In this document: positions 1 through 64,000 of the stretch, one piece after another
How the letters are laid out: each line of letters begins with the position of its first letter
Position numbering within the stretch: the first letter of the stretch is position 1
DNA from: Planctomycetales bacterium
GTDB lineage: Bacteria; Planctomycetota; Planctomycetia; Planctomycetales; Planctomycetaceae
Reading direction: 5' to 3'
Length of the DNA stretch: 64,000 nucleotides
Assembly: GCA_028285345.1 (NCBI GenBank)
Contig: JANQPT010000018.1
Coordinates: 79,779 to 143,778, forward strand
Program-made: the position numbers and the translations under genes
Notes under the pieces: model-generated
Told to the model about the DNA's origin: nothing
Databases searched by the model: none
Seen by the model: the letters and a program-made list of their open reading frames with translations, nothing else

Positions 1-2
1 CC

Positions 3-203
3 GAGCGTGAAGACCTGGAGCAGCAAAAACGCCAGTCCGCTGAACAGGCGCTGCTGATCGCGGATGAGTCGCAGGAAGTCGCTCGCGAACGGACGGCCAT
101 TGCGCTGGAGCGGCAGGCGATTCAGGATGACCGCGACGCGCTATGCCGGCATCTCGAACAGTGGCTCAGCAGCCTCCATGGCGCTGCCGTCGAAGCTGAG
201 TAG
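3..203 (+). CDS. C-terminal fragment of a Glu/Gln/Arg-rich coiled-coil protein (5' end outside window)
   Basis: Open frame from nt 3 to TAG at 201-203. Translation ...EREDLEQQKRQSAEQALLIADESQEVARERTAIALERQAIQDD... has heptad-like E/Q/R composition similar to the coiled-coil of the 8966..12346 protein. The alternative ORF 64..291 is R-rich junk. Confidence 0.4.
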   Translation, partial: EREDLEQQKRQSAEQALLIADESQEVARERTAIALERQAIQDDRDALCRHLEQWLSSLHGAAVEAE

Positions 204-362
204 CGCGGCCACTGCTTTTTATTTGCCGAAGCCAGGCGGGCGATTGCGCTGGCCCGGTTCCATGCGTATGCAGCCGCTTGATTGTCTGTGATCGGTCCAG
301 CGGGCTACAATCACGTCCGTGCCCCGGCAGGGCTTGGCTCGGTCCCTACTCGCAAGCGGACA

Positions 363-2081
363 ATGATTATGGCGGCTTCCGAATCTCCGTTGGTCTTGAT
401 CCTAGGTGCCGGCATTAACGGGACGGCCTGTGCGCGGGAGTTGGCACTCAACGGCGTCTCTGTGGTGATCGTCGACACGTCGGACGTCGCGTTCGGGGCG
501 AGTTCGAAATCAACGCGATTGATACACGGAGGTCTGCGCTATCTGGAATACGGCGAATTCGATCTGGTGCGAGAATCGCTGGAGGAGCGCACGCGGCTGC
601 TGAGGTTGGCGCCGCAATTTGTCAGACCGCTGCGATTGTGCATTCCGGTGAACAACCGCTTTTCGGGCCTGCTGCCCTCAATGCTTCGATTCGTCCGCCT
701 GGAGCGCTGGGCGGAGACCTGGACGCAGTGGCGGCAGAGCCACGAAGCGAACCACGAAACGCGCGGCTCGTGGCTGGTTTGGATGGGTCTGCAAATGTAC
801 GGCTTGTATGCCCAGGACCGTACGCTGCCGGGCCATTCGATTCACAACACCGGCGAAGAGGGGCTTCCGGAAGTTGATGGGGAAAAGTTTCCGTGGCTGT
901 GCGCCTACAGCGACGGGCAGATTGTCAACTCCGAACGTTGGATCGTGGCGCTGCTCAAAGATGCGGAACATCTTGCGGCGGCCAAGGACCGCCGATTCGA
1001 TCTCTACACCTATCACAAAGCGGTGATCGATGGAGACGAGGTCGATATCGTTCCCGTTGATGCGCCGGGGCAAGCCACGGAACGCGTTCGCCCGTCGGTG
1101 ATCATCAACGCGACCGGCGCGTGGGGCGATGCGACGCTCTCCGATCTGCACGTCGACACGGAGCAACTCTTCGGCGGAACCAAAGGCAGCCACGTGCTGA
1201 CGTATAACGAACAACTGAAGTCGGCCTTGCACGGAAAAGGCGTTTACGCCGAAGCGGCCGACGACCGACTGATTTTTGTGTTACCGTTTGACGACGCGAT
1301 GCTGATCGGCACGACCGATGAGCCGTTCACCGCCAGTCCTGAGACCGCGACTGCCACCGATGATGAGATTGACTACCTGCTCAGTGCGGTCAACGATCTG
1401 TTTCCGACTGTTCACCTGACGCGGGACGACGTATCTCTGACGTACAGCGGTATTCGTCCGTTGCCGAAATCGTCGGCCAAGACGACCGGTGCCGTTACGC
1501 GGCGGCACTGGATTGAAGAGGAGCGGATTGGCGAGATTCCTGTGCTTACACTGGTGGGGGGTAAACTGACAACCTGCCGGGCGCTGGGGGAGCAGACGGC
1601 CGATCGGATCCTCAGTTTGTTGGAGATACCGAGAATCGGCGAGTCGCATGATCGAGTGATCCCCGGTGGAGAGAACTATCCCACCGATGACGCCGCACTC
1701 CAAGCTGAACTGCAGCGGATCGCGGACAGCCACCAGTTGGCGATCGAACAAGCCGCGGCGGTCTGGAGATTCTTCGGAACAGATTCCGAGAGGGTGCTGT
1801 CAGCGTGCTTGGGATTGCCCGGTGAAAACGTGATTGGGACACATATTCCGCTGTCGGTTGTGAATTGGATCGTTGAAAACGAATGGGTGAGCAATCTCGG
1901 CGACTTGGTTGAGCGACGGCTGCTGCTGATGTTTGAGCGTGACCTTTCGCGCAGCAGCTTACAACAATTGGCGGAACTGCTGGCGGATTGCGGCAGATTT
2001 GAGAGCAGCGAAATCCCAGGCGAGATTGATCGCACGGTCTCACGCCTGCGGGAATTCTACGGGAGAACCATCGCTGATTAG
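363..2081 (+). CDS. FAD-dependent glycerol-3-phosphate dehydrogenase family oxidoreductase (GlpD/GlpA-like)
   Basis: N-terminal Rossmann dinucleotide fold LVLILGAGINGTACARELALNGVSVVIVD. GlpD signature RLIHGGLRYLEYGEFDLVRESLEERTRL. Length ~570 aa. Start chosen at ATG 363 (MIMAASE), just before the beta-alpha-beta motif. Confidence 0.7.
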   Translation: MIMAASESPLVLILGAGINGTACARELALNGVSVVIVDTSDVAFGASSKSTRLIHGGLRYLEYGEFDLVRESLEERTRLLRLAPQFVRPLRLCIPVNNRFSGLLPSMLRFVRLERWAETWTQWRQSHEANHETRGSWLVWMGLQMYGLYAQDRTLPGHSIHNTGEEGLPEVDGEKFPWLCAYSDGQIVNSERWIVALLKDAEHLAAAKDRRFDLYTYHKAVIDGDEVDIVPVDAPGQATERVRPSVIINATGAWGDATLSDLHVDTEQLFGGTKGSHVLTYNEQLKSALHGKGVYAEAADDRLIFVLPFDDAMLIGTTDEPFTASPETATATDDEIDYLLSAVNDLFPTVHLTRDDVSLTYSGIRPLPKSSAKTTGAVTRRHWIEEERIGEIPVLTLVGGKLTTCRALGEQTADRILSLLEIPRIGESHDRVIPGGENYPTDDAALQAELQRIADSHQLAIEQAAAVWRFFGTDSERVLSACLGLPGENVIGTHIPLSVVNWIVENEWVSNLGDLVERRLLLMFERDLSRSSLQQLAELLADCGRFESSEIPGEIDRTVSRLREFYGRTIAD

Positions 2082-3619
2082 CCGGCATCGGGTGCGTTCT
2101 TGAGGCGAATTTGCTCGATCAGCTCGTCGATGGAGACCGGGTTGTCGGTATTGACCGGAACGGCATGGGGACGTTCTTTTGAGGCGAGTGGTTCTTGATT
2201 GTTGATCTGCCACTCCAACACGCTCAGGTCCGCGTCGGATACATCGCCGTGCCGCTTGCGAAGGCGGTCGCGGAGCTCGTCAACGGGCGCGGTGAGATCG
2301 AGAATGACCAGCGGCACACCCACTTCATCCGCCAGGCTGCGGAACTCATCGCGAAATTGCCGCTTGAGAAATGTCGCGTCGACGATGGCGGTGAATCCGC
2401 CGTCGAGCACGTGCCGGGCCGCCTGTGCCAACCGTTGATAGGTCGACAACGTCGCTTGCTCGGAATATAGCGACGTCTCCGATTCCGCAGCAGCGAACAA
2501 CCTTTTGCGCTCGACGTCGGAGCGGAGCCGGACTGCGGGAAGTTGTTGGAGCAATTCCTGCGTGAGTGTGCTCTTGCCGGAACCGGAGAGCCCGTGCGTC
2601 AGAATCAATTGCGGGTGTTTGGTTTGCGTGTAACGTTCCGCCAAATCGAGATAACTTTGCAGCAATTCTTCATCGGCCGCCCGTTCCTCGGCGGTCAGGT
2701 CGGGCTGAGCCAACCGCAGCGCCGTCACCTTGGCCCGGACGGTCGCGCGGTAGACCAGGTAGTAGCGCAGCACCGGCAGCCCCGCATAGTCGCCGGCTTG
2801 TTGGAGATAGGCATTGAGAAACCGCGCCGCAAGGTCGTCCCGGCCGCGGTCGCCGAGATCCATGACGGTAAAGGCGATCTCGCTCAACACGTCGATCCAC
2901 CGTAGCGAGGAGTTGAATTCGATACAGTCGAACAGCAACACGCGTGCGCCCTGCAGAATCATGTTTCGCAGGTGCAAATCGCCGTGGCATTCCCGGACGA
3001 AGCCGGCTTGCCGTCGCGCTTGAAAGTCCGGCCGGCGCCGTTCGAATTCGACCTCGGCCCACTCCCGGAGTCGATCAACCTGGCCCCGGTGATCAGAATT
3101 CAGATTCGATGGGTTCAAATGGCGGAAGTTCTCGGCCACCGGTTCCCAGACCGCTTGAGGTGTACCGTATGGCGAATCCGCGTCGGCGACGGCGATTCGC
3201 GCGTGAAACTCGGCGACCTCCGCCGCCAACGCGTCAATGTGACGCGGCAACAACTCACCGCGATCCAGCATGCTATCCAACAGCGCGTCTTGCGAGAATT
3301 GACGCATCTTCACGGCATACTCGATCGCCGGGCCGCTGCCGCCGATATGCGGATCGTCGGGGCTGCCGGTGATCTCGATGACTTCGAGATAGATGTCCTC
3401 GGAAAACCGCGCATTGAGCCGCAATTCTTCATCGCAGCATTGCCGGCGTTTGTCCAAGGTCGAAAAGTCGAGGAAACCAAAGTCGACCGGCTTTTTGATT
3501 TTGTAGGCGAACTGTCCCGTCAACAGCACCCACGAAATATGCGTCTCGAGCAATTGCACCTGCGCGACGGGATGATCGTACGCCTCGGGCCGCTGCAATG
3601 CTTGAATCAGTTGGTTCAT
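2078..3619 (-). CDS. Bifunctional phosphotransferase-like (APH/choline-kinase fold) / P-loop kinase protein
   Basis: N-terminal half (ETHISWVLLTGQFAYKIKKPV..., Brenner-like HGDLHLRNMIL) resembles the aminoglycoside phosphotransferase/protein-kinase-like fold. C-terminal half has Walker A HGLSGSGKSTL and a Walker-B-like VILD. Same architecture as proteins annotated 'bifunctional aminoglycoside phosphotransferase/ATP-binding protein'. Start ATG overlaps the truD stop (ATGA). Confidence 0.6.
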   Translation of the reverse strand: MNQLIQALQRPEAYDHPVAQVQLLETHISWVLLTGQFAYKIKKPVDFGFLDFSTLDKRRQCCDEELRLNARFSEDIYLEVIEITGSPDDPHIGGSGPAIEYAVKMRQFSQDALLDSMLDRGELLPRHIDALAAEVAEFHARIAVADADSPYGTPQAVWEPVAENFRHLNPSNLNSDHRGQVDRLREWAEVEFERRRPDFQARRQAGFVRECHGDLHLRNMILQGARVLLFDCIEFNSSLRWIDVLSEIAFTVMDLGDRGRDDLAARFLNAYLQQAGDYAGLPVLRYYLVYRATVRAKVTALRLAQPDLTAEERAADEELLQSYLDLAERYTQTKHPQLILTHGLSGSGKSTLTQELLQQLPAVRLRSDVERKRLFAAAESETSLYSEQATLSTYQRLAQAARHVLDGGFTAIVDATFLKRQFRDEFRSLADEVGVPLVILDLTAPVDELRDRLRKRHGDVSDADLSVLEWQINNQEPLASKERPHAVPVNTDNPVSIDELIEQIRLKNAPDAG

Positions 3620-4716
3620 GCGTCCGGCAGATCATGTGTCGGTTTCATAAATTCCCGCAACAGCGTTGTGGCGTAGACGCCGGCGGGAAGCTGAAACCGA
3701 AAACGGATTCCAACAGGGGTTGGTTCCAGTTGTAGCTCTTCAGGGCGGACGATGTAAGGTCTGCGGGTCCCCGACGTCAGTTGTCGAAATTGCGTGAAGG
3801 CGGCCGCGTCGAGTCCGGATTTCTCCAGCAGGCCGCGTTCGCGGTCGGCGACCGCTCCGCTGGGCGATTTCATTTTGGGGCCAAACAGCGGGCCGGTGAT
3901 CAACGTTTCGCCGCCGTCGAACCGCACTTGCTCGACGGCGGCATCTTCGGCCACAAACGGGCCGCGCGACGCCGCAACTTGCATCACGTCACCCGGCAGG
4001 ACCTTGTGCAACAGCCCGTCGGTTAACCTTTCCGCGAGGGCGGTATTGAACAGTTTGGCCTGCGCCGCGGAGAGGGCCAACTTCAACTGGAATCGCCGGC
4101 GACGGTAAGGAATGTCGGCGGCACGCTGTTCGCCGCGCAGCAGCGCGAAGCCCAAATCGGCTGTAGCGCCGTGATGGCCGAATCGTTGCTCACCGTAGTA
4201 ATTGGGAAAACCGAGCGCGGCAATCTGTTCGGCAATCGCGCCGGCCGTTTTCAACGCGTCATCGGCGGGGTCGCGAATCACGATCTCAAAGCGATTTCCC
4301 CGCAGTTGACCGGTGCGGAGTTTGTTGCCGTGCCGCGTGGAGTCGAGGACCGCGATCTGCGGCGATTCGACTTGGCCGATTCGCGGTTCACACGCAGCGG
4401 GGACGGAGAGGAACTGCCGCGTCACGGCCTGCTTGTCCTTCATGCCCGCGGCGCCGATATTGGACTGCGAAATGCCGAGCGTACGGGCGACGTGCTGCAG
4501 CAGATCACCGGCGGCGACACCCCGTTTTTCGATCCAAAGAAACAGGTGCTCCCCCGCGCCGGAGGGATGATAGGCGGGGACTTCCTCGACGATGAAATCC
4601 TCGACGGCCTGTTTCAGCCGCCCGCCGATTCCGGGCGTACCGGAGGTTAAAAACGGCAGATTGGACAACGTGTGCATTCCCCAGCGGAAGTTTGACATTC
4701 GCCGGCAATCGGCCAA
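3616..4716 (-). CDS. truD: tRNA pseudouridine(13) synthase TruD
   Basis: TruD hallmark NYYGEQRFG. N-terminal GIGGRLKQAVEDFIVEEV...SGAGEHLFLWIEKRG pattern. ~350 aa. Alternative start at 4677 (MHTLSN). Confidence 0.75.
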   Translation of the reverse strand: MADCRRMSNFRWGMHTLSNLPFLTSGTPGIGGRLKQAVEDFIVEEVPAYHPSGAGEHLFLWIEKRGVAAGDLLQHVARTLGISQSNIGAAGMKDKQAVTRQFLSVPAACEPRIGQVESPQIAVLDSTRHGNKLRTGQLRGNRFEIVIRDPADDALKTAGAIAEQIAALGFPNYYGEQRFGHHGATADLGFALLRGEQRAADIPYRRRRFQLKLALSAAQAKLFNTALAERLTDGLLHKVLPGDVMQVAASRGPFVAEDAAVEQVRFDGGETLITGPLFGPKMKSPSGAVADRERGLLEKSGLDAAAFTQFRQLTSGTRRPYIVRPEELQLEPTPVGIRFRFQLPAGVYATTLLREFMKPTHDLPDA

Positions 4717-4729
4717 TAATAGGCGTCTT

Positions 4730-4802
4730 GCCCCGTTCGTCTAGTGGCCTAGGATACCGGGTTCTCAGTCCGGTGACACGGGTTCAAATCCCGTACGGGG
4801 TA
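4730..4802 (+). tRNA. tRNA-Glu (anticodon CTC)
   Basis: Hand-folded cloverleaf: acceptor GCCCCGT/ACGGGGT, anticodon stem CCGGG/TCCGG with loop TTCTCAG (CTC), T-arm ACGGG-TTCAAAT-CCCGT, discriminator A. Strong similarity to bacterial tRNA-Glu (GTCTAGTGGCCTAGGA D-region). Confidence 0.85.
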
Positions 4803-5270
4803 CTGAATCGGTCGCGCTCGCTTTTTGATCCTGAAGCAGTTGCTGTTGCGCACGCACGCTCCACTTTGATGCGCGCTTCTGAAGATCGCATGTTGGCGGG
4901 ATCGCTAACTGCGCCAAAACTCCCTGCCCGTGTCCCACATTGCGTCACACCGGGCGCAATAAAACTCGATTTTGTCACCCTCGTCGAATTTCGGAATCTT
5001 CTTCATTCTGGAATGATACTGCGTCGTGCCGCATAGGGGGCATCGGTAGATGTCGCGGAAAAATCGTCATACCAATAGGTCGCCGCCAAGAATCCGACGA
5101 TCCCTGCGGCCAGCGTGATGCTCGGCCATACGTAAATCACCACGACTCAGCGTTATGCAAACGCCGACGAGGACAAGCTGCGCAAGCACCAGGATGATGC
5201 TTTGCAAACAACCACTTTGCGCGAAGAATATTCGTCCACTATCATGTCGCTGTGGCTGAGGCACTCCAGA
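4771..5270. repeat. Direct repeat copy A (3' half of tRNA-Glu plus ~450 bp downstream)
   Basis: ggtgacacgggttcaaatcc...ctgcgccaaaactccctgcccgtgtcccacattgcgtcaca...cttcattctggaatgatactgcgtcg...catcggtagatgtcgcggaaaaatcgtcataccaataggtcgccgcc is repeated with ~85-90% identity at 6411..~6900. Confidence 0.8.
5003..5264 (-). pseudogene. Frameshifted paralog of the small 2-TM membrane protein encoded at 6612..6851
   Basis: C-terminal peptide ...RFFRDIYRCPYAARRSIIPE* is in a different frame from upstream ...RILGGDLLV. Copy B has gcggaaaaagtcgtcat where copy A has gcggaaaaatcgtcat (1-nt indel), and reads continuously ...DDFFRDIYRCPNAKRRCIIPE*. Confidence 0.55.
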
Positions 5271-5367
5271 GATCCCGAATTTGCCAAGCTGCCGAAAAGC
5301 AGCTTAACGAAGTTTCAACCTGAATAGTTTTCGCAAATACTGTGGGCGGACTGGCGAATGACATATT

Positions 5368-5817
5368 ATGTCTGCCATGTTTCGAAGATTTGAGAAGCTG
5401 CACCTCATCCCGTCGGCCCCAAGTCGCAAGAGAAAAGTTGTCGCGGGATTCCTCTTCGTGTGCTTCGCCGTCCTGGCATCTGCGATCCGCCTCTCGCGGC
5501 CCGATTTCCACGTGCTTCCAGCTCTGACACCTTGGGATTTCGGTGGCACGTCGCCAAACTTTTTCGTCGGCGCCGCCTGTCCTCTGATCGCGTTCTTTCA
5601 GAACAAATCGCTTGATCTTCGCGAGTACGTCAAAGTCACGACCGCAGCGGCAGTCGGAATCAGCATCTACGAAATTCTGCAGATTTGGATTCCGAACCGA
5701 ACATTCGATGGAAACGACATCGTCGCGTCGTTTGTCGGATCGTTCTGCGGAATACTGGTTTGCCTGCCCGTCTTCTTTCTGAGTACCAAGCCAACCCGCG
5801 ACAATCGGTCTGAATGA
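5368..5817 (+). CDS. VanZ-like family membrane protein
   Basis: Multiple TM helices and the VanZ-type motif YEILQIWIPNRTFDGNDIVASFVGSF (E-x2-Q-x4-R-x-D-x2-D...N-x2-G). Lies in the unique segment between the two tRNA-associated repeat copies. Confidence 0.5.
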   Translation: MSAMFRRFEKLHLIPSAPSRKRKVVAGFLFVCFAVLASAIRLSRPDFHVLPALTPWDFGGTSPNFFVGAACPLIAFFQNKSLDLREYVKVTTAAAVGISIYEILQIWIPNRTFDGNDIVASFVGSFCGILVCLPVFFLSTKPTRDNRSE

Positions 5818-6020
5818 AACGGGCCAGTTTTCGCGGCTGCGAGGAAGAGGTCTTTGATTCAGACTCGATTCGCATTCCCACATCGAGGCAGTGACGCGTC
5901 GCAGGTTGACCGCCCCGACATGTTCGGCACGCCTGACTGTGCTTCACAAGACTCAGCGGTGGCGGTGACACATGCGCATGTCACGACGGTTGATGATTTT
6001 GAGGACTTGCAGCCTGGTTC

Positions 6021-6269
6021 TTACAAGGCTTCCAGGATCTCTTGAGGAGACCGACTGTCGACAGATACGACCGTGAGCCTGGAAGTATCAGCCCAAATGA
6101 TCTTACCCTCAACTCCGCAAAGCGCCGCCAATGAACGATCACCCTCATCTGATTTCGAGAGGATGTCGCCGAGCGTGGCTCCACGCATTGCTTTGAACAT
6201 GCCAAACCCTGTCCCGAGAAGGATGTATTGTTGATCCTGTTCGTCTTCGTGGCGCACGATTACAGCCAT
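6021..6269 (-). CDS. Hypothetical small protein (82 aa)
   Basis: Non-low-complexity ORF MAVIVRHEDEQDQQYILLGTGFGMFKAMRGATLGDILSK... in the insert between repeat copies. No recognisable motif. Coding status uncertain. Confidence 0.25.
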   Translation of the reverse strand: MAVIVRHEDEQDQQYILLGTGFGMFKAMRGATLGDILSKSDEGDRSLAALCGVEGKIIWADTSRLTVVSVDSRSPQEILEAL

Positions 6270-6402
6270 GAATTCCCTCTTGCATATTCTTGAAACTTAT
6301 CAAACGTGATTGACCTTACTACCACTAAGGCTGACGGACGATTATACAGGTTTCCGACCAGTGCTGCACGACTTTCATCTCTCCACAAAGTGAATCGGTT
6401 TG

Positions 6403-6439
6403 CTGAGTTCGGTGACACGGGTTCGAGTCCGGTAGGGTG
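6403..6439 (+). pseudogene. Degenerate 3' fragment of tRNA-Glu (anticodon-stem/T-arm/acceptor 3' strand only)
   Basis: gagttcggtgacacgggttcgagtccggtagggtgtac aligns to tRNA-Glu positions ~38-73 (cagtccggtgacacgggttcaaatcccgtacggggtac) with substitutions. It has no 5' half, so cannot form a cloverleaf. Confidence 0.7.
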
Positions 6440-6900
6440 TACGCGATGGGTCGCGTTTACGAACTGGCGTCGCTCTGACGGTCGCTGCCGAAGACCGCAT
6501 GTTGGTGCCATTGTTAACTGCGCCAAAACTCCTTGCCCGTGTCCCACATTACATCACATTGGTCGCAGTAAAACTCGACTTTGTCGCCCTCGTTGAATCT
6601 CGGTTTCACCTTCATTCTGGAATGATACAGCGTCGTTTTGCATTGGGGCATCGGTAGATGTCGCGGAAAAAGTCGTCATACCAATAGGTCGCCGCTATGA
6701 ATCCGACGAGGGCAACTGCGGAGAGGTGAAACCAGACGTCCTGCCTTTCAATCCGTGTGGCGGCGACTAACGTGAGCGCGGTTATGATTAGAAAGTAGGC
6801 GGTGTGCCGGCGACTTCGCTTTGCGAACTTGTGATCGATTTCTTTGCGCATTGTGTAAGCCGAAACATTGTCTGCGCCCGCAATCGCGGCAGAAGTTCAC
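6411..6900. repeat. Direct repeat copy B (partner of 4771..5270)
   Basis: See copy A. The offset between copies is ~1.61-1.64 kb. Copy B carries the intact small membrane-protein ORF. Confidence 0.8.
6612..6851 (-). CDS. Small 2-TM membrane protein (79 aa)
   Basis: MRKEIDHKFAKRSRRHTAYFLIITALTLVAATRIE...SAVALVGFIAATYWYDDFFRDIYRCPNAKRRCIIPE has two hydrophobic helices. Its 3' end lies inside repeat copy B. A frameshifted paralog lies in copy A. Confidence 0.45.
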   Translation of the reverse strand: MRKEIDHKFAKRSRRHTAYFLIITALTLVAATRIERQDVWFHLSAVALVGFIAATYWYDDFFRDIYRCPNAKRRCIIPE

Positions 6901-7286
6901 GAGTGCTCTTGGCGCGAACGGATGCGCAGGATTAATAACACCAGACCGGTCAGGCCGACGACTACCCATTGCAGTGCGGGGACGAGGAATACGGCCCATC
7001 GTTGCACTAAGCGGTAGTCCGGATCGGTGTGGTAGCGGTAGCTGTCTTCGGCGAAGAGGTAGATGCCCCAGGCGGAGATGGCGACGGCGATTGCCAGCAG
7101 CAGCCAGGAGCGGCGCGGGTTGTTGCGCTGCATCCAGCTCATACCGGCCAAGACAAAGTAGGGCGCGACGACCAACAGCGCGGCCACGACATCGCCCGGC
7201 GCGAGGTTCGTCGTGCTGGTACAGCAGAGGACGACTTCGACGGCAGCGGCCAACAGGCAGAGTCCGATGGTGAGTTTCGCAGGCAT
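6897..7286 (-). CDS. Hypothetical integral membrane protein (129 aa, 4 predicted TM)
   Basis: Uninterrupted ORF with four hydrophobic segments (LCLLAAAVEVVLCC, VVAALLVVAPYFVLAGM, LLLAIAVAISAWGIYLF, AVFLVPALQWVVVGLTGLVLLIL). Confidence 0.5.
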   Translation of the reverse strand: MPAKLTIGLCLLAAAVEVVLCCTSTTNLAPGDVVAALLVVAPYFVLAGMSWMQRNNPRRSWLLLAIAVAISAWGIYLFAEDSYRYHTDPDYRLVQRWAVFLVPALQWVVVGLTGLVLLILRIRSRQEHS

Positions 7287-7462
7287 GTTCGGCGCTTATT
7301 TAGAAATCTTGACCTGATAGGAGACAACCTCACTCGCGGCGGTTGCGGCCAATTATACGCCGCCTGCGGCCGGTTGTGCAAAACGTCGTAGATTGCTCGC
7401 CGCAATTGAGGGTCAATGAACCGAAACTGTTGAACTGACAACGTGCTCAGCGAATTGGCGGA

Positions 7463-8860
7463 TCAATTGGCCGAATCACCCAGTTCCCGCAATAGCCGAA
7501 TCGCCGTCTCGGCCATCTTTTCTCCGTTGCCCGGCTGGACGCGGGAGTTGACGGTTTCGTAGCTCCCCTCGACGAACGCTTTTTTGGTCGGGATGTAGCC
7601 GGGAGCGTCGTTGGCGAGTTCGATGACGAGCGTCGTGGGAAACGGGGAGGCCTGTTTGATGGCGATGCCCAGATCGACGAAGACTTCGCCCGGCAAAGTG
7701 ACGATGGCGACTTGCGGACTGAGGCGGAAGGCCTGGACTTCGAGGGGAATGGTGTCGACGCCGCGCAGTTGCAGCGCGGAGATCTTGTAGGCCTCGACCC
7801 GTTTGAGGAAGGGGACCTTGCGGTCGGCGACCGACTCCATGGTTTGGGCGGCGGCGGCGATTTGTTCCGACGTAAACTGCTGCACCGGCGCCGGCAGGAT
7901 CGCCGATTTGACCGCCAGTGACGGCGCGCCGACCGGCTTTAATTGCTTGAGACCTTTGATGACCGATTCGGACAGCATGCTGCCGATTTCCTGTGCGGAG
8001 CGGCGGCCGCGGGTGGTGACATCGACGTGGTTGATGTCGCCGCAGGTGCCTGATCCGAACAACGATACGTAGTCGTCGCGGAAGTGCGAACGCAAACTGT
8101 CCTGCAAATGTTTGGGGTAGTCGCCGGAGTACTTTGTCCCGCCGACCGTGTCGAGATGCAGGGCGAATGAGACGATTGCGGCAAACGGTTTTCCGCTGCC
8201 GGCGGCGGTCAGTTCGATCAGGCCGACCTCCGGATCGATCGGGCCGGCGGCGCGGATGATGTTGGGGTTTTGCTGCCCCGGATTGAAGCGGACGGTGCCG
8301 TTTTTCATGTGGAAGCGGCGATTGAAGGAGAGCCGGTCGTCGTGGGCATAACCGGCGGCGAGCTTGACCGGCTGCAGGTTTTTCTGCGCCTGTTGAATCG
8401 ACTTGGCGATGTTGGCGGCGAGTTGTGCAGGATAGTCGACTTCTTCGTGGATGTCCCGGCCATGTTTTTTGACCGTCTGGCGATGAAAGTGGGCGCGGAG
8501 TGCGCCGAAATAGAGCGGGCCGGTATGCGAATGCGTGGCGGCGACGGCGATGTGCTCATACGGGATCCCGGTCAGCTCGGCCGCCTGGCGGCGCGCCTTG
8601 GTGGCGACGTCGAGCGACACCCCGCTGATGTCGACGAACACCAGTGCCGCGGATGTGGAGCCTTGTTTGAAGACGATCGCTTTGGCGTAGAGCGGGTCGA
8701 GGATTCCTGTGCTGAGCCGTTCGCTGAAGTAGCCGCTCATGCGATACGGCACCGGCGGCGTGACGTCGACGACGGCTACGCCAGCGGAGAATTCCGCCGC
8801 GGCGGCAGATTGGATTAACGTCAAGCAACAGGATATGGCGAGAATGATTCGCAGTTTCAT
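7463..8860 (-). CDS. Secreted neutral/alkaline ceramidase-like hydrolase (N-terminal domain family)
   Basis: Signal peptide MKLRIILAISCCLTLIQSAAA. Motifs VDVTPPVPYRMSGYF and AATHSHTGP resemble the neutral ceramidase N-domain (ADITGE...MMGYG ... ATHTHSGP). 465 aa. Confidence 0.55.
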   Translation of the reverse strand: MKLRIILAISCCLTLIQSAAAAEFSAGVAVVDVTPPVPYRMSGYFSERLSTGILDPLYAKAIVFKQGSTSAALVFVDISGVSLDVATKARRQAAELTGIPYEHIAVAATHSHTGPLYFGALRAHFHRQTVKKHGRDIHEEVDYPAQLAANIAKSIQQAQKNLQPVKLAAGYAHDDRLSFNRRFHMKNGTVRFNPGQQNPNIIRAAGPIDPEVGLIELTAAGSGKPFAAIVSFALHLDTVGGTKYSGDYPKHLQDSLRSHFRDDYVSLFGSGTCGDINHVDVTTRGRRSAQEIGSMLSESVIKGLKQLKPVGAPSLAVKSAILPAPVQQFTSEQIAAAAQTMESVADRKVPFLKRVEAYKISALQLRGVDTIPLEVQAFRLSPQVAIVTLPGEVFVDLGIAIKQASPFPTTLVIELANDAPGYIPTKKAFVEGSYETVNSRVQPGNGEKMAETAIRLLRELGDSAN

Positions 8861-8965
8861 CGGAGGATGCTTTCAATTCTACGATTGCGCTGTCGGCGCT
8901 TTCGCCTCGGCGGGCGGATTATCTTGTGGATGAAACCTCGCCGCTTGCATCAGTCGCCAAATACG

Positions 8966-11900
8966 TCAACCGACCGGAGGCACGTCGCTGGGCATTTGGT
9001 CCGGTTTGGCTTCTCCGCTGTCGCCGGCGACCGGCGGCGCGTCGGGCAGGCCTTGTTTCTCGCGTTCGAAGCGTTCCCGCTCGGCGCGGAATGATGCGAT
9101 TGCGTCGCGAAAGCGCTGCTGTTCGTTTTGAAAATGCTGGACGTCCGCCTGGAACCGGCGGTGGGCTTCCTGCAGTTTTCCCTTTTCGCCCTCCAGATGC
9201 TCGCGTTCGAAGACCAATTCGGTCGCCTGCTGATGCTGCTCCTGCTCCGCGCGGGCCTTGTCGTTTTGGAAGGCCTGAACCGCCTCGCGGAACCGCTGCT
9301 GTTCGGCGAGGAATTGTTCTTGCTGCTGGGCGAATTCGGGATCACCCGGGGACGCCGCTGCCACGGGTGCTGCGCGAAGGGCGGCGAGTTCTTGCTCTAG
9401 CTTCTGTTTTTCCTCGCTCAACCGTGCCTGTGTTGATTGCGACTGCGCGAGCTCATTTTTCAGCTTCTCGAATTGTTCTTGATCGCCGGAGGCGTTGACA
9501 TCGTGCCCCATTTCGAATTTGAGCACTTCGGCGTTGAAGTGTTGCTGATCAGTGCGGAGTTTGTCCCGGTCCGCATCAAGTTTTTGCTGCGCGTCGTTGA
9601 GCGATTCGCGATCTTTGAGCAGACTGTTCTGTCCGGCTGTCAACTGCTCTTCGCGGGCCGTGAGATCGGAGTTGCGGCGCTCGAGGTCCGATTGCTGTTG
9701 GTCAAACTGTGACCGCGCGGCCGCCAATTGTTGCCGCTCCTGCTCCAGCTTCTCCCGTTCCTCCGAGGAGATCTCCGGCGCTACGGGCGGAGGAGCGGCG
9801 GCGAGTTTGTCTCGCTGTTCTTGAAGGGCCTGTTGTTCGACGTGCAGCTTATTTCGCTGGGCGTCGAGTGCCTCGCGGTCGCTGCTGAGTTGCTGGATTT
9901 GGGACTGCAATGCCTGCTGATCGGCCGCAAGTTTTGCGGTTTGTTCGTCGAACTCCGCACGGGTTCGCTCCCACTCTTGCTTCTGGGAATCCAGTTGCCG
10001 GCGTTCGTCCTCCAAGGCTGAGCGCTGCTGATTGAGCTCGTCTAATTCTGACGCGTCGACGGTCGCATCGGCAGCGAAATCCTGTTGCGTGACTTTTTCG
10101 TTGAATGCGTCCGTATCGCGCCGCAGTTCGTCCCGCTGAGCCTGCAACTCTCCCTGTTGGCGATCGAGTGCCTCGCGGTCGGCGGCCAGGGCTTGCTGCT
10201 GTTGATCCAGTTCCTGTTGGCGTGATTCGAGTTCGCTTTGCTGTGCCGTGAAATCGGACTGTTGCTGATCGAACTCACTACGGGCCTGTTCGATTTCCGC
10301 GCGCTGTCCGTCGAGCTCACCTGCGCGACGATCGACCTCGTCAGCGCGGGATTCGAGTGCCGTGCGCTCCTCTTGAAGCTGTGATTGCAACTGCTGGACG
10401 TCCGCGGCTTCGCTGGAGGCTTGTGCCTGCTGCGCCTGGTGGGTCTCCATTTCCTTCTGGAACTCGGACTTCTCGCGCTGCAAGGTTTCCCGCAGTTCCT
10501 GCGCTTGGGCCTGCTGCTGTTCCAGTTCTTTACGATCGGCGGCCTGTTTTTCGACTTCGTCCGCGATCTGCTGCTCCCGCTGTGACAACTCCTCGTCGCG
10601 TCGTTGGGCCTCAGTACGCTGTTGTTCCAAGTCGGCCCGCTGTTGGTCCAAATCGGACTTTTGTTTCTCCCAGTCCGCCATCTGGGTTTCGAGCGCGTCG
10701 CGATCCTCCTGCAGACGCTGCTGCTGTAGTTGCTGAAGCTCGACCGCTTCACCGCGGCTCTTTTCGTCCTCAGCGGATTTGTCGAGCGCGGCCTGCTGTT
10801 CTTGGCGAAACTGAGCAAGTTCCGTTTCGAGCTCTTCTCGTTTCTGCTGCAATTCCGTTTTCTCGGCCTCAAGATCCTGAGATTGGGTCGAGAGTTTGGC
10901 GAACTGGTTCTTCAGATCGGCCTGAGTCTGTTCGGCTTCTTTCTGCGCGGCTTCAAACTGTTTGCGTTCTTCCTCAAATTTGGCGCGCAGCTCGGCGATT
11001 TCTTTTTGCGCTTCTTCGGACTGAGAAACTCCGACGAGCGCCGCTTCCCGTTTCGCCTCGATACCGGCTAATTCTTCCCCGAAATTCAACTGCTCCGCCA
11101 GGAACTTCTCGTGTTCTGCCTGGAACTGCTGTTTTTCCTCCTCAAACTGCGTGCGCTCCCGGCCCAATTCTTCGAGACGCTCGGTGAGCTCTTCGAGCCG
11201 CTTGTCGTGCTCGGTTTGAAGTTCTTCCCGAATGTCGGCCAATTCTTGTTTTTCGTCCCGGAGCAGCAGTTGCGCTTCCTGAAGCTTTTCCCGCTCCGAC
11301 TGCGATTCTTTTTCAAACTGACGTTGTTGTTTCTGCAACAGTTCCCACTGTTCATCGAGCGCAGCGTGAGCCAATTTGGAAACGCCCGAGGCGGAATGGG
11401 AGACCTCGTTGACGGCGGCGACGTCGGAGACAAATTCCGCGTGCGAATATTCGGATGCTGAAGGTGATACCCCACCCGGCAGCACGATATCAGGAGGTTC
11501 TTCAACCGGTTTCAATGAGGACTCGTCGACTTCCTCGACATCGGGAAATGGCGGAAGTTCGTCGACTCCTGAGAGGGATAACTGATCGTCGTAGATGGAG
11601 TCCTCACTTGCATTGGACGACTCGGAAAAGCTGGGGCCGGTGTAGTGGATCCGCATGCGGTAGTTCTGAACGTCCAGAACCTCGCCGTCCTCAAGCAAGT
11701 GACACGCGACCTGCTGGCCGTCGACGGAAACCGTATTGCGGGAGAGTAAGTCGATCACCCACAGGCCTTGCGACGTTCTGAGCAAGGAACAATGGACCCG
11801 GGGATTGCCACCGGCGATGCGGATCTTGCAGCCGGAGACTTTGCCGGCCAGCGTCAACATGCGGCTGACGGCCCAGAAGCGGTTTTCACCGTCCTCGCGG

Positions 11901-12346
11901 AGGAATTCCAAATCGACTTCCGGCAGGGGTCCGCATTCGTCTTCGTAGCGGTTCAGAGGGTTGAGATTACCGAGCGAGAATTCGGAGCTCTTCCCCGCGA
12001 AGGGGTCGTCCGGTTCGACTTCGAGGGAAAATGATCCGATCCGCGCGCGGCGTCCGGGGACGAGCCAATCGGCGCGGCGGGGTCCGCCGGCCCAGTGGGT
12101 TCCGTTGCGGCTTCCCAAATCGACGCAAAACACGTTGCCGTTGACGACCTGGAGGTAGGCGTGACGCGAACTGACCTTGGCACAATCCAAAGTAACGTCG
12201 CAATTCGAGGAGCGTCCGATCACCGCATAGGGAGACTCGATCGTCGTCACCCACGTTTCATCGGTTTTGGTGTCCGTCAGCGCCAGCCGAATCGGTCCCT
12301 CTGCCCCCGTGGCCTTGCGCAACATTTCAACCAGCTGCTCATCCAC
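8966..12346 (-). CDS. Tandem-FHA domain protein with ~800-aa Glu/Gln/Arg-rich coiled-coil
   Basis: FHA1: AVIGRSSNCDVTLDCAKVSSRHAYLQVVNGNVFCVDLGSRNGTHWAG. FHA2: FWAVSRMLTLAGKVSGCKIRIAGG...HCSLLRTSQGLWVIDLLSRNTVSVDG. The remainder is E/Q/R/L/A-rich heptad repeats (EELQTEHDKRLEELTERLEELGRERTQFEEEKQQF...). 1126 aa. Confidence 0.8.
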   Translation of the reverse strand: MDEQLVEMLRKATGAEGPIRLALTDTKTDETWVTTIESPYAVIGRSSNCDVTLDCAKVSSRHAYLQVVNGNVFCVDLGSRNGTHWAGGPRRADWLVPGRRARIGSFSLEVEPDDPFAGKSSEFSLGNLNPLNRYEDECGPLPEVDLEFLREDGENRFWAVSRMLTLAGKVSGCKIRIAGGNPRVHCSLLRTSQGLWVIDLLSRNTVSVDGQQVACHLLEDGEVLDVQNYRMRIHYTGPSFSESSNASEDSIYDDQLSLSGVDELPPFPDVEEVDESSLKPVEEPPDIVLPGGVSPSASEYSHAEFVSDVAAVNEVSHSASGVSKLAHAALDEQWELLQKQQRQFEKESQSEREKLQEAQLLLRDEKQELADIREELQTEHDKRLEELTERLEELGRERTQFEEEKQQFQAEHEKFLAEQLNFGEELAGIEAKREAALVGVSQSEEAQKEIAELRAKFEEERKQFEAAQKEAEQTQADLKNQFAKLSTQSQDLEAEKTELQQKREELETELAQFRQEQQAALDKSAEDEKSRGEAVELQQLQQQRLQEDRDALETQMADWEKQKSDLDQQRADLEQQRTEAQRRDEELSQREQQIADEVEKQAADRKELEQQQAQAQELRETLQREKSEFQKEMETHQAQQAQASSEAADVQQLQSQLQEERTALESRADEVDRRAGELDGQRAEIEQARSEFDQQQSDFTAQQSELESRQQELDQQQQALAADREALDRQQGELQAQRDELRRDTDAFNEKVTQQDFAADATVDASELDELNQQRSALEDERRQLDSQKQEWERTRAEFDEQTAKLAADQQALQSQIQQLSSDREALDAQRNKLHVEQQALQEQRDKLAAAPPPVAPEISSEEREKLEQERQQLAAARSQFDQQQSDLERRNSDLTAREEQLTAGQNSLLKDRESLNDAQQKLDADRDKLRTDQQHFNAEVLKFEMGHDVNASGDQEQFEKLKNELAQSQSTQARLSEEKQKLEQELAALRAAPVAAASPGDPEFAQQQEQFLAEQQRFREAVQAFQNDKARAEQEQHQQATELVFEREHLEGEKGKLQEAHRRFQADVQHFQNEQQRFRDAIASFRAERERFEREKQGLPDAPPVAGDSGEAKPDQMPSDVPPVG

Positions 12347-12653
12347 GATTTCCGGTCCCTTCTCCTCTGCTTGAAGTCAACAATTGACTGTTTAAGCCTG
12401 CATTCTGGGCGGTTCGTAACGCGGAAGTCAAGGACTGTCTCGTGCCTGGAGAAGCCTCCGACAAGATTGGCTCTCGGCGAACGGCACAGCTTTCCCGACG
12501 CGACCGCCGCACGTGGGGGTTTCGTCCGATTTGACAACGAGTCCGGTGGAGATAAACTGGCGCTCCAAGCAGAGAACGAAGTATGCGCGGGTGATTTTTG
12601 ATCCGCCGCGAGACTTGATACTGAGATTGCTGTTGAGAAGTGAGGTAAGAGCG

Positions 12654-14564
12654 ATGTCACAAGCAGCCGACAAAGAGCAGTTTACGTTTCAAACAGAGAT
12701 CAAGCAGCTATTGCATTTGCTGTCGCATTCTCTGTATCAGAATCGCGAAATCACGATCCGCGAATTGGTCTCGAATGCATCGGATGCACTGGACAAGATG
12801 CGGTTTATCCAACTCAATGAAGAGGAGTACCGCGACGAAGCTGCTTTGGAGATTGTGCTCAAACCGGACGAAGAGGAGCGGGTGCTCTCGATCGTGGACA
12901 ACGGAAACGGGCTGACACATGACGAGTTGGTGGAGAATCTCGGCACGATCGCGCACAGCGGGTCGCTGGAATTCCTCAACAAACTCTCCGGCGACGCCCA
13001 AGCGGACCTTTCGCTGATCGGGCAATTCGGCGTCGGTTTCTATTCGGCGTTTATGCTGGCCGACCGGGTCGAGGTCTTAACCCGCAGCTATCGTGACGAG
13101 ACCGGTTGGCGGTGGGAGTCCGATGGAACCGGAAGTTTCTCGATCGAGCCCGCCGAAGAATCGCTGCCCCGGGGCACCTGCGTACGCTTGCATCTGAAGG
13201 AAGGTCACGAGGAGTTCACTCGCGAGGAGCGGCTGAAGTACATCATTCGCAAGCATTCCTCGTTTGTTCCGCACCCGATCAAATTGGGCGACGAGCAACT
13301 GAACGAGCAACGGGCAATTTGGTCCGAACCGAAGAGTCAGTTGAACGACGAAGACTACGACAGTTTCTATCAGTATCTGACGCATCGCGCCGACGAGAAA
13401 CCGCTGTGGCGGTTGCATCTCTCGGCAGATTCGCCGATCCAATTTCATGCACTGATCTATTGTCCGGAGACGAACCTGGAGTCGATGGGATTCGGACGGG
13501 TCGAACATGGAATGCATCTGTGCGCCAAACGGATCCTGGTGCAGGACGATTGCCGCGAATTGGTTCCCGAATATCTGCGGTTTCTGTACGGCATCGTCGA
13601 TTCGGCGGACTTGCCGCTAAATGTCTCCCGGCAAGCGCTGCAGGACGACACCGTGTTTCGCAAGATCCGGAAAGTTCTTATCAAGCGGGTGCTGGATCAC
13701 CTGGCGAAAATGGCGGCGGACCAGACCGACGAATACCTCCGATTCTATGAGCAGTTCGGCACCATTCTCCGCGAAGGGGTGAGCACCGATTTTGAAAACC
13801 GGGAGAAGATCGCCAAGCTGATGCGATTTCAATCGTCGGAGGTGAACGAGGGTGAGAATCCGACGTCGCTGGATGAGTATCTCGAACGGGCTGGAGACGA
13901 TCAAAAGCAGATCTATTACCTGGGCGGAGCGGATTTGGCGGCGATTCGGAAGAACCCCAATTTGGAGATCTTCCGTAAGAAGAACTTGGAGGTGTTATAC
14001 CTTGCCGATCCGATCGACGAGATCATGCTCTCGAACTTGCACACCTACCGCGAGAAGCAATTGACCTCGATTGATGCCGCCGACGTGGAGTTTCCCCAGA
14101 CGGAGGATTCCGACAGCGGCGAAACGGACGCGACCGATCAAAGCGAATCGGCCGACGCGACCACGCCGGGATTTGAAAAAGTGGTGAACTTGTTCAAACA
14201 GGCGTTGGGCGAGGATGTCGAGGACGTGCGCGCCTCGAAACGGCTGACGGACAGCCCGGTCTGCCTGGTGAACCCTGAAGGTTCGATGAGCACGCAAATG
14301 CAGAAAATGCTGCAGATGACGACGAAAGATTTTCAAATGTCCAAGCGGATTCTGGAAATCAATCCCTCCGCCCCGCTGATTAAGCGGTTGGGCGATCTGT
14401 CGGGAAACGCGGACCATGACGACTTCATTCGCCAATGTGCGCGGCAATTGTTCGCCAACGCGATGCTGCTGGAGGGGCTTCCTCCCAACGTCGAGGAGGT
14501 CGTCAACCGCACGCAGTCGTTTATGTCGGAGCTCGCGGAGAAGCGGTCACCGATTATTACGTAG
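12654..14564 (+). CDS. htpG: Molecular chaperone HtpG (Hsp90)
   Basis: Hsp90 N-terminal signature YQNREITIRELVSNASDALDKMR, GQFGVGFYSAFMLADRV, full length ~636 aa. Start set at ATG 12654 (MSQAADKEQFTFQTEIKQLL), preceded by gaggtaagagcg. The ORF track's 12513 start adds 47 non-conserved residues. Confidence 0.9.
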   Translation: MSQAADKEQFTFQTEIKQLLHLLSHSLYQNREITIRELVSNASDALDKMRFIQLNEEEYRDEAALEIVLKPDEEERVLSIVDNGNGLTHDELVENLGTIAHSGSLEFLNKLSGDAQADLSLIGQFGVGFYSAFMLADRVEVLTRSYRDETGWRWESDGTGSFSIEPAEESLPRGTCVRLHLKEGHEEFTREERLKYIIRKHSSFVPHPIKLGDEQLNEQRAIWSEPKSQLNDEDYDSFYQYLTHRADEKPLWRLHLSADSPIQFHALIYCPETNLESMGFGRVEHGMHLCAKRILVQDDCRELVPEYLRFLYGIVDSADLPLNVSRQALQDDTVFRKIRKVLIKRVLDHLAKMAADQTDEYLRFYEQFGTILREGVSTDFENREKIAKLMRFQSSEVNEGENPTSLDEYLERAGDDQKQIYYLGGADLAAIRKNPNLEIFRKKNLEVLYLADPIDEIMLSNLHTYREKQLTSIDAADVEFPQTEDSDSGETDATDQSESADATTPGFEKVVNLFKQALGEDVEDVRASKRLTDSPVCLVNPEGSMSTQMQKMLQMTTKDFQMSKRILEINPSAPLIKRLGDLSGNADHDDFIRQCARQLFANAMLLEGLPPNVEEVVNRTQSFMSELAEKRSPIIT

Positions 14565-14740
14565 CGACCCGGATCAACGGCCCCGCTGAGTCGGCGGATG
14601 TATCACGTCGCTAAGCGGGTTGAGCCGAATCTTTCTTGACGGACGCAGAGTGTCGTGAGACAATTCTGTTGTCGTGTGTGGAGATGCGTCTCTCCGTCTG
14701 TCTTGAAATCCCGAAATTGAATTTGTCTAGGATCAAAAAC

Positions 14741-15412
14741 ATGTCCGCCAAACACCTAATGTTCGCCTGCTGTTTGGTTCTCGTCTCCGTGACAGGTGCC
14801 GCCGCTGCGGAAATCTCGGGAGAGTACCTCGAGGCCCGAAGTTGCGATGTGTGGACCGGCCCCTGTTTCGCCAACGGAGAAATCGGCCTGTCGGGCAAAG
14901 AAGCCGTGATGGCCTGGAAAGTCGACAAAGGAAAGTGGAACGGCGTGAAACTGGACAACCTTTCCGCGGTGCTCGTCGTCAAGGCTGAAGACACGTTGGG
15001 GTTTGGCGGTTCGTTCGACATCAATCCCGACCCGATCAAGTCGGTCATTCTGGTCGACAAGAATGCAAATGACCAACAACGAAAAGCGCTGATCGCGTTC
15101 GTGAAGGATTCGGCGAAGAAGTTGACCAAACATGTGCAATGTGTCGAGCAGACCGAGATCGATTTGAAGAACGACCACGTCAGCGGCGTGGGCGTGCTCA
15201 AAGCGGGCAAGTTGGCGAAGATCGAAACACGCGAGCTGAAAGATGGCGATTGCATCTGTACCAACGAGGATGTGTTCTATCCCCCGCTGACCGACGTTGA
15301 GAATTCCCACCCCGCCTATACCACGAAGCTCAGTTTCGCCGGCAAGGGTCTGAACAATACCTGGAACCTGCTCGGACAACGGAGCGCCTTCCTGGCGACA
15401 TTCGAAAAGTAG
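14741..15412 (+). CDS. Secreted hypothetical protein with conserved Cys pairs
   Basis: Signal peptide MSAKHLMFACCLVLVSVTGAAAA. Cys in ARSCDVWTGPCF, HVQCVEQ, DGDCICT. Followed by a terminator. The antisense ORFs (14611..15264, 14756..15448) are rejected. Confidence 0.6.
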   Translation: MSAKHLMFACCLVLVSVTGAAAAEISGEYLEARSCDVWTGPCFANGEIGLSGKEAVMAWKVDKGKWNGVKLDNLSAVLVVKAEDTLGFGGSFDINPDPIKSVILVDKNANDQQRKALIAFVKDSAKKLTKHVQCVEQTEIDLKNDHVSGVGVLKAGKLAKIETRELKDGDCICTNEDVFYPPLTDVENSHPAYTTKLSFAGKGLNNTWNLLGQRSAFLATFEK

Positions 15413-15452
15413 TCGCTGGGCGGGACTGGTCACAGGTACAACATGCACACTT

Positions 15453-15492
15453 GAGCGGGAGGGCCGGTTTTTGCCGCCTCCCGCTAGTTTTT
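15453..15492 (+). terminator. Rho-independent terminator-like hairpin
   Basis: gcgggagggccggtttttgccgcctcccgc stem-loop followed by tagttttttg, 40 nt after the stop of the 14741..15412 CDS. Confidence 0.55.
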
Positions 15493-15623
15493 TGCCGGGA
15501 GGCGGTTGCTAAACCTGTCAACGGCGCGCGACTCGGATACAATGGAACTGACGGGCGAGAGCCGCTCGTCATCACTGTCAAACCTAATACATCTAATTCT
15601 TTGCAACCAGTCGAGGCACTTCG

Positions 15624-16301
15624 ATGAAATTGCGATCTGTTGTGGTCCTGCTCTGCTGTCTCAGTGCGGGACACCTTGTTGCTGCGGAATCCTCCCATAA
15701 GATCAAGACCGTCAAAGGCCACCCGAAAGGGCTCTCGGAAAAAGTGGCGGCGCGGATCCATGAGACCGGCTATCAGATCACCGGTCCCGACGGCGTGGTC
15801 GGGATTATCTGGCCGGCGAAGGAGATTCCCGTCAAAGCGAAGTTCAAGCCGACGTTGAGCGTCGCCTACCCATTCGCGAATGGAGAATTACTCGGCGCCG
15901 TCCATTTTCCCAAGGGAACAATGGGGTTGGATTTTCGTGCTCAAGAGATTGCGGCTGGCGTGTATACCCTCCGTTACGGACAACAGCCCGAGGACGGCAA
16001 CCACCTGGGCACGAGCGACATCCGCGATTTTTGTCTCGCTCTGCCGGCGGCCAAGGATAAGGATCCCAAGCCGATTGCTGACGAAATGCGCCGCAACGAG
16101 TCGTCGGCCGAGGCGGCTGGTTCGACACATCCGGCGATCTTCTTGATGAGCGCACCGCCCAAGAAGCCGGAGAAAGAAGCGAAGCTGATCCACCACGAAG
16201 ACGAAGATTACTGGATCTTGCAAGTTCCCACGACTTCTAAGGCCAAAAAGAAGACTTCGCCGATCACGATTCGGATCGTTGTCGTTGGATTGGGTGAATG
16301 A
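15624..16301 (+). CDS. Secreted hypothetical protein (225 aa)
   Basis: Signal peptide MKLRSVVVLLCCLSAGHLVAA. Lys-rich C-terminus. Its stop overlaps the next gene's start (tgATGatg). Confidence 0.55.
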   Translation: MKLRSVVVLLCCLSAGHLVAAESSHKIKTVKGHPKGLSEKVAARIHETGYQITGPDGVVGIIWPAKEIPVKAKFKPTLSVAYPFANGELLGAVHFPKGTMGLDFRAQEIAAGVYTLRYGQQPEDGNHLGTSDIRDFCLALPAAKDKDPKPIADEMRRNESSAEAAGSTHPAIFLMSAPPKKPEKEAKLIHHEDEDYWILQVPTTSKAKKKTSPITIRIVVVGLGE

Positions 16302-16894
16302 TGTTCCGCGCCCGAGTCTTGGTGTTGACGGCGTTCGCGCTTTGTGTGCTGTGCTGTCGAGTCGGCCGAACCGATGAGCAAAAGCCGTCTGCGAATGCCA
16401 AAGCCGGTCAAAATGGCGACGAGCCGACCGGTGAGGTGCGTGTCGTACTTCTCAAGGGGACGGTTACGTTTCTCGGACCCGCTCTGCGCAAGCAGGGAGT
16501 GAAGGCCTACAAGGAGATGGACCAGCAGGTCGTGTTGATCACCGACGGCGGCGAGATGGTGCCGCTGGTCGCCGACTGGCGAGGCCGGGCGTTTTATCAA
16601 GACAAACGGCTCCGCGACCGCAAAGTGGAGTTGGTCCTCCGCCGGCGGTCCAAGATTCCCTACGCACAGGTCATGTCAGTCTATACGTTCGACGATAAGA
16701 ACCGCCGACAATACACCGACTATTGGTGCGACATCTGTTCGATCCCGATGTACGAAATCAAGGATTGTGAATGCTGTCAGGGCCCGATCCGCCTGCGTTT
16801 TCAAGACCGCCCGCTGCCGTCGTACATTCGAGAGCAACTGAAGAGTGACGAGCGGAAGGATTCGCAAACCAAGCCGGACGATAAAGCCATGTAG
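16298..16894 (+). CDS. Secreted hypothetical protein with C-terminal Cys cluster (198 aa)
   Basis: Signal peptide MMFRARVLVLTAFALCVLCC. CDICSIPMYEIKDCECCQGP motif. Translationally coupled to the upstream gene. Confidence 0.55.
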   Translation: MMFRARVLVLTAFALCVLCCRVGRTDEQKPSANAKAGQNGDEPTGEVRVVLLKGTVTFLGPALRKQGVKAYKEMDQQVVLITDGGEMVPLVADWRGRAFYQDKRLRDRKVELVLRRRSKIPYAQVMSVYTFDDKNRRQYTDYWCDICSIPMYEIKDCECCQGPIRLRFQDRPLPSYIREQLKSDERKDSQTKPDDKAM

Positions 16895-17005
16895 GGTGCG
16901 TTGCGACGCACCGCCTATTTGTTGCATAAAGCATGGTGCGTCGCGACGCACCCTACGAAACTGACAAGACGCTGATTTCCGTTTCACCGCACCCTACGAA
17001 ACTGA
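16891..17005. repeat. REP-like palindromic element cluster (hairpin + CCCTAC tail), 3 units
   Basis: gtagggtgcgttgcgacgcacc (inverted unit), then ggtgcgtcgcgacgcaccctacgaaactga (18-bp perfect palindrome ggtgcgtcgcgacgcacc), then caccgcaccctacgaaactga. Same family as 49942..50085 and 59788..59808. Confidence 0.7.
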
Positions 17006-17027
17006 TCGCCGGACGTTTTCGAACCGC

Positions 17028-17984
17028 ATGGATTGGAATCTCAATCATCGAGCGCTCACTCTGGTCGAGGATTTGCCGCAGCGAGCCGATCAACTGCGGA
17101 TTCGGCAGCAGGAGATTTCCGGCGGGGGCACGGTCTGGGATTTTGGCGTCGATGTCCCTGGCAGCCTCGGGGCGGGACTGGCGCTGGCGGAAATCTGCAC
17201 CGCCGGGCTTGCCGAGATGTCGCTGCTGCCAGGCGAAGTTGCCGGAGGTAGTTGCCCCCACATTGGGGTCGCCGCCGAGCAACCGGTCGCGGCCTGTTTA
17301 CTCAGCCAGTACGCCGGCTGGCAGATCGCGGTGGAGGATTTCTTCGGCATGGGTTCCGGCCCGATGCGAGCAGCGGCGGCGCGTGAGGAGTTGTTTGATA
17401 AGCTCGCCTATCGTGAACAGCCCGGTCTGTGCGTCGGCGTGTTGGAAACCGATCGTCTGCCGGATCAGAAGGTGATCGACTTCATTAGCGAGCGGACGGC
17501 AATACCGGCGGACCAAATCACGCTTCTCGCCGCCCCGACCGCGAGTCTTGCCGGCACGCTGCAGGTCGTCGCGCGCGTCGTGGAAACGGCGCTGCACAAG
17601 CTGTTTGAACTCGAGTTTGACGTCACGCGAATCGTCAGCGGCTACGGCGTTGCGCCGCTGGCGCCGGTCGCCGCCGATTTTCTGTCGGGAATCGGGCGTA
17701 CCAACGACGCAATCCTGTACGGCGGGCGAGTTAAGTTGTGGGTCACCGGCGACGACGACTCGCTGCAGGCAATCGGGCCGCAAGTGCCGGCGGACTCTTC
17801 TGATGCTTACGGTCGGCCGTTTCTGGAGATCTTCGAAGCGGCGGGGCGCGATTTCTACAAGATCGACCCGCATCTGTTCAGCCCGGCGGAGATTACGTTT
17901 CAGAACATCGAGACCGGCCGTACGCACCGTTTCGGCCGGGTTGCTCCGGAAATCGTTGCTCAATCGTTCGGATTTTCCGGCTAA
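17028..17984 (+). CDS. mch: Methenyltetrahydromethanopterin cyclohydrolase (Mch)
   Basis: 318 aa. Motifs recalled from archaeal/methylotroph Mch: GGGTVWDFGVDVPGSLGAGLALAEICTAGLA, YAGWQI...FFGMGSGPMRA, LLAAPTASLAGTLQVVARVVETA, YGVAPLAPVAAD...GRTNDAILYGG, FYKIDPHLFSPAEIT. H4MPT-linked C1 genes are known in Planctomycetes. Confidence 0.7.
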   Translation: MDWNLNHRALTLVEDLPQRADQLRIRQQEISGGGTVWDFGVDVPGSLGAGLALAEICTAGLAEMSLLPGEVAGGSCPHIGVAAEQPVAACLLSQYAGWQIAVEDFFGMGSGPMRAAAAREELFDKLAYREQPGLCVGVLETDRLPDQKVIDFISERTAIPADQITLLAAPTASLAGTLQVVARVVETALHKLFELEFDVTRIVSGYGVAPLAPVAADFLSGIGRTNDAILYGGRVKLWVTGDDDSLQAIGPQVPADSSDAYGRPFLEIFEAAGRDFYKIDPHLFSPAEITFQNIETGRTHRFGRVAPEIVAQSFGFSG

Positions 17985-18001
17985 AATCCCGGTCAAGAAC
18001 C

Positions 18002-18871
18002 ATGCTGATTGCCGCCCTTGCAAACGCCGATAGCTGGTACCGACACGACCTGGAGCGGGCGGCGGTTGAGCGCGGGCATCAATTCGTGCGGGTCGATTTC
18101 CGGCGGTTGACGGCACAAATCTCGGGGAAGCGGGGACGAGTCAGCAGCGAAGAGTGCAATCTGCACGAATGCGACGCGGTGATTGTCCGCACGATGCCGC
18201 CCGGGTCGCTGGAACAAGTCGTCTATCGCATGGACGCACTGGCCCGTTTGGAAGCGTCGGGGACGGTGGTCGTCAATGCGCCCAAGGCGATTGAATGTGC
18301 GGTGGATAAGTATCTGACGACTGCCAAATTGCAGGCGGCGGGGCTGGCGGTGCCGCGGACGATAGTTTGCGAAGACTCCGAAGCGGCCATGACGGCGTTT
18401 GAAGATCTGGGCGGCGATGTGATCGTCAAACCGCTGTTTGGCTCCGAGGGCCGCGGAATCTTGAGAGTCTCCGATCCCGATCTGGCATTTCGGACGTTCC
18501 GCACGTTGGAACGGACGCAGGCGGTGTTGTACCTGCAGGAGTTTATCGAACACACCGGCTCCGATCTGAGGGCTCTGGTGCTGGACGGCCGCGTGATCGC
18601 CGCGATGCGGCGGCATGGCAACGGCGATTACCGCACGAACATCTCCCGCAACGGCCGCGCGGAGCCGGTGGAATTGTTGAAACGAGAACAAGATCTGGCG
18701 CTCAAAGCGTCCGCAGCCACCGGCTGCCGATTCGCTGGCGTTGATCTGTTGTACGACCGGTCGGGTAAGGTGTACGTGATTGAAGTCAACGCGGTTCCGG
18801 GGTGGCGGGCGCTGTCGCGGGTGACGGACATCGATGTGGCAGGCCTGCTGGTTGAGGGGCTGGAAGGTTAG
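18002..18871 (+). CDS. RimK-family ATP-grasp ligase (candidate cofactor alpha-L-glutamate ligase, MptN-like)
   Basis: ATP-grasp fold: DKYLTTAKLQAAGLAVPRT, GGDVIVKPLFGSEGRGI, LYLQEFIEHTGSDLRALVLDGRVIAAMRRH..DYRTNISRNG, FAGVDLLYDRSGKVYVIEVNAVPGW. Directly downstream of mch. Confidence 0.65.
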   Translation: MLIAALANADSWYRHDLERAAVERGHQFVRVDFRRLTAQISGKRGRVSSEECNLHECDAVIVRTMPPGSLEQVVYRMDALARLEASGTVVVNAPKAIECAVDKYLTTAKLQAAGLAVPRTIVCEDSEAAMTAFEDLGGDVIVKPLFGSEGRGILRVSDPDLAFRTFRTLERTQAVLYLQEFIEHTGSDLRALVLDGRVIAAMRRHGNGDYRTNISRNGRAEPVELLKREQDLALKASAATGCRFAGVDLLYDRSGKVYVIEVNAVPGWRALSRVTDIDVAGLLVEGLEG

Positions 18872-19287
18872 TCAGGCACAAATAACCGGCCTGCCAATTG
18901 TAGAAGGCTGCGCAGCTCGACGTTTTTGAGCGAGTTGAATCGGAGCAGCCTCGCAGTGACGCGTCCGACCGCAGTCAATGGAATTATCTGTCCCTCCTCA
19001 AGCCGAAAGTGCTCTCGCCACAGGTCATGACGCGGATGAAACAACGGTGCTAAATCGTCAGTTTCCGGATCGATTGAAGCAATATCGCTCCCTTTAAACC
19101 GATTGCAGAGGAAACATGCCCATGCTAAGTTCGCCTCGGTCGTCTTGCCCCCATGCTTGACCGCGATTATATGATCTGGTTGATGAGAGAACATCACGTC
19201 ATTGGCATGAATCAGACAATACTCGCAACGGTCTCCCGCACGCTGGCGAGCGCGCGTGCGGAGTTGGGCGGGTACTCGATCGCTCAT
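18868..19287 (-). CDS. HNH endonuclease
   Basis: CEYCLIHANDVMFSHQPDHIIAVKHGGKTTEANLAWACFLCNRFKGSD: the C-x2-C...H-x3-H...N...C-x2-C HNH motif. 139 aa. Confidence 0.8.
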   Translation of the reverse strand: MSDRVPAQLRTRARQRAGDRCEYCLIHANDVMFSHQPDHIIAVKHGGKTTEANLAWACFLCNRFKGSDIASIDPETDDLAPLFHPRHDLWREHFRLEEGQIIPLTAVGRVTARLLRFNSLKNVELRSLLQLAGRLFVPD

Positions 19288-19293
19288 GAGCGC

Positions 19294-19533
19294 TTACCGA
19301 TTGAGCCGTGCCTTGACTAGTCGCATCAACAATTCGGCCTGTTCGAACTGATTCAACTCTCGTTGCTCGTCGGGCGTTATTGTGCCGGCATTCTGCTTAT
19401 ACAACAGCTCACCGGCGCGCTTTTGCACATCCTGAGAGGGATGGAATTCGAGTAACTGCTCATGCGTCGGGTTGGATGTCAGCAGGTCGGCAATCTCTTC
19501 AAGTATTCGGATTGGTTCCTCAGCAATTGACAT
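19294..19533 (-). CDS. Small hypothetical protein (79 aa) immediately upstream of the HNH endonuclease
   Basis: ORF MSIAEEPIRILEEIADLLTSNPTHEQLLEF... ends 6 nt before the HNH start. Acidic, helical composition. Confidence 0.4.
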   Translation of the reverse strand: MSIAEEPIRILEEIADLLTSNPTHEQLLEFHPSQDVQKRAGELLYKQNAGTITPDEQRELNQFEQAELLMRLVKARLNR

Positions 19534-19657
19534 CGATCAACAACCTTTCGCTAAAATGGTGGCAAAACCTTACAACATTATCCGGCGAATTGTGTTCTCC
19601 GGTCAAGGCGATTCGGTTTGCCTCAATTGATCATCTGATTCTAATAGGCACCCCCAA

Positions 19658-20614
19658 ATGAAATCCTACTCCCGAGTAATGAAGCAACTTGCCGGCGTTC
19701 TGCTGATCGCGAACCTGACGGTGACTGCGATTGCGGACGATCCAAAATCGCCGCCGGCACCACCGCTGGAGCGGCTTAGTGAAGAGGGCTGCCGGGCGAT
19801 TGCGCGGTTTTACGATTACGATAACTCGATTCCGCTCGAAGCGCGGGTCGTCGAGAAGAAAATGAAGAAGTTCGACGGCATCCCCCGTGAAAAGATTGTC
19901 TTTCGCGGCGGTGCCGGGGAGTTGGTGCCGGGGTATTTTCAGCGTCCCGAGACGGATGCGAAGCAGGTCCCCTGTGTGTTGCTGTTGCACGGCTGGTCCG
20001 GGGCGAAGGACCGCTGGTTTCAGGATGGCGGTTACATCAGCGGCGGCAACGTCCGCAAGGCACTATTGGAGGCGGGCTATGCCGTCTTCGCACTCGATGC
20101 CCAATGTCACGGCGACCGCATTTCGGTGAACGACTTCGCACCGGTCAATCATTACCGTGAAGAGGGCCCGCAGCCGCGGAAGGGTTATTTGACGCAGGAG
20201 GAAATCTACCGGCAGACGGTCGTCGATTATCGCCGGGCGATCGATTATTTGATCTCACGGGGCGATATCGACCCGGAGCGGATCGGCCTGGTCGGCTACA
20301 GTATGGGAGGCACGCAGGCGTTTTTGCTGACCGGCGTGGAGCCGCGAATCAAAGTCGCCGTCGCCTGCGTGACGCCGAAGGAGCGGGACAAGTTCTCGCC
20401 CATCGCGCCGCAAAATCAAACCTACGGCATCGGCGAGCGGCCGTTTTTGATGATCATGGGCCGCAGCGACCCGATGTGCAGCCCCGAAGTTGCGAAACAG
20501 CTTCACGCGATGCTGCCGGCGGAGTCGTCGAAGCTGATTTTCATCGACGCGGGGCACAAACTGTCGCTGGACTACGTGCCGCACGCGGTGCGGTGGGTGA
20601 CGGAGCGGTTGTGA
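19658..20614 (+). CDS. Secreted alpha/beta-hydrolase (dienelactone hydrolase / esterase-like)
   Basis: Signal peptide MKSYSRVMKQLAGVLLIANLTVTAIA. LLLHGWSG oxyanion region. GYSMGG nucleophile elbow (G-x-S-x-G). Downstream His/Asp candidates. Confidence 0.7.
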   Translation: MKSYSRVMKQLAGVLLIANLTVTAIADDPKSPPAPPLERLSEEGCRAIARFYDYDNSIPLEARVVEKKMKKFDGIPREKIVFRGGAGELVPGYFQRPETDAKQVPCVLLLHGWSGAKDRWFQDGGYISGGNVRKALLEAGYAVFALDAQCHGDRISVNDFAPVNHYREEGPQPRKGYLTQEEIYRQTVVDYRRAIDYLISRGDIDPERIGLVGYSMGGTQAFLLTGVEPRIKVAVACVTPKERDKFSPIAPQNQTYGIGERPFLMIMGRSDPMCSPEVAKQLHAMLPAESSKLIFIDAGHKLSLDYVPHAVRWVTERL

Positions 20615-20635
20615 TTGTATGACGTTTCTCATGGG

Positions 20636-21160
20636 ATGACTCTGAGGCAGATGCCAATCATGAGTGAAAACGACCCGTACCGTAAATTGTATCCGCCCTC
20701 GCCAACGCCGACCGATGAGACTTGCTCCTGTCCCGCCCAGCACCCTGCCAAGTTGATGTGCGCACTGGGATACAACCCGCTGCATTGCATGGAATGCAAT
20801 AAGGAAATTCTTCCAAGTTCTCTGGGGATTGGTGCAACGCTTGTCGATGGAATCGCCAACTGGCGAGCTATTTACGACGCAATTGATCGCCTTTGGTTGG
20901 ACTCTGCCGAGTACGAACTTTGGGCTGAACACGAGCTGGCAGAGATATCGAGTCCCGTAAATAGACGTGGCCGCGAAATCAGCAGCGCGATTAATGAACA
21001 GCACAAATGCTATTATTGGTACTTCCAGAATCAATCAGTGGACGATTTCGAGCCGATATCAAACTGTCCGGTCTGTGAGAAACTGCTTGACGTATACACG
21101 GGTGGAATCTTCCGACAATTGACTTGCGAACCGTGCGGCTTGGTCACGGTCGGTGAGTAA
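20636..21160 (+). CDS. Hypothetical Cys-rich (zinc-ribbon-like) protein
   Basis: CSCPAQHP...CALGYNPLHCMECNKE and CPVCEKLL...CEPCG suggest two Zn-ribbon-like units. The ORF track starts at a TTG at 20615. The first ATG is 20636. Confidence 0.45.
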   Translation: MTLRQMPIMSENDPYRKLYPPSPTPTDETCSCPAQHPAKLMCALGYNPLHCMECNKEILPSSLGIGATLVDGIANWRAIYDAIDRLWLDSAEYELWAEHELAEISSPVNRRGREISSAINEQHKCYYWYFQNQSVDDFEPISNCPVCEKLLDVYTGGIFRQLTCEPCGLVTVGE

Positions 21161-21238
21161 CGCTAGGCTCGACATTGTCAGAAATCATCTGCCAGCGGCC
21201 ACGTAAAGAACCGCGTTTGAGGCGTCTCGGCTCAAATC

Positions 21239-21907
21239 ATGGAACTACCGACCGACATGCTCGCGGAGATTGACCGTCTTGGGGAAAGTCGTGCGCGCAT
21301 TGAGAGGCTGAGTAAAGAAGAGGGACTAGAGTTTGCTCGCTTTTTTCTGCAAGAAGCGAGTAAATGTGCAGCGTTGTTCGACAAATGGTTCCCACAGCTC
21401 CAAGAATTCGCTGAAGGCGCGCGCCGGGCGAATCCAATACCGGTGGAAAGTGACCTATCACCAACCGAACTTGCCTTCCGTCGGATACTGCAGCCGAAGA
21501 TTGCCAGCGCAGAGCGAGTTCCCCAGCGAAACAACTACACGGCTGCAATCTTCACGGCACCGTTGGTGGTGCTCCCGCTCGTCATCGCTGAATGGCCATC
21601 AACCTATCGAAACAGAGTCTTTTTAACTGCGGATGAATTCAAGGAGTGGAATAGGAATTACGACGAACCAAAGTATTCACCGTGGTGGTACGTTTATCAG
21701 TATTGGGAGATTGAACCAAATCCGCCGCAAGATTTACTTTGGCTTAAACGTTCACAGTATACGTTGCCCCCGCATGCGACTTCACTGCTCGTTTCCTGGG
21801 GATTGTGTTTAGATGCAATTGCAGGTCGCGGAGAAGGCGAATTGTGGCACCTCGACCAGAGTGGTTGCGAAACACGAACAGCTCATTCATGGGAAGAGTA
21901 TTTTTGA
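21239..21907 (+). CDS. Hypothetical protein (222 aa)
   Basis: Long ORF at the start of the lower-GC segment. No recognisable motif. Confidence 0.45.
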   Translation: MELPTDMLAEIDRLGESRARIERLSKEEGLEFARFFLQEASKCAALFDKWFPQLQEFAEGARRANPIPVESDLSPTELAFRRILQPKIASAERVPQRNNYTAAIFTAPLVVLPLVIAEWPSTYRNRVFLTADEFKEWNRNYDEPKYSPWWYVYQYWEIEPNPPQDLLWLKRSQYTLPPHATSLLVSWGLCLDAIAGRGEGELWHLDQSGCETRTAHSWEEYF

Positions 21908-21997
21908 ACTGCTACTGGCCGATACCGCAAGATTGAAATGTTTCAATCAGAGTGCTGACTGCCCGAGTCGCAAAGAGCTTTAGAACATCTCATCACC

Positions 21998-22285
21998 ATG
22001 CCAAGAGATTTCGATGAGCCGACGGATCTGTCTGACCGCATCCGCAACATTCTTCTCCTTAATTGGGATCCGATAGGAACTCGCGCATTCGTTGAATTCG
22101 ATCGTCAAAACGACGAATACGATCCGTAAATTCCCAAGATCATCGATTTGTTACGGGATGGCGCGGATGCTTACAAGTTAGCGAAGCACCTTCTGCAGCT
22201 TGAGACTGTGGCGATGGGTCTGCCGGGGAATCCGGAGCGATGTGAGCACGTCGCGAAGATGTTACACGATCTGATGTCGGTCTGA
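21998..22285 (+). pseudogene. Small ORF interrupted by a single in-frame TAA (22127..22129)
   Basis: MPRDFDEPTDLSDRIRNILLLNWDPIGTRAFVEFDRQNDEYDP-TAA-IPKIIDLLRDGADAYKLAKHLLQLETVAMGLPGNPERCEHVAKMLHDLMSV*. Both halves are in the same frame (verified codon by codon). Neither half is in the ORF track because each is under 60 aa. Confidence 0.45.
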
Positions 22286-22292
22286 CTTACCA

Positions 22293-23036
22293 CTATTTAG
22301 GGCTAAATTGAAAGTAGGCCGCGCGAAAATAGAGACAGACTGCAAAATAGAACAGCTCTTCGTCCTTTGGCAGTTTCTGAGCATCAGACTTGTTGATCAC
22401 CAAGTCTGGGTTGGGCCGTGGCGTCGTGTAAAGAAACGCTAGCGTACAAATCATGAACAGAATATAGAAAAAGTCCGACGGTGGCGGGTTCCATCCGAGT
22501 CGCATCGAGAGCGTATCGCCGGAGGGTCTTTGGATGGGAAGACCATCCACAGTCACGACTTTTGTTCGTTTCGTCTTACTATTTGTACGATCGATCGTTC
22601 CAAATAATTCACCATGATGAATCAGTTGCCATTGAATTGGCCAGCTGATCCCCAAGAATTTTCGATACTCGCTGAAGCGTATTTCACCTATCTGACATCC
22701 ATTGAGGTATATTCCTACGAATTCGGAATTAGTCGTCTTATGATGCACGCACTCGATGGCAGTACCATCAGTTAGCAGGATCACCGTGTAGCCACGCAAA
22801 TCGCCACGCCGCCAGCTCTTTCGACCAAAGACATTGCCAACGAATTTATGTGTCACACTTGTCGAGAGGTTCAACGAATACATGCCGTTGGAGATGAAAC
22901 CACTGCAGGCGAGTTCAGGCAACGTGAATCGAACGTGCTTGTCGAAATGCTTCAAGTTTACTTTGTAGCAAGTTCGGTCGCGCACCTCATCGACCATTGA
23001 CCCACAAACTTCGTGAGAAAACTTGAAATCTAACAT
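22293..23036 (-). CDS. Hypothetical protein with C-terminal TM segment (247 aa), low-GC gene
   Basis: Long ORF in a ~45% GC stretch (vs ~60% flanks). Hydrophobic FFYILFMICTLAFLYTT near the C-terminus. Confidence 0.5.
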   Translation of the reverse strand: MLDFKFSHEVCGSMVDEVRDRTCYKVNLKHFDKHVRFTLPELACSGFISNGMYSLNLSTSVTHKFVGNVFGRKSWRRGDLRGYTVILLTDGTAIECVHHKTTNSEFVGIYLNGCQIGEIRFSEYRKFLGISWPIQWQLIHHGELFGTIDRTNSKTKRTKVVTVDGLPIQRPSGDTLSMRLGWNPPPSDFFYILFMICTLAFLYTTPRPNPDLVINKSDAQKLPKDEELFYFAVCLYFRAAYFQFSPK

Positions 23037-23122
23037 GTCTTCGATGGCCGGAGAATCGCACGCGTATTTTCAGCGGTGGAAGGTTCGTGTTGTGCTGCCT
23101 TCACTTCCGTCGAAAGCCTGAC

Positions 23123-23668
23123 CTACTTCTCAACTTCCCGACGATCATCATTCGCTTCGCGCAGCAGTTGAGCTTTTCGCGATTGATAGCGCCGCAGGCC
23201 TTCCTGATAGGCTTGGGCTTTCTGGTGCGTCTTCAGTCCCCCGAAGATGGCGAAACCGATAAACAGAAGTCCGAACACAGCCATCGGCGGAAACATCGCG
23301 CCGGCCATGACCGTCCAAAATATGCCGAAGATCGCGACCACGAACGACATGGTGACGCTCATTGTCGAGGGCAGATGTTGCCGGCCGTGCTTGTCGGTGA
23401 CCATGTAATCGACCAATTCCCGCTCCCATTCTCGATCCAGCGCCTCGACTGCATGGTGGTGTTCGATCCGCTCCAACCGGTCGAGCATCTCCTCCTGCCG
23501 CTCGCCGATTTGATCGAGCTGTTCGGTAAACGCCGAACCGTCTCCATGACGGATCGCCAACCGCGTCGAGCAGTGTGTGCAGGTGACGAACTTGGTCGAC
23601 TCCGCGACTTCCAGCGGCGCGCCGCAATGATTGCAATTGAGGGAAATGAGTTGCATGATAACTGACAC
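23123..23668 (-). CDS. Zinc-ribbon / 2-TM membrane protein (181 aa)
   Basis: N-terminal CNHCGAPL...CTHCST Zn-ribbon. Two TM helices (MSFVVAIFGIFWTVMAGAMF, MAVFGLLFIGFAIFGGL). Basic C-terminal tail. Confidence 0.55.
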   Translation of the reverse strand: MSVIMQLISLNCNHCGAPLEVAESTKFVTCTHCSTRLAIRHGDGSAFTEQLDQIGERQEEMLDRLERIEHHHAVEALDREWERELVDYMVTDKHGRQHLPSTMSVTMSFVVAIFGIFWTVMAGAMFPPMAVFGLLFIGFAIFGGLKTHQKAQAYQEGLRRYQSRKAQLLREANDDRREVEK

Positions 23669-23734
23669 ACTTGCCGGTGTTTGTGCGAGAACCGAGCTAG
23701 TCTATTCGTCTAATTTGTAGCAAGGGAAGAGCTC

Positions 23735-24019
23735 ATGAGTTCAGTGGAGAAGCAACCTCAAATCGTTGATTGGATTCGGAGTCTGCTCGAAGTCGGGTTT
23801 GTTGGATCGGTCGTCCTGATTGGACTCGGTGTCGTATGGTTGATCATTGGCGGTCCAATCGTCGCAGCATCAAACCCCGATGGCGAACTGCATTTCGAAT
23901 GGGACGTGGCCTGGGCGTACTTCTCTGGTTGCTCGATTGCGGCATTTTGGTGTGGATTGGGAGTGATTCTCGTCGATATCCGAGATCAATTGGTCGCTCT
24001 TAAAGGACAGAATGCTTGA
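23735..24019 (+). CDS. Small membrane protein (94 aa, 2 TM)
   Basis: VGFVGSVVLIGLGVVWLIIGGPIVAA and CSIAAFWCGLGVILV hydrophobic helices. Confidence 0.4.
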   Translation: MSSVEKQPQIVDWIRSLLEVGFVGSVVLIGLGVVWLIIGGPIVAASNPDGELHFEWDVAWAYFSGCSIAAFWCGLGVILVDIRDQLVALKGQNA

Positions 24020-24052
24020 AATCGATCTCGTGCAGCAGCGCAAACGGCGATT

Positions 24053-27000
24053 TCATGCTACCGGATCACCAAATCCGCCGCCACCGGGCGATTCGATCGT
24101 CAAGATATCTCCCCGCGCAACTTCCAGTTGCACTTTGCCGCCTAAATTCTCCGATTCCTCGCGACCGGCCCGTTGCCGTGAATTGACGCCCAATTTGCCC
24201 GGCTCGCCTCCTTGCAGCCCGAACGGCGGGTACGGTCCGCGGCGTTCGGTGAGTAGCGAGACCTGCAGTTTTCGCAAGAATTCAATCCTGCGAATAATCC
24301 CGTCGCCGCCGCGATGCCGCCCTGCTCCACCGGAGCCGCGGCGGATGCTGAATTCGTGCAGCCGGACCGGATAACGACGCTCAATCACCTCCGGGTCGGT
24401 CAGCCGCGTGTTGGTCATGTGGGTGTGGACCGCGTCGGCGCCGTCGGCGTCGGCCGTCGCACCGCTGCCGCCGCAGATCGTTTCGTAATAGCCGAATTGC
24501 TCGTCGCCGAACGTGAGGTTGTTCATCGTCCCCTGGCTGGCGGCGGCGACTTCGAGCGCGCCGAGCAATGCGTCGACCACGCGCGACGAGGTCTCCACGT
24601 TACCGCCCACCACGGCGGCGCAGCGGGCGGGATCGTCGTGCTCCGGCGGGTTGAGCAGGCACTCCGGCAAAATGATTGTTACCGGGAACAGCACGCCGCT
24701 GTTGAGTGGAATGTCTTCGTCGATCAAACAGCGAAAGACATACAGGACCGCTGCCGTTACGATGCCGCGATTGGCGTTGAGATTGCCGTCGATCACCGGC
24801 CCGGTCCCGCTGAAATCGACGGTTGCCATCTCGCCCTGAATCGTGATCTTCACCGCAATCGGCGAACCGTCGTCGAGGTGATCGACACGCTGATATTCTC
24901 CGTCGGGAATCTTCGCGAGCGCCATCCGCATTTTGCGGTCCGCCGCGTCCTGAATGTGCTGCATATAGGCCTGCACGACCGGCAACGAGTAGCGGTTAAC
25001 CAATTCGGATAGTAGATTCACGCCGTTGTTATTGGCGGCGACTTGTGCGGAGACGTCTGAGAGGTTTTCCTCGACGGCCCGTGTGGGACAGGGCGCGGTG
25101 GTGAGGAGTTCGCGCAATTCGGCCTCGCGCGACAGTCCGGCGTCGACCAATTTGAAGTTGCGAATCAGCACGCCCTCTTCGCCGAGGTTCTTCGAAAACG
25201 GCGGGAGGCTGCCGGGGATGATGCCGCCGATTTCCGCATGATGCGCCCGGCTGGCGGTGAAGAACAGCAGTTCGCAGGTCTGCTGATCGTGCACCGGTGT
25301 GACGACGGTGACGTCGGGCAGATGCGAGCCGCCGCGATACGGGTCGTTGGTGACGAAGACGTCGCCCGGCTGCAGGTCGGGATTGTCCGCCAGAATTCGT
25401 TTGACCGTTTCGCTCATCGCTCCCAGATGAACCGGGATGTGCGGTGCGTTGACGACCAGATCGCCTGTGGGCGAGAAAATTGCGCAACTGAAATCGAGCC
25501 GCTCTTTGACGTTCGTTGAGAAGGACGTCTTTTGCAGCGTGATGCCCATCTGTTCGGCGATCGAGGCAAACAGATTGTTGAAGATCTCCAGCATCACCGG
25601 ATCGGCCTCTGTGCTGTGTTGCTCGGCGGCTGTGTCGCCGGAATCGGAAATCAAGATCTCGCCGCGGGCGGTGATCTCGGCGGTAAATCCGGGATCGATT
25701 ACGACCGTTGACGTCGGTTCGCAGATGATCGCCGGGCCGGTGAAGCAATCGCCCGGCTGGAGTTCGCTCCGCTCGTAGACTCCCGTCGGCCAACTCCGGC
25801 CGCCGAACCAGGTTTCGGTTGTCTCGGCCGGTTCGGGATGCCGCTTGACGGTTGTTGTCGACTCGTCGTCCGCGTGGGGCGTTGTGCCGATGACTTCAAC
25901 GCGGGCGACTGCGACTTCGATCTCGCGTCCGGCATGTGCGTAGCCGTAGAGTTGGCGGTGCAGTTCCTCGTAGCGGCGGGCATATTCGCCGTCATCGGGC
26001 GCCGGAACGTTGATTGTCGATTCGACGCCGCGATACCGCATATCCAACGAGCGGATCGGCGGCGCAATCAGTGCTGCGTCGATGCCCTCCGCCGCGACTT
26101 CCGCTTGCGCCTGCCGCTCCAACTGTGCGAACACCGGCTCAAGTTGCTGCAACTGCTCGGGCGAATAGGTCTGCAAGACGGACGCTTCGGCATGCCGCCG
26201 CACGTCTGCCAAGCCGATCCCATAGGCACTGAGGATTCCCGCCAGCGGATGGACCAGCACTTGCCTGATTCCCAGCGCCCGCGCGATGGCGCAGGCATGT
26301 TGGGCGCCGGCGCCGCCGAAGGTGACCAGCACGTAGTCGCGGGGATCGTAGCCCTTGGCAACGGAGATGTTGCGAATCGGCCGGACCATGTTGGCGTTGG
26401 CGACTTTGAGAAATCCTTCGGCCAGTTCGATGGGCGTATAGTGCGTAGCGAGCGCAGATTGCGAGATCACGTCGCACAGCTCCGCCAGTTTTCGTTCGAC
26501 GACCCCGCGGTCCAATGGGAATGGAAATCGATCGGCCGGAATCTTGCCAAGGAACAGGTTGATGTCGGTGACGGTCAGCGGACCGCCCCGCCCATAGCAG
26601 GCGGGTCCGGGTGAGGCTCCCGCGCTTTGCGGGCCGACGGTTAATTTCACGCCGTCAAAATCGCAAATGCTGCCGCCGCCGGCAGCGACCGTTTCGATCG
26701 AGAGCATCGGCGCGACGACGCGGACGCCCGCTTTTTGCGTTTCGAACTCCAACTCGTACCGCCCGTCGAATCGCGAGACGTCGGTGCTGGTGCCGCCCAT
26801 ATCGAAGCCGATCGACTTTGCAAACCCCGCCCGCTGCGCAACTCGGGAGAAACCGATCACTCCGCCTGCCGGCCCCGAGAGGATGCTGTCCTTCCCGACA
26901 AAACGGTCGGCATCGACGAGGCCTCCGGCCGAGGTCATCATCTTCAGGCTGCTGGTCCCTAATCCGCTCCGTAGTTCGCCGACATACTGCCGCAGAATCG

Positions 27001-27868
27001 GATTCAGGTAGGAGTCCATCACCGTCGTGTCGCCGCGGGAGACGATCTTGATGAGCGGCGAGAGACGGCTGGAGGTACTGATCTCCGTGAAGCCGACGTC
27101 GCGGGCGATTCGCTCGATGAGTTCCTCGTGCTGTGGATTCGAGAAGGAATGCAGCAGGCAGATGGCGATCGAGTCGACGCCGGTACCCCGCAAATCTTGC
27201 AACTGCCGCCGCACGGCGTCTTCATTGGGAGAATGGAGCACGTTGCCATCGACGTCGACCCGCTCGTCGATTTCCACGACCTGGGTGAAAAGGGGTTGCG
27301 GCTTGCGGATCGCCAAGTCGAACAGCCGAGGCCGGTCCTGGTTGGCGATCAGCAACACGTCCTTGAAGCCGCGGGTGGTGATGAATCCCGTTCGCGCGCC
27401 GCGCCGTGTGAGCAGTGCATTGGTGCCCCGCGTTGTGCCCAGCCGCACGGAGACATCCGGGATCGCCTGGTCGAGCGGCAGGCCCAGCAGATAGCGTATC
27501 GCCACGACCGGTGCCTCTTCGCCGCTGGTGAGCTCGTAGTTTGTTCCGCCGAGGAGGGACTCCGGAATCGGCCGTTTGAGCGCGATTTCACCGGTCCGGC
27601 TGTCGAAATCGCTGACGGTGTCGGTATGCACGGCTGAGCCGTCATCGTCGAGAAAGCGGATTTCGTAGCCGTGCCAAAACTGCGGCGGGTCTTCGCAGCG
27701 GGATGGGTCGCGTATTGCCCGATCGCCGATTGTTTCAGAGACGCGTCCTTTGGTCACTCCCGTGCTAAGCAACTTGCGCTGAATTAAGCGGCCGCTGGGG
27801 TCGCGGGCAATGCAGTCGGTGAACGTACCGCCGACGTCGATCCAGAATTCCCAAACAGCCATCGGCAC
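24053..27868 (-). CDS. 5-oxoprolinase (ATP-hydrolysing), fused hydantoinase A/B (HyuA-HyuB) type
   Basis: 1271 aa. N-terminal hydantoinase/oxoprolinase N-domain, Hydantoinase_A core and C-terminal Hydantoinase_B region (…[38 protein letters not shown]…). Size and order match OPLAH-type fused enzymes. Confidence 0.8.
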
Positions 27869-27908
27869 GGTTATTGGTTATGAGACGTAATAGACAAAAA
27901 TCATTCAT

Positions 27909-28121
27909 CGCGGAGACACGGAGCAGAAACAAATCCGAAGCACGAAATTCGAGATCCGAAACAAATTCAAAATACAAAACTCAAATGGCTGAAACATGTG
28001 AGATTAGGCCCAGCAGGAATCTGTAGACCGAAATGTTTTGGTCATTGGATATTCGGACATTCGAATTTGTTTCGGATTTCGTGCTTCGAATTTCGTATTC
28101 GAAACCTTCGTGTCTCCGTGA
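27909..28121. repeat. MITE-like intergenic element with inverted CGGAGACACGGAG termini
   Basis: Left end cggagacacggag (27911-27923), right end cgtgtctccgtg (28109-28120, reverse complement). The interior has internally repeated gaaat(t/c)cgaa/aagcacgaaat/ccgaaacaaattc units in inverted orientation. It fills the whole intergenic space. Confidence 0.6.
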
Positions 28122-28164
28122 TTTCCTAAATCTTAACCGACAGTCGGCAAGTGCGCAACCAATT

Positions 28165-29250
28165 CTATGCACGGTACAACTCAGCCACGTGTTCGCCGTA
28201 GCCGTTGTATTTTTGGGTTGGATGCTTCTCCATGGTGCCGAGCATCCATTCTGTTTCCTGGCTCCAGCGCGGGTGCGGGACCTCGGGGTCCACGTTGGCC
28301 GTGAAGCCGTATTCGTGCGGCATATAGGTATTCCAGAACGTGGCCGGCTGCTCTTTGGTGAGCGTGATCCGCACGATCGATTTGCAACTTTTGAAGCCGT
28401 ACTTCCAGGGGACGACGAGGCGAATCGGCGCGCCGTGTTGTTTGGCCAGCGGCTGCCCATAGATGCCGGTGGCAATGAATGCCAAATCGTTCATTGCTTC
28501 TTCGATGGTCAGCCCCTCCGTGTAGGGCCAGGGATAGGAAAACAGCACCGACGACATATTCGGCCCGTCGAATGTGGGCAGGCCCGCCTTTTCGTCGGCT
28601 TCGTTCGGCACGTCAAATGTCTGAAGCGCGACGAACTTCGCGCCGCTTGACGGTTCAACCTTCTCAAGGAGTTTGCTCAGAGGAAACCCGGTCCAGGGGA
28701 CGCACATCGCCCACGTTTCGACACAGCGATGCCGATAGGCCCGTTCCTCAAACGGCATCATCTTGTAGATGTCATCGATATCGAATGTCTGCGGCTTACC
28801 GCACTCGCCGGTGACTTCAAACTTCCAGGGATGCGGCTCGAAATCGTCGACGACTGCGAAGTTGGCTTTGCCGCCGGAGAATTCGTAAAAGTTTGTGTAG
28901 CGGGCCGCCTCTTCTTGTTTGGTCTCCGGGCGTCCGTATTCGAAATGGGGATTTCGGCGGGCGCCGAATTTGTTGTCCTTGGCTTCTTCCCATCGATCGT
29001 ATTCGGACCCGGCAGGATCGTCGGCCCGCTCCCCAAGCGTCTCCGGCAGGTCGACTTTTCCGGCTTCAAGCACCTCGGTATCGGTAGCGCGATGACATCC
29101 CGACACGAGCGACGACAGTCCCAAACCCGCTGCACCCATGCCCATCGCGGCCAAAAAGCGGCGCCGATGGAGTTTGCGGGCGGCGTAGACCGCCTCCGGG
29201 GTGTGCCGGCTGTCCGGGACGTGCCAAATTCTGCGCTGGTGATAATGCAT
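28165..29250 (-). CDS. msrP: Protein-methionine-sulfoxide reductase catalytic subunit MsrP (YedY-type molybdoenzyme)
   Basis: TAT signal RRRFLAAMGMGAAGLGL. Near-collinear similarity to E. coli MsrP: NFYEF, EERAYRHRCVETWAMCVPWTGFPLSKLL, GAPIRLVVPWKYGFKSCKSIVRI, HPRWSQETE, NGYGEHVAELY. Confidence 0.85.
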   Translation of the reverse strand: MHYHQRRIWHVPDSRHTPEAVYAARKLHRRRFLAAMGMGAAGLGLSSLVSGCHRATDTEVLEAGKVDLPETLGERADDPAGSEYDRWEEAKDNKFGARRNPHFEYGRPETKQEEAARYTNFYEFSGGKANFAVVDDFEPHPWKFEVTGECGKPQTFDIDDIYKMMPFEERAYRHRCVETWAMCVPWTGFPLSKLLEKVEPSSGAKFVALQTFDVPNEADEKAGLPTFDGPNMSSVLFSYPWPYTEGLTIEEAMNDLAFIATGIYGQPLAKQHGAPIRLVVPWKYGFKSCKSIVRITLTKEQPATFWNTYMPHEYGFTANVDPEVPHPRWSQETEWMLGTMEKHPTQKYNGYGEHVAELYRA

Positions 29251-29338
29251 CGTCGATCGCCCTAGTTACATTCTTGTCAAAGTTGTACTTTCAATTGTAG
29301 AAGCAGGATCGACTTTGAAAAGCCGGATGTGCGTCCGC

Positions 29339-30118
29339 TCAGCGATAACCCTTGCTCTTCAAAAACTGAATCAGTTGCGCGGGGTGGTCGCTTTGAATCG
29401 CGTGGACTCCCAGATCGAGTGACTTTTGAAATCCGGACGGCTGGTCGTTTTCTCCGAGGTTGTCGACCCAGATCTCGGCTCCCGCATCCCGGGCGGCCTT
29501 CGCGAGTTCCGGCGTCCAGTCACGCACGTTGCCGTCGAACGTTTCGGCCATGAGGTCGCGGCGGATGGATCTGATTTTCTCCACAGAACCGGGGTTGGGG
29601 GGCATGATCCAAATCTTGGGGTTCAGCTTCTTGAATTGGCGAAGGTCGTCGTAGGAACTGTAGACGATCACTTCCTCGATCATGTTCTGCCGTGCGACAA
29701 CTTTGACGACCTCCAGGACCGGCGCTTCCTTGTGATCGACGTAGACCTTGATTTTGCCGCGGCAGAAGCGGAGCGCCTCTTCGAACGTGGGCACCTTCTC
29801 GGAATCGCCGACGGTCAATTGCTGTATTTTGACGTAGGTCAGGTCTTTGACATTCCCCGTGCCGTCGGTGGTGCGGTCGACGGTGCGGTCGTGCATCAGC
29901 ACCAAGACGCCGTCCCGGCTGCGGCGGACGTCGACTTCGACGTAATCGCAGCCGAGATCGATCGCGTGCTGAAAGGACTTGAGCGTATTCTCCGGAGCGT
30001 TTTTGTGTGCGCCGCGATGGGCAATCACCCTGATCCGCTTGGGGTTCGATTCTGCCGCAGCCGTCATGCCCGCGATCCTCATCAAAACTGTGAGCAGCAG
30101 GAACAGACGAACGAGCAT
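29339..30118 (-). CDS. Glycerophosphodiester phosphodiesterase (GDPD family)
   Basis: IAHRGAHKNAPENTLKSFQHAIDLGCDYVEVDVRRSRDGVLVLMHDRTVDRTTDG is the GDPD catalytic signature (HR...ENT...E.D). N-terminal signal/TM MLVRLFLLLTVLMRIAGMTAAA. Start set at ATG 30118. The ORF track's 30259 adds 47 aa. Confidence 0.75.
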   Translation of the reverse strand: MLVRLFLLLTVLMRIAGMTAAAESNPKRIRVIAHRGAHKNAPENTLKSFQHAIDLGCDYVEVDVRRSRDGVLVLMHDRTVDRTTDGTGNVKDLTYVKIQQLTVGDSEKVPTFEEALRFCRGKIKVYVDHKEAPVLEVVKVVARQNMIEEVIVYSSYDDLRQFKKLNPKIWIMPPNPGSVEKIRSIRRDLMAETFDGNVRDWTPELAKAARDAGAEIWVDNLGENDQPSGFQKSLDLGVHAIQSDHPAQLIQFLKSKGYR

Positions 30119-30333
30119 GAGTATTTTCCCCCGATCATGGCTGCGGCCATTTGCGCCGGCGATTAATTCGAGAATCTGCAGTATTCGGGGAAACTGTAAG
30201 AACCCGCACCAACCGCGAATTCCCGCTATGGTCTCCGAATTTCGTGATCCAATCTCCAAAAAACTTCGTTATCCCAGAGGCCATGCCGAGACGCGTTGCA
30301 TAATAGCAACATGTTACCAAAGGGGAACGCCCA

Positions 30334-30945
30334 ATGTGGGAAACCGTGCAGACCTATTTCAGCGGACCGATGCTGGTGCCCAGTGCGCTGTTGGCGTTGG
30401 TCTTGTTGTATTGGTTGTTCGTGATCTTAGGCGCGTTCGACATGGACGTCCTGGATATCGACGCCGACTTAGATATCGGCGGCGACTCCATTTTCGGCAT
30501 CGGATTCGTCGCATTGCGATTTCTGAATATCGGCGACGTGCCGATCATGGTTTGGTCTAGCGTCTTTGGACTCAGTTTTTGGATCATCACCGCGATGGTG
30601 GTCCGATTGTTTGCGGACGGGATTTCCGCAAGTCCTGTCGTCGCAGTGATCGGCAGTGGATTGGTTGCGATGTTCTTGTCCAAACTGATCACCAATCCGC
30701 TACGCGGAAAGTTTAATGCGAAGGAACCCAATACGGTCGCCGATTTGATGGGACAGACCTGTGTCATCACGGCTGAAACGAATAAACAGTATGGCCAGGC
30801 CGAAATACGAACGTCGGCAGCGCCATTGCTTCTAAACGTAAGAACACTTGAAGGAACCTTGGCCAAAGGGACGCAAGCCAAGATTGATGATTTCGACGCG
30901 GAAAACCACCTGTATTATGTAAGCGGTTCCGAAGGAAAGGTGTGA
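30334..30945 (+). CDS. NfeD/YqiJ-like membrane protein (flotillin-associated, OB-fold C-terminus)
   Basis: N-terminal TM helices, acidic DIDADLDIGGD loop, and C-terminal beta-rich domain (GQTCVITAETNKQYGQAEIRT). Placed immediately 5' of the flotillin gene, as in E. coli yqiJ-yqiK. Confidence 0.6.
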   Translation: MWETVQTYFSGPMLVPSALLALVLLYWLFVILGAFDMDVLDIDADLDIGGDSIFGIGFVALRFLNIGDVPIMVWSSVFGLSFWIITAMVVRLFADGISASPVVAVIGSGLVAMFLSKLITNPLRGKFNAKEPNTVADLMGQTCVITAETNKQYGQAEIRTSAAPLLLNVRTLEGTLAKGTQAKIDDFDAENHLYYVSGSEGKV

Positions 30946-30949
30946 GAAA

Positions 30950-33052
30950 ATGCCTTGGCAAGAATTGATAATCGTAATCGCTGGGATTGGAGTCGTTGCT
31001 CTCGGGCTTGGAGTCGGCTTTGCGCGGTTCTTCCGCAAGGTTGGTCCGGAAGAAGCTCTAGTCAAATCGGGTGCGGGCGGATTGAAGGTTGCAACTGGAA
31101 ACGGGATGTGGGTGATTCCCATCATGCACCGTGTCGAAACAATGGACCTCTCCGTCAAACGGATCGAAATCACGCGTCGCGGTGAAGCGGGCCTCATTTG
31201 CAGAGACAACATCCGCGCCGACATCGAAGTTGCCTTCTTCGTCCGCGTGAACAACACCGGCGAGGACATCAAAAACGTCGCGCAATCACTCGGCTGCCGA
31301 CGCGCGTCCGAACAGCGGGCTCTCGTCGAGCTGTTCGACGCCAAGTTCTCCGAAGCCCTCAAAACGGTCGGCAAGCAGTTTGATTTTGTCGAACTGTATA
31401 ACGAGCGGGACAAGTTCAAGGTCGAAATCCTCAAGGTCATCGGCACCGACCTCAACGGCTATATCCTTGATGACTGTGCCATCGACTACTTGGAACAGAC
31501 GCCGGTTGAGATGCTCAGCCCGAATAATATTCTCGATGCCGAAGGCATCAAGAAAATCACCGATCTGACAGCGCAGGAGCACATCCAGGCGAACGACATC
31601 ACCCGCGAAAAAGAAAAGACGATCAAGAAGCAGGACGTCGAAGCCCAGGAAACGATTCTGGAGCTCGAACGGCAGCGGGTTGAAGCGGTTGAGAAGCAAA
31701 AGCGGGAAATCGCCGAAGTCTCCGCCCGCGAGCAGGCTGAAGCGAAGCGCGTGCAGGAAGAAGAACGTCTTAAGGCAGAACGGGCACGGATTACGACCGA
31801 AGAAGAGGTCAGCATCGCCGACGAAAATAAGGACCGGCAGATCATCGTCGCCCGCAAGAGCAAGGAACGGACCGACGCGGTCGAGACCGAGCGGGTTGAG
31901 AAGGACCGCCTGTTGGAAGCGACCGAGCGGGAACGGGTCGTCACGTTGGCCCAGATCGAAAAAGACAAAGCGGTCGAAGTCGAAAAGCGGAATATCCAGG
32001 ACGTGATCCGCGAGCGGGTGGTTGTCGAGCGGGCGGTCGTCGAGCAACAGGAAAAGATCAAAGACACCGAAGAATTCGCCACCGCCGACCGTTTGAAACA
32101 GGTCACGGTCACCAAGGCGGAAATGGAAGCCCAAGAATCGTTGGTCAAGGAAGTCAAAGCGGCCGAAGCCTCCAAAACAGCGGCCGAACTGCTGGCCGAA
32201 CAGCGCGTCGTCGAAGCGGAAGCCGAACGGGCAGCCGCCGAGAAGGATACGCAGGCGCAGAAAATGCTCGCCGAAGCCAAAACGGCCGACGCGGCCGCCA
32301 TCGGATTGGCGGATGCACAGGTGCTGGAAGCCAGAGCGGTCGCCATCGAAAAAGAAGGCACGGCCGAGGCCAACGTCCTGCAGCGCAAAGCGGTCGCCGA
32401 AGCGAAGGGCATCGAAGCCAAAGCGACGGCCGTCGAAAAGCAAGGCACAGCCGAAGCGAGCGTGATGCACCTCAAGTTCACCAGCGAAGCGAAGGGCATC
32501 GAGGAAAAAGCCAACGCCATGAAACTGTTCGACGGCGTGGGCCGCGAACACGAGGAATTCAAGCTGCGATTGAACAAAGACAAGGATATCGAAATCGCCG
32601 CGATTTCGGCGCAACAGGAAATTGCCGAAGCGCAGGCGGACATTGTCGGCGAAGCCCTCAAGTCGGCCCGCATCGACATCGTGGGCGGCGAAACGACCTT
32701 CTTCGACAAGATCGTCGATTCGATCAAGGGCGGAAAAGCGGTCGACCGCTTCGTGCACAACAGCGAAGTACTGACCGACGTGAAGAACTCATTCTTCAAC
32801 GGCAATCCGGACTACTTCCGCGACAAGTTGCAAGATTTTGTCGGCCAGTTCAACATGAGCTTCGACGATGTCAAGGATCTCAGCATCGCCGCATTGATCG
32901 GCAAGATGCTCACGCAGTCCGAAAGCGACGAAACGACGTCGGAACTGCAGCGGCTGCTCACGATGGTCAAAGGGACCGGCCTGGCCGATAAAAAGGTCGG
33001 CACGCTGAACATCGGCGGCCAGACCCTGACGATCGGCGGCAAGGACTCGTAA
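30950..33052 (+). CDS. Flotillin-like SPFH/band-7 protein (YqiK/FloT type) with long Ala/Glu-rich coiled-coil tail
   Basis: N-terminal TM plus SPFH core (GPEEALVKSGAGGLKVATGNGMWVIPIMHRVETMDLSVKRIEI...ICRDNIRADIEVAFFVRV). Then ~400 aa of EA/KA-rich repeats (flotillin domain). 4-nt gap from the NfeD-like gene. Confidence 0.8.
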   Translation: MPWQELIIVIAGIGVVALGLGVGFARFFRKVGPEEALVKSGAGGLKVATGNGMWVIPIMHRVETMDLSVKRIEITRRGEAGLICRDNIRADIEVAFFVRVNNTGEDIKNVAQSLGCRRASEQRALVELFDAKFSEALKTVGKQFDFVELYNERDKFKVEILKVIGTDLNGYILDDCAIDYLEQTPVEMLSPNNILDAEGIKKITDLTAQEHIQANDITREKEKTIKKQDVEAQETILELERQRVEAVEKQKREIAEVSAREQAEAKRVQEEERLKAERARITTEEEVSIADENKDRQIIVARKSKERTDAVETERVEKDRLLEATERERVVTLAQIEKDKAVEVEKRNIQDVIRERVVVERAVVEQQEKIKDTEEFATADRLKQVTVTKAEMEAQESLVKEVKAAEASKTAAELLAEQRVVEAEAERAAAEKDTQAQKMLAEAKTADAAAIGLADAQVLEARAVAIEKEGTAEANVLQRKAVAEAKGIEAKATAVEKQGTAEASVMHLKFTSEAKGIEEKANAMKLFDGVGREHEEFKLRLNKDKDIEIAAISAQQEIAEAQADIVGEALKSARIDIVGGETTFFDKIVDSIKGGKAVDRFVHNSEVLTDVKNSFFNGNPDYFRDKLQDFVGQFNMSFDDVKDLSIAALIGKMLTQSESDETTSELQRLLTMVKGTGLADKKVGTLNIGGQTLTIGGKDS

Positions 33053-33094
33053 AGATATTCGAACGTTGACGAAGTGGATTTGAAACCACAGAGT

Positions 33095-33255
33095 CACGGA
33101 GACACGGAGAGTTGCTAAACTGCAGCCGAATCGTTTACTTCGGTGATATCAAGGCACCAAGGCAGCTTTGAATCTCCCGACTTCGTGAGTTCCGCCACAG
33201 AAATTCTCAAGCTGTGCGTCGAGAGTTTTATCTGTGTGCCTCCGTGCCTCCATGG
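33095..33255. repeat. MITE-like intergenic element with inverted (CACGGAG)n termini
   Basis: Left cacggagacacggag (33095-33109), right gtgcctccgtgcctccatgg (33236-33255, reverse complement ccatggaggcacggaggcac). The interior is unrelated to the 27909 element. Sits between the flotillin stop and the giant ORF start. Confidence 0.6.
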
Positions 33256-33265
33256 TTAATTCAAT

Positions 33266-36200
33266 TTGCAGAATTCTGGACACGCCCCCATGGCTCAAGC
33301 AGAACTCGACAAGACAGCCGCGGAGGAAGAAGCCGCGCCGGCGGTTGAGCTGCAGGGCAGTACGTATGAGATTATCCGCAACCGGCTGAACACGCACGGG
33401 ACGGAGCTTCGCAGCCGGCTGGAGCAGCTCAACGACGCCCGCAAGGAGGTGTTCGGCTCGATCGACACGGTGCTGCTCTCTACGGAGCGGATCACCACCG
33501 AGCATAACTGTGAGCCCCGCGACATGGTCGCTGTCGGGAACCGATTCTTGTTCGGCTACAACGTGCATTTCGGCCTCAAGTCGGAACGGCACCTCTCCGA
33601 CGTCTTCTCAGCCTACGAATTCAAAGAAGGCGGATTCCACGAACTGCCGCTGGACATCGTTTCCGACCCGCGGTTTGAAAAGGACTTCCAGGACGTTTAC
33701 CGCTACTACAAGAACGCAGTGTTCGCCAAGTTTTTCGTCCGCGGGCCGCACTTGTATATGATCTTTCGCGTGGGCAAGGGTGTCCACGACATTAAGACCT
33801 TCAAATGGGCCCTGCAGGGCGACGAGTTGGTCTACGTCGACAATCGCAGCGACCACGAAGTCCGCTACCCTCCACAACACGAGTTCGAGTGGACCCGCAC
33901 GCACCGCGATCTGCATCAAACCGGCCAACACCCGCACATCTCGATCGAAGACCGCATCTTCGTCGAGACCATCGGCGGGGATTTGACGATCAAAGTCGAG
34001 AACAACACCGACTCGGGCGAGGGCATTTATTCCGAACCGGTCGACGACCCGGACCAGACGCTCGACGATGCGGAAATTTATTACGCCGCCGTCGGCAACG
34101 TGATTCTGCTGAAGGTCAAACCTTACCAAGAGCAGACATTTCGCTACTTCGTCTACAACGAAAAGCTGCAACAGGCGCAGCGGCTCGACGCACTGGAATA
34201 CGCGTGCGTCCTGCTGCCCGACGACCACGGGTTGATCTTCGCCGACGGCTACTATTTGCAGACGGGGTTGTGCAAGACGTTCGGCAGCAATCTGGTCGAC
34301 ATGATCTTCGAACGCCGCATCGCGGCGGCCAACGGTGAAGATTACCTCTACGTGTTTTATAACCGTCTGGCCGGCGTGTATGTGCTGTTGCAATACAATC
34401 TGATCGAGCAGCGCGTGGAAACACCCGTCATCTGCAACGGTTTCACGTTCTTCCCCAACGGCGAGATGGTCTGCTTCAAGGCGCAGGAGGAACCGCAAAA
34501 GCATCATGCGGTGCAGGTTTGGCAGACGCCGTATGTGGGCGAAGACTACGTGCCGCACTCGCAGACCGACTCGTTCCTGTTCAAGATCGGCAATAAGGAT
34601 ATCGTCCGCGGCATGGCGGAATGCCATGAACTGCTGGAGTTGATTGAAAAAGAGGACACGTACGCCAATCTGTACGTCGACATCACCAAAGAAGCGAGCG
34701 GCATCGTCGATTCGTACTTTTGGGTCGACAAGCCGGAGACGTTTGACCTCAAAGAGCCGCTGGTCAAGATTCGCGACGCCGCATCCGCCGCCGTTGATGA
34801 GTTCGACAAAGTCGTCCGCGTCAAACAGGACACCGCCCGGCAGACCAAACGGGTCAGTGAACAAGCCCGCGAGATCATCTCCGCCGTCGGCCATAAGCGG
34901 TTCGACCACATCAACGATTTCGTCGGATCGCTCAGAGATCTGCGTTCGGTCCGGGGCGACATCATTTCGCTCCGCGATCTGCGGTATGTTGACGAACCGC
35001 TCGTTGAATCACTGGAGAACGAAGTCTCCGAACAGGCGGACAAACTGGCACAGCGGTGCGTGACGTTTTTGCTCGACCCGGCGGCGCTCACGCCTTACGA
35101 GCAAAAAGTCGCGGCTGAACAAGGGAAAATCGACGGTCTCACAAAAGTCACCGATGCCAAAGCGGTCGAGGAGGACATCTCCACCAGCGCCACGGAATTG
35201 GAGATGCTGATCGAGATCGTCAGCAACCTGAAGATTGACGACGCCACACAGCGAACGGCGATCATCGACAACATCTCGGCGATTTTCTCGACGGTCAACG
35301 CCGCCCGCGCGGCCCTGAAGAACAAGACGCAAGAGTTGCTCTCGGTCGAAGGCATCGCCGAGTTCAACTCGCAAATGAAGCTGCTCAACCAGGGGGTCGT
35401 CAACTACCTCGACATCTGTGACACGCCGGAGAAGTGTGAAGAATTCCTCACCAAGGTGATGATCCAGATTGAGGAATTAGAGGGCCGGTTCGCGGAATTC
35501 GACGAATTCGTCGTACAGCTCAGCGAAAAGCGGGAAGAAATTTACAACGCGTTTGAAACGCGCAAGCTGTCGCTGGTCGAAGCCCGTAACAAACGCGCAA
35601 GCGCCCTGGCCAATGCCGCCGACCGGATTCTCAAAGGGATCAAGACCCGCGTCGACAGCCTGGAGTCGATCAACGACATCAACGGCTACTTCGCGTCGGA
35701 CTTGATGATCGAAAAAGTCCGCGACATCGTCGAGCAGCTCAAGGAACTTGACGATACGGTCAAGGTCGACGACATCCAAAGCCGGCTCAAGACCGTCAAG
35801 GAAGATGCGGTCCGGCAACTCAAGGACCGGCAGGAGCTGTTTGTCGAAGGCGACAACATCATCAAGCTGGGCGAGCACCGCTTCTCCGTGAACGTGCAGG
35901 CGCTCGATTTGACAACTGTGCTCCGCGACGGCGAGATGAATCTGCACCTTACCGGAACGAACTTCTTCGAGCCGATCAAAAATGAGACTTTGACCGCGAC
36001 CCGTGACGTCTGGGACCAAGAGGTCGTCTCCGAGAACCGCCAAGTCTATCGCGGCGAATATTTGAGCTACAAAATCCTGCAATCGCTGCGGGAACCGGGC
36101 GCCGAGCCGTCGCTCGACGAACTCCACAACTACGACGAAAAACAATTGGCCGCCTACGTGCAGCGGTTCATGGGGCCGCGTTACGGCGAGGCTTACGTCA

Positions 36201-38656
36201 AAGGCGTGCACGATCAAGACGCGGCAAAACTCCTCGCCGGCCTATTGGAGATGGAAGCGACGATCGGGCTGCTCCGCTATCACACCCGCGCCCGGGCGAT
36301 GGCGTCGGTGCTGTGGCAGCACTTCGGTGACAAGAAACACAAAACACTGCTGGCCGCGAAGCTGAAGGGATTCGGCGCTGTTGCGGAATTGTTTCCGCAG
36401 ACTGCCGCCCAAACGGACTACATCACAGAACTCAGCGAGGTGCTTCAAGCTGCCGCAGCTGAGTCGGAGTTGTTCTCTGAGGAGTTCCTCGATCCCGCTG
36501 CGGAATACTTGTTTCACAACTTGTCGACCTCCGGCGAGGCGATTAGTCCACAAGCGGCGCAACTCTATCGCGATTTCGAGGAACACCTGCAGCGCAGCGG
36601 ATTCTCTGACAAGTATGAAAAGTCGCTCAAGGCGGTCCACCGTGACCCGGCCAGTGCTTTCTCTCTGGTTCGCGATTGGGTGCGTGCCTTTGTCGAGCAG
36701 CAAGACGGCGCGGAGCTAAACGACTATGTCGACGAAGTCTCGGCCCTGTTGCTGGCAGGCAAGCTCAACGACCTGCACATCGTCAACGCCGACGTCACCT
36801 GCGAAGTCTCCGGCCTTACGGGCACGCATGCCGTGATCCACGAAGGAGGATACGACCTCAATTACAGCCGGTTTACGCACAAACTGGCCGCATATGACGC
36901 TCAGGTTGTGCCACGCTACAACCAATATGTGCAGCTCAAGAAAGACATCGTTGACGCCTCACGTGACGAAATGAAACTGGAAGAGTTCCGGCCCCGCGTG
37001 CTGACCTCGTTTGTCCGCAACCGGTTATTGGACGAAGTTTATCTTCCGCTGATCGGCGACAACCTGGCCAAACAGATCGGCGCCGCGGGTGAAGGCAAGC
37101 GGACCGACCGCATGGGCTTGCTCTTGCTGGTCTCGCCTCCGGGATATGGCAAGACGACGTTGATGGAGTACATCGCCAATCGGCTGGGGATTATCTTCAT
37201 GAAGATCAACGGGCCGGCGATCGGGCATCAGGTTACGTCGCTCGATCCCAATGAGGCCCCCAACGCCGGCGCGCGCGAAGAAGTCGAGAAGCTGAACCTC
37301 GCCCTGGAAATGGGCGACAACGTGATGATCTACCTCGACGACATTCAGCACTGCAACCCGGAGTTTCTGCAGAAATTCATTTCACTCTGCGACGCGACCC
37401 GCAAGATTGAAGGCGTGTATAAAGGCCGCACGCGGACTTATGATCTGCGCGGCCGCAAGGTCGCCGTTGTCATGGCCGGGAACCCCTATACTGAGAGCGG
37501 CGAGAAGTTTCAGATTCCCGACATGCTCTCCAACCGGGCCGATATCTACAATCTGGGCGAGATCATTGGCGAGCATGCGGCGTCGTTTGAAATGAGCTAT
37601 TTGGAGAACTGCCTCACCTCTAATCCGGTGTTGAATAACCTGGCCAGTCGCAGCCAAAGAGATGTGTATGCCGTGATCCGCATGGCGGAGCGCGACAGCG
37701 CCGAAGGGGCCGACCTGGAGGGAAACTATTCGGCCGAAGAACTGGGCGAGATGGTCTCCACCATGAAAAAGTTGATGACGGTCCGTGACGTGATTTTGAC
37801 CGTCAACCGCGAGTACATCCGCTCCGCCGCCCAGTCCGACGACTACCGCACCGAACCGGCGTTCAAACTGCAGGGTTCGTACCGGAACATGAACCGGATT
37901 GCCGAAAAGGTCGTGCCGGTAATGAACGACGACGAGTTGCAGGCGCTGATTGTGTCCAACTACGAAAACGACTCGCAGACGCTCACCTCCGATGCCGAAG
38001 CGAACATGCTCAAATTTAAGGAGTTAATCGGCATCCTTAATGACGAGGAAGCGAAGCGTTGGGCGAACATCAAGAAGACCTTTTCGCAAAACGTCAAGCT
38101 CCGCGGGGTCGACGCCGACGACAAGGTTGGGCAGATTATCGTGCAGATGAGTTCGTTCACGGACGGGCTGGACGCGATTCGCGACGCGATGACGGCCGGG
38201 ATTACTCAACTCGTGCGGCAGGGCGAGGGCTCAGAGTTGGACGAACATTTTACACAACTTTCGGCGCAGATCAGCAGCCTGCGGGAAGGGCTGGACGCAA
38301 TTCACGGCAGCCTTTCCGACGGAATCCCCGCGCTGGTGACTGCGACAGAGCGTCCCGATCCGCCCGCAGTGGTGCAGAAACCCGCAGCGCCCCCGCCGCC
38401 CTCAGACGAGAGCATCATTCAGACATCCGCCGGATCGCAGAAGATCACCGTCGTCAACAAACTGCCCCGCAGCGTCTACAACGTGCTGCAACAGCAATTC
38501 GACCTGATGCGGAATTGGATGAAGCCGCTGTTGGAATCGACCACAACGCAATCGGCGGAAATCGAGAAACTTAAGGAAACCGTCATCCAATGTCTCAAGG
38601 ATTACAACCGCATGCTCCGCCGCATCGAGCAGGACGACAAATCGAAGTCATCGTGA
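33266..38656 (+). CDS. Giant (1796 aa) multidomain protein with a single MoxR/dynein-type AAA+ ATPase core
   Basis: Walker A LLLLVSPPGYGKTTL (nt ~37133-37159). Walker B VMIYLDDIQ (nt ~37328-37342). Sensor/Arg-finger region VAVVMAGNPYTESGEKFQIPDMLSNRADIYNL. N-terminal ~600 aa globular, ~600 aa helical/coiled-coil middle, helical C-terminus ending in a Pro-rich stretch. Possible true start at MAQAELDK (33290). Confidence 0.7.
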   Translation: MQNSGHAPMAQAELDKTAAEEEAAPAVELQGSTYEIIRNRLNTHGTELRSRLEQLNDARKEVFGSIDTVLLSTERITTEHNCEPRDMVAVGNRFLFGYNVHFGLKSERHLSDVFSAYEFKEGGFHELPLDIVSDPRFEKDFQDVYRYYKNAVFAKFFVRGPHLYMIFRVGKGVHDIKTFKWALQGDELVYVDNRSDHEVRYPPQHEFEWTRTHRDLHQTGQHPHISIEDRIFVETIGGDLTIKVENNTDSGEGIYSEPVDDPDQTLDDAEIYYAAVGNVILLKVKPYQEQTFRYFVYNEKLQQAQRLDALEYACVLLPDDHGLIFADGYYLQTGLCKTFGSNLVDMIFERRIAAANGEDYLYVFYNRLAGVYVLLQYNLIEQRVETPVICNGFTFFPNGEMVCFKAQEEPQKHHAVQVWQTPYVGEDYVPHSQTDSFLFKIGNKDIVRGMAECHELLELIEKEDTYANLYVDITKEASGIVDSYFWVDKPETFDLKEPLVKIRDAASAAVDEFDKVVRVKQDTARQTKRVSEQAREIISAVGHKRFDHINDFVGSLRDLRSVRGDIISLRDLRYVDEPLVESLENEVSEQADKLAQRCVTFLLDPAALTPYEQKVAAEQGKIDGLTKVTDAKAVEEDISTSATELEMLIEIVSNLKIDDATQRTAIIDNISAIFSTVNAARAALKNKTQELLSVEGIAEFNSQMKLLNQGVVNYLDICDTPEKCEEFLTKVMIQIEELEGRFAEFDEFVVQLSEKREEIYNAFETRKLSLVEARNKRASALANAADRILKGIKTRVDSLESINDINGYFASDLMIEKVRDIVEQLKELDDTVKVDDIQSRLKTVKEDAVRQLKDRQELFVEGDNIIKLGEHRFSVNVQALDLTTVLRDGEMNLHLTGTNFFEPIKNETLTATRDVWDQEVVSENRQVYRGEYLSYKILQSLREPGAEPSLDELHNYDEKQLAAYVQRFMGPRYGEAYVKGVHDQDAAKLLAGLLEMEATIGLLRYHTRARAMASVLWQHFGDKKHKTLLAAKLKGFGAVAELFPQTAAQTDYITELSEVLQAAAAESELFSEEFLDPAAEYLFHNLSTSGEAISPQAAQLYRDFEEHLQRSGFSDKYEKSLKAVHRDPASAFSLVRDWVRAFVEQQDGAELNDYVDEVSALLLAGKLNDLHIVNADVTCEVSGLTGTHAVIHEGGYDLNYSRFTHKLAAYDAQVVPRYNQYVQLKKDIVDASRDEMKLEEFRPRVLTSFVRNRLLDEVYLPLIGDNLAKQIGAAGEGKRTDRMGLLLLVSPPGYGKTTLMEYIANRLGIIFMKINGPAIGHQVTSLDPNEAPNAGAREEVEKLNLALEMGDNVMIYLDDIQHCNPEFLQKFISLCDATRKIEGVYKGRTRTYDLRGRKVAVVMAGNPYTESGEKFQIPDMLSNRADIYNLGEIIGEHAASFEMSYLENCLTSNPVLNNLASRSQRDVYAVIRMAERDSAEGADLEGNYSAEELGEMVSTMKKLMTVRDVILTVNREYIRSAAQSDDYRTEPAFKLQGSYRNMNRIAEKVVPVMNDDELQALIVSNYENDSQTLTSDAEANMLKFKELIGILNDEEAKRWANIKKTFSQNVKLRGVDADDKVGQIIVQMSSFTDGLDAIRDAMTAGITQLVRQGEGSELDEHFTQLSAQISSLREGLDAIHGSLSDGIPALVTATERPDPPAVVQKPAAPPPPSDESIIQTSAGSQKITVVNKLPRSVYNVLQQQFDLMRNWMKPLLESTTTQSAEIEKLKETVIQCLKDYNRMLRRIEQDDKSKSS

Positions 38657-38767
38657 TCCAATTGCCAACCGCCGGCCCTGCCGGGGTTTCGCTGATGCCC
38701 AAACAAAAACGGGACCGGACGCAACAAGCGCCGGTCCCGCAATTCGTTTCATGGGCGTGTGGTCGGG

Positions 38768-39007
38768 TTATCCAAGCGACTCGTAACAGCCCCGGCCCGT
38801 GTGGCGGCATTCGCCGTCGCCGACCAGTTGGTCGTCCGGCCCGTAGGTGGCCTGTGTCTTGCCGCACCAGAAATTACCGTCGCCGGTAATCCATTCATCG
38901 CGGGGAAGCCCGGAATTGAGGTACATGCCCTTGCAGAGCAAGTTCAAGCACCGCTCACCTGTCGGCTGTTGGTCTTGTTCGTCGATGATCGGAAGTTGCT
39001 CAGCCAT
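38768..39007 (-). CDS. Small Cys-rich protein (79 aa, 6 Cys) downstream of the Mo-hydroxylase FAD subunit
   Basis: MAEQLPIIDEQDQQPTGERCLNLLCKG...NFWCGKTQ...GDGECRHTGRGCYESLG. Starts 3 nt after the FAD-subunit stop on the same strand. Confidence 0.4.
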   Translation of the reverse strand: MAEQLPIIDEQDQQPTGERCLNLLCKGMYLNSGLPRDEWITGDGNFWCGKTQATYGPDDQLVGDGECRHTGRGCYESLG

Positions 39008-39010
39008 CTG

Positions 39011-40006
39011 TTACAGACCTCCTTCCAGCAATCCGGCGGATCGCAAAATCGCCCGCTTGACCGCAGTCTTGGCAAGTTGAACTTTGTAACCGTTATCCTT
39101 CAGTGGAGTCGCGCGGCTGACGGCTGCTTCGCCGGCCAACTGAGCGGTCTCTTCCGTGACCGGTTGGCCGAGCAGTGCGCTGGCGGCTTCTTGTGATACC
39201 CACGGAGTCGGCGCCACGAAGCCAAGCACGATGCAGGCATCGCTGACCCGGCCGCCGCTCAGTTCCAATGTCGCCGCAGCGGAGGCCAACGGCCAATCCA
39301 GCCCTGCCGTCTGCAATACGTCGTAATTGCCGCTCACCGCACCCGCGATCCGCGGCAGCCAAACGTGCGAAACCAACTGGCCCGGCTTGAGCACGGTTGT
39401 TCCCTGCCGCTCTGTGCGCGGTGTTTTGTAGAAATGCTCCAGCGGGAGTACTTCTTCGTCTTCGGGTCCGGGACCGATAATCCGCACTTGGGCACCCCAG
39501 GCGATCATTGCGGGAGCAAACCGCGTCGCGGTGACGTACTTTGCCGGTCCGGAGTTTCCGAAAACAGCGTGATAACGGCCGTCGCCCAGTTCGGGCAACG
39601 ACTTGCCGTTCTCCTGCGCCAACAGGCCGTAGCCGCTGCGGTAATACCAGCAGTTCGGCAGATGGCACAAATCGCCGGCGATTGTCCCTGACGATTGGAT
39701 TTGGATGGCATGCACGGCATCGGCCGCCTGCACGAGCGAGGCGTAATCCGCCAGGAGCGGATTTTCCAAAACGTCGTCCAAGGTGACCAGTGCGCCGACC
39801 ATTACGCCGCCGTCGGCTTCATAGACTTGCTGCATGCTCTCGATATTGCGGATGTCGACCACCCGATCGGGCCGAATCACGTCAGCCTGCATCAGCGCAA
39901 TTAAATCGGTCCCGCCCGCGAAGATGGCGGTCTGTTCCGGATTGTCGCCCATCAGCTCCAACGCTTCGGTTTCGGTTCGGGGATCGGCGAATTCAAACGA
40001 CTTCAT
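39011..40006 (-). CDS. Xanthine-dehydrogenase-family FAD-binding subunit (CoxM/PaoB-like)
   Basis: MKSFEFADPRTETEALELMGDNPEQTAIFAGGTDLIALMQADVIRPDRVVDI is the FAD_binding_5 N-terminus. Start ATG 40004-40006 overlaps the Moco-subunit stop (ATGA). The ORF-track extension to 40366 is in-frame junk overlapping the upstream gene. Confidence 0.75.
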   Translation of the reverse strand: MKSFEFADPRTETEALELMGDNPEQTAIFAGGTDLIALMQADVIRPDRVVDIRNIESMQQVYEADGGVMVGALVTLDDVLENPLLADYASLVQAADAVHAIQIQSSGTIAGDLCHLPNCWYYRSGYGLLAQENGKSLPELGDGRYHAVFGNSGPAKYVTATRFAPAMIAWGAQVRIIGPGPEDEEVLPLEHFYKTPRTERQGTTVLKPGQLVSHVWLPRIAGAVSGNYDVLQTAGLDWPLASAAATLELSGGRVSDACIVLGFVAPTPWVSQEAASALLGQPVTEETAQLAGEAAVSRATPLKDNGYKVQLAKTAVKRAILRSAGLLEGGL

Positions 40007-42216
40007 GCAGCACCTCCCTTCTGCAGCGCGTCCAGAACCCGTTGCGGGGTCAAGGGGAGCACTGGCACGCGGACGCCGGTGGCGTTGGCCACCGCATTGG
40101 AAATGGCGGCCCCCGGCGAAATGACCGGCGGTTCGCCTAAACCGACAACTCCGCGATTGTATTCGCTCGCCGGCTGATACATTTTGACTTGCAGGTTGCC
40201 GATGTCGCCAATCCTCGGCACCTTGTAGTCCTCCAGGTTGGCGTTCAGATAGCGGCCCGTGTGATTGTCCATGATCCGCTCTTCCATCAGAGCATACGAG
40301 ATGCCCATGATCATGCCGCCATAAACCTGGCTGCGGGCGGTCAATTCGTCGATGATCAACCCGCAATCCTGCACACAGACGAAATCGTTGATGCGGATTG
40401 TGCCGTCTTCAGTATTGACCGACACGTCGGCCATTTGCACTCCGCCGACCGTGGAGGACGTGAGCCCATCCTTGGTACCGCGGCCGTTCACTCCTTGAAC
40501 TTCCAAAGGCATCGGTCCGATCAGGGCCGTCGCCTGTTGCCATGTGCAGACTTCCTGACCTCCGGAGACGATCTTTCCGCCTCGAGCGGCCAGGGCATCG
40601 GCCGGGACATTAAACTTCTTGGCGACCAAATCGAAGATCTGCCAGAGTGCGTCTTGGGCGGCTCGCCGATGAGCACTGGAGACCCCGCCAACGGTGATAC
40701 TTCCGCCGGAGGCGCCCGATTTCGGGTACTTGCTCGATCCGAGGTTCACTTTGACCTGATCGAGATTGAGCCCGAACGTTTCTGCCATCACGATGGCAAT
40801 GACCGTCCGCGTTCCCGTACCGATGTCTTGGCTGCCGAGAAATGTTTCCACGGAGCCGTCTCGGTGCACCTTCAGCAGGCACGAGCAGGGACCAGCGCCC
40901 CCGCCCCAGGTGTGCAGCGCCAAGCCGAGACCCCGCTTGACCGGGCCGTTGCCACCCCCTTTGCCGTGGGGATGCCACTTGGCTTTCCAATCGATCATCT
41001 CCGCCGCGATCTTCATCTGATCCCGGTAGACGTCGGCGCGGTCAGCAAGACCTTTTGAGACCTGATTCAGATTCTTCATGAACAGGTCGTAGCTATCCAT
41101 GCCCATTTTCGCCGCCAAGTCGTCCATGGCGGTTTGGGTCATGGCGCAGAGTTGTGGATGCGGGGGCGCCCGCCATGCCCGGTTTGGTCCGGTGTTGCAG
41201 ACCAAGCCAGTCGCTTTGCGGTTGCGGTTGGCGAAGTCGAAGACATAGGGAATGCCGCTCAACCTCACCGTCCCGCCACCGGTGCCGTTGGTGCCCCAGT
41301 GATCGCTGTCCCAAGCGACGATGTTTCCCTCGGAGTCGGCCGCGATGGTGACTTCAATGAATCCCGAGGGACGTGTTCCGGCAATCTTCAGGTCTGTGGC
41401 GCGATCCAACATCAACCGCACCGGCTTGCCCGCCGCTTTGGCCAATTCCGCACAGGCAATTCCCCATTCATCGGCGGCAAACTTCGAACCGAAGCCGCCT
41501 CCTTCGTAGTCGGATTGCACATGCACGGCCGTTTCATCCAGCCCGAGCGCTCCTGAGAACTGCCCTGGAGTGCCGGACACATTCTGCGTGGAGAGATGAA
41601 CCTCCAGCTTGTCGTCACCTTGCCACTCGCAGTGTGAACCGTGGGGCTCCAGACACATATGACTGATGGTGTGGACACCGTAATAGCCCTTGTGCACGAC
41701 AACTGCGTCGCTGATGGCGGCCGCCACGTCGCCTTTTTTGTTATCACCAAGTGACTTCAGCCGCTTGATCCCGGTTTCCTCTTCGGCTTTTTTCGCTCCT
41801 TCGATGTCTTCTTCGTCGACGAAAAACGGTAGCGGCTCATACTCGATCTCAATGGCCCGCACGCCGTCGGCGGCGATTTCAGGGCGATCGGCGGCCACGG
41901 CCACAATTGGCGCGCCGTCCCAGCGCAGTTCCTTCGACTCGCCGGTTTCGATATCGTATGCCGTCGGAAATACGTAGACCGCCCGCACTCCCTCCACCTG
42001 CGTCGCCGGATCCACGTTCAGCTTTTTGATTTTGGCGTGTGCCTGGTTGGACGTGAGCAGTCTGGCGTACAGGGTGCCCGGAGTGTTGATATCAGCGGAA
42101 TATTTTGCGCGGCCGGAGGATTTATCGGCGGCGTCGATCCGTTGGATATCCTTGCCGATCAATACGTTGTCAGCGCGGGGTCCCCAAGTGTGTTCCCGTT
42201 TGGTTTCTTCCGCCAT
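40003..42216 (-). CDS. Xanthine-dehydrogenase-family molybdopterin-binding large subunit (PaoC/CoxL-like)
   Basis: a/b-hammerhead N-terminus (GKDIQRIDAADKSSGRAKYSADI) and aldehyde-oxidase/xanthine-DH Moco domain. C-terminal GEPPVISPGAAISNAVANATGVRV. Start taken at MAEETKREH (42214-42216). Confidence 0.8.
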   Translation of the reverse strand: MAEETKREHTWGPRADNVLIGKDIQRIDAADKSSGRAKYSADINTPGTLYARLLTSNQAHAKIKKLNVDPATQVEGVRAVYVFPTAYDIETGESKELRWDGAPIVAVAADRPEIAADGVRAIEIEYEPLPFFVDEEDIEGAKKAEEETGIKRLKSLGDNKKGDVAAAISDAVVVHKGYYGVHTISHMCLEPHGSHCEWQGDDKLEVHLSTQNVSGTPGQFSGALGLDETAVHVQSDYEGGGFGSKFAADEWGIACAELAKAAGKPVRLMLDRATDLKIAGTRPSGFIEVTIAADSEGNIVAWDSDHWGTNGTGGGTVRLSGIPYVFDFANRNRKATGLVCNTGPNRAWRAPPHPQLCAMTQTAMDDLAAKMGMDSYDLFMKNLNQVSKGLADRADVYRDQMKIAAEMIDWKAKWHPHGKGGGNGPVKRGLGLALHTWGGGAGPCSCLLKVHRDGSVETFLGSQDIGTGTRTVIAIVMAETFGLNLDQVKVNLGSSKYPKSGASGGSITVGGVSSAHRRAAQDALWQIFDLVAKKFNVPADALAARGGKIVSGGQEVCTWQQATALIGPMPLEVQGVNGRGTKDGLTSSTVGGVQMADVSVNTEDGTIRINDFVCVQDCGLIIDELTARSQVYGGMIMGISYALMEERIMDNHTGRYLNANLEDYKVPRIGDIGNLQVKMYQPASEYNRGVVGLGEPPVISPGAAISNAVANATGVRVPVLPLTPQRVLDALQKGGAA

Positions 42217-42218
42217 GA

Positions 42219-42845
42219 TCAAGCACCTCCCTTCTGACACAGTTCCAGTGCGGCCGCGGTGACGCCCGCATAGGTGCCGCAACGGCAGATGTTACCGCCC
42301 AGTCCCTTGCGGATTTGCTCCAAGTTGGCGCCGGGGTTCTTGTTCAGGAACGCCCGCACCGCAACCACGAACCCGGGCGTGCAGTAACCGCACTGAGTCG
42401 CATCGTGTTTGACGAATGCCGTAATCACCTCGTCGACGTTCTTGCCCTCTGAGAGGCCTTCCACGGTGGTGATATTTTTGCCTTGCTCGGCGAAGGCCAG
42501 CCGCGTGCCGGCGGCGACGGCTTTTCCGTCAATGATCACCGTATCGGCGCCGTCGTTGCTGGAGACGCCCACGTCCTTTGCGCCGGTCAGGTTGAGGTCG
42601 TTCCGCAATGCGTCAAGCAACGTCACCCGTGGTTCGAGCATCAAGGTGTGCTCTTTGCCGTTGACGGTCAGTACGACTTTTTGCGCCTTAGAAGACTTGA
42701 GCCGGGAGGGCTTCTTCGCTTCTGCAACCGCTTCGGTCGCTTGCGTAGCGACGGCGGTTGCCGCGACGGCGGCTCCCGAGCCTTGCAGGAATGCGCGGCG
42801 GCTTAAGCCCGATCCGCGTCCTGAGGAATGTTCTCGATCTCGCAT
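42219..42845 (-). CDS. TAT-exported [2Fe-2S]-type small subunit of the Mo-hydroxylase, with degenerate N-terminal cluster site
   Basis: Twin-arginine signal GLSRRAFLQGSGAAVAATAVA. C-terminal cluster motif QCGYCTPG...CRCGTY is intact. At the N-terminal ferredoxin-type site, LTGAKDVGVSSNDGADTVIIDGKAVAAG aligns to canonical LTGxxxGCxxxxCGACTVxxDGxxxxSC with all four Cys replaced (V, D, D, G). Confidence 0.75.
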   Translation of the reverse strand: MRDREHSSGRGSGLSRRAFLQGSGAAVAATAVATQATEAVAEAKKPSRLKSSKAQKVVLTVNGKEHTLMLEPRVTLLDALRNDLNLTGAKDVGVSSNDGADTVIIDGKAVAAGTRLAFAEQGKNITTVEGLSEGKNVDEVITAFVKHDATQCGYCTPGFVVAVRAFLNKNPGANLEQIRKGLGGNICRCGTYAGVTAAALELCQKGGA

Positions 42846-43210
42846 CAGCAGGTCTCTCCCCAAAAAGCAAAGTTGAGATGCCACCGGACGTTTGATTGAT
42901 CCTCTGGCGGACGCGTAAAGCTCCGGCACTGCAGGGCTCACAGACAACATCAACCTAATCAACCAACACCATTACAGTTATCAAGTTTCAGAACCGAATC
43001 CAAGCAAGAACGGCAATTTTTTCGATTTTGACGCTTGCGAAATCCACGCGAAGTTTACTGGCGTTTCGCGAGCGCGTTGAACGAGCATTCGTGAACGGCA
43101 TGTCCGGCGGAAGTGCTATGATCACGACCGGCGGATCTGTTTGACCAATGTTGAGGCCGCGCGGCGTATTTTTGTGGATATCCTCGTGCGCGCCGGTTTA
43201 TCATCGAACT

Positions 43211-43528
43211 ATGCACCACGAGTTCCCACAAGTCACTCACTGTCTCACGCATCAGCTTCCCGAGGACCAGACGAGCATGCTCGGTCTGGTCTGTTGCGAG
43301 TGCAAACATCGTTTGTACGCCGATCCTCCGCAGGGATCTCCACGCGGCTGTTGGGAAAGCCAGCCGGCCGCTTATTCGCTCGACCGGCGCCCCTGCTTTG
43401 TCTACACGCTGATGTGGGACGACTTTCGCATTCGTTCGTTGCACCCCGCCGATTCGGCGGAAGACGCGCGGTCGCCGCTCAATCGAAACGACGCGCAAAG
43501 CACGCGGCCGCTTGACGAATCGTGGTGA
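43211..43528 (+). CDS. Hypothetical small Cys-containing protein
   Basis: MHHEFPQVTHCLTHQLPEDQTSMLGLVCCECKHRLY... ORF in an otherwise gene-free 0.7-kb gap. Weak support. Confidence 0.25.
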   Translation: MHHEFPQVTHCLTHQLPEDQTSMLGLVCCECKHRLYADPPQGSPRGCWESQPAAYSLDRRPCFVYTLMWDDFRIRSLHPADSAEDARSPLNRNDAQSTRPLDESW

Positions 43529-43638
43529 GCGCTGGAAGAATTGAGCATTGTTGCCGGCAGATTGCATTTTGTTGCGCATCGTGGTGGTCCGGATTGCGAT
43601 CGCCCCGAACTCCGATGTCGGCGTGACTTAACCACGAC

Positions 43639-44616
43639 GTGACTCCGATGCCAAACCGCAGCGTCTACTTCAATGGAGAGTTTGTCCCCGAATCCGAAGC
43701 ACGGGTTTCGATCTTTGATTCCGCGCTGATGTTCGGCGACATGGCGTTTGAAATGACGCGCACGTTTGCGCAACAGCCGTATCGGCTCCGTGATCACCTG
43801 GAACGGCTGTTTGCATCGATGCGGCTGTTGGAGATTGATTGCGGGTTGACGATCAATGAGATGCTGCGGCTGACGGAAGAGACATTGTCCCGCAATCTGA
43901 CGACGGAAGCGGAGGACGTCGACTGGCAAATCATGCACGATGTTTCGCGGGGGCCGCTGTCGCTGTACAGCACCGTGTTTCCCGACGGCGGGCGGCCGAC
44001 CGTTTCCATCAATTGCTGGCCGCTGATCAAACATATGGGCCAATTCGCCGCGAGCTACACCGACGGCGTGGACGTGGCGATTGTCGCCCAGCCGGCGATC
44101 CCGGCGACGATGCTCGATCCCAAAGCCAAAACCCGCAGCCGGGCGCACTACCAAATGGCCTTGTTACAGGGTGCGCGGCTGGGCAAGGGAGTCTGGCCGC
44201 TGCTGGTCGATCCCGACGGCTATCTGGCCGAAGGTCCCGGCTGGAATCTGTTTCTGGTCAAAGACGGGACGATCTATTCGCCCGAACCGCGGAACATCCT
44301 GTTGGGCGTCAGCCGCTCGACCGTCGCCGAACTGGCGGAAAAGATTGACGTTCCCTTCGAATCGACGAATCTGGGGCGCTACGAGGCGCTGCAGGCGGAC
44401 GAGATGTTCTGCACCGCCACGACGTTCTGCGTCGTGCATGCCCGCTCGTTTGAAGGACAGCCGGTCGGAGACGGACGGCGCGGTCCGATTGTTACGCAAC
44501 TGCAGCGGGCATGGACCGAGTACGTGGGCGTCGATTTCATTTCGCAGGCGCAAGATTACGCGCGGCGACTTCCTGTTTGGGAACAACGGGAGATCGCCGC
44601 GCGAAAATGCGATTAG
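43639..44616 (+). CDS. Class IV (fold-type IV PLP) aminotransferase (branched-chain/D-amino-acid aminotransferase or ADC-lyase family)
   Basis: YFNGEFVPESEARVSIFDSALMFGDMAFEMTR N-terminus. EGPGWNLFLVKDGTIYSPE, ILLGVSR, and the E..F....TT region are typical of the IlvE/Dat/PabC fold. 325 aa. Confidence 0.7.
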   Translation: MTPMPNRSVYFNGEFVPESEARVSIFDSALMFGDMAFEMTRTFAQQPYRLRDHLERLFASMRLLEIDCGLTINEMLRLTEETLSRNLTTEAEDVDWQIMHDVSRGPLSLYSTVFPDGGRPTVSINCWPLIKHMGQFAASYTDGVDVAIVAQPAIPATMLDPKAKTRSRAHYQMALLQGARLGKGVWPLLVDPDGYLAEGPGWNLFLVKDGTIYSPEPRNILLGVSRSTVAELAEKIDVPFESTNLGRYEALQADEMFCTATTFCVVHARSFEGQPVGDGRRGPIVTQLQRAWTEYVGVDFISQAQDYARRLPVWEQREIAARKCD

Positions 44617-44880
44617 CCACGTGCGTTAGCGCCAAATAGCACTTTCTTCACAAAAAGTTTGATATCACGTGGCGAACAGACAGGATTGAGCACAATGTCT
44701 TGCGCTGGGTGCCATGGTCTCACGCCGACAGGCGGGTGACCATGCCGCGTGGGATTCTCCACAACCGCATGCTCACTCGTCACTTCGTGCCGCGAGAGCA
44801 TGGCACCCGCGCTAGCGTCCGGTTTTCGCTTTGACAAAAAACCGTGGGCTAGCGCCCAGCGGCTGATCAATAAACCGCCT

Positions 44881-45360
44881 TTAGCGATATTGGGCGCGCT
44901 GTTGCATGGCTTCGATCACGTGCTCGCTCACGTTACCTTGGCGGAGCTGGATCAATCCGTCGGTCGTCATATCAAAGATGCCGCCGCGGCGTTTGATCTC
45001 GTTGACGATGATGCGATCGCTCATGCCGTTTTGCGCCAATTTGATCACGTCGTAGTTGTTCATCGCTTGTTGTTCAAATTTGCGTTGTGCTTCCTGGTGC
45101 TGGGCATGACGGGCGTACATGTCGCGCTCTTCGGCGTTGTCCTTTGCCTTGCCCATTGCTCCGCCCATCAGCGCGCCGGCTCCGCCGCCGATCAAGGCGC
45201 CGAGATCGCGGTTGCCCGTTTGGTGCCCGATAATCGCGCCCAGTCCAGCGCCGCCGGCACCACCGACGACGGCACCTTTTTCCGTATTGTTCATATGCTC
45301 GCAGCCCGCGGCCAGCGCCAGCAATGCGGGGAGAGTGATGATCCACTTCATCTGTGACAT
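44881..45360 (-). CDS. Glycine-zipper lipoprotein (SlyB/Pcp-like)
   Basis: Lipobox LLALAAGC. Gly-zipper GAVVGGAGGAGLGAIIGHQTGNRDLGALIGGGAGALMGGAMG. Confidence 0.6.
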   Translation of the reverse strand: MSQMKWIITLPALLALAAGCEHMNNTEKGAVVGGAGGAGLGAIIGHQTGNRDLGALIGGGAGALMGGAMGKAKDNAEERDMYARHAQHQEAQRKFEQQAMNNYDVIKLAQNGMSDRIIVNEIKRRGGIFDMTTDGLIQLRQGNVSEHVIEAMQQRAQYR

Positions 45361-45640
45361 AATCCGCTCCGTCTGTTTTGAGAGGTTTTGCGCAACGCGA
45401 TCGGGAAAACCAGACAGGTCTCCGAATATCGAGATGCTGTAGAAAGTGTGATAGAGAGAGTTGAGAGAGGCGGGGATTTTCTATATGTGGCGGATCAGGT
45501 CAAGAGGAAATAATCGACGTCACAAATCGACACATTCGCATCCGGAGCGGTGTTCTATCAATTTCTGTATACTTTGCTTAGGACCACATTTGATCCCCCC
45601 GAACATTCGCCCCTCGAAACCACGCCCGGAAAGAATCAAC

Positions 45641-47059
45641 ATGCACATTCAGATACTGCGGAATGTTCTGTGCTTTGTGGTCTGCTTAGCGGCCTTTAAC
45701 TGCTGTCAACCAGCTGTGAGCTACGCAGCGGAGACGCCTCCCAACTTCATCGTGTTCCTCGCCGACGACCAGGGCTGGGGCGATTTGGGCTGTTACGGGC
45801 ATCCGGTGCTGAAGACACCGCACATTGACAAGTTTGCCCGGCAGGGGATGCGGTTTACGCAATGTTATGCGGGCAGCGCGTTTTGTTCGCCGTCGCGGTC
45901 CGCGATTCTCACCGGACGGACGCCGTACCGTAACGGCGTATTCACCTGGCTGCCTGAGCGGGACAGAGTGCACCTGCGCAGCAGCGAAATCACGATTGCC
46001 AAACTGCTCAAGCAGCGCGGTTATGCAACGTGCCACGTCGGCAAGTGGCATCTCAACGGCTTTTTTAACTCGCCCCAACAGCCGCAACCGAATGACCACG
46101 GCTACGATCACTGGTTCGCCACCCAGAACAACGCTGCGCCGAATCACAAAAATCCGGTCAACTTCGTCCGTAACGGCCAGCCGGTCGGCAAACTGGAGGG
46201 CTTTTCCTCGATCCTGGTCGCCGAAGAAGCGATCCGCTGGCTGCGCGGTCAGCGCGATAAGTCAAAGCCGTTTTTCATGACCGTCTGGACGCACGAGCCG
46301 CACCTGCCGATCGAGTCGGACCCGAAATTCATGGCGCTGTATGAAGGGGACGACGATCTCAAGCAGCACCACGGCAACGTCAGCCAGTTGGACCACGCCT
46401 TCGGCATGTTGATGCGCGAATTGGACGAGCAGCAACTGGCGGACAACACGTTTGTGATTTATACGTCGGACAACGGACCGGAAGGGCGGCTGGACGACAA
46501 TGGTTACCCCATCGGCCGCAACAAACGGACGCGGGGCTCGACCGGCGGACTGAGGGGCCGCAAGCGTGACATGTACGAAGGGGGCATTCGCGTGCCGGGG
46601 ATCGTCCGCTGGCCCGGTCACGTCAAAGCGGGCACGGAATCTGACCAGCCGATCATCGGTTCTGACGTGTTCACCACGATCTGCGAAATCATGAAGATCC
46701 CTCTGCCTGCCGACCGCACGATCGACGGAGCCAGCATGCTGCCCGCGTTTGCGCAGAAACCGATCACCCGCGAAATCCCTCTGTATTGGCGCTGCTACAT
46801 TGCCAAAGGGCCGATCACCGCGATGCGGATCGGTGATTGGAAAATCCTCTCCGACGAAGCGTTGACCACTTTTGAGATGTACAACATCAAAGACGACCCG
46901 CGCGAGCAACACGATTTGGCGACCTCGCATCCGCAGAAATTCCGGGAAATGCGGGAACGGTTTCGCAAGTTGAACGCGGAAATCGAAGCGGAAGGCCCGG
47001 ACTGGTGGAAGGGGTATCGCCGTCCGGGTCGGCGGAAGCGTCCTACGGCCAAACCGTGA
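45641..47059 (+). CDS. Sulfatase (formylglycine-dependent arylsulfatase family)
   Basis: Signal peptide, NFIVFLADDQGWGDLGCYGHP, and FGly motif CSPSRSAILTGR (C-x-P-x-R). Start at ATG 45641 (MHIQILRNVLCFVVCLAAF). Confidence 0.85.
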   Translation: MHIQILRNVLCFVVCLAAFNCCQPAVSYAAETPPNFIVFLADDQGWGDLGCYGHPVLKTPHIDKFARQGMRFTQCYAGSAFCSPSRSAILTGRTPYRNGVFTWLPERDRVHLRSSEITIAKLLKQRGYATCHVGKWHLNGFFNSPQQPQPNDHGYDHWFATQNNAAPNHKNPVNFVRNGQPVGKLEGFSSILVAEEAIRWLRGQRDKSKPFFMTVWTHEPHLPIESDPKFMALYEGDDDLKQHHGNVSQLDHAFGMLMRELDEQQLADNTFVIYTSDNGPEGRLDDNGYPIGRNKRTRGSTGGLRGRKRDMYEGGIRVPGIVRWPGHVKAGTESDQPIIGSDVFTTICEIMKIPLPADRTIDGASMLPAFAQKPITREIPLYWRCYIAKGPITAMRIGDWKILSDEALTTFEMYNIKDDPREQHDLATSHPQKFREMRERFRKLNAEIEAEGPDWWKGYRRPGRRKRPTAKP

Positions 47060-47357
47060 TCAAACGGCACCAGACACCCTTGCAATAGACGTCAAATTGA
47101 TTTCACCAAAATCATATCGACTAATCCATGATCTCTCCCCACTGGTGGTCACTTCCACTAACACACTGGAAACAAAAGGGTTAAGAAAAACTGTATCCAA
47201 TTGTCGATTTGGCACACCGGTTGCAATTGTGTCTGTCATGTCCGGCGGAGGCGAGAAACTGTGATCCGACCGGTAAGCCAGCACAAATCGCTCTGAAATC
47301 GGTCGGGGAAGACTGATCAACGGCGATCGGGAATCTCAAACGAATTGGATACATATC

Positions 47358-48008
47358 ATGAAGCTTCTTAACATCAGCTTGACCCTCGTCGCTCTGGCCA
47401 CCCTCGGAAACATTGCCTCGGAAGCGAACGCTCAGAACCCCATTATCGGCGGCGACGAGCGGACCGACTACTACTACGATCCGTTCAACGATCACACCTA
47501 CATCAACCGCGAGCGAGTCAGCGTTCGCGAAAGTGCGTTGGACTGGGACCGGATGCACGTTGACCCCGGTTCGCGGCGATACGTCGACCGGTACTTCCGC
47601 GATCGTCAGGGCTTTTTGGTCCACGAGTATGGTTGGACCTGGACCAGCAACGGACGTCCTCACGGCAAACTGACGCGGCGTCGCGTTCGCCACTATCCGA
47701 ACCCGCGTCCCGGCTGTGGTGGCGGCGGCGGCTTTCCCGGCGGAGGAGGCGGCGGAGTCAGCATCGACGACCGGGAGACGGTGATTTACAGCCAGGGCGG
47801 CAACAGGCGTCCGGGTCGGGGCAACAATCCCCGCCGGGGTGGCGGTGTCACCGTCGACGACAAGCAAACGATCATTTTCGATGCGGGCAACAACCGCAAT
47901 CGCAATAATCGTCGCAACATCAAGCCGAACAACCGTCGTCGCAATAACGCCGGTAGCAACAAGAAGTCCCGCGGCCGAAAGCCGGTTTTCTTCGGCGTCT
48001 CACGGTAA
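47358..48008 (+). CDS. Secreted protein with Gly/Arg/Asn-rich low-complexity C-terminus
   Basis: Signal peptide MKLLNISLTLVALATLGNIASEANA. C-terminal GCGGGGGFPGGGGGGV...NRNRNNRRNIKPNNRRRNNAGSNKKSRGRK. Confidence 0.5.
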   Translation: MKLLNISLTLVALATLGNIASEANAQNPIIGGDERTDYYYDPFNDHTYINRERVSVRESALDWDRMHVDPGSRRYVDRYFRDRQGFLVHEYGWTWTSNGRPHGKLTRRRVRHYPNPRPGCGGGGGFPGGGGGGVSIDDRETVIYSQGGNRRPGRGNNPRRGGGVTVDDKQTIIFDAGNNRNRNNRRNIKPNNRRRNNAGSNKKSRGRKPVFFGVSR

Positions 48009-48394
48009 TGTGAATCACTGAAATCTCTTATCTCAAAAACGGCGGCCGTCGGAAGCAATCTTCCGGCGGCCGTGCTCTTTTCTTTGCTGAGAACACGCCC
48101 GAAACGCACGCACAGCTTCGATTTCGAGGAAACGATCGCCCGCAACGCATTTCTCTCAAAATTCGCCTTGCCGGTCTCAGTCGTATCCCGTACGATCCCC
48201 GCCCGTCGGTTCGACGGCGATCCAAACTCCTGACGACGTTCACCGCTGCCTTCTTCCTGGATTGGCCGAATGCCGATCGCTTTTGAGGAGTATTCCTCAT
48301 CGACAATCTGCCGAGTCTGCATCCAGGCAGCCATTACGCCAAGGACCTAAAATCGGTCCTGCCGCGCGAAGTCTTTCGCCGCAACCCCAGCCAA

Positions 48395-49459
48395 TTGGTG
48401 TGGCTACCGGTGCATCTGTCGATCATTGCGGCGGCAATTGCCACGCTGCTAACGGCTGGGATTTCTTGGCCGGTTCGGCTGCTATTGGCGGTCGCGATCG
48501 GACACAGTTACGGCTGTCTGATGTACCTGGCCCACGAGATTCTGCACGGCTCGGTCGTCAAAAACGGGGCGCTGCAGAATTGGCTCGGCGGGCTGTGTAT
48601 GCTGCCCTACTGCATCGGCCCGGAGCATTGGAAGGCGTGGCACAACCGTTCGCATCATTGCCACACATCGCAAAGCGGCCGCGACCCCGATTCGTTCGGC
48701 AACGTACATATGATCATGAAGGTCCCCCTGGCCAAGTTCACGGCCAAGCTGGCGCCTGGGTCGGGCTACCGGCGGAGCTGGCTCTTCATGGGGTTTTGGT
48801 TTTCCTTCCACGCGATGGTGACGCTGTTCGTGCACAGCAAATACTACCAGTACTGGAATCCGGCCCGCAGGCGGCGGCAGATCGCGCTCTTTTTTGCGAA
48901 GGTCACGTTTTGGGGGGCAATCGCGGCCTTGGTCGGACCGACGCAGTTCTTGTTCATCTATCTTCTGCCGATGATCGTGGCGAACTGCGTGCAGATGTCG
49001 TACATCAGCACGAACCACCTGTTTTGCGACGCGACCGAAGAGGAAAACGATCCGCTGGTCAACTCGCTGACGGTTTCAACGCCCCGGTGGATGAGTTGGC
49101 TGCACCTGAATTTCGGCTACCACGTCGAGCATCACATCTTTCCCTACCTGAGTTCCAAACACGCGCCAAAGATTCAGGCCGCGCTCAAAGAGCATTATGG
49201 GACCCGGTATCATGAGATGCCTCTCGGCCAAGCGCTCCGCGTGCTGTACCAGACGCCGCCGGTGCATTTGAGCCGGCAGGAGTTGGTGGATTTGCGCAAC
49301 GGGGCCGTTTTCAGCACACTGGGGCCCAACGGCGAACTGCCGGAGCGAATCGGCGAAGTTCCCGTTCCGGTACGTCCGCGCAAGCGCAACAAGCCCGACA
49401 GCACTATCATCCCAATCAATCCGGAGGTCGGCGAGCCGCAGCAGCGCCGCGCCGCATAA
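48395..49459 (+). CDS. Membrane fatty-acid desaturase (three His-box family)
   Basis: His boxes HEILHGS (HxxxH), HNRSHHCH (HxxxHH), HVEHHIFP (HxxHH), plus multiple TM helices. The overlapping ORF 48262..49215 is rejected. Confidence 0.75.
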   Translation: MVWLPVHLSIIAAAIATLLTAGISWPVRLLLAVAIGHSYGCLMYLAHEILHGSVVKNGALQNWLGGLCMLPYCIGPEHWKAWHNRSHHCHTSQSGRDPDSFGNVHMIMKVPLAKFTAKLAPGSGYRRSWLFMGFWFSFHAMVTLFVHSKYYQYWNPARRRRQIALFFAKVTFWGAIAALVGPTQFLFIYLLPMIVANCVQMSYISTNHLFCDATEEENDPLVNSLTVSTPRWMSWLHLNFGYHVEHHIFPYLSSKHAPKIQAALKEHYGTRYHEMPLGQALRVLYQTPPVHLSRQELVDLRNGAVFSTLGPNGELPERIGEVPVPVRPRKRNKPDSTIIPINPEVGEPQQRRAA

Positions 49460-49473
49460 CCGCTCCAGCGCGA

Positions 49474-49773
49474 TCACCAGCCGTAGTAGTAATAATACTG
49501 CGGCCGCATTACGACGACAGGTGCGGGCTGATAGACCGTTACCGGATAGACCACCGGCGGCGCCGAGTAGACGAAGGGGGGCGAGTACCGGTAAGTCACG
49601 ATCGGCGCCGGCGCAACGACCATCGGGGCGGGATAGTAATAAAGCGGCGGCAACACGTAGCTCGACGGCGGAGCGGAGTAATAAATCACATCGCCCGCTG
49701 AAGCCGTCTTTGTTCCGCACGTCGAACCGGTCGCGATCACCAGGGCGGCGACAATTGCTAATCCTCGACGCAT
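49474..49773 (-). CDS. Small Tyr/Pro-rich lipoprotein (99 aa)
   Basis: MRRGLAIVAALVIATGSTCG lipobox, then YYSAPPSSYVLPPLYYYPAPMVV...PQYYYYYGW. Strong SD-like ggaggggaag upstream of ATG 49773. The ORF-track 5' extension is rejected. Confidence 0.55.
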   Translation of the reverse strand: MRRGLAIVAALVIATGSTCGTKTASAGDVIYYSAPPSSYVLPPLYYYPAPMVVAPAPIVTYRYSPPFVYSAPPVVYPVTVYQPAPVVVMRPQYYYYYGW

Positions 49774-49941
49774 CTTCCCCTCCAGATTGTAAAAGCGGTC
49801 ACTGAATGTCTCTGCTGATCGCAATCCCTGCTTTGTTTCATTCACACTGTACCGATCGGGGAGAGGGAATTTCCAGTCCAAATGCCCCGGAGAGTTGGAT
49901 TGGGGGTGCACGACGCACTTTGCGCGGCGGGAACCATTTCT

Positions 49942-50085
49942 GTAGGGTCCGCTGTGCGGACCATTGAGTTGATGGGAAAACGCCCCAATTGACAGCTTGC
50001 TTGCCGAACAAAAACAAATCACAAGAATGTGAATTTTTCATTCGAGATGCGAATCTTCCGTCCTGGTCCGCACAGCGGACCCTAC
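49942..50085. repeat. REP-like inverted pair (GTAGGGTCCGCTGTGCGGACC ... GGTCCGCACAGCGGACCCTAC)
   Basis: Two 21-nt units in inverted orientation separated by ~100 bp, each a hairpin (ggtccgc/gcggacc) plus a CTAC tail. Same family as 16891..17005 and 59788..59808. Confidence 0.7.
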
Positions 50086-50136
50086 GCCAAATGAAATGTC
50101 AAACCGCCTCGTGCACCCGTCGGATTCAACGACGTC

Positions 50137-51228
50137 TCAGCGGCGAAACTTGTCGGACCAATACCGCGTCCGCGTCAGGTAATAGTCGGCCGGCCGGTCG
50201 CCGTAGTCTTCGTAGCGGTAGCCGGGAATGGTCTTCGAGACCGCCGGCTCGATCTGCGTCCCCTCGTGCCACTCGTTGAACGAGGTCACTCCAATGGCTG
50301 CCGGTTTGACGTCAATCGCCGCCCGAAACATGCGGTCGTAGTAGGCGCCGTTTTCGCGGCCGCGCAAGTTCTTGCGGTTCCACGGGCGAATGCGTAAGTC
50401 GTTGTAGCCCGGCGCGACGCAGGGTATGAACAGCCGCTGATGTTCCTCCGCCCATCGGGCCAATTTGTGCCAATTTTCGGTCGTCGAACCGTAAGTAAAG
50501 CCGTCACTGGCGAAGTACGTGTAAAAGCCGTCAAAGTGCGCAGCCAGCATTCGCCGGCCGTCGTTGTCTTTGACCCACAGACCGATCATGACGCAGTCGT
50601 ACTTTGTCCCGCGAATCGTCTCTGCGCCGCCGGGCGCGAGAATTGTCGCCCAGTCGGCGTCGGGCACCAAATAGGAATCGTAGATATAAAACATCGGCCG
50701 GCGTTTTTCCGGAGAACGATACAGGCCGGGGTGATCGCCGAATTTGTCGATCAATCGGACGATGGCCGCCCGGGTCGTTTTTGCGTTTCGCCCGGCAAAC
50801 GGTTCCAGATGAAAATTAACCGTCAGCCCTGCGCGAGCAGCCTCGTCGAACAGCAACTGCAGGTTCTTGTCCGTGTCCGATCTCGGGCCCCACCAGGAGG
50901 TGCAGACGACTTCGATGCCCGCGTCGCGCATTTGCTGCATGTGCAGTCGGACGACTTCGCGGTCATTGGTGCTGTAGCAGCCGAGCTGAGGATAGAAGTT
51001 GGCCCCGATGTCGTCTCCACCCGGGAAAGATCGGGGCGGGCCGTTGCGGACGCTGACCGCGTGGTTCCAATGTTGATAGCCGCCATCAACCTTGGGGTTG
51101 CGGTACCAGGGATAATAAAACGCATGGACACTGCGGGGAGTTTGCGGGGGCGATTTCTCAGCGGCCCTTGCACAGAGAGGGAAGAGTCCGAGCGAACCGA
51201 CCGCAAGTATCATCAATACGCGCGACAT
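50137..51228 (-). CDS. Glycoside hydrolase family 99-like protein (endo-alpha-mannosidase-like)
   Basis: Signal peptide. AFYYPWY...YQHWNH N-terminal motif and SFNEWHEGTQIEP, which I recall as conserved in GH99. 363 aa. Confidence 0.45.
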   Translation of the reverse strand: MSRVLMILAVGSLGLFPLCARAAEKSPPQTPRSVHAFYYPWYRNPKVDGGYQHWNHAVSVRNGPPRSFPGGDDIGANFYPQLGCYSTNDREVVRLHMQQMRDAGIEVVCTSWWGPRSDTDKNLQLLFDEAARAGLTVNFHLEPFAGRNAKTTRAAIVRLIDKFGDHPGLYRSPEKRRPMFYIYDSYLVPDADWATILAPGGAETIRGTKYDCVMIGLWVKDNDGRRMLAAHFDGFYTYFASDGFTYGSTTENWHKLARWAEEHQRLFIPCVAPGYNDLRIRPWNRKNLRGRENGAYYDRMFRAAIDVKPAAIGVTSFNEWHEGTQIEPAVSKTIPGYRYEDYGDRPADYYLTRTRYWSDKFRR

Positions 51229-51249
51229 CGCGGCCTCATTTCCAAACGG

Positions 51250-54200
51250 CTATTTGGGGGGATGTTCGACGGAAATTGGCTTGCCGTCACGATCGGTCAA
51301 CCGGACTCCGAAGGCCCAGCGTGCGCCGAGCTGCGTGACCTTGATGAGCACCCGATTCACGCCCTTGCGGGCCTTGACCGGAAGGGCATTTTGATCGGGC
51401 GCGTAACCCCGCCCCCCGTCGGTGTCGAAACGCCCCGCCTCTTGGCCGTTGAACCAGCATTTGAAACCGTCGTTACTGCCGACTTGCAGCACCAGTTCAC
51501 GATCTTGGGGAAGATTGAACTCGGCGTACGCGTAAGCCGCGACACCCGCCATCGGACCGTAAAGGGTCGCCAGGTCCACCATGCCGTTTTCGTCGTCGGT
51601 GACAAAGTTTCGCCATTCAAGCGCCCGGCCGGCCACAGTCTGCTTGTGGTGGACATCGACATTCGGCTCGCCCACCATCACCGCATCGATGGGGTGTTTC
51701 TCGTTCCACGGCACGGGGGCGATTAAGCTCCAGCGGCTAAGTCCACCGTTGCGGTTAGTTTGCTCGTCGATGGGAGCGCCAAGCTGCTCCAGATTTTGCA
51801 GCACGAGATCGTAGACCTCGTCGCTCTGAGTGCTCTTCAGAGTCCGCTTCAGAGCCGCCACAAGCTGCGGCTTATCGGCGGGATTTTGTCGGGCCTGTGC
51901 TACGAGTGTCGAAACATGTTCGAGGACTACCTTCTGATCGCCGTAGCAAACAATGCCGCCGTCTGTCAGGCTCACCAGAATCCGCCCGTCTCGGTCGACG
52001 GCCAGCCCGCCGGGGCGCGCGTCGCCGGGCAAAGTCCGTTCCCATAACATGTGGCCGTTGTTGACGTCCAGGGCGCAAATAATCCAGCGCGAATGACGGC
52101 TGCGCGCTTTGGGCATCTCGCAGATGGCCAGCACCGCATTGGGTGTCAACGTGAGGGCGATCGTATCGCTGCCGGCCAGCGATTCGGCCACCCAGCGCGG
52201 CTTCGGCTTTTTGCCTCCCTGCAGGTACTTCTCAATCGCGTCCGCGTCGTAACACGCGGGAACGGCCAACCGGCCGTCGACCATCGCCATAGCGTCGTCG
52301 TTCCAGGTCGGCGGAATTTTTCCTTGATGCAATCTCTGGGCGTTGCCGACGCCCCGCTGCGGCTGGATCGCGAAGCCGGCGAACTGTCCCGGATTAACCA
52401 CGTTTTCAATCGGCGAAAATCGCAGCCGACCGCCGAGGATCAAATGCTTGTCTCTGAAGATGCCGATCTCTTCGCCGCGATTGCCTTGAGGAGAACCGTC
52501 GCCGGGAGAATTGCCCAGATATTCGCCAGTCTTCAGGTGATACGCCGCCGGTGAGACCACGTTTCCGCCCGGCATCCACAAGCGCCCTTCGGCAATCGTC
52601 AAATCACCGTGGGCGGAAACCCCTTTGCGCAAGTCGGGATCGAGATGCCCGGAGGAATGGTTCTGCCAAATGATCTCGCCCGTCTTGGCGTCCAGCGCGA
52701 AGACGTAAGTGCCGTCGTAATCGATCATCCCCGCCGCCGCGTAGGCGATGCCGTCCTGCACCAGCACTCCGGTGTGCACCGGCCAGATGGAAGAAAGGTT
52801 GCCGTAGATCGGAACCCGCCGCTGGGCCGGAGCGGCGCGGAAACGCCACAGCAAATCTCCGCTGGCCGCGTCGAGTGCGTAGACGTAGCCGTCGCCCGAA
52901 CCGAAGTAGGCGCGGCCGTCGGCAATTGTGGGGGGCTGCATGATCGGACCGCCGGTGAGGAAGGCCCATTTCAGGTTGCCGCTGACTGCGTCGATCGCGC
53001 GAATCTTGCCATCGTCGCCCGCTTGATAGATCAACCCGCCCGCCGCCGTGACAGGCGTCGGCCGATAACCGGGCGTCGCCGGCTGAAAGTCCCAAATCTT
53101 GCCCACACCGGCCGGCGTGCCGACCTCGGTTGCCGAACCGCGTGAATTGCCGCCGCGATAGCCGGCCCAGTCTGCCGGCTGCACGGAAACGGCGGTATCG
53201 GGATTCAACGTCTGTCCGGTCTTTTCCAGCCGCTGCTCGTTGGTCGCGGTTTGCTCAAATTTGAAATCGCCCGCCGAGGCGAGCGCGATGCGGCCGAGGA
53301 CCATCAAATTGCAATCGCAGGGCCACGGACCAGTGTAGAGCAAGCCGTTGGCGGCGACGACGCCGTCGTTACAACCGGGGCGGAATGCGCCGTTGAACAT
53401 GACTTTCTTTCGCTCGCGGTCATAGCGAGTCAACCCGTCGGGCCAGCCGCGGCAAAACAGCGAATCGGAGGTGCCTGTCAGCCGCGCGCAGGAGCGTTTG
53501 GTGAATCCCAATTCGCCCCGCACGTCGCCGGTGGCGGGGTCGATCATCTGTGTCGTCCCATTCTTGCCGACTCCCAATATGACACTGTCGTCCAAGAACA
53601 AGGCGTTGGGATTGTTCGTCGTTTTTCTTTTATTCCAGAGCGGATAACCATCCGACGTCGAGATGGCGACCACATTCATCCGCGTCTGTCCTTGAAAGAT
53701 CAGCGCGTCGGGAGTGTGGACGCACATCGTCATCGAGCGGAACCCGGGCGTTGACGACAACCCGCGTCCTTCCTGCGCAATCATTTTGCGGACTTCGGGG
53801 TCTTTGTTCTCCCAGATCTCCCGGCCGGTCTTGGCATCGAGGCCGACGATCCGTGAGTCGGGTGCGTAGAGAAAGATCTTTTCGCCCCCCATCACCATGC
53901 CGCGTGAGTCGATCGGCGTCTTTTCCTTGTGGATCCAGCGGCGTTTTTTGGCGTCGAGGTCGTAGGCAACGAGCGTCTTACCGAATCCCCACGGGACACG
54001 TTTTTTGTAGTAGCCCTTGCTCAGTTCACCCCAACTCCAGTGGGTGCGCTGGCTGCGGACAATCATTGTTTCGGTTTCGCCCCCTTTGTCGCCCACCAGC
54101 GCGTATAGCATGCCATCCTGCAGCGCCATCCATTTCCATTGGCCCCGCGCGCCGGCGACATCGATGCGGCCGATTTCGTCGCCGGTCTCCGGATTGAGCA

Positions 54201-55140
54201 TTAACACCCCGCTGCCGTCGGTGTCGATCATGTAGAATACGTCGTCGGTGGCAATGAATGCGGAGCGGTGCACGAGATATCCGGCGGGCAATTTACGCGT
54301 CCAGAGAATCGTGCCGTTGTAGCCGTTGCGGGCGATCAGCGTATTCAGCCATTCCTCTTCGCGTTTGTGATGGGCAATGTGGCCGATGGCATTAAACATC
54401 CGCCCGCCCGCCGCGGTGGTGATCGCGGGCATCGAAATGTAATACGGCAATCCGAGCCATTTGGTCATGTACGGCGCTTTGATGACATTGTCTTTGGAGA
54501 CCGGGTTGTTGTCCGGGCTGTGTTCCCAGTGCGTCCAGTCGTCGACCCCTTCTTGCGGCGGTTTGGTGAGGATCGCCCAGGTGCCGAATTCGTCGGAAAC
54601 GACTTTTGCGTCGGCGACGTCGGCTTTTTTGATCCAGCTTTTCAACTGATCGGCGCTCAGATCGCCGCCGCCGGCTTTCGCTTGGCCGAGAATCGCCTTG
54701 CCCAGCGGCCGCAATGCCCGCAGCACTTCCGCCGGTTTTAGTTGCTGCAACTTGTCCGGCGTCAGGTCCGTTGCCAGCAGCAGGTCGATGGTGTTTTCCG
54801 CATACGGCAATTGCTCCGCGCTGCCGGATTCGAGCACGCAGCGGGAACCGTACAATCCAGCCGCGTCAACGGCTTTGCGGGCGGATGCGACTTTGGCCGC
54901 GTCGGCGTTCCAACCGTGCACGAACAGCTCGGACGCTTCCGTGAGATTTTGCAACAGGTCGTCGTCCCGCCAGCCAATGACGGTGCAAAGTCCGCGGTCA
55001 ATCCCGGCCGTTTCAACAAGATGCACGGCCAAATCGCTGGAATATTGTTGCGCGCGGAGCGTGCGACTGGCCGGCGTCGTGACGAGAATCAACGCGAGCG
55101 CGCAGATCAACAACGATCCGTTGCGGAATGGACGTGCCAT
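51250..55140 (-). CDS. Giant PQQ-repeat beta-propeller protein with N-terminal methyltransferase-like domain
   Basis: Signal peptide MARPFRNGSLLICALALILVTTPA. N-terminal LCTVIGWRDDDLL...VHGWNADAAKVASARKAV (class-I MTase-like). Multiple PQQ-type repeats (GLIYQAGDDGKIRAIDAVSGNLKW, RAYFGSGDGYVYALDAASGDLLW, IAYAAAGMIDYDGTYVFALDAKTGEIIW). Start at ATG 55140. The ORF-track extension to 55296 is rejected. Confidence 0.7.
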   Translation of the reverse strand: MARPFRNGSLLICALALILVTTPASRTLRAQQYSSDLAVHLVETAGIDRGLCTVIGWRDDDLLQNLTEASELFVHGWNADAAKVASARKAVDAAGLYGSRCVLESGSAEQLPYAENTIDLLLATDLTPDKLQQLKPAEVLRALRPLGKAILGQAKAGGGDLSADQLKSWIKKADVADAKVVSDEFGTWAILTKPPQEGVDDWTHWEHSPDNNPVSKDNVIKAPYMTKWLGLPYYISMPAITTAAGGRMFNAIGHIAHHKREEEWLNTLIARNGYNGTILWTRKLPAGYLVHRSAFIATDDVFYMIDTDGSGVLMLNPETGDEIGRIDVAGARGQWKWMALQDGMLYALVGDKGGETETMIVRSQRTHWSWGELSKGYYKKRVPWGFGKTLVAYDLDAKKRRWIHKEKTPIDSRGMVMGGEKIFLYAPDSRIVGLDAKTGREIWENKDPEVRKMIAQEGRGLSSTPGFRSMTMCVHTPDALIFQGQTRMNVVAISTSDGYPLWNKRKTTNNPNALFLDDSVILGVGKNGTTQMIDPATGDVRGELGFTKRSCARLTGTSDSLFCRGWPDGLTRYDRERKKVMFNGAFRPGCNDGVVAANGLLYTGPWPCDCNLMVLGRIALASAGDFKFEQTATNEQRLEKTGQTLNPDTAVSVQPADWAGYRGGNSRGSATEVGTPAGVGKIWDFQPATPGYRPTPVTAAGGLIYQAGDDGKIRAIDAVSGNLKWAFLTGGPIMQPPTIADGRAYFGSGDGYVYALDAASGDLLWRFRAAPAQRRVPIYGNLSSIWPVHTGVLVQDGIAYAAAGMIDYDGTYVFALDAKTGEIIWQNHSSGHLDPDLRKGVSAHGDLTIAEGRLWMPGGNVVSPAAYHLKTGEYLGNSPGDGSPQGNRGEEIGIFRDKHLILGGRLRFSPIENVVNPGQFAGFAIQPQRGVGNAQRLHQGKIPPTWNDDAMAMVDGRLAVPACYDADAIEKYLQGGKKPKPRWVAESLAGSDTIALTLTPNAVLAICEMPKARSRHSRWIICALDVNNGHMLWERTLPGDARPGGLAVDRDGRILVSLTDGGIVCYGDQKVVLEHVSTLVAQARQNPADKPQLVAALKRTLKSTQSDEVYDLVLQNLEQLGAPIDEQTNRNGGLSRWSLIAPVPWNEKHPIDAVMVGEPNVDVHHKQTVAGRALEWRNFVTDDENGMVDLATLYGPMAGVAAYAYAEFNLPQDRELVLQVGSNDGFKCWFNGQEAGRFDTDGGRGYAPDQNALPVKARKGVNRVLIKVTQLGARWAFGVRLTDRDGKPISVEHPPK

Positions 55141-55277
55141 GGGGGGACCTCCTCTTGTCGCGGAAACGAGAGACCGTGGGGTGCAAGCGCGTGCCAACCC
55201 GTTCAGCCTAATCCGGAGCGAACGGCCCGTCAACGTGCGGGCGGAAAGCTCGTTCGCAAATGCCGGTTTTGGTGAAC

Positions 55278-55336
55278 CACGGAGACACGGAGGCACGGAG
55301 TTTCTTACCTCGTTCCCAAACTCCTGTTTGGGAACG
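55278..55336. repeat. (CACGGAG)n motif plus palindromic hairpin
   Basis: cacggagacacggaggcacggag (55278-55300) followed by the perfect hairpin cgttcccaaac-tcct-gtttgggaacg (55311-55336). Related to the termini of the elements at 27909 and 33095. Confidence 0.55.
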
Positions 55337-55350
55337 CAATTCCCCGAAGC

Positions 55351-56349
55351 TCAGCTTGCAGTGCGGTTCCAACTCAGCGATTGACGTTCCAAAGTAACGG
55401 GATGCAGAAGCTCAAGGATCACTTCGGAATCGTCCTGCAGCGGTTTGCCTGCCCAGCGTATCAGATTACTGAAGTCGCAATGCGGCATTTCGACGACGTC
55501 GTAGTAGTCACCGTTGATCCTCTGTATTCCCAGCAACTCCCAGCCGATCAAATTCTCCCGGTTAGAGGAAGTGGTCCGAGAATACGCAAGGTCACTGATA
55601 ATCAATCGTCCTTCGTGTTGCCGCAATCGAAGCCCGAGAGTGTATGTCCGGACGAAACCGGTTACAAAATGCGTCAAGGTTGATTCGCTGAGATAGTGGG
55701 AACGCGGACCGTAGCTAGCTGTCAGTGAGTTGAGGAACGTCTCACACAGTGCTTCGTCGTTAAGTTGCCCGGCTTGACGAGCGATGCGTTGATAGCGTTT
55801 GCGCAGTCGATCTCTCGCCTCCTCCAGCGGCGTGCCGTGGACTTTTTCGATCAACAGCTCCGCCTTGATCCGCAGACGCCACCGCTCGCACCATTGGCCA
55901 CTGTTCGGGGCGTATGCTTCATGGCGGCGCGGGTAGGTCTCGTCGGCATCGAAGTCGTGATTGGCCGACGTAAAGTACTCGGCGAAATAAGCTGCTTCCC
56001 GACAACGTACTTTGTAGCGTGCTCGAACCAGTTTGGGAAAACTGAAATCCCTCCGCTTCGCCAAGTCGTCGAGCTGGTGTTGGTATTGCAGAAACTCCGC
56101 GTAGTCGGATTTCAGAAAATACATGCGCCGCGGATCGAGCCGCTGCAAGAATTGATCCAGCCACGCTGCGGAGAGCTGGTCGTCCAGCGGCTTGGGCGTC
56201 AGATGTGTTTGCTCCAGCACTTCGGCGACAGTGCGGACTGTCGCGCCCGGATCGTAACCAGTCTCGGCACTGTTCGCCGCAGGCACGCCGAATAGAAAGA
56301 ACGCAATGTAGATGAGGATCTGCAACTGCAGTCGCGAGCGGCCAGACAT
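55351..56349 (-). CDS. Secreted hypothetical protein (332 aa)
   Basis: Signal peptide MSGRSRLQLQILIYIAFFLFGVPAANSA. Faint resemblance to a tail-specific protease N-domain (LDPRRMYFLKSD), not assertable. Confidence 0.5.
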   Translation of the reverse strand: MSGRSRLQLQILIYIAFFLFGVPAANSAETGYDPGATVRTVAEVLEQTHLTPKPLDDQLSAAWLDQFLQRLDPRRMYFLKSDYAEFLQYQHQLDDLAKRRDFSFPKLVRARYKVRCREAAYFAEYFTSANHDFDADETYPRRHEAYAPNSGQWCERWRLRIKAELLIEKVHGTPLEEARDRLRKRYQRIARQAGQLNDEALCETFLNSLTASYGPRSHYLSESTLTHFVTGFVRTYTLGLRLRQHEGRLIISDLAYSRTTSSNRENLIGWELLGIQRINGDYYDVVEMPHCDFSNLIRWAGKPLQDDSEVILELLHPVTLERQSLSWNRTAS

Positions 56350-56473
56350 GATGAGTTCTAACCCTAGTCACAATTCGAATCATCTTCGTGGACAGGACAG
56401 CCGGCAGTCTATCAGGAGTTCTCGAGATTCAACAAGACTTTGTCGAGGACGGCGTGGATTGAACGGCTGTTTG

Positions 56474-58543
56474 CTAGTTGCTCGACGTTGAGATCACCGT
56501 CCGACCCAGATCCCGGTCTTCGATCCGCAACGTCGAATCCGGCGGCACTTGGAACGCGAACAGTTCCAGCGGAATCGCCTTTGGGTAGTCCACTGAATAA
56601 CTGGACTTCGGCGACCGGCAGCCGCACTGCCGCCGGCGGACCATTTTGCTTTCGCGGTCGAACCAATACGTCCGCATACGGAACTCGGCATCCGCTGCTC
56701 TGATCTGCACTTCGAAGTCGTCGGGCAGGGCATGGATCGGCGAGAAATAATCGTCCCGCGCATCGGCCAAATAGCGATAGGCAACTTTTTCCAGCGTCGC
56801 CCCGTCGCGCTCTTCAAGCTCGCTTGTCTGCGTCGCCTTGAGCCTGTTCGCGGTACTTTCGATCCGCCGCTTTGATACGATTTGTAGCGAATTGCTGGCC
56901 AACGACGGCCAATCCGTACCCGGATGGCTGACGGTGACAAGGTTGCGCTGCCGATCCCAGTCGTAGCGCCATCGCGAATTCTGCACCAGCACCCGCTTTA
57001 ACCGCTGGTTGGGGTCGCGGACTTCGATCCGCATGCCCACATTGGGGACAAACCAGCCCTCTTCAATGACCCTAAGCGGCGCCGACGCCGGGCGGCCGCG
57101 GCGCTTTTGTTTTCTCCAGTTGTAGGTGTCATAGGAAAACTTTTTCCAATGGCAGGTCGGCGCCACGTCGAACGTTCCCCCGAACGTCCGCGGTGCACGA
57201 TTGTGCGGCCGTTTCGGCTGCGGCAGCAACTTTTCGGTCTGTGGGTGAACGGATGAAGTTTTGGCATTCGCCCCTTCCAGCCTCCGCAACTGCTCGACTG
57301 TCACAATCTCATGCCGCAGGTCGCCGTAGATGACTTGGTAGCGGCCGTCTTCGAGCCGCCAGCGGACGAGCACTTTTTTGCCGTCCTTTGGGCCGACGCT
57401 TTTTCCGTAATACTTGATGTCCGGGTTGGATTGATAAAGCTGGTGCAGCCGACTGAAGCCCTGACTGACGGTTTGGATCTGCACGTACTCGTCGCGGCGC
57501 GTGTCTTGGGGCCGTCCGGACCAGGGATGAATGCCGTAGCGTTCAGCGACCTGTTCGGCGGGGATTTGGGCATTGTTGAGCCGCGCGACCTGCGGATAGC
57601 TGCCGTCAAGCATTTTGGCATAGAGCCGAAATGCCTCGCAGATTTTCTCCACGCGTTCCTCCAAGGAAGGAATTGACCGCGTGCGCTTTGTATATCCGGC
57701 CGGGGGTGTCGGGGCGAAAAGCTGATCGTCGAGGTCGACGTTCCAGCGAATGTCGAACAGCCGCCAATGCAGCGGCGGCCTCCACGGTTTCGCCGCCAAG
57801 GTGAAATGGACCTCGACGGGGAGATCCGTTTGGGGATCGACCCACACCTGCACGACCCCTTTATAGAAGTCCGGCTCGATTTTCTGCAGATTGATCTCGT
57901 AGCCCCGCGCCGTTGTCTCGCCGATTTTTCGCGTTCCCAAATCGCGGTCCGCCTCCGCGCTGTATTGGCCCAGTTTTTCGATCGACGTTACGGGCGTCAT
58001 GGCCTCAAGAAAGATCGGTTTCTCAAAATAAACCTTCGCTTCGTGGTTGATCTCGATTCCGGGACGCTCGGAAGAACGTATCGCGGTTTCCAAAAGTTGA
58101 CCTTTGCCGTCTGACACTTCCCACCGCCAATGTCCGCCAGCCTTCCAGTACCGCTTCGTGCTCCCCGATTTTGCGTCCTTGGACTTCGGGTCATCGCCCA
58201 GATAGAAGACGTCGCTCAGCATGTACGATTTGGCCTCGCGAATCGCTTTCGCCGTCTGGGCCATCGCCAGACGCGGCGGGGACAACAAACTCGCCCCTAC
58301 GATCGCCGCAACTGCAAGAGCCGCTGCAGTGCTTGCCAGCGAGAGTGGATGCCGGATCACAGAGCGAATCCGATCACGCAGACGGAACCGCGCAGCCACC
58401 GGTTCTGACGCATCACCGTGGCCCAACACGATGTCGCGAGCTTTCGACACCGCGCGCTGCGTGGTTTCAAACGAAACGGGAATCTGATTGAGTGCCTCGA
58501 TTCGACGTTCCGGAGATTGGTCGACGTCGTGATTCGGTTTCAT
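56474..58543 (-). CDS. Anti-sigma factor-like membrane protein with large extracytoplasmic domain
   Basis: Start ATG 58541-58543 overlaps the ECF sigma stop (ATGA). Cytoplasmic N-terminus, single TM (LSLASTAAALAVAAIVGASLL), ~600-aa periplasmic region. Confidence 0.6.
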   Translation of the reverse strand: MKPNHDVDQSPERRIEALNQIPVSFETTQRAVSKARDIVLGHGDASEPVAARFRLRDRIRSVIRHPLSLASTAAALAVAAIVGASLLSPPRLAMAQTAKAIREAKSYMLSDVFYLGDDPKSKDAKSGSTKRYWKAGGHWRWEVSDGKGQLLETAIRSSERPGIEINHEAKVYFEKPIFLEAMTPVTSIEKLGQYSAEADRDLGTRKIGETTARGYEINLQKIEPDFYKGVVQVWVDPQTDLPVEVHFTLAAKPWRPPLHWRLFDIRWNVDLDDQLFAPTPPAGYTKRTRSIPSLEERVEKICEAFRLYAKMLDGSYPQVARLNNAQIPAEQVAERYGIHPWSGRPQDTRRDEYVQIQTVSQGFSRLHQLYQSNPDIKYYGKSVGPKDGKKVLVRWRLEDGRYQVIYGDLRHEIVTVEQLRRLEGANAKTSSVHPQTEKLLPQPKRPHNRAPRTFGGTFDVAPTCHWKKFSYDTYNWRKQKRRGRPASAPLRVIEEGWFVPNVGMRIEVRDPNQRLKRVLVQNSRWRYDWDRQRNLVTVSHPGTDWPSLASNSLQIVSKRRIESTANRLKATQTSELEERDGATLEKVAYRYLADARDDYFSPIHALPDDFEVQIRAADAEFRMRTYWFDRESKMVRRRQCGCRSPKSSYSVDYPKAIPLELFAFQVPPDSTLRIEDRDLGRTVISTSSN

Positions 58544-59076
58544 TATCGATCCTCCCCAATTGAGGCGGTGTTGACTCGAAGTTTTTTGCGGACCGCCTGC
58601 AGACCCTTGCTGCACAGCGAGCGTACTTGATGCGGCGACTTTCCAAGCTGGGCCGCGATGTCGTCGTAGGGTTGTCCCTGCAGATACCGCAGCAGAACGA
58701 CTTCGCGATATGACTCTGGAATCGCATCTAAGGCGGCCAGAATCTGTTCGACCTGCTCGTGAATCTCCGAACGGTCCACGCCGTTTGATTGAACCGCCGC
58801 AGCAACGTGAGACGATGATAGGTTGGAAGTTGACTTCCGATCGCGCCGCCAATTGAACGCCGCGTTAATCGCCGCCCGGCGGAGGTATCCTGGCCAGTTC
58901 TGAATTTCTTTCCGCTGCCGGGGCCGCTGAAGCACTTTCAAGACGATCTGTTGGAGCAATTCCTCGGCCGCGTGTTCGCACAACGTGATCCGTGCCAGCA
59001 GCCGGTGCAATTCCGGACCGATTTCGTCCAGTGCGGCCAACAGCGGTTTCAAGTCATCTTGCACACGGCTCTCCAT
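58543..59076 (-). CDS. ECF-type RNA polymerase sigma factor (sigma-70 regions 2 and 4)
   Basis: Region 2-like YLRRAAINAAFNWRRDRK. Region 4 HTH PESYREVVLLRYLQGQPYDDIAAQLGKSPHQVRSLCSKGLQAVRKKL. 177 aa. Confidence 0.8.
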   Translation of the reverse strand: MESRVQDDLKPLLAALDEIGPELHRLLARITLCEHAAEELLQQIVLKVLQRPRQRKEIQNWPGYLRRAAINAAFNWRRDRKSTSNLSSSHVAAAVQSNGVDRSEIHEQVEQILAALDAIPESYREVVLLRYLQGQPYDDIAAQLGKSPHQVRSLCSKGLQAVRKKLRVNTASIGEDR

Positions 59077-59296
59077 TCATGCCATTCGCAAGATATGACA
59101 CGCTACGGCGACTGGCGCACCTCACGAATTGCGGCGATGTGCCGATTTTTTCGGTCGGTCGCGAAGTTGGCGAACGAACTGCGGAGACGCGTGTCTTTTT
59201 ACAGGGGTTGGCTGTAATCGGCCGCCTGAACGGATTCGCAGAACCGCGTTGTAGATTTGGGGCTGACTCGGCGTATAAAATACAGGATCACAAAAA

Positions 59297-59669
59297 CCGG
59301 AGTGGGCTAAGCGGCCGCTGCGGGGCACATGTTGCTCCGGAGAGGAAAGTCCGGGCTCCACAGGGCGCAGCGGTGGGTAACACCCACCGTCCGCGAGGAT
59401 CGGGAAAGTGCAACAGAAAGTATACCGCCCGTAAGGGTAAGGGTGAAATGGTGGGGTAAGAGCCCACCGCGAGGCGGGTGACCGTCTCGGCACGGCAAAC
59501 CCCGCTGGGAGCAAGACCAAGCAGAGAGCAGTTCCGGGAAGTCCGCTTCCCGGACGCGGACCGGCCCGGGCCGTTACGACTTTCGGGTAGGTTGCTGGAG
59601 GCGTCGGGCAACCGGCGTCCTAGACAAATGGCCGCTCACGACACAACCCGGCTTATCGGCCCGCTCCGG
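59297..59669 (+). ncRNA. rnpB: RNase P RNA (rnpB), bacterial type A
   Basis: Universally conserved GAGGAAAGTCCGGGCTCCACAGGGC (P4 5' strand). GGTAAGGGTGAAATGGTGGGGTAAGAGCCCACC (P10-P12 region). ACAACCCGGCTTATCGG 3' P4 strand. P1 pairing between ccggagtgggc (59297-) and gcccgctccgg (-59669), followed by a T-run. No plausible protein across it. Confidence 0.85.
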
Positions 59670-59787
59670 TTTTTTTGTGATTCTCCGCGCCGCCGCGCAA
59701 CTCAAACCGACCGTTTGCGGTCGTGCTCGATTTGCGGATGTCGGGGATTCACTCATGCTGCACTCTTAGATTGACAATAATGAAATC

Positions 59788-59808
59788 GGTCCGCACAGCG
59801 GACCCTAC
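59788..59808. repeat. Solitary REP-like unit GGTCCGCACAGCGGACCCTAC
   Basis: Identical to the unit at 50065..50085. In the intergenic region between rnpB and the 59821..60513 gene. Confidence 0.7.
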
Positions 59809-59820
59809 TTGCTTGTCCAT

Positions 59821-60513
59821 TCAAGTCGACCGGCCACGGGCGGTGTCGCGCTGCAAGAAATCGTTGATCTCGGCGATCAGCCAATCGCGCTCGGCCGTTG
59901 TGTCGCATGGCAGGCGGAACGTTCCTTTTTCGTAAACGATTTCGGCGGCATAATGCTGCCACATCTGCGATGGCGACTCTTGCCGCCAAGGCACATCGCC
60001 CACCCGCGCCGTTTGCACCAAAGCGCGATCAACTCTTTTTCGACGTCGCCAGAACTGGAAGTCCACCTCCGTAGCCATATGCTTGGAATCAATGATCAGT
60101 GTGCGGCGACTGCGGGCACTCCACAACACTCCGCCGAGCAAACCCACGCCCATCAAATAAAACGGGACGAAGAACAAGCTGGCTCCATTTTCCTCCGACC
60201 ATGTTTTCATTGTCAGAAACCCGAAGAAGGCGAACCAGACCACGGTTAGGCTGAGGAATGTCCAAGCCGATGAGGTCATGCCGCGCGGGGGGAGTTGCAC
60301 TGTCAGCGAATCCTCCTCGCGTTTGACGATCGCCAGAGCATCATAAGGACGTTCGAGCAGCTCTTGTCTCGTATCCTCTGCGGAAGAGAATCCCTCCACC
60401 ACATCGGCGAGCGGAAAGACTTCGTTACAAAACCCGCACTTGCCCCAGCCGGCCTCCAGCGCGATGTTTTGTGCTGGTATTGCTGACAGGCAGGCGGGAC
60501 AGATCGCTTTCAT
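59821..60513 (-). CDS. Zinc-ribbon / 2-TM membrane protein (230 aa)
   Basis: N-terminal CPACLS...CGFCNE Zn-ribbon, two TM helices (WTFLSLTVVWFAFFGFLTM, LFFVPFYLMGVGLLGGVLW), cytoplasmic C-domain. Same architecture as 23123..23668. Confidence 0.55.
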   Translation of the reverse strand: MKAICPACLSAIPAQNIALEAGWGKCGFCNEVFPLADVVEGFSSAEDTRQELLERPYDALAIVKREEDSLTVQLPPRGMTSSAWTFLSLTVVWFAFFGFLTMKTWSEENGASLFFVPFYLMGVGLLGGVLWSARSRRTLIIDSKHMATEVDFQFWRRRKRVDRALVQTARVGDVPWRQESPSQMWQHYAAEIVYEKGTFRLPCDTTAERDWLIAEINDFLQRDTARGRST

Positions 60514-60553
60514 GATGATACGACAGACCGTCTGTGGCCGATTTACAGCTCAT

Positions 60554-61324
60554 TTACTTAAGACGTTCAAACGGCAGACTCAGCGACTCTTCATTAAACA
60601 GATCGGCGTTGGCGGGATCGCGGATGGCAGCGGCGATCGTCTCCGTGGAGGAATCGAGTCTGACTGCCGGATCAATAAATACAGGTTCCTCTCCGGCACT
60701 GTCGCGTCTGGGACGCTCGGCGATCTTGACTCTCGGATGAGTTTCTTGCGGTAAAGATTTGTCGGTCTCTGGATCGAGGGCGTGAACTTTGGGGCCCTTT
60801 TCGCTGACGGTGCCGGATAGCACACCGGCGTTGATCAATCGCGCCGCAGCTTTTGCGCTCATGAAGACCAAGTTGACTCGATCGTGGGAAGGCTGCTCAA
60901 CCTTAATGAACATATGGACGGAATCTGCCAGCGAATCAGCCGTCAAATCAGGCGGCATGCCTTGGTGAATGTCGGCTTCATAGTCGGCGTTCAGCAGCAG
61001 ATTTAGATACAGCTGATTGTCAATGGTATTGAAATAGCCAAGTAGCTCGAGGTGCCCGGCCGTTTGTTGGTCGGTCTTTGGCTGGCTCACGAACAAAAAC
61101 CGCATCAATCCGCGGGAGCCTGTCCCCATGTCCACATGGGCCGCGCTGACATGAATGAACTTAGTGTCGCGGGTATCAGATTCAGGAGAGCGCCAAGTAC
61201 CGATGAAGTCGCGCTGCAGCTTCGCGTCGGAAAGGCTCGCGGCGGGATGCTTGGAGGTCACGTCCCAATTGCACCCTGCGAGGCCAATGAGCGCCATCAG
61301 CGTAACCGTGCGATACAGTTTCAT
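60554..61324 (-). CDS. Hypothetical lipoprotein (256 aa)
   Basis: MKLYRTVTLMALIGLAGC lipobox (start ATG 61324). Confidence 0.5.
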   Translation of the reverse strand: MKLYRTVTLMALIGLAGCNWDVTSKHPAASLSDAKLQRDFIGTWRSPESDTRDTKFIHVSAAHVDMGTGSRGLMRFLFVSQPKTDQQTAGHLELLGYFNTIDNQLYLNLLLNADYEADIHQGMPPDLTADSLADSVHMFIKVEQPSHDRVNLVFMSAKAAARLINAGVLSGTVSEKGPKVHALDPETDKSLPQETHPRVKIAERPRRDSAGEEPVFIDPAVRLDSSTETIAAAIRDPANADLFNEESLSLPFERLK

Positions 61325-61396
61325 GGCGAGCTCCACGAGCAAGGACGATGTGCCGGTGTTATGCCGTCATTCTAGTCTAGGCAGCGAGCGACACAA

Positions 61397-63025
61397 CTAT
61401 TTTGGTTCGGTCTTGATCGCATGTAAGGTTCTCCGCGTGGCGATGTACAAAGCGCCGTTTACGGCCGTGAGGATACCTTCAACGCAGTCGTCCATCTGAT
61501 TTCTGGAGATGAGTTCCCTAGTTTTCGCATGCTTGAAGATCAAAACTTCTCCATCTTCGTTGCCGATGTAAACGCGGTTTCCGGCAATCAGTGTCGATTG
61601 ATACGACAATGCTGAAAGACTGTAGGTCCAATATCCTTGACCTGTTTCGGCATCAACACAGTGGGCATTTCCGGCGATGTCGGTAATGTAGAGCAGATAG
61701 TCCTTGATCGTTGCATTGGAACTGGTACGATGAAACCTCTCGAACGTGGAAAGTTCTCCGTCGCCGTCGGCGTCTAACCCTTGATAGTGCCAAATAACAG
61801 CCGAGTTCGGATTGGGCTTTGTAAAGTCGCCCGCTTCGGGATCGCAAGCCTGTATGCGTTTGTGCGCGATCGGGCGGCCGGGTTGTGACTTGTTGAACAC
61901 CAATTCGGGACTGACATCGCCACGTTTAGAGGGATCGATGCACCACAGGTGGCCCGGACCCTCTCCATGCTCGCCGTCTTGGCCTCCCGCTATGTACACA
62001 CGATCTTCGTAGATCACCGGCATCGCAACCAGATTGTTACGCTCCGACCGACCCCACGAGTCCCATTTGCTCGTTTTGGGATTGCAGTCGAATTTCCAAA
62101 GTAATTTCGCTTTGCCATCAACATCGCCCGCCGGATCAAAGCTGTACAGCCAGCCGTCACCGCCGGCGAAGATCACTTGGGGACGGCCGGCAAGGACTCC
62201 GTAGGCGGGAGACGACCACTGGCCGTGCAACAGATTGTGACCAGGAGAGTTGTCCGACCAGACGACGCGGCCGGAGTTTTTATCGAGGGCCAGAAAGCTC
62301 GGTGCGTCGGGAGCGGGGATCGTAATGTGGTCGACGCTAATGCCGTTCCCCGTATTCAAGAAAATCAGGTCGCCCGCTCCCGTCACAGAAGAGTTGGACA
62401 GGTTATGCGGTCGAACCCCAAGTTCGCCCATCATGTCCAACTTCCAAATCACGTCCGCCTCAAGCTTGTCATTCGACGGTTCGGACGCATAGGGGCCGTC
62501 GTTGTTCCCGTCATGAAACCCGTCGGTATCGAGGCAGACGACTTCGCAGCGATTCGTGACGAACCAGACTCGGTCTTTTTCGACATACGGGGCACTGCAA
62601 ATGGGATTGCCCGGATAGTCGTGGACGCGGCCCGTCGGGAGCCGTTCGCTGGAGTATTGCCAGAGCAGCTTTCCGTTTGCCGCATCGAAGCATAGCAGGC
62701 AGGCGATGTCCTGTTTTGCGGGGTAACGCTCTACATATCCGACGTTGGCACTCCCAATTAAAACTTTGCCGGCCGACACGACGGGCGAGGCAGTGAAACC
62801 GGGCGGCCATCCGCCGTTGCGAATCTTGGCAGACCACGTGATATTGCGGCCGCTGCCAACGTCCCACTCGACGGGTAGGTTTATGTCCTCGAAAACATTG
62901 TTTCGAGACGATGGCCAGCGGCGAAACAGCGTTGCATTGTCCTCCTCTGCTCCGGCATCCCTCAAGGCGGAAAGCGATAGCAGAATTGCGATTAGGCAAA
63001 TGCAACTCAATTGAGCTCGCGACAT
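61397..63025 (-). CDS. Secreted PQQ-repeat beta-propeller protein
   Basis: Signal peptide MSRAQLSCICLIAILLSLSALRDAGA. Repeated PQQ-like blades (GKVLIGSANVGYV, DRVWFVTNRCEVVCLD, DRVYIAGGQDGE, NRVYIGNEDGEVLIF, GALYIATRRTLHAIK). Confidence 0.7.
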   Translation of the reverse strand: MSRAQLSCICLIAILLSLSALRDAGAEEDNATLFRRWPSSRNNVFEDINLPVEWDVGSGRNITWSAKIRNGGWPPGFTASPVVSAGKVLIGSANVGYVERYPAKQDIACLLCFDAANGKLLWQYSSERLPTGRVHDYPGNPICSAPYVEKDRVWFVTNRCEVVCLDTDGFHDGNNDGPYASEPSNDKLEADVIWKLDMMGELGVRPHNLSNSSVTGAGDLIFLNTGNGISVDHITIPAPDAPSFLALDKNSGRVVWSDNSPGHNLLHGQWSSPAYGVLAGRPQVIFAGGDGWLYSFDPAGDVDGKAKLLWKFDCNPKTSKWDSWGRSERNNLVAMPVIYEDRVYIAGGQDGEHGEGPGHLWCIDPSKRGDVSPELVFNKSQPGRPIAHKRIQACDPEAGDFTKPNPNSAVIWHYQGLDADGDGELSTFERFHRTSSNATIKDYLLYITDIAGNAHCVDAETGQGYWTYSLSALSYQSTLIAGNRVYIGNEDGEVLIFKHAKTRELISRNQMDDCVEGILTAVNGALYIATRRTLHAIKTEPK

Positions 63026-63141
63026 GTTTCGCCCCTCTCGCTGAACAACGAGAACCATTCGGGGTTACGATTACAGGTCCAGCGCAATGATATGCAATCG
63101 GAGATGCGAGTTGCCAGACGGAACTTGACGAATCTATTGCG

Positions 63142-64000
63142 TCAATCCACCGCCTGCAACGTCTCGGCGTAGCGTAATTCGCCGGTCTTGCCGTCGAAGT
63201 ACTGAAAGATCACTTGCGGATGCGGGTAGGCGATCCAGCGGTGGGTGCCTTCCTTCTGCGGGTTGTCGAAGACGTTGTTCACCTGCACGACGCAATAGGT
63301 CGGCGACTTGAGTAGAGGCCGGGGGATGTCGCCTTTGAAATAGGTGGACCAGCGGATGTCGCAGGCACGGGGGCCGTATTGGAAGCGGCCGTTGGGGGGG
63401 CGGTCGCCCTCGTCGGTGACAAGATGGTTTTGCGAGTTGTGCGGGCCGGAGGCGAACTCCCAGACGCGGTCGGTGATTTTGATTACGAAACTGTTGTGCA
63501 GATCGCCGGTGAGGACCATCACCCGTTTGCCGAGACCGTCCCAGAATTGGATGAACTCTTCCCGTTCGGCGAGAAAGACCGTCCAGGCATCGTCCTTGTT
63601 TGTCGCGCGGACCGCGCCGCCGCCGACGTGCGGGACCATGAAATTGACTGACGAGATCACAAACAGAAAATCAGCGTCGCTCTGCTGCATGCCCTTTTTG
63701 AGCCACGCTTTTTGATCCTTGCCCAGCATCGAGAGTCCCGGCTGTGCGGGGCGGCGGGTGTCGTGCATTTCGCGTTGAGAGCGGGTGTCCAGAAAGAAGA
63801 ATTCACAGTTGGCAAGTTTCACGCGATAATAGGAGCGGCGGCCGATGGAATAGGCAATTTCGGCGTCTTCCTTGGCGGGAGGACGAATTTTGAGCCGGTG
63901 TTTGTCCAGCACCTCGATTATTTCGTAGACGCCCGCGTTCGCTTCGCCGCCAACTTCGTCGAGCGCATTGTCATTCACGCCCGCAGTCGCGCCGCCCCAA
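63142..64000 (-). CDS. PhoD-like metallophosphatase (alkaline phosphatase D family), 5' end beyond window
   Basis: LGKDQKAWLKKGM, VISSVNF, MVLTGDLHNSFV are PhoD-type calcineurin-like motifs. The ORF is open to the window edge. The internal Met at 63978 is probably not the true start. Confidence 0.6.
   Translation of the reverse strand, partial: WGGATAGVNDNALDEVGGEANAGVYEIIEVLDKHRLKIRPPAKEDAEIAYSIGRRSYYRVKLANCEFFFLDTRSQREMHDTRRPAQPGLSMLGKDQKAWLKKGMQQSDADFLFVISSVNFMVPHVGGGAVRATNKDDAWTVFLAEREEFIQFWDGLGKRVMVLTGDLHNSFVIKITDRVWEFASGPHNSQNHLVTDEGDRPPNGRFQYGPRACDIRWSTYFKGDIPRPLLKSPTYCVVQVNNVFDNPQKEGTHRWIAYPHPQVIFQYFDGKTGELRYAETLQAVD

Follow-up and report, generated by a model that had tools for sequence, protein, structure and literature searches.

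A partial direct duplication of tRNA-Glu(CTC) and its flank in a Planctomycetaceae genome, most likely a decayed integration remnant

Islander maps islands in tRNA genes (tDNAs) by an intact tDNA together with a 3' fragment, and 3760 of its 3919 islands have such a fragment, with anticodon-centred att sites in 2083 of the 3919 (PMC4383910). The crossover sublocations recognised within tDNAs are, according to Williams (2002) as cited in PMC4383910, the anticodon loop, the T loop and the junction of T and acceptor stems, with Islander class 'A' denoting the anticodon. A large survey of tDNA islands gives repeats of 15-221 bp and a size of 3.5 kb for the smallest integrase-bearing island (10.1101/2020.11.02.365908). 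CIMEs are decayed remnants of ICEs or IMEs that have kept attL and attR and lost the genes for integration and transfer (PMC5704250).

The locus described here lies in a 64-kb stretch of Planctomycetales DNA (the window). As in Islander class 'A' islands, it has a regenerated tRNA gene with a displaced 3' fragment that starts from the anticodon stem in the same orientation, its composition between the two ends is atypical, and the site is variable among relatives; unlike in those islands, no tyrosine integrase was found, the length is only 1.64 kb, and the repeat continues ~330 bp past the tRNA into a neighbouring gene and has diverged to 65-95% identity. Like a CIME, it sits between att-derived repeats where a tRNA gene ends and holds only cargo, with no integrase or transfer genes; it differs from CIMEs in its attR-side core, which carries mutations (8-nt loop, stem mismatches) that make mobilisation in trans doubtful here, and in that no resident helper element was seen. 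The tRNA-anchored flexible islands of Prochlorococcus (tycheposon islands, 10.1101/2020.12.28.424599) likewise have a conserved tRNA bordering a variable interval, with partial tRNA relics of older integrations and cargo left behind, and tycheposon elements reportedly take neighbouring host DNA with them (same source), as would the arm that we propose below; unlike in those islands, the present locus has no integrase or replication module, belongs to another phylum and shows a single scar rather than an array.

Two further comparisons concern the length of the repeat. Insertion by a single crossover, as with suicide plasmids, also brackets the insert with direct repeats of several hundred bp and needs no recombinase gene; unlike in such insertions, the left edge here falls on a canonical sublocation for integrases, and an independent event has the same edge. 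In phage HP1, attP and attB share a long identity (~182 bp) over the 3' part of the host tRNA operon, and att sites are said, in Campbell's model, to evolve by the pick-up of host flank. As in that model and in HP1, an element arm here would carry host-derived DNA well past the crossover, and insertion would regenerate what it splits; unlike in HP1, the extra homology is the 3' end of an uninterrupted convergent protein gene, has no obvious restorative role and is diverged.

Anatomy of the tRNA-Glu locus

The intact tRNA-Glu(CTC) gene reported in the preliminary description of this DNA is recovered by both ARAGORN and Rfam (Table 1), and it is the sole tRNA that ARAGORN finds in the whole window. 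Its sequence is identical to that of the tRNA in one relative (L083) and differs by 1 nt from those of two others (L077 and L080). A TTGACA/AATAAT-type motif like that of its promoter-like site also stands upstream of tRNA-Glu in relatives; the terminator motif of the relatives was not found in the window. Positions 1-13046 of the window are 100% identical in a second assembly (Logan contig SRR20820731_90630), which may share the same reads, and exact look-ups of the window proteins matched this contig only, with no further cluster members.

Table 1 Features of the tRNA-Glu locus, in window coordinates.
Feature	Position	Strand	Details
Promoter-like site of tRNA-Glu	4692..4720	+	TTGACA-17-AATAAT, 11/12 matches
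tRNA-Glu(CTC), intact	4730..4802 (end 4802/3)	+	ARAGORN; Rfam RF00005 55.2 bits, E 1.6e-10
Repeat copy A, ~380 bp	4756..~5135	+	tRNA 3' part, 102-nt spacer and 3' ~230 nt of ZR gene
ZR-A, ZR copy without homologous N-terminus	4905..5143	-	frameshifted pseudogene fragment
Unique segment of insertion, ~1.25 kb	5136..6393	.	GC 0.527
VanZ-like membrane protein gene, intact, 149 aa	5368..5817	+	
orf82, intact, conserved ~80-aa family	6021..6269	-	no Pfam model
Decayed tRNA-Glu 3' fragment (attR-side scar in integration model)	6394..6441	+	38/47 nt
Repeat copy B, ~352 bp	6394..~6745	+	tRNA fragment, 72-nt spacer and 3' part of ZR-B
ZR-B, full-length gene with 2 TM helices and CPxC...CxxC zinc ribbon	6514..6851	-	~112 aa reconstructed
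Membrane protein gene, 129 aa	6897..7286	-	GC3 0.81, host-like
Ceramidase-like gene, conserved	7463-8860		

A tRNA fragment 1.64 kb downstream had also been described, and it is evident as a direct-repeat pair (4764-4816 and 6403-6455, 79% identical, offset 1639; BLAST E 4e-7) and from a local score between tRNA and fragment that was reached by 0 of 500 dinucleotide shuffles. Its extent needs correction: rather than the 3' third of the tRNA only (6403..6439), the homology, once a 1-nt indel is allowed, pairs 4756-4802 with 6394-6441 at 81% identity. The edge of the fragment falls in the 5' strand of the anticodon stem (4756 and 6394; raw tRNA position 27), a recognised crossover sublocation of Islander-type islands, and the match continues through to the tRNA 3' end; fragment and gene are in direct orientation, both on the + strand, as are the two ends of an Islander-type island. 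The longest exact stretch within the tRNA part of the repeat is 15 nt. In the fragment the 'anticodon loop' has 8 nt (TTGCTGAG), within an altered attR-side stem-loop that reads TCGGT-TTGCTGAG-TTCGG, and a T-stem pair is broken.

The statement that the ~450 bp following both copies are 85-90% identical was upheld as to the homology, with a homologous stretch of 228 nt after the tRNA parts (86% identity, BLAST E 1e-71), and revised as to length and identity. Because homology from 5103 on is not above chance (the DNA score is reached by 154 of 500 shuffles, and BLASTP finds none), we give the copies as ~380 bp (A) and ~352 bp (B), the right boundary of copy A lying between 5102 and ~5140. The spacer (4803-4904) is 65% identical to that of copy B and has a 30-nt indel, and the coding block is 86.5% identical over 4905-5060 and 95% over 5061-5102. 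With repeats only 65-95% identical, the recombination event is not directly readable from an exact core.

The coding block of the repeat is the 3' part of a minus-strand gene, here called ZR, for a protein with two TM helices and a CPxC/CxxC zinc ribbon. Each copy is frameshifted: ZR-B once, at a G-run (6645-6648) that has four G's and in copy A five, and ZR-A between 5063 and 5064, where it lacks a G that copy B has. A longer repeat, spanning ZR completely (~470 bp, with two frameshifts in copy A), was considered and dropped, as the N-terminal parts are not homologous by shuffles or BLASTP. The reconstructed ZR protein has no homologs in 5.8e9 proteins, viral contigs or JGI metagenomes and is thus an orphan beyond its own locus; the gene is absent from all relatives' loci. 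ZR-B, supposedly the native copy, is itself low in GC3 and could therefore belong to an older island.

The two parts of the repeat beyond the tRNA differ in divergence, with mismatches at 23/195 positions of the coding block versus 25/72 of the spacer (Fisher p 5e-5). Substitution estimates are K 0.47 for the spacer and K 0.205 for the tRNA fragment, both with wide error, and the coding block has a dN/dS of 0.53. The posterior of K_ZR >= 0.5 K_spacer is 0.027, that bound being the prediction for a copy that arose in situ and evolved neutrally throughout. To judge from these comparisons, the low divergence of the coding block is in keeping with two alleles that were both still functional genes as they separated; the same contrast with the spacer could also be produced by gene conversion between the copies. 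As a clock that would tell a conspecific donor from another one, divergence has confidence intervals too wide to be used.

The segment between the copies and the interval in relatives

The segment between the copies, of which there is no second copy in the window, has the content first attributed to it, a VanZ-like membrane protein gene and a small ORF (orf82). The VanZ-like protein scores 26.3 bits against the Pfam VanZ model, under the cutoff of 30.1 bits, and its nearest homolog (68% identical) is found in an unrelated genomic context (L081). The family to which orf82 belongs has 157 members at E<=1e-3 when counted as representatives. Its product is predicted to fold as an all-beta protein (pLDDT 87), for which a structure search of the PDB gave no significant match and a weak Tudor/SH3-like resemblance (E > 0.1), and the nearest homolog of orf82 (69% identical) is again in an unrelated context (L082). 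The nearest homologs of both proteins belong to other organisms. Composition sets the interval apart as well: GC over 4804-6896 is 0.533, in the lowest 4% of windows of the same size, and GC3 is 0.55-0.65 versus 0.68-0.81 in flanking genes.

A scan of 30 larger ORFs over the 64-kb window (several large ORFs fall outside the scan) gave no match to Phage_integrase or another recombinase and no integrase remnant, with the same outcome for 10 ORFs in other frames within and beside the element; in the unique segment, no frame yielded an integrase or other mobility gene. No excisionase or other mobile-element hallmark was detected, PHROGs and NCBIfam being without significant match. The earlier observation that no integrase is present therefore holds among the ORFs scanned, and the tyrosine integrase expected inside an Islander-type island is absent from them.

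Symmachiella-like relatives share the gene order HSP90, FHA-coil protein, ceramidase, a variable interval, tRNA-Glu and truD, with a single tRNA-Glu at the locus in all of them and different genes in each lineage in the interval at the tRNA-Glu 3' end. In the window, the last gene in this interval before the ceramidase-like gene is the 129-aa membrane protein gene, which does not occur in the relatives' loci. One of the relatives, the Symmachiella-like MAG L080 (TruD 66% and ceramidase-like protein 73% identical to those of the window), has a decayed tRNA fragment 381 bp after its own tRNA-Glu, which starts at tRNA position 26, compared with raw position 27 in the window. L077, which has 92-94% DNA identity to L080, provides the empty site for the L080 insertion, because its tRNA 3' part and 27 nt of downstream flank align to the L080 fragment and its flank; L083 is likewise empty. 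Such an occupied and empty pair is known for the L080 insertion only (versus L077 and L083). The insertion in L080 is independent of that in the window, and its 333-nt insert has no significant similarity to the window's element. A 15-nt exact match links the L080 insert to the L077 terminator arm at a borderline E of 0.009.

The closest TruD among the genomes found is 68% identical to that of the window, and none of these genomes is of the same species or genus. A TruD scan of the genome collection gave a best identity of 60%, and at none of the 42 TruD loci does tRNA-Glu adjoin truD or do ceramidase or kinase genes lie nearby. An exact 56-nt tRNA pattern had 0 matches in JGI metagenomes, but it was too strict, given that L077 and L080 differ from it by 1 nt in the D loop. 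Patterns of the tRNA 3' part returned 0 matches in viral contigs at first, and then one phage tRNA-Asp in a tRNA array, which is irrelevant here.

Origin of the duplicated tRNA and flank

Taken together, the locus is most likely a decayed, integrase-less integration remnant, of a kind that is already known. More specifically, we favour a site-specific insertion that used the anticodon-loop sublocation of tRNA-Glu(CTC), a reading to which we give roughly an even chance. It is suggested by the repetition of only the 3' part of the tRNA, in direct orientation and with an edge at the anticodon stem; by the same edge in the independent L080 insertion, for which L077 is empty; by the variability, amid conserved synteny, of the interval at the tRNA 3' end; by a coding block far less diverged than the spacer; by the low GC and GC3 of the interval; and by the presence of the nearest cargo homologs (68-69%) in unrelated contexts in other organisms. 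The attL/attR-like signature and decayed island of the preliminary description are thereby supported in part, by the 3'-only direct duplication from the anticodon stem, the variable interval, the L080/L077 parallel and the low GC, and not by the absence of an integrase or by a repeat that, continuing beyond the tRNA, is no classical att core.

Under site-specific insertion, the native locus would have consisted of tRNA-Glu, spacer and a convergent ZR gene, and incoming DNA would have recombined with tRNA-Glu at the anticodon stem-loop, presumably through catalysis by an integrase. The tRNA-proximal arm of the incoming DNA (attL side) would have given the new tRNA 3' part (4756-4802), and tRNA-Glu would still be functional because, in this proposal, the arm supplied it; the original 3' part (6394-6441) would have been displaced 1.64 kb downstream together with the native flank, comprising the spacer and full-length ZR-B. 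Copy B appears to be native and copy A imported, since ZR is complete beside the fragment and lacks its N-terminus beside the intact tRNA. The incoming arm would also have held ~330 bp homologous to the host's downstream flank, namely the spacer and the 3' part of a ZR allele, which is unusual and might be expected if the element had earlier taken up flank from a related genome. The integrase gene would have been lost by deletion, or never have been present if mobilisation was in trans, leaving a segment with two intact cargo genes, VanZ-like and orf82. With frameshifts in each ZR copy and mutations in the attR-side core, the segment is probably immobile now.

Two dimensions count against integrase-mediated insertion. 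At 1.64 kb the element is smaller than the smallest integrase-bearing island of the survey cited above (3.5 kb; 10.1101/2020.11.02.365908), and its ~380-bp repeat exceeds the 15-221 bp range given there, so that the early remark that the repeats are far longer than a typical att core was justified. Given that the ~330 bp of homology past the tRNA amount to a partial duplication of the neighbouring gene, an extra assumption is needed, be it a host-derived arm, homologous insertion or tandem accretion.

Homologous insertion is the foremost of the alternatives, although we consider it unlikely. A small circular or transforming DNA with ~380 bp of homology, the VanZ-like gene and orf82 would have entered by a single RecA-dependent crossover without integrase, in a Campbell-type insertion-duplication. 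A homologous block, unique DNA and a second homologous block are the exact product of such a crossover, which would explain both the missing integrase and a repeat far longer than an att core, and elements with adjacent host material have been described from viral-fraction metagenomes (10.1101/2020.12.28.424599). Taken alone, however, it leaves unexplained the left edge at the anticodon stem and the same edge (26/27) in L080; it still needs an earlier integrase-made junction in the donor; and, unless deletions followed, a donor of just 1.64 kb is too small to be plausible.

Tandem accretion ranks second among the alternatives and is likewise doubtful. Here ZR would be element-borne and each element would consist of a tRNA 3' part, spacer and ZR, with copy B (including ZR-B) as the left end of an older element, the rest of which would have eroded together with its far att scar, and the stretch from copy A to orf82 as a younger one in the regenerated tRNA. 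This is consistent with the low GC and GC3 of ZR-B and its surroundings to ~6900 and with the lack of ZR in every relative and among 5.8 billion proteins; successive integrations are well known to leave tandem arrays and partial tRNAs scattered about (PMC4383910; PMC5704250). Yet a third tRNA fragment, sought as a test of this scenario, was found neither in 5100-9000 nor elsewhere in the window, the ZR homology ends inside the gene instead of extending over a whole element-borne gene, and neither putative element has an integrase.

We regard it as improbable that the tRNA 3' part, spacer and ZR 3' part were duplicated in situ, by slippage, template switching or unequal exchange and with no foreign DNA, that the 1.25-kb VanZ-like/orf82 segment was inserted or retained, and that both copies then decayed. 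The spacer K of 0.47 is about twice the fragment K of 0.205 (with wide error), as expected if the copies were once identical, and no mobility genes are present. Tandem duplication of a 1639-bp unit, however, would give abutting units with full-length homology, and here only the first ~380 bp are homologous; the endpoint falls on a canonical sublocation for integrases and is shared by the independent L080 event; the truncated copy should be neutral, and the coding block is 3-4x less diverged than the spacer (P = 0.027 at the model's lower bound); and the interval has an atypical composition.

A second, ancestral tRNA-Glu gene that has decayed, which the similarity to a tRNA 3' part and no more might suggest, is refuted as far as sequence analysis goes and has next to no probability, given that upstream of the fragment similarity to the tRNA 5' half is at chance (435 of 500 shuffles reach the score), that neither ARAGORN nor Rfam (E up to 10) finds a complete cloverleaf or a second tRNA there, that no promoter-like site precedes the fragment, and that relatives have a single tRNA-Glu. 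The two observations that the preliminary description had set against a mobile origin, a fragment folding into a complete tRNA and an ancestral arrangement with two functional tRNA-Glu genes in relatives, were accordingly not made.

If the favoured site-specific insertion is correct, the continuation of the repeat for ~330 bp past the tRNA is a somewhat uncommon case of an inserted arm with host-like flank. A bolder proposal, which we consider a long shot, is that the 1.64-kb segment and the 381-bp segment of L080 represent an undescribed class of tiny, cargo-only, integrase-less Planctomycetaceae elements, moved by a trans-acting integrase for the tRNA-Glu(CTC) anticodon loop and with an arm of captured host flank; were it true, the arm would be a snapshot of how att arms evolve by picking up host DNA. 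In the literature searched, no description was found of an integrative element at tRNA-Glu(CTC) in Symmachiella-like Planctomycetaceae, in which this gene is a recurrent insertion point with one scar now precisely mapped. Otherwise the locus reflects ordinary genome flux. Its cargo products, one VanZ-like and the other a small all-beta protein, have no evident special significance, and its tRNA-gene fragment is an instructive case for annotation pipelines, which ought not to report such a sequence as a gene.

The tRNA-Glu gene and its displaced 3′ fragment

The feature at the tRNA-Glu(CTC) locus of the window is real, and most likely a scar of a well-known kind, left by an insertion into the tRNA gene and since decayed. 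The intact gene of the preliminary description was confirmed with ARAGORN and Rfam, which find it to be the sole tRNA gene in the 64 kb. Its 3′ part recurs in direct orientation 1639 bp further on (4764-4816 and 6403-6455, 79% identity; BLAST E 4e-7), and none of 500 dinucleotide shuffles matched the observed score. When a 1-nt indel is admitted, the homology spans 4756-4802 and 6394-6441 (38 of 47 nt matching), with its left edge (4756 and 6394) in the 5′ strand of the anticodon stem and its right edge at the tRNA 3′ end. The downstream copy first described as matching the 3′ third of the tRNA (6403-6439) is therefore real, but longer. With an 8-nt anticodon loop and one broken T-stem pair, 6394-6441 is a dead tRNA fragment and no gene. 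A decayed second tRNA gene was rejected because nothing above chance level upstream of the fragment corresponds to the tRNA 5′ half (score equalled by 435/500 shuffles) and no second tRNA was found in the window by ARAGORN or by Rfam at E up to 10; the same searches recovered no complete tRNA from the fragment, whose folding into one would, by the preliminary description, have refuted its reading.

Features of the tRNA-Glu locus (copy A, the repeat attached to the intact tRNA; copy B, that attached to the fragment)
Feature	Coordinates	Strand	Remarks
Promoter-like site TTGACA-17-AATAAT	4692-4720	+	strong, near-consensus sigma-70-type; directly upstream of tRNA-Glu
tRNA-Glu(CTC)	4730-4802	+	ARAGORN; Rfam RF00005 55.2 bits, E 1.6e-10
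Spacer, copy A	4803-4904		65% identity A vs B; 30-nt indel in alignment
Repeat, copy A	4905-5060		86.5% identity A vs B
Repeat, copy A	5061-5102		95% identity A vs B
Copy A onward	from 5103		39% identity A vs B, chance level
ZR-A (copy A)	4905-5143	-	lacks homologous N-terminus; base missing between 5063 and 5064
Unique segment	about 5136-6393		two intact genes, VanZ-like and orf82
VanZ-like membrane protein gene	5368-5817		intact; Pfam VanZ 26.3 bits, below cutoff
orf82	6021-6269	-	intact; well-conserved ~80-aa family, no Pfam model
ZR-B (copy B)	6514-6851	-	full length; one frameshift at G-run 6645-6648

Anatomy of the repeat and its cargo

Homologous DNA does follow both tRNA copies, but the repeats, described as ~450 bp at 85-90% identity, measure about 380 bp in copy A versus about 352 bp in copy B and form a mosaic of 65-95% identity, in which a separate 27-nt stretch (5037-5063 of copy A) is identical between copies. 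Beyond 5103 neither DNA homology (154/500 shuffles equal the score) nor protein homology (no BLASTP alignment) was detected, and a short match in frame, VW ... VGF, points to a true edge of copy A near 5135. The 64 kb contain no further copy of the repeat.

The conserved block corresponds to the 3′ part of a small minus-strand gene, ZR, whose product has two predicted TM helices, a C-terminal zinc ribbon (CPxC-x21-CxxC) and a YWYDDFFRDIYR motif. The frameshifts of the two ZR copies lie at different sites, so that each copy keeps the frame where the other loses it; the ancestral gene was thus an intact ORF of about 112 aa. Both are now pseudogenes unless the frameshifts stem from errors of assembly; a second assembly, possibly built from the same reads, agrees at these sites. 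No homolog of this orphan gene was detected in 5.8e9 proteins, viral contigs or JGI metagenomes, and it is known solely as these two differently frameshifted copies.

The VanZ-like gene and small ORF reported between the copies are both present and intact. The sole homolog found for the VanZ-like protein (68% identical) occurs in an unrelated context with no tRNA, and the nearest orf82 homolog (69% identical) likewise has an unrelated context. The orf82 family has 157 representatives at E<=1e-3, with consensus MATIVxH..YILLGxGFGxYKS..GDL..EG..AVCD..G.I.W..S..L.VVSVDG; its AlphaFold model is confident and all-beta (pLDDT 87), and a PDB fold search gave no significant match, with a weak Tudor/SH3-like resemblance at most. 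GC is 0.533 over 4804-6896 versus 0.58 for the window, within the lowest 4% of same-size windows, and GC3 is 0.55-0.65 versus 0.68-0.81 in flanking genes. The reported absence of an integrase was upheld: a scan of 30 of the larger ORFs of the window, and of 10 ORFs in other frames within or near the element, revealed no gene for an integrase, an excisionase or any other mobility function.

Empty and occupied sites in relatives

GTDB representatives were of no use for comparison (TruD identity up to 60%, synteny lost). A protein search recovered Symmachiella-like relatives whose TruD is 66-68% identical. Their loci L077/L078, L080 and L083 share with the window the exact placement of tRNA-Glu(CTC), upstream of truD and divergent from it; the L083 tRNA has the same sequence as that of the window, and the tRNA of L077, L078 and L080 differs from it by 1 nt. 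The promoter-like site is also kept, by eye, in L080 (~9915-9945) and L083 (~215-245), relatives with only that level of identity in the adjacent TruD. In L077 and L080, genes for HSP90, an FHA-coil protein and a ceramidase are followed by a ~4-kb variable interval reaching the tRNA 3′ end, whose genes vary by lineage; ZR, the VanZ-like gene, orf82 and a 129-aa membrane gene have no match in these intervals.

The order HSP90, ~1100-aa FHA + coiled-coil (HmpF-like) and neutral-ceramidase-like (window 7463-14564; L077 and L080 1-6000) is common to the window genome and the Symmachiella-like MAGs, and synteny is lost beyond truD. The 129-aa multi-TM gene (6897-7286, minus strand), which separates ZR-B from the ceramidase gene, has a host-like GC3 of 0.81; it is assigned to no family and lacks a homolog at the relatives' loci.

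In L080 (MAG GCA_942492455.1; site 9456-9905, minus strand), a decayed fragment that begins at position 26 of the tRNA lies 381 bp after tRNA-Glu(CTC), and this 381-bp insertion holds no ORF. L077 and L080 DNA are 92-94% identical, and the tRNA 3′ part of L077 with 27 nt of the flank that follows it aligns with the L080 fragment and flank at 84% over 77 nt; at this site L083 and L077 are collinear (L083 1-204; L077 9807-9906), and both have a terminator-like hairpin immediately 3′ of the tRNA. The alignment thus identifies L077 and L083 as empty sites and L080 as occupied. The L080 event, an independent one in a distant lineage, shares its left boundary with the window (position 26 versus 27).

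Proposed integration and possible origin of the long arm

The anticodon-centred sublocation of tRNA genes is a known tyrosine-integrase target with a standard signature (PMC4383910; PMC9897764). Like such insertions, the window has a regenerated tRNA and a displaced 3′ fragment beginning in the anticodon stem, and the fragment, atypical composition, variable interval and recurrent boundary together make up that signature. The earlier reading of an att-like signature or decayed island recognises the feature correctly in outline; tyrosine-integrase catalysis here is something we infer. The tiny size of the segment and its lack of an integrase would suit a decayed remnant that resembles a CIME as defined in PMC5704250, and similar relic partial tRNAs have been described in tRNA-anchored islands (10.1101/2020.12.28.424599). 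The long arm homology is one mildly unusual trait: the repeat runs about 330 bp past the tRNA into the convergent neighbour gene, exceeding the 15-221 bp range of a large survey of tDNA-island repeats (10.1101/2020.11.02.365908).

The complete ZR copy is the one linked to the tRNA fragment. ZR-A versus ZR-B gives dN/dS 0.53 and dS 0.21. In estimates that draw on 39-195 sites, have wide intervals and include an indel in the spacer alignment, the spacer has diverged far more than the coding block (Fisher p 5e-5), and a truncated copy A that drifted neutrally in place from the outset is disfavoured (P = 0.027). This resembles the divergence of two alleles, each functional in its own genome, which favours an arm from a related genome: the incoming DNA would have had a tRNA-proximal arm bearing flank picked up there. 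Rival explanations that would yield the same architecture are homologous insertion by a single crossover, tandem accretion of two related elements, and in-situ duplication followed by gene conversion; gene conversion between the copies could also have produced the allele-like pattern.

Elsewhere in the window, the lowest-GC patch (~21000-23100, 0.494 over 2.1 kb) has no tRNA or tRNA-Glu fragment nearby and contains two ORFs without Pfam matches (21239-21907, plus strand; 22293-23036, minus strand); it may be another accessory insertion.

Follow-up and report, generated by a model that had tools for sequence, protein, structure and literature searches.

Tandem copies of the sequence CACGGAG open three intergenic regions in a 64-kb stretch of a Planctomycetales genome (hereafter the window, meaning the whole of the 64,000 nucleotides that were analysed), and in two of these regions they face their own reverse complement across an intervening sequence. 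This arrangement raises the question of what kind of genetic element the three regions represent. An initial annotation, made from the letters alone, likened them to miniature inverted-repeat elements (MITEs) or to a family of structured regulatory or terminator repeats. As set out below, the same repeats recur in other genomes, where they also enclose genes of the GxxExxY family.

Tandem octamers at three intergenic sites

Tandem CACGGAG units are located at positions 27909-27923, 33087-33109 and 55278-55300 of the window, and runs of the reverse complement are found at 28106-28120 and 33240-33254. The initial annotation described the units as heptamers. The tandem repeats are real, but the unit is 8 nt rather than 7: Tandem Repeats Finder reports a period of 8 that comprises the heptamer core CACGGAG and one additional base, usually a purine (consensus CACGGAGA). 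When at most one mismatch is allowed, the sequence CACGGAGNCACGGAG has 7 matches in the window compared with 0.03 expected, all of them at the three sites (E1, E2 and E3), and this count was reached in none of 100 shuffles of the window. Tandem runs of the generalised unit C-R-C-N-R-A-G are likewise confined to E1, E2 and E3 (0.24 expected in the window). The single heptamer is barely enriched (19 occurrences versus 10.8 expected), so it is the tandem arrangement that stands out from chance.

The E1 element (27907..28122) is complete and lacks an ORF, with two-unit arms surrounding 182 nt. Its left arm, ATCGCGGAGACACGGAG (27907..27923, plus strand), reads AT-CGCGGAG-A-CACGGAG, and its right arm, CTTCGTGTCTCCGTGAT (28106..28122, minus strand), has the reverse complement AT-CACGGAG-A-CACGAAG; these 17-nt arms are 88% complementary. 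The AT-rich interior (27926..28103) consists of ~14-nt units of the TTCGAATTTCGT type that form a second, inner inverted repeat, with arms at about 27926-27971 and 28060-28103, and resembles a nested hairpin. It is unique in the window and unlike the interiors of other copies. E1 as a whole folds as a near-perfect hairpin of ~215 nt, with dG values of -90.1 (z -8.2) and -86.9 (z -7.2) for the two strands.

The E2 element (33084..33257), also complete and ORF-less, has three-unit arms around 120 nt. The left arm AACCACAGAGTCACGGAGACACGGAGA (33084..33110, plus strand) reads AAC-CACAGAG-T-CACGGAG-A-CACGGAG-A, and the right arm TCTGTGTGCCTCCGTGCCTCCATGGTT (33231..33257, minus strand) has the reverse complement AAC-CATGGAG-G-CACGGAG-G-CACACAG-A. 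These arms are 27 nt long and 78% complementary, and the interior of 120 nt is unstructured and non-repetitive. Thus the initial claim that two regions close with the reverse complement of their opening repeat is borne out, as is the statement that the interiors are unrelated, but internal repetition is a feature of E1 only.

The E3 element (55275..55300, plus strand) is a solo three-unit arm, AAC-CACGGAG-A-CACGGAG-G-CACGGAG, whose octamer run at 55278-55300 is CACGGAGACACGGAGGCACGGAG. A partner search found no second arm above background. The initial annotation pointed to a perfect hairpin at this site, and indeed an 11-bp stem with a 4-nt loop, CGTTCCCAAAC/GTTTGGGAACG, adjoins E3 at 55311..55336. 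However, this hairpin is not built from octamers and carries no T-run, and its membership in the family is doubtful.

The genes on either side of each element are co-directional. E1 is situated between the stop codon (28165) of an MsrP-like molybdopterin oxidoreductase gene and the start codon (27868/27862) of an oxoprolinase/hydantoinase gene, both on the minus strand. E2 is found on the plus strand between the stop codon (33052) of a 700-aa gene and the start codon (ATG 33290) of a 1,788-aa DUF3686/AAA gene. E3 resides in a 210-nt spacer between the stop codon (55351) of a TSP_NTD-protein gene and the start codon (about 55140) of a PQQ-repeat protein gene, both on the minus strand; a longer ORF for the latter exists because reading runs through the E3 arm, and the real start is near 55140. 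The sites had been placed between convergent or tandem gene ends, but none is convergent. Similarly, E2 was said to separate a flotillin gene from a giant AAA+ gene. The downstream DUF3686/AAA gene agrees with this description, but the 700-aa protein is only weakly flotillin-like, the sole basis for the label being a FloT match with an E value of 1.7e-5, far below the cut-off.

Architecture and distribution of the repeat family

One genome per species was scanned for exact matches to three units in a row, (CACGGAGN)2CACGGAG, which yielded at least 120 loci. Among the matches listed, the arms are nearly always ordered plus then minus. This order reads alike on both strands, so that every element starts 5'-CACGGAG and ends CTCCGTG-3'. 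The listed matches include 63 such pairs from genome loci whose arms are separated by 600 nt or less, and 98 pairs once viral-contig loci are added and the spacing limit is removed. Loops in the 98 listed pairs have a median length of 75 nt, and 81 of them are shorter than 150 nt. Overall, loop lengths range from 6 to 480 nt, loop sequences are mutually unrelated, and most copies have a total size of 60-140 bp.

Paired arms are present in at least eight phyla, with representatives in Planctomycetota (several orders), Acidobacteriota (three classes), Chloroflexota, Myxococcota, Desulfobacterota, Nitrospirota, Thiotrichales, Kiritimatiellia and Gemmatimonadota. The solo runs seen in Cyanobacteria and Actinobacteria are perhaps not part of the family. 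The triple unit also occurs on 44 IMG/VR viral contigs, and a pattern search of viral contigs found no GxxExxY gene.

The general architecture can be written (A)TTCAC/AAC-(CACGGAGR)2-8 ... (YCTCCGTG)2-8-GTGAA(T)/GTT, in which the octamer has the form C-R-C-N-R-A-G-R and is most often CACGGAGR. A position-by-position tally of the flanks gives the consensus A-T-T-C-A-C before the first unit, mirrored after the last, and the frequency of pairing is 0.6-0.9 over the 5 nt outside the arms and random beyond. Inside the arms, about four A's (AAAA) stand opposite four T's (TTTT), after which the sequence becomes random. The conserved module is therefore a stem of ~32 bp with a loop that is free in both sequence and length. 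T is almost entirely missing from the 5' arm, as is A from the 3' arm, and all reading frames through the arms are free of stop codons. Consequently, gene callers read through them. Masking the octamer elements would improve the calling of start sites, including that of the PQQ ORF that extends into E3 and those of the MIHHGDTEARSK proteins described below.

The initial annotation proposed a search for target-site duplications. No such duplication is visible at E1 or E2. Among the matches listed, direct repeats at the borders of the 63 paired elements are distributed as in controls with swapped flanks, which means that the family as a whole gives no indication of target-site duplication. The elements of one MAG share genome-specific termini (GGGC/GCCC, TTGAA/TTCAA, TCTCA/AGAGA) but not loops; median loop similarity is 0.32 for pairs from the same MAG versus 0.24 for pairs from different MAGs. 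Related loops within one genome are limited to one tandem duplicate and a weak likeness among three copies in L099. Because interiors are unrelated, both in the window and in single MAGs, the copies lack the appearance of transposed offspring of a single master MITE, and the loops of one genome do not point to the copying of whole elements.

We also surveyed the neighbours of 55 elements across genomes and found 11 between divergent genes. This context analysis is crude, and its tandem, convergent and divergent figures are indicative only, because ORFs that run through the stop-free arms confound it.

Association of the octamer stem with GxxExxY genes

The loops of L033 and L103 (about 380-480 nt) and a neighbouring gene at L099 encode proteins that match TIGR04256 ('GxxExxY') with E values of 1e-44 to 1e-47. 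Their Pfam assignment is PF13366 (PDDEXK_3), a predicted nuclease family. In a reverse test, we collected 80 metagenomic loci encoding relatives of these three proteins. Within this sample, which is biased towards relatives of arm-flanked queries, a CACGGAG-type arm in the correct orientation lies no more than 200 nt from the gene at 57 of the 80 loci (48 upstream, 53 downstream and 44 on both sides). Nearly all of the other 23 loci carry variant octamer arms in the same architecture.

The variant units at GxxExxY loci include CGCGGAG/CGCAGAG, CGCCGAG, CAGTGAG, CGCAAAG, CACAAAG and CACGAAG. Wherever one arm is a variant, the opposite arm is always altered to match, and octamer positions C1, C3, A6 and G7 are constant throughout. 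The octamer stem is the characteristic frame of GxxExxY genes, with the gene residing in the loop. Arm type does not track the encoded protein: at non-orthologous loci, GxxExxY protein similarity is 0.66 when arm types match versus 0.66 when they do not, which argues against cognate specificity between protein and arm.

Translated arm peptides are present at the ends of several of 40 GxxExxY representatives whose mutual identity is at most 50%. One orthologous group is annotated publicly as 136-137-aa proteins that start with MIHHGDTEARSK, which is the translated 5' arm. In this group the ATG/GTG and the stop codon of the preceding gene overlap, and indels are frame-preserving. In another orthologous group the start codon is ~20 nt past the arm, and thus the arm is not there for coding. 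Orthologous groups of GxxExxY cassettes are found between co-directional genes, where they sit tight against stop and start codons.

Several features tie the window elements to these cassettes. Both E1 and E2 have inverted arms of at least two C-R-C-N-R-A-G-N octamers whose CAC ends face outward. Pairing also extends past the octamers in E2 (AAC...GTT), and E3 has the corresponding AAC, whereas E1 has only AT...AT. At L163, a GxxExxY cassette and an empty frame (an element without the gene) on one contig share AAC/GTT termini, as in E2 and E3. The variant units of the window, CGCGGAG and CACGAAG in E1 and CACAGAG in E2, are the same as those at GxxExxY loci. Neither E1 nor E2 encloses a GxxExxY ORF, and no GxxExxY gene was found in the window by tblastn and an HMM search of its six-frame translation. 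We consider it very probable that E1, E2 and E3 belong to the octamer-armed, GxxExxY-linked repeat family.

Empty frames predominate. Among the matches listed in the exact-triple sample (genome and viral), only 3 of the 98 paired elements hold a GxxExxY gene and 95 are empty. A search of the empty loops recovered no GxxExxY remnant in any of them, and an origin from decayed genes was rejected. No other cargo family was found between arms, and no transposase was detected between the arms in 164 loci among the matches listed. Separately, one HIT-family gene is flanked by another octamer, GAGTGCTG, and an RAYT-like ORF in L004 is flanked by ordinary REPs rather than octamer arms.

The protein family itself (PF13366/TIGR04256) is very large, comprising 28,014 clusters at 50% identity (E <=1e-3), and is functionally uncharacterised and nearly absent from the literature, in which GxxExxY, PF13366 and TIGR04256 turned up only as incidental mentions. 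A predicted structure is of low confidence (pLDDT 55), was derived from a shallow alignment and gives no significant fold match, and a PDB sequence search, PADLOC and PHROGs returned nothing useful for GxxExxY. The association with a conserved stem suggests that this stem and its empty copies are candidate biochemical substrates, as well as a repeat family for which a census can be taken.

Persistence, turnover and possible origins of the elements

The gene order around E1 and E2 is kept in relatives at about 70% protein identity (L246 and L248). At the junction between the 700-aa gene and the DUF3686 gene, an octamer-armed hairpin is present in all three lineages, and the arms of these E2 orthologues are conserved while their loops are unrelated in sequence and length. 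The L246 and L248 orthologues share an unusual 9-nt second unit, and the 3' arm of the L246 orthologue carries a matching 9-nt unit that keeps the stem in register. The occurrence of an octamer hairpin at the same junction in relatives this distant (~70%) indicates that E2 is not a recent insertion. The E2 stem is retained orthologously across a divergence over which neutral intergenic DNA would be expected to lose all recognisable similarity.

Other sites show turnover. The junction between the MsrP and oxoprolinase genes carries no E1-like element in the relatives, and E1 is lineage-specific. Also, the GDPD to MsrP junction of L246 carries an additional element, built of CACAAAGGT-type units, that is missing from the window. 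The absence of E1 from relatives, the extra element in L246 and the retention of E2 together indicate that frames are gained or lost, and that at some sites they are retained. No orthologues of the E3 junction were found; the relatives reach no more than 49% identity there and lack synteny. The roughly 65 kb of sequence from the syntenic relatives contains no GxxExxY gene.

The arms evolve jointly. Members of one orthologous GxxExxY locus differ in unit type, and in each the three units of both arms have changed as one (CACGGAG, CACAGAG or CACGAAG), which is concerted evolution in situ. The simplest account would combine slippage among tandem units with templated correction from arm to arm, for which quasipalindrome mutagenesis is the established basis.

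Our best explanation, to which we give an even chance of being correct as a composite, is that E1 and E2 are empty frames, and E3 half of one, of a GxxExxY repeat family that behaves in a REPIN-like manner. According to this proposal, the ORF-bearing frames of a genome and its far more numerous empty frames would form a single population, much as REPINs do with RAYT genes. Frames would be seeded between genes without target duplication, probably by a process driven by the nuclease or by recombination, and the palindromes would be kept homogeneous by the slippage and arm-to-arm correction noted above. The putative GxxExxY nuclease might act on the hairpin or on a cruciform, and their presence at operon junctions would be tolerable, since the insert can fold out into a stem-loop. 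Several findings weigh against this proposal: GxxExxY genes are absent from the window and from the syntenic relatives, few frames hold the gene, the loops of copies in one genome are largely unrelated, and arm type is independent of the protein. A more ambitious formulation, which we offer tentatively and think more doubtful than probable, is that stem and GxxExxY gene constitute a previously undescribed selfish or semi-domesticated system present in at least eight phyla, a PD-(D/E)XK analogue of REPIN-RAYT. In such a system, a small nuclease specific for structure or repeat would act on the hairpin or cruciform that C-R-C-N-R-A-G-R repeats form and thereby copy or maintain ORF-bearing and empty frames between genes without target duplication, while the stem would fold the insert out of operon transcripts.

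The most serious competing explanation holds that the elements are host-functional stem-loops at operon junctions, serving mRNA processing or stability, attenuation or a DNA-level site and recognised by a conserved host factor, with GxxExxY a mere passenger. We regard this as unlikely on balance, though several observations agree with it. The long retention of E2 in three lineages with conserved arms and wholly different loops is explained by a host function no less well than by the REPIN-like reading, and the matching 9-nt units, which preserve the register of the L246 stem, point the same way. A host role would also accord with the placement of the window copies and the GxxExxY cassette groups between co-directional genes and tight to stop and start codons, with the invariance of C1, C3, A6 and G7 across octamer variants, and with arm types that do not follow the GxxExxY protein.

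Other observations speak against a host function, although a structured-RNA role may still apply. An RNA stem selected on the sense strand should favour G.U mismatches, and no such bias is seen: arm mismatches in 69 cassettes oriented by their ORF comprise 41 G.T/T.G versus 43 A.C/C.A, and those in 19 empty frames oriented by co-directional neighbours comprise 8 G.U versus 5 A.C, counts in which many loci are not independent. Folding is about equally good for the two strands of E1, and likewise for those of E2. The three sites show no sigma-70-like promoter and, on either strand, no intrinsic terminator. Moreover, E1 and the extra L246 element have been gained or lost between relatives, E2 itself is decaying (its arms being 78% complementary), 11 of 55 elements in the crude context analysis lie between divergent genes, and there is no known candidate for the host factor.

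More specific RNA-level functions were also considered. The proposal in the initial annotation of a terminator repeat family fails at all three sites, none of which has a GC-rich stem followed by a T-run, and a terminator identity is further disfavoured by the elements that the crude analysis places between divergent genes. A search of the window and eight additional loci against Rfam 15, at gathering and permissive thresholds, returned only far-sub-threshold matches to miRNA precursors, which reflect generic hairpin noise. The GGAG of the 5' arm and the CCUCC of the 3' arm suggested mimicry of Shine-Dalgarno and anti-Shine-Dalgarno sequences, an idea rejected because the variants CGCAGAG, CAGTGAG and CGCAAAG lack these motifs. 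CsrA-like arrays of CANGGANG were set aside on two grounds: variant arms lack the motif, and its location is within the stem.

A classical MITE would be a deletion derivative of an insertion sequence with a DDE transposase, whose terminal inverted repeats allow the derivative to be mobilised in trans. The window elements resemble MITEs such as Nezha, Correia/NEMIS and ERIC in being small, non-coding, intergenic and bounded by inverted repeats (E1 and E2, though not E3, which has no partner arm), in their capacity to form long hairpins, in their several copies, and in their presence or absence between relatives. The existence of longer, ORF-bearing relatives likewise lends the MITE-like label of the initial annotation some justification. 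However, there is no target-site duplication and no shared interior, the stem alone being common to the copies, and arms made of tandem octamers in variable number are atypical of terminal inverted repeats. No transposase-encoding parent was recognised among the loci examined; relatives with the same arms encode GxxExxY/PF13366 proteins, which are the only ORFs found within arms and are not a known transposase. With no target-site duplication, shared interior, terminator signature or Rfam match, E1 to E3 are not classical MITEs or terminators, and we judge a MITE origin very improbable.

Slightly less credible still is the idea that the elements are attC-like, or otherwise substrates of a site-specific recombinase that uses hairpin sites with conserved ends and variable centres. 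Their conserved outer stem, hypervariable centre and typical size of 60-140 bp recall such sites, and some copies, including E2, end in AAC...GTT (E3 has AAC). On the other hand, the ends of the family are TTCAC/GTGAA in consensus rather than RYYYAAC/GTTRRRY, the copies are dispersed singly among housekeeping genes rather than in cassette arrays, any gene lies inside the hairpin instead of beside it, and no integrase gene is located beside any copy examined. Finally, chance or trivial simple-sequence repeats at three unrelated sites, an idea to which the weak enrichment of the single heptamer lends a little colour, can be dismissed with near certainty given the 7 tandem matches against 0.03 expected and the recurrence of the same termini and inverted pairing across sites and phyla.

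Among known repeats, the REPIN-like reading finds its closest parallel in REP and REPIN elements and their RAYT gene (Bertels & Rainey 2011, PMC3116915; Di Nocera 2013, PMC3733652; Nunvar 2010). The octamer elements are likewise short, extragenic, palindromic repeats with many copies, genome-specific variants and no target-site duplication, and the window holds three intergenic copies of such imperfect palindromes in 64 kb. Both kinds of element are often long-lived and vertically inherited, and in both cases the gene for the nuclease (a predicted one for GxxExxY) is itself flanked by repeats in inverted orientation. The octamer frames differ in that they accompany a PD-(D/E)XK (PF13366) gene rather than an HUH Y1 transposase, lack the GTAG/CGTC tag (the consensus being ATTCAC/GTGAAT, and the window copies having AT or AAC), and have arms made of tandem octamers in variable number. 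The octamer core is also common to at least eight phyla, whereas REPs are lineage-specific. Empty copies of the octamer stem populate intergenic DNA across many poorly studied phyla. The link to GxxExxY would carry the notion of REP-like repeat populations coupled to a nuclease gene beyond HUH transposases to another nuclease fold. In genome annotations, GxxExxY genes are multi-copy, whereas RAYTs are typically single-copy.

Cyanobacterial STRR sequences, tandem heptamers such as CCCCAGT, TTGGTCA and CAACAGT reportedly described by Mazel in 1990, offer a second parallel. Like the octamer elements, they are intergenic tandem arrays of a short unit (7-8 nt), often in inverted pairs that could form hairpins. 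In contrast, the octamer elements have a period of 8 rather than 7, the unit CACGGAGR, defined borders and a link to a gene family, and they reach far beyond the heterocystous cyanobacteria. STRR heptamers are also mentioned in PMC2670836.

With regard to the gene-bearing form, intervening sequences of 23S rRNA are said to carry a small ORF (Ralph and McClelland, 1993). They share with the octamer cassettes a small ORF within a long-range stem of terminal inverted repeats, insertion in a transcribed unit and the ability to fold out, but the octamer elements occupy mRNA operon junctions or intergenic DNA, and most copies are empty. In the more ambitious formulation above, the long-range stem would be an mRNA counterpart of rRNA intervening sequences.

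A literature search with the exact repeat strings retrieved no papers, and REP surveys do not include the octamer family. In the searchable literature, whose coverage is partial, and in Rfam, the octamer repeat and its link to GxxExxY are apparently without earlier description. The window also contains GTAG-tagged, REPIN-like dimers, which belong to the class surveyed in PMC3733652, a survey from which the octamer family is missing. Because these dimers are located in the same window as E1 to E3, two systems coexist there.

Tandem-repeat-armed palindromes and nested frames

In other genomes, different tandem 7-9-mers serve as the arms of hairpins or lie beside ordinary genes. Such non-CACGGAG arms are found at loci L057 (664-758), L040 (6547-6646 and 7018-7114) and L080 (1633-1711), and further at L090 (about 2000-2600) and L249 (3300-3360), with units that include GTGCTGAC, NTCAGCNN, GCGGAAA, CAGTCNA (period 7) and four copies of CCTCAAGC. 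A HIT-family gene is enclosed by GAGTGCTG units. Because arms are built elsewhere from different tandem repeats, the CACGGAG family may be one part of a broader class of tandem-repeat-armed palindromes.

Frames, meaning inverted arm pairs around a loop, are also observed in nested form. At locus L103 (7240-7767), an octamer frame encloses a frame of 9-nt units (CACAGAGGT/GACGGAGGG), which in turn encloses the gene for GxxExxY, a PD-(D/E)XK-family protein. At L080 (355-450) a GAGGACGAGG/CCTCGTCCTC stem encloses a CACGGAG frame, and in the window an AT-rich hairpin (27926-28103) lies inside the complete octamer-armed hairpin E1. The loops of frames may be preferred landing sites.

Genes associated with octamer elements

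Gene order in a three-gene set (window 30334-38656; L246 1-4703; L248 1-4907) is kept between the window and its relatives, with approximately 70% protein identity. Its members are a 203-aa protein without a family, a 700-aa protein that is weakly FloT-like (E 1.7e-5), and a giant 1,788-aa DUF3686/DUF7902/AAA protein, directly upstream of whose gene there is always an octamer hairpin (window, L246, L248).

Because the arms lack stop codons, ORFs are called too long. For the PQQ-repeat protein, the mechanically called ORF (window 51250-55296, minus strand) begins with a GTG within the solo arm E3, and a signal-peptide-like start (MARPFRNGSLLICALALILV...) is located near 55140, 52 codons downstream of this GTG. 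Many top representatives of the GxxExxY family (P0241-P0260) are ~270-295 aa in length and carry two tandem GxxExxY domains, of which the second diverges more. These proteins constitute a fused two-domain subfamily and are not products of read-through into the arms.

Other repeats and RNA genes

GTAG-tagged palindromes occur in the window as head-to-head dimers at 16891-16956 (also 16980-16997) and 49942-50085, with the sequences GTAGGGTGCGTTGCGACGCACC ... GGTGCGTCGCGACGCACCCTAC and GTAGGGTCCGCTGTGCGGACCA ... TGGTCCGCACAGCGGACCCTAC; the latter pair is 100% complementary at a spacing of 100 nt. These dimers have the appearance of classical REPIN-type elements, and look like a second repeat family of this genome that is distinct from the octamer family. 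Two small hairpins that resemble each other, GCCGAaTCACGACcGCAAgtGGTCGGC and GCCGATCACGACGGCAAAGCCGTCGGC, are present at two adjacent junctions of the relative L246 (7105-7135 and 8090-8120) and represent another small repeat family of Planctomycetaceae-like genomes. The window also carries an ordinary bacterial RNase P class A RNA (59299-59671; 287 bits) and an ordinary tRNA gene (4730-4802), both without relation to the octamer elements.

Follow-up and report, generated by a model that had tools for sequence, protein, structure and literature searches.

A conserved YqiJ-flotillin-AAA+ gene module in a Planctomycetales genome, an abbreviated form of a PspA-associated operon

Described relatives and layout of the locus

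Comparative genomics has already described the closest system. In a 2024 study in mSystems (PMC11237479), Ravi et al. reported the same triad, with the same domain architecture, as part of PspA-associated membrane-stress operons of the phage-shock network and noted widespread abbreviated operons without PspA. Table S3 of that study lists an entry from Dokdonia donghaensis (ANH61663.1) with the gene order YqiJ, flotillin, and a propeller/coiled-coil/AAA+ protein. The module is covered there in a brief computational note without mechanism or experiment, and we found no published experiments on any of its members. A homologous NfeD-flotillin pair in the same order is present in Escherichia coli (yqiJ-yqiK) and Bacillus subtilis (yuaF-floT), but in E. 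coli the operon ends with this pair, and sibD/ibsD and hldE come next. A further relative is HflK/HflC-FtsH, in which an inner-membrane AAA+ ATPase is functionally coupled to an SPFH scaffold; in the gamma- and beta-proteobacteria covered by PMC13086221, hflK and hflC lie in an hfq-hflX-hflK-hflC operon.

The window analyzed here, a stretch of 64,000 nucleotides from a Planctomycetales bacterium, contains three ORFs on the + strand at the positions proposed by the first-pass annotation: 30334-30945 (203 aa), 30950-33052 (700 aa), and 33266-38656 (1796 aa, TTG start). Only 4 nt separate the stop codon of the first from the start of the second. These ORFs encode the three core proteins of the Ravi et al. 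operon with the same domain architectures, in a gene order identical to that of the Table S3 entry (PMC11237479). The difference is that the window holds the three-gene core alone. Because a tblastn search (E ≤ 1) revealed no PspA, CesT, PLD, or HTH-S24 homolog within the 64 kb, the locus belongs to the abbreviated class: it is the CesT/Tir-PspA-YqiJ-flotillin-AAA+ operon from which the CesT/Tir-PspA dyad of the full form is absent. Lacking PspA, CesT, and PLD, the window can therefore be linked to Psp in this organism only indirectly. The claim that the arrangement matches no described system has to be withdrawn, since triad and architecture had already been published; our analysis confirms that the module is real, already known from comparative genomics, and not a new system.

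The third ORF is open from the TTG, but the likeliest protein is shorter. The true start is most likely the ATG at 33290, which predicts a protein of 1788 aa (33290..38656, + strand), because this codon and those following it are kept in the two closest loci and a recorded protein of 1788 aa (P0001) is identical to the giant from this position.

The spacer between the flotillin and giant genes (33053..33289) is 213 nt long if counted to the TTG, or 237 nt if the ATG is taken as the start. Within it lies an imperfect inverted repeat with 27-nt arms (33084-33110 and 33231-33257) that are 78% complementary and 120 nt apart. The arm motif CTCCGTGNCTCCGTG occurs seven times in the window, compared with 0.03 occurrences expected. 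Three intergenic sites carry it, including another inverted pair at 27909/28106. These counts make the label "MITE/REP-like dispersed repeat" reasonable, in line with the MITE-like element initially noted in this ~210-bp interval. The spacer has an RNA fold z of -2.5, no terminator-like site on its + strand, and no match in Rfam. Of its sequence, only the right arm is conserved in the closest relatives.

Membrane partners and conserved neighborhood

The NfeD/YqiJ and flotillin labels of the first two proteins were not obvious from Pfam and were settled by direct comparison with E. coli YqiJ and YqiK. The 203-aa protein (30334..30945) has three hydrophobic windows (aa 7-42, 69-95, and 96-121) and a C-terminal soluble domain. 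As a single sequence it stays below the Pfam threshold (YqiJ_N, E 0.011, 16.4 bits against a cutoff of 23). A 25-sequence profile of its family aligned with E. coli YqiJ along its entire length (186 columns; hhalign probability 96.8%, E 2.8e-10), the homology covering the membrane-spanning part as well as the soluble domain at the C terminus. In Hymenobacter, the ortholog carries the annotation DUF1449. We refer to this protein as a YqiJ/NfeD-like inner-membrane protein.

The 700-aa protein (30950..33052) gave no Pfam match even at E = 10, so that Band_7 was not reached; two close homologs carry PF01145. BLASTP aligned 448 aa of it with E. coli YqiK (30% identity, E 6e-46), the first ~200 aa among them, and it also has a weak NCBIfam FloT match. 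Source annotations of its homologs read "flotillin family protein" or "YqiK". These data identify a YqiK-type flotillin with an SPFH/band-7 domain, an N-terminal membrane anchor formed by its sole hydrophobic segment (aa 1-28), and an EA-rich region (aa ~200-560) that aligns with the YqiK coiled coil. It is ~150 aa longer than YqiK, and its C-terminal region (aa ~500-650), which the conservation profile shows to be conserved in the family, has no alignment to the E. coli protein.

In 60 of 63 genome loci, the gene directly before that of the giant, on the same strand, encodes a flotillin homolog, and in 59 of 62 a YqiJ-like homolog precedes the flotillin. The corresponding figures in a separate set of metagenome loci, which are more divergent (median best-segment identity 42%), were 55/58 and 38/45. 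All eight annotated or looked-up records, from Proteus mirabilis, Stenotrophomonas, Pseudomonas fluorescens pQBR103, two Streptomyces plasmids, Deinococcus grandis, Vibrio campbellii, and Hymenobacter, also have the flotillin upstream of the giant. The triad spans at least nine phyla (Planctomycetota, Bacteroidota, Verrucomicrobiota, Desulfobacterota, Calditrichota, Hydrogenedentota, Pseudomonadota, Actinomycetota, and Deinococcota), and no gene family beyond the three is conserved around it. Pairwise identities of giant and flotillin correlate across loci (Pearson 0.90). A few giants (L061, L066, L097, L107, and L157) have no flotillin within 6-10 kb. The linkage of YqiJ, flotillin, and giant is not due to chance. 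The three sets show the giant AAA+ protein to be a genuine, recurrent partner of the YqiJ/flotillin pair, in line with the module first proposed, and the converse picture, in which homologs of the giant are never adjacent to SPFH genes, clearly fails.

Related loci display the fuller form, which comprises a LexA-like regulator, CesT/Tir, PspA, YqiJ, flotillin, the giant, and sometimes PLD. Bacteroidota loci have CesT_Tir_1 and PspA_IM30 immediately upstream with a divergent HTH-S24 regulator, and PLD adjoins the triad in several planctomycete, Bacteroidota, and Vibrio loci. On pQBR103, the triad stands right after a PspA-rhomboid-DUF2491-DUF350-DUF1190-glutathionylspermidine-synthase-like cluster, and TelA or TerD occurs near it in Stenotrophomonas and Streptomyces.

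Domain architecture of the giant protein

The Pfam search of the giant returned no strong match to a characterized family, only DUF3686 (E 3.6e-191, profile positions 1-448 of 448), DUF7902 (E 4e-27), and a generic AAA core (E 1.7e-6). The protein is a full-length match to PF12458 and PF25472 with the AAA+ domain toward the C terminus, and homologs of 1600-1900 aa share this Pfam set. Among the candidates scored, 4555 homologs were found at E ≤ 1e-10. No hydrophobic transmembrane-like window was found in the giant, and Pfam detected neither a protease/peptidase domain nor a DNA-binding domain.

The AAA+ core is embedded in the protein as first described, but the layout around it differs from that description: the N-terminal region is a β-propeller, and the helices lie mostly between propeller and AAA+ domain rather than after the latter. 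A helix (aa 25-55) precedes the propeller (aa ~60-415), which corresponds to Pfam DUF3686 (33362..34534 for both). The AlphaFold2 model of this region (pLDDT 84.5, pTM 0.78) has ~27 strands in four-strand groups, and the Foldseek PDB matches checked were all β-propellers, including CyRPA, the WD40 domains of LRRK2 and WDR91, prolyl oligopeptidase, and the clathrin terminal domain, with E ~1e-5 to 1e-6 and low TM-scores. The long helical, coiled-coil region (aa ~429-1244; 34574..37021) contains DUF7902 (35084-35335) and, in the conservation profile, a conserved central block at aa ~700-900; aa 429-559, the part modeled, are helical. A weak PADLOC match to the SMC-like LmuB over aa 545-885 (E 5.5e-5) is of the coiled-coil type. 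The C-terminal tail (aa ~1640-1788; 38207..38653), a Pro-rich linker with a terminal helix-like segment, is lineage specific: conservation drops to 0.2-0.3, although a few residues are invariant within planctomycete homologs, and in the lineages examined outside Planctomycetota, Bacteroidota among them, tblastn matches end at query residue ~1598-1640.

The ATPase module (37022..37984) contains all of the motifs quoted initially, namely Walker A SPPGYGKTT (37133-37159), Walker B IYLDD (37328-37342), and AGNPY...SNRADIY. Walker B has DD instead of the usual DE. Sensor 1 is Asn-1398, Arg-1416 (SNRAD) is a candidate arginine finger, and Arg-1532 (GSYRNM) is a candidate sensor 2. The Walker A, Walker B, sensor-1, arginine, and sensor-2 positions are invariant family-wide, including in members only 27-40% identical. 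The two Walker motifs are separated by ~65 residues within a single uninterrupted AAA+ domain and there is no split ABC head, so an SbcC/Rad50/SMC-type ATPase was rejected. An FtsH-type membrane protease was rejected as well: FtsH is membrane anchored and has a zinc protease domain, whereas the giant is soluble, carries a β-propeller and ~800 aa of helical sequence, and has no transmembrane segment or Pfam M41/peptidase domain. The suggestion that it stands in place of FtsH thus reduces to an analogy.

The model of the AAA+ module (pLDDT 83.5) has a β-hairpin between Walker B and sensor 1 and points, with weak scores, to MoxR-type NorQ/CbbQ and RuvB as its nearest folds. NorQ/CbbQ, the best-scoring solved folds, rank barely above RuvB, MCM, or Vps4; all of these and FtsH match similarly weakly (E ~1e-6, target-normalized TM-score ≤0.57), and sequence matches in the PDB cover the P-loop region only. 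In Pfam, AAA_5 barely passes its cutoff (23.2 versus 22 bits). With matches this weak and this scattered, the initial label "MoxR/dynein-type" is a tentative one. We take the SNRAD arginine motif just before strand β5 to resemble the (S/D)RF motif of the MoxR superclade. The giant differs from MoxR-type proteins such as NorQ, CbbQ, and RavA in its low identity (13-16%), in the lack of a VWA gene among its conserved neighbors, in the absence of an evident helix-2 insert in the model, and in having the ATPase embedded in a 1788-aa multidomain protein.

Proposed function and alternative readings

Several functions could be envisaged for such a module. Database sources name the giant "DNA repair ATPase", as does the Pfam description of DUF3686, and there are weak RuvB_N/RuvB matches (E ~1e-5) in addition to the RuvB fold match; a RuvB- or SbcC/Rad50-like repair enzyme whose adjacency to flotillin is functionally meaningless would account for these. 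We regard this as highly improbable and the name as unsupported, because the RuvB similarity is limited to ~45-60 residues around the P-loop, the LmuB match is the sole SMC-like signal, neither a DNA-binding domain nor a conserved DNA-repair neighbor was detected, and the gene is co-linear with membrane proteins in 115/121 loci and the eight records. An anti-phage or conflict system, in which the giant would sense an invader through its β-propeller and flotillin and YqiJ (with PLD where present) would trigger abortive infection at the membrane, is decidedly unlikely. In its favor, the patchy distribution of the module and the 53-58% identity between ~1700-aa proteins from planctomycetes and Bacteroidota suggest horizontal transfer, and the module occurs on megaplasmids; an HTH-S24 repressor and a PLD/HKD enzyme are recurrently adjacent, and a large NTPase fused to repeat domains is a typical feature of conflict systems. 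Against it, none of the three proteins had a meaningful PADLOC match, no homolog was present in 50,697 phage records, and the neighbors in the window are ordinary metabolic genes, not a defense island. All three proteins are also unusually conserved (mean pairwise identity of giant and flotillin 55-58%), unlike fast-evolving sensors, and the recurrent PspA and CesT-type chaperone partner points to membrane maintenance.

A chaperone or unfoldase role, in which the giant handles membrane or periplasm-bound clients and the flotillin cage serves as a compartment without itself being remodeled, has a low but appreciable probability. SPFH cages enclose and regulate the AAA+ protease FtsH (PMC13086221, PMC13220708), Staphylococcus aureus FloA-NfeD is reported to stabilize unfolded proteins (PMC13086221), and FtsH, Cdc48, and Vps4 are among the nearest folds of the AAA+ module. 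The giant itself has no protease domain or membrane anchor, and no protease gene is conserved nearby, which argues against this role. Typical threading AAA+ unfoldases carry an aromatic residue in the pore loop; the loop after strand β2 of the giant, NGPAIGHQVTSLDP, has none, which also makes Vps4-like threading by the giant uncertain.

Our best explanation, which as a whole we hold with modest confidence, is that the locus encodes a self-contained membrane module of a 3-TM YqiJ/NfeD-like protein, a YqiK-type flotillin, and a cytoplasmic AAA+ giant, and that the giant most likely uses ATP to remodel or help assemble flotillin (and PspA) scaffolds on the inner face of the membrane under envelope stress. 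The flotillin, anchored by its N terminus and organized with YqiJ, would assemble into an oligomeric scaffold at the cytoplasmic side of the inner membrane. Docking of the giant on this scaffold may occur through its β-propeller and/or helical arm, a physical contact that we infer from synteny only; a candidate docking site on the flotillin is its C-terminal region, whose conservation is partner specific. ATP hydrolysis, probably by an AAA+ ring, would then assemble, remodel, or disassemble the scaffold, and where PspA is present, the giant might also act on the PspA scaffold or its clients under envelope stress.

Such an action would resemble that of Vps4 on ESCRT-III, of which PspA/Vipp1 is the bacterial counterpart, and this pair offers a possible working analogy of a cytoplasmic AAA+ protein encoded beside a membrane-remodeling polymer. 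PspA is a recurrent neighbor of the triad, and Vps4 is among the fold matches of the giant. The analogy has its differences: no MIT domain was detected in the giant, neither its fold nor its motifs bring it nearer to Vps4 than to MoxR or RuvB, and classical-clade AAA+ proteins such as Vps4 lack the β-hairpin before sensor 1 that the giant's model contains.

The flotillin pair and the architecture of the giant

The window holds a YqiJ-like gene (30334–30945, 203 aa), a flotillin gene (30950–33052, 700 aa), and a giant gene ending at 38656, all three open reading frames lying on the + strand exactly where the first-pass annotation had placed them. Only 4 nt separate the first two genes. The giant can be read from a TTG at 33266 (1796 aa) or from an ATG at 33290 (1788 aa), leaving a gap of 213 or 237 nt, respectively, behind the flotillin gene. 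Judged from sequence conservation, ATG 33290 is the likelier start, because ATGGCTCAAGCAGAACTCGA is kept in the two closest loci, the sequence upstream of it is not, and record P0001 is an identical protein of 1788 aa. The window is planctomycete DNA, and its best matches among named relatives are proteins of Symmachiella dynata, with 82% identity for the giant and 85–86% for the flotillin.

Family searches gave little for the first two proteins. The 700-aa protein had no Pfam match even at E = 10, a weak NCBIfam match to FloT, and no significant match in a PDB sequence search, and the Pfam YqiJ_N match of the 203-aa protein fell below threshold. The Escherichia coli K-12 yqiJ-yqiK locus served as the reference for a direct comparison. 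The 700-aa protein aligned with YqiK at 30% identity over 448 residues (E = 6e-46), spanning the membrane anchor, the SPFH domain, and the EA-rich coiled coil, and the family of the 203-aa protein (25-sequence alignment) matched YqiJ end to end (hhalign probability 96.8%, E = 2.8e-10). By hydropathy, the YqiJ-like protein has three membrane segments and the flotillin a single one, at its N terminus; the giant has none and is a soluble protein. Together, these data confirmed the NfeD (YqiJ) and flotillin (YqiK) labels proposed earlier.

E. coli yqiJK lacks such a third gene, so the giant is the partner of a subset of YqiK-type flotillins. Giant-partnered flotillins are ~150 aa longer than YqiK and carry a conserved C-terminal block (aa ~500–650, conservation 0.58–0.73) that is not alignable to it, making this partner-specific C terminus a candidate docking site for the giant.

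In Pfam, the giant matched DUF3686 (PF12458, “ATPase involved in DNA repair”) at aa 47–485 (E = 3.6e-191) and DUF7902 at aa 607–690, followed by a generic AAA domain that matched only in part, around the P-loop; the RuvB_N, AAA_22, and AAA_5 matches were marginal. Homologs numbered 4555 at E ≤ 1e-10 among the candidates scored, and those among the matches listed were all 1600–1900 aa long and carried this same set of Pfam domains; the N-terminal 737 aa matched 1032 clusters (50% identity) at E ≤ 1e-3. PDB searches with the single sequence or a 53-sequence profile covered only ~45–85 residues around the P-loop, with Cdc48, p97, and RuvB as the matches.

AlphaFold2 models were built from 53-sequence alignments that included gammaproteobacterial members 37–58% identical. 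The N-terminal model (aa 1–560; pLDDT 84.5, pTM 0.78) showed a helix at aa 25–55, ~27 β-strands in four-strand groups at aa 61–412, from which we estimate six or seven blades rather than an exact count, and a helical bundle at aa 429–559. All Foldseek matches checked were β-propellers, including CyRPA, the WD40 domains of LRRK2 and WDR91, prolyl oligopeptidase, the clathrin terminal domain, and LGI1. These matches had E values of 1e-5 to 1e-6 with low TM-scores, so the N-terminal region is modeled as a divergent β-propeller.

The model of the AAA+ region (aa 1180–1650; pLDDT 83.5) revealed an α/β core with a β-hairpin between Walker B and sensor 1, then helical lid-like domains. Its top Foldseek matches were NorQ and CbbQ (MoxR type), RuvB, MCM, Vps4, FtsH, and Cdc48, all near E = 1e-6 at 12–19% identity; the predicted hairpin argues against the classical AAA+ clade, and placement in the MoxR clade is tentative. 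The motifs quoted in the first-pass annotation are indeed present. No variation was seen, even among members only 27–40% identical, in Walker A (SPPGYGKTT), in Walker B (YLDD, where the DD is unusual), in the sensor-1 asparagine (AGNPY), in an arginine just before strand β-5 (SNRAD), or in an arginine of the lid (GSYRNM), so the ATPase is probably active.

Beyond the ATPase, the giant continues into a C-terminal extension (38207–38653, aa ~1640–1788) in which a Pro-rich linker (PDPPAVVQKPAAPPPPSDES) leads to a terminal segment; a few residues of this segment do not vary among the planctomycete homologs. In the related loci examined outside Planctomycetota, the alignment to the window giant ends at aa ~1598–1640. 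A eukaryote gene set (“eukprot”) contains one homolog, P0067 (1711 aa), which shares 68% identity with the planctomycete giant and probably reflects either contamination by bacteria or recent transfer.

Co-inheritance of the giant with the flotillin pair

To quantify the linkage, we scanned one genome per species, which yielded 545 confirmed relatives, and examined the best 80 loci. For 63 loci, 2.6 kb or more of sequence was available upstream of the giant, and in 60 of these a flotillin homolog directly preceded it in the same orientation; a YqiJ-like gene was found upstream in 59 of 62. By record title, these loci belong to Planctomycetota, Bacteroidota, Verrucomicrobiota, Desulfobacterota, Calditrichota, and Hydrogenedentota. 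In a separate metagenome scan, with seeds only 27–43% identical to one another, the flotillin was present in 55/58 loci and the YqiJ-like gene, which is much less conserved, in 38/45. The same arrangement was present in all eight annotated records: Proteus mirabilis (209, 731, and 1644 aa), Stenotrophomonas, the Pseudomonas fluorescens SBW25 megaplasmid pQBR103, two Streptomyces linear plasmids, Deinococcus grandis pDEGR-1, Vibrio campbellii, and a Hymenobacter plasmid. Pairwise identities of giant and flotillin co-vary (Pearson 0.90), and ORF clustering over the first 80 loci recovered only the three families of the triad as recurrent (75, 63, and 57 loci), the next family reaching 15. The membrane-anchored flotillin and its NfeD-type partner are strictly co-inherited with the soluble giant, and the gene-neighborhood test proposed in the first-pass annotation clearly bears out the functional linkage it suggested. 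The phage collection contained no homolog.

There were exceptions. A Desulfobacteraceae MAG (L061, 9887–15484) and a Cytophagales MAG (L066, 9998–15022) carry an intact giant but lack flotillin and YqiJ genes in the 10 kb upstream; L040 looks degraded, and three metagenome loci (L097, L107, and L157) lack the flotillin. Variants of the triad also occur. An extra short SPFH paralogue (183–197 aa) sits between the YqiJ-like gene and the long flotillin in L072 (6204–6773; Pfam Band_7, E = 2e-13), L076 (6987–7538), and L030 (2451–3044). In Bacteroidota, variable small genes that differ from genome to genome lie between flotillin and giant (L073, 8675–9838, with a DUF3800 gene for example; L074, 8615–9701; L079, 8453–9737; L058, 9322–9943).

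Further genes accompany the triad in other lineages. Three Bacteroidota loci (L058, L076, and L079) and the Hymenobacter plasmid have CesT_Tir_1 (E = 4e-54) and PspA_IM30 (E = 4e-41) genes preceding it, together with a divergently transcribed HTH-S24 (LexA-like) regulator. A PLD/HKD gene adjoins the module in four planctomycete and two Bacteroidota loci and lies downstream in Vibrio. On pQBR103 (L085, record 85112–97641), the triad directly follows a cluster of PspA/IM30, rhomboid, DUF2491, DUF350, DUF1190, and glutathionylspermidine-synthase-like genes. The genomic coupling to PspA and CesT-type membrane-stress genes is recurrent. The pQBR103 cluster and triad share one strand, with an MvaT/MvaU-type silencer gene convergent downstream. 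In Stenotrophomonas (L084, 6758–8624), the giant is immediately followed by a TelA gene with a 240-aa Ala/Gln-rich ORF in front of it, and a TerD gene is found nearby in Streptomyces (L086, 16131–16664); both families are annotated as tellurite/toxic-anion resistance proteins.

The window itself contains no PspA, CesT/Tir, PLD, HTH-S24, or other such neighbor (tblastn, E ≤ 1). Divergent from the module lies a gene for GDPD, a glycerophosphodiester phosphodiesterase of lipid head-group turnover (29339–30259, − strand); because a homolog occurs in only 1 of 80 related loci, the pairing is probably a coincidence. The other neighbors are metabolic genes (oxoprolinase, molybdopterin oxidoreductase, and a xanthine-dehydrogenase-like cluster), and ORF clustering over the first 80 loci found none of the window neighbors conserved.

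A described system and its possible function

The first-pass annotation had matched the triad to no described system. However, a survey of PspA neighborhoods by Ravi et al. (2024, mSystems, PMC11237479; preprint 2020) describes exactly this one, as a CesT/Tir-PspA dyad combined with three further genes and sometimes a PLD hydrolase. Its Table S3 entry for Dokdonia donghaensis reads CesT_Tir, YqiJ-YuaF, Band-7 + coiled-coil + flotillin, and β-propeller + coiled-coil + AAA-ATPase, and the window triad has the same gene order. The DUF3686 propeller fold and the PspA, CesT, and PLD neighbors in related loci tie our genes to that description. The window therefore carries a new member, of the abbreviated form without PspA, of a module known from comparative genomics, as an ordinary chromosomal copy. 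Our analysis quantifies the linkage and ties Pfam DUF3686 to the “β-propeller” of the published description. Literature searches returned no paper with “DUF3686,” none pairing flotillin with “DNA repair ATPase,” nothing useful on pQBR103 and PspA, and no later or experimental work on the module; a P. aeruginosa SPFH survey and a 2009 paper on SPFH evolution do not mention the ATPase.

By sequence and model, the giant joins a single AAA+ domain, its catalytic motifs intact, to a predicted protein-interaction propeller and a very long helical region, and it very probably works with the flotillin pair at the membrane. It would bind the flotillin/YqiJ assembly at the cytoplasmic face and spend ATP to assemble, remodel, or take apart the flotillin scaffold, or to handle the scaffold's clients, in the setting of an envelope-stress response. 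Taken as a whole, we favor this combination by a small measure. The non-aromatic loop after strand β-2 and the DD of Walker B speak against a simple threading mechanism. A narrower version is tentative and rather doubtful, in which the giant would be an ATP-driven motor dedicated to flotillin cages, which it would build, reshape, or dismantle, handing over to or cooperating with PspA. If true, no other ATPase is known to act on an SPFH scaffold itself; the giant would be the first, a bacterial counterpart of Vps4 acting on ESCRT-III, and would supply both an energy source for flotillin dynamics and a testable biochemical function for bacterial flotillins.

Less probably, the giant might be a client chaperone working inside a flotillin compartment, or the module might be a defense system. 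Scans of the three proteins against Pfam, NCBIfam, and PADLOC revealed no functional family beyond the DUFs and the generic AAA core. True DNA repair, as an SbcC/RuvB-type ATPase, we reject: the giant lacks an ABC/SMC head, no DNA-binding domain was detected in it, repair genes are absent from its surroundings, and the one SMC-like signal, to LmuB, is weak and of coiled-coil type. Its database name, “DNA repair ATPase,” has no support; it appears to stem from coiled-coil similarity to SbcC/Rad50-type proteins and is a misnomer carried in thousands of annotations. The earlier proposal that the giant stands in place of FtsH, as in HflK/C-FtsH, fails likewise, since the protein has neither a transmembrane segment nor a Pfam protease domain.

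SPFH papers describe the role of bacterial flotillins and their NfeD partners as still unclear. Strict co-inheritance, ~1000 clusters at 50% identity, at least nine phyla, and PspA adjacency in some lineages make the AAA+ ATPase a concrete biochemical handle, and the module is an attractive lead for flotillin biology that occurs in tractable organisms (P. mirabilis, P. fluorescens SBW25 with pQBR103, and Streptomyces).

Repeats in the flotillin-giant spacer

The spacer between flotillin and giant contains an inverted repeat whose arms, CACGGAGACACGGAG and its complement, flank 120 nt. The arm motif (CACGGAGACACGGAG/CTCCGTGNCTCCGTG) has seven matches in the window, all intergenic, against 0.03 expected. 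They fall at 27909–28120 (inverted pair 27909/28106), 33087–33254 (inverted pair), and 55278–55300 (tandem half-site); at the two inverted-pair sites, the arms are 120–180 nt apart and the interiors are unrelated. The repeat looks like a REP/MITE-like family of this genome, and the earlier reading of a MITE-like spacer holds up given these copies and the second inverted pair. Compared with shuffled sequences, the spacer shows somewhat stronger folding (z = −2.5). Its + strand carries no terminator-like site, the promoter/terminator scan stayed at background level, and Rfam gave no match over 29900–39300. The equivalent spacers of the closest relatives contain other palindromic units, and one of these spacers shares the right arm.

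Adjoining the 55278 copy is a hairpin, GTTCCCAAACTCCTGTTTGGGAAC (55312–55335), which resembles the GGTTCCCAA...TTGGGAACC palindromes filling the spacers of the two closest relatives (L006, 9700–9950; L001, 1680–1900). These may represent a second palindromic element family common to these planctomycetes.
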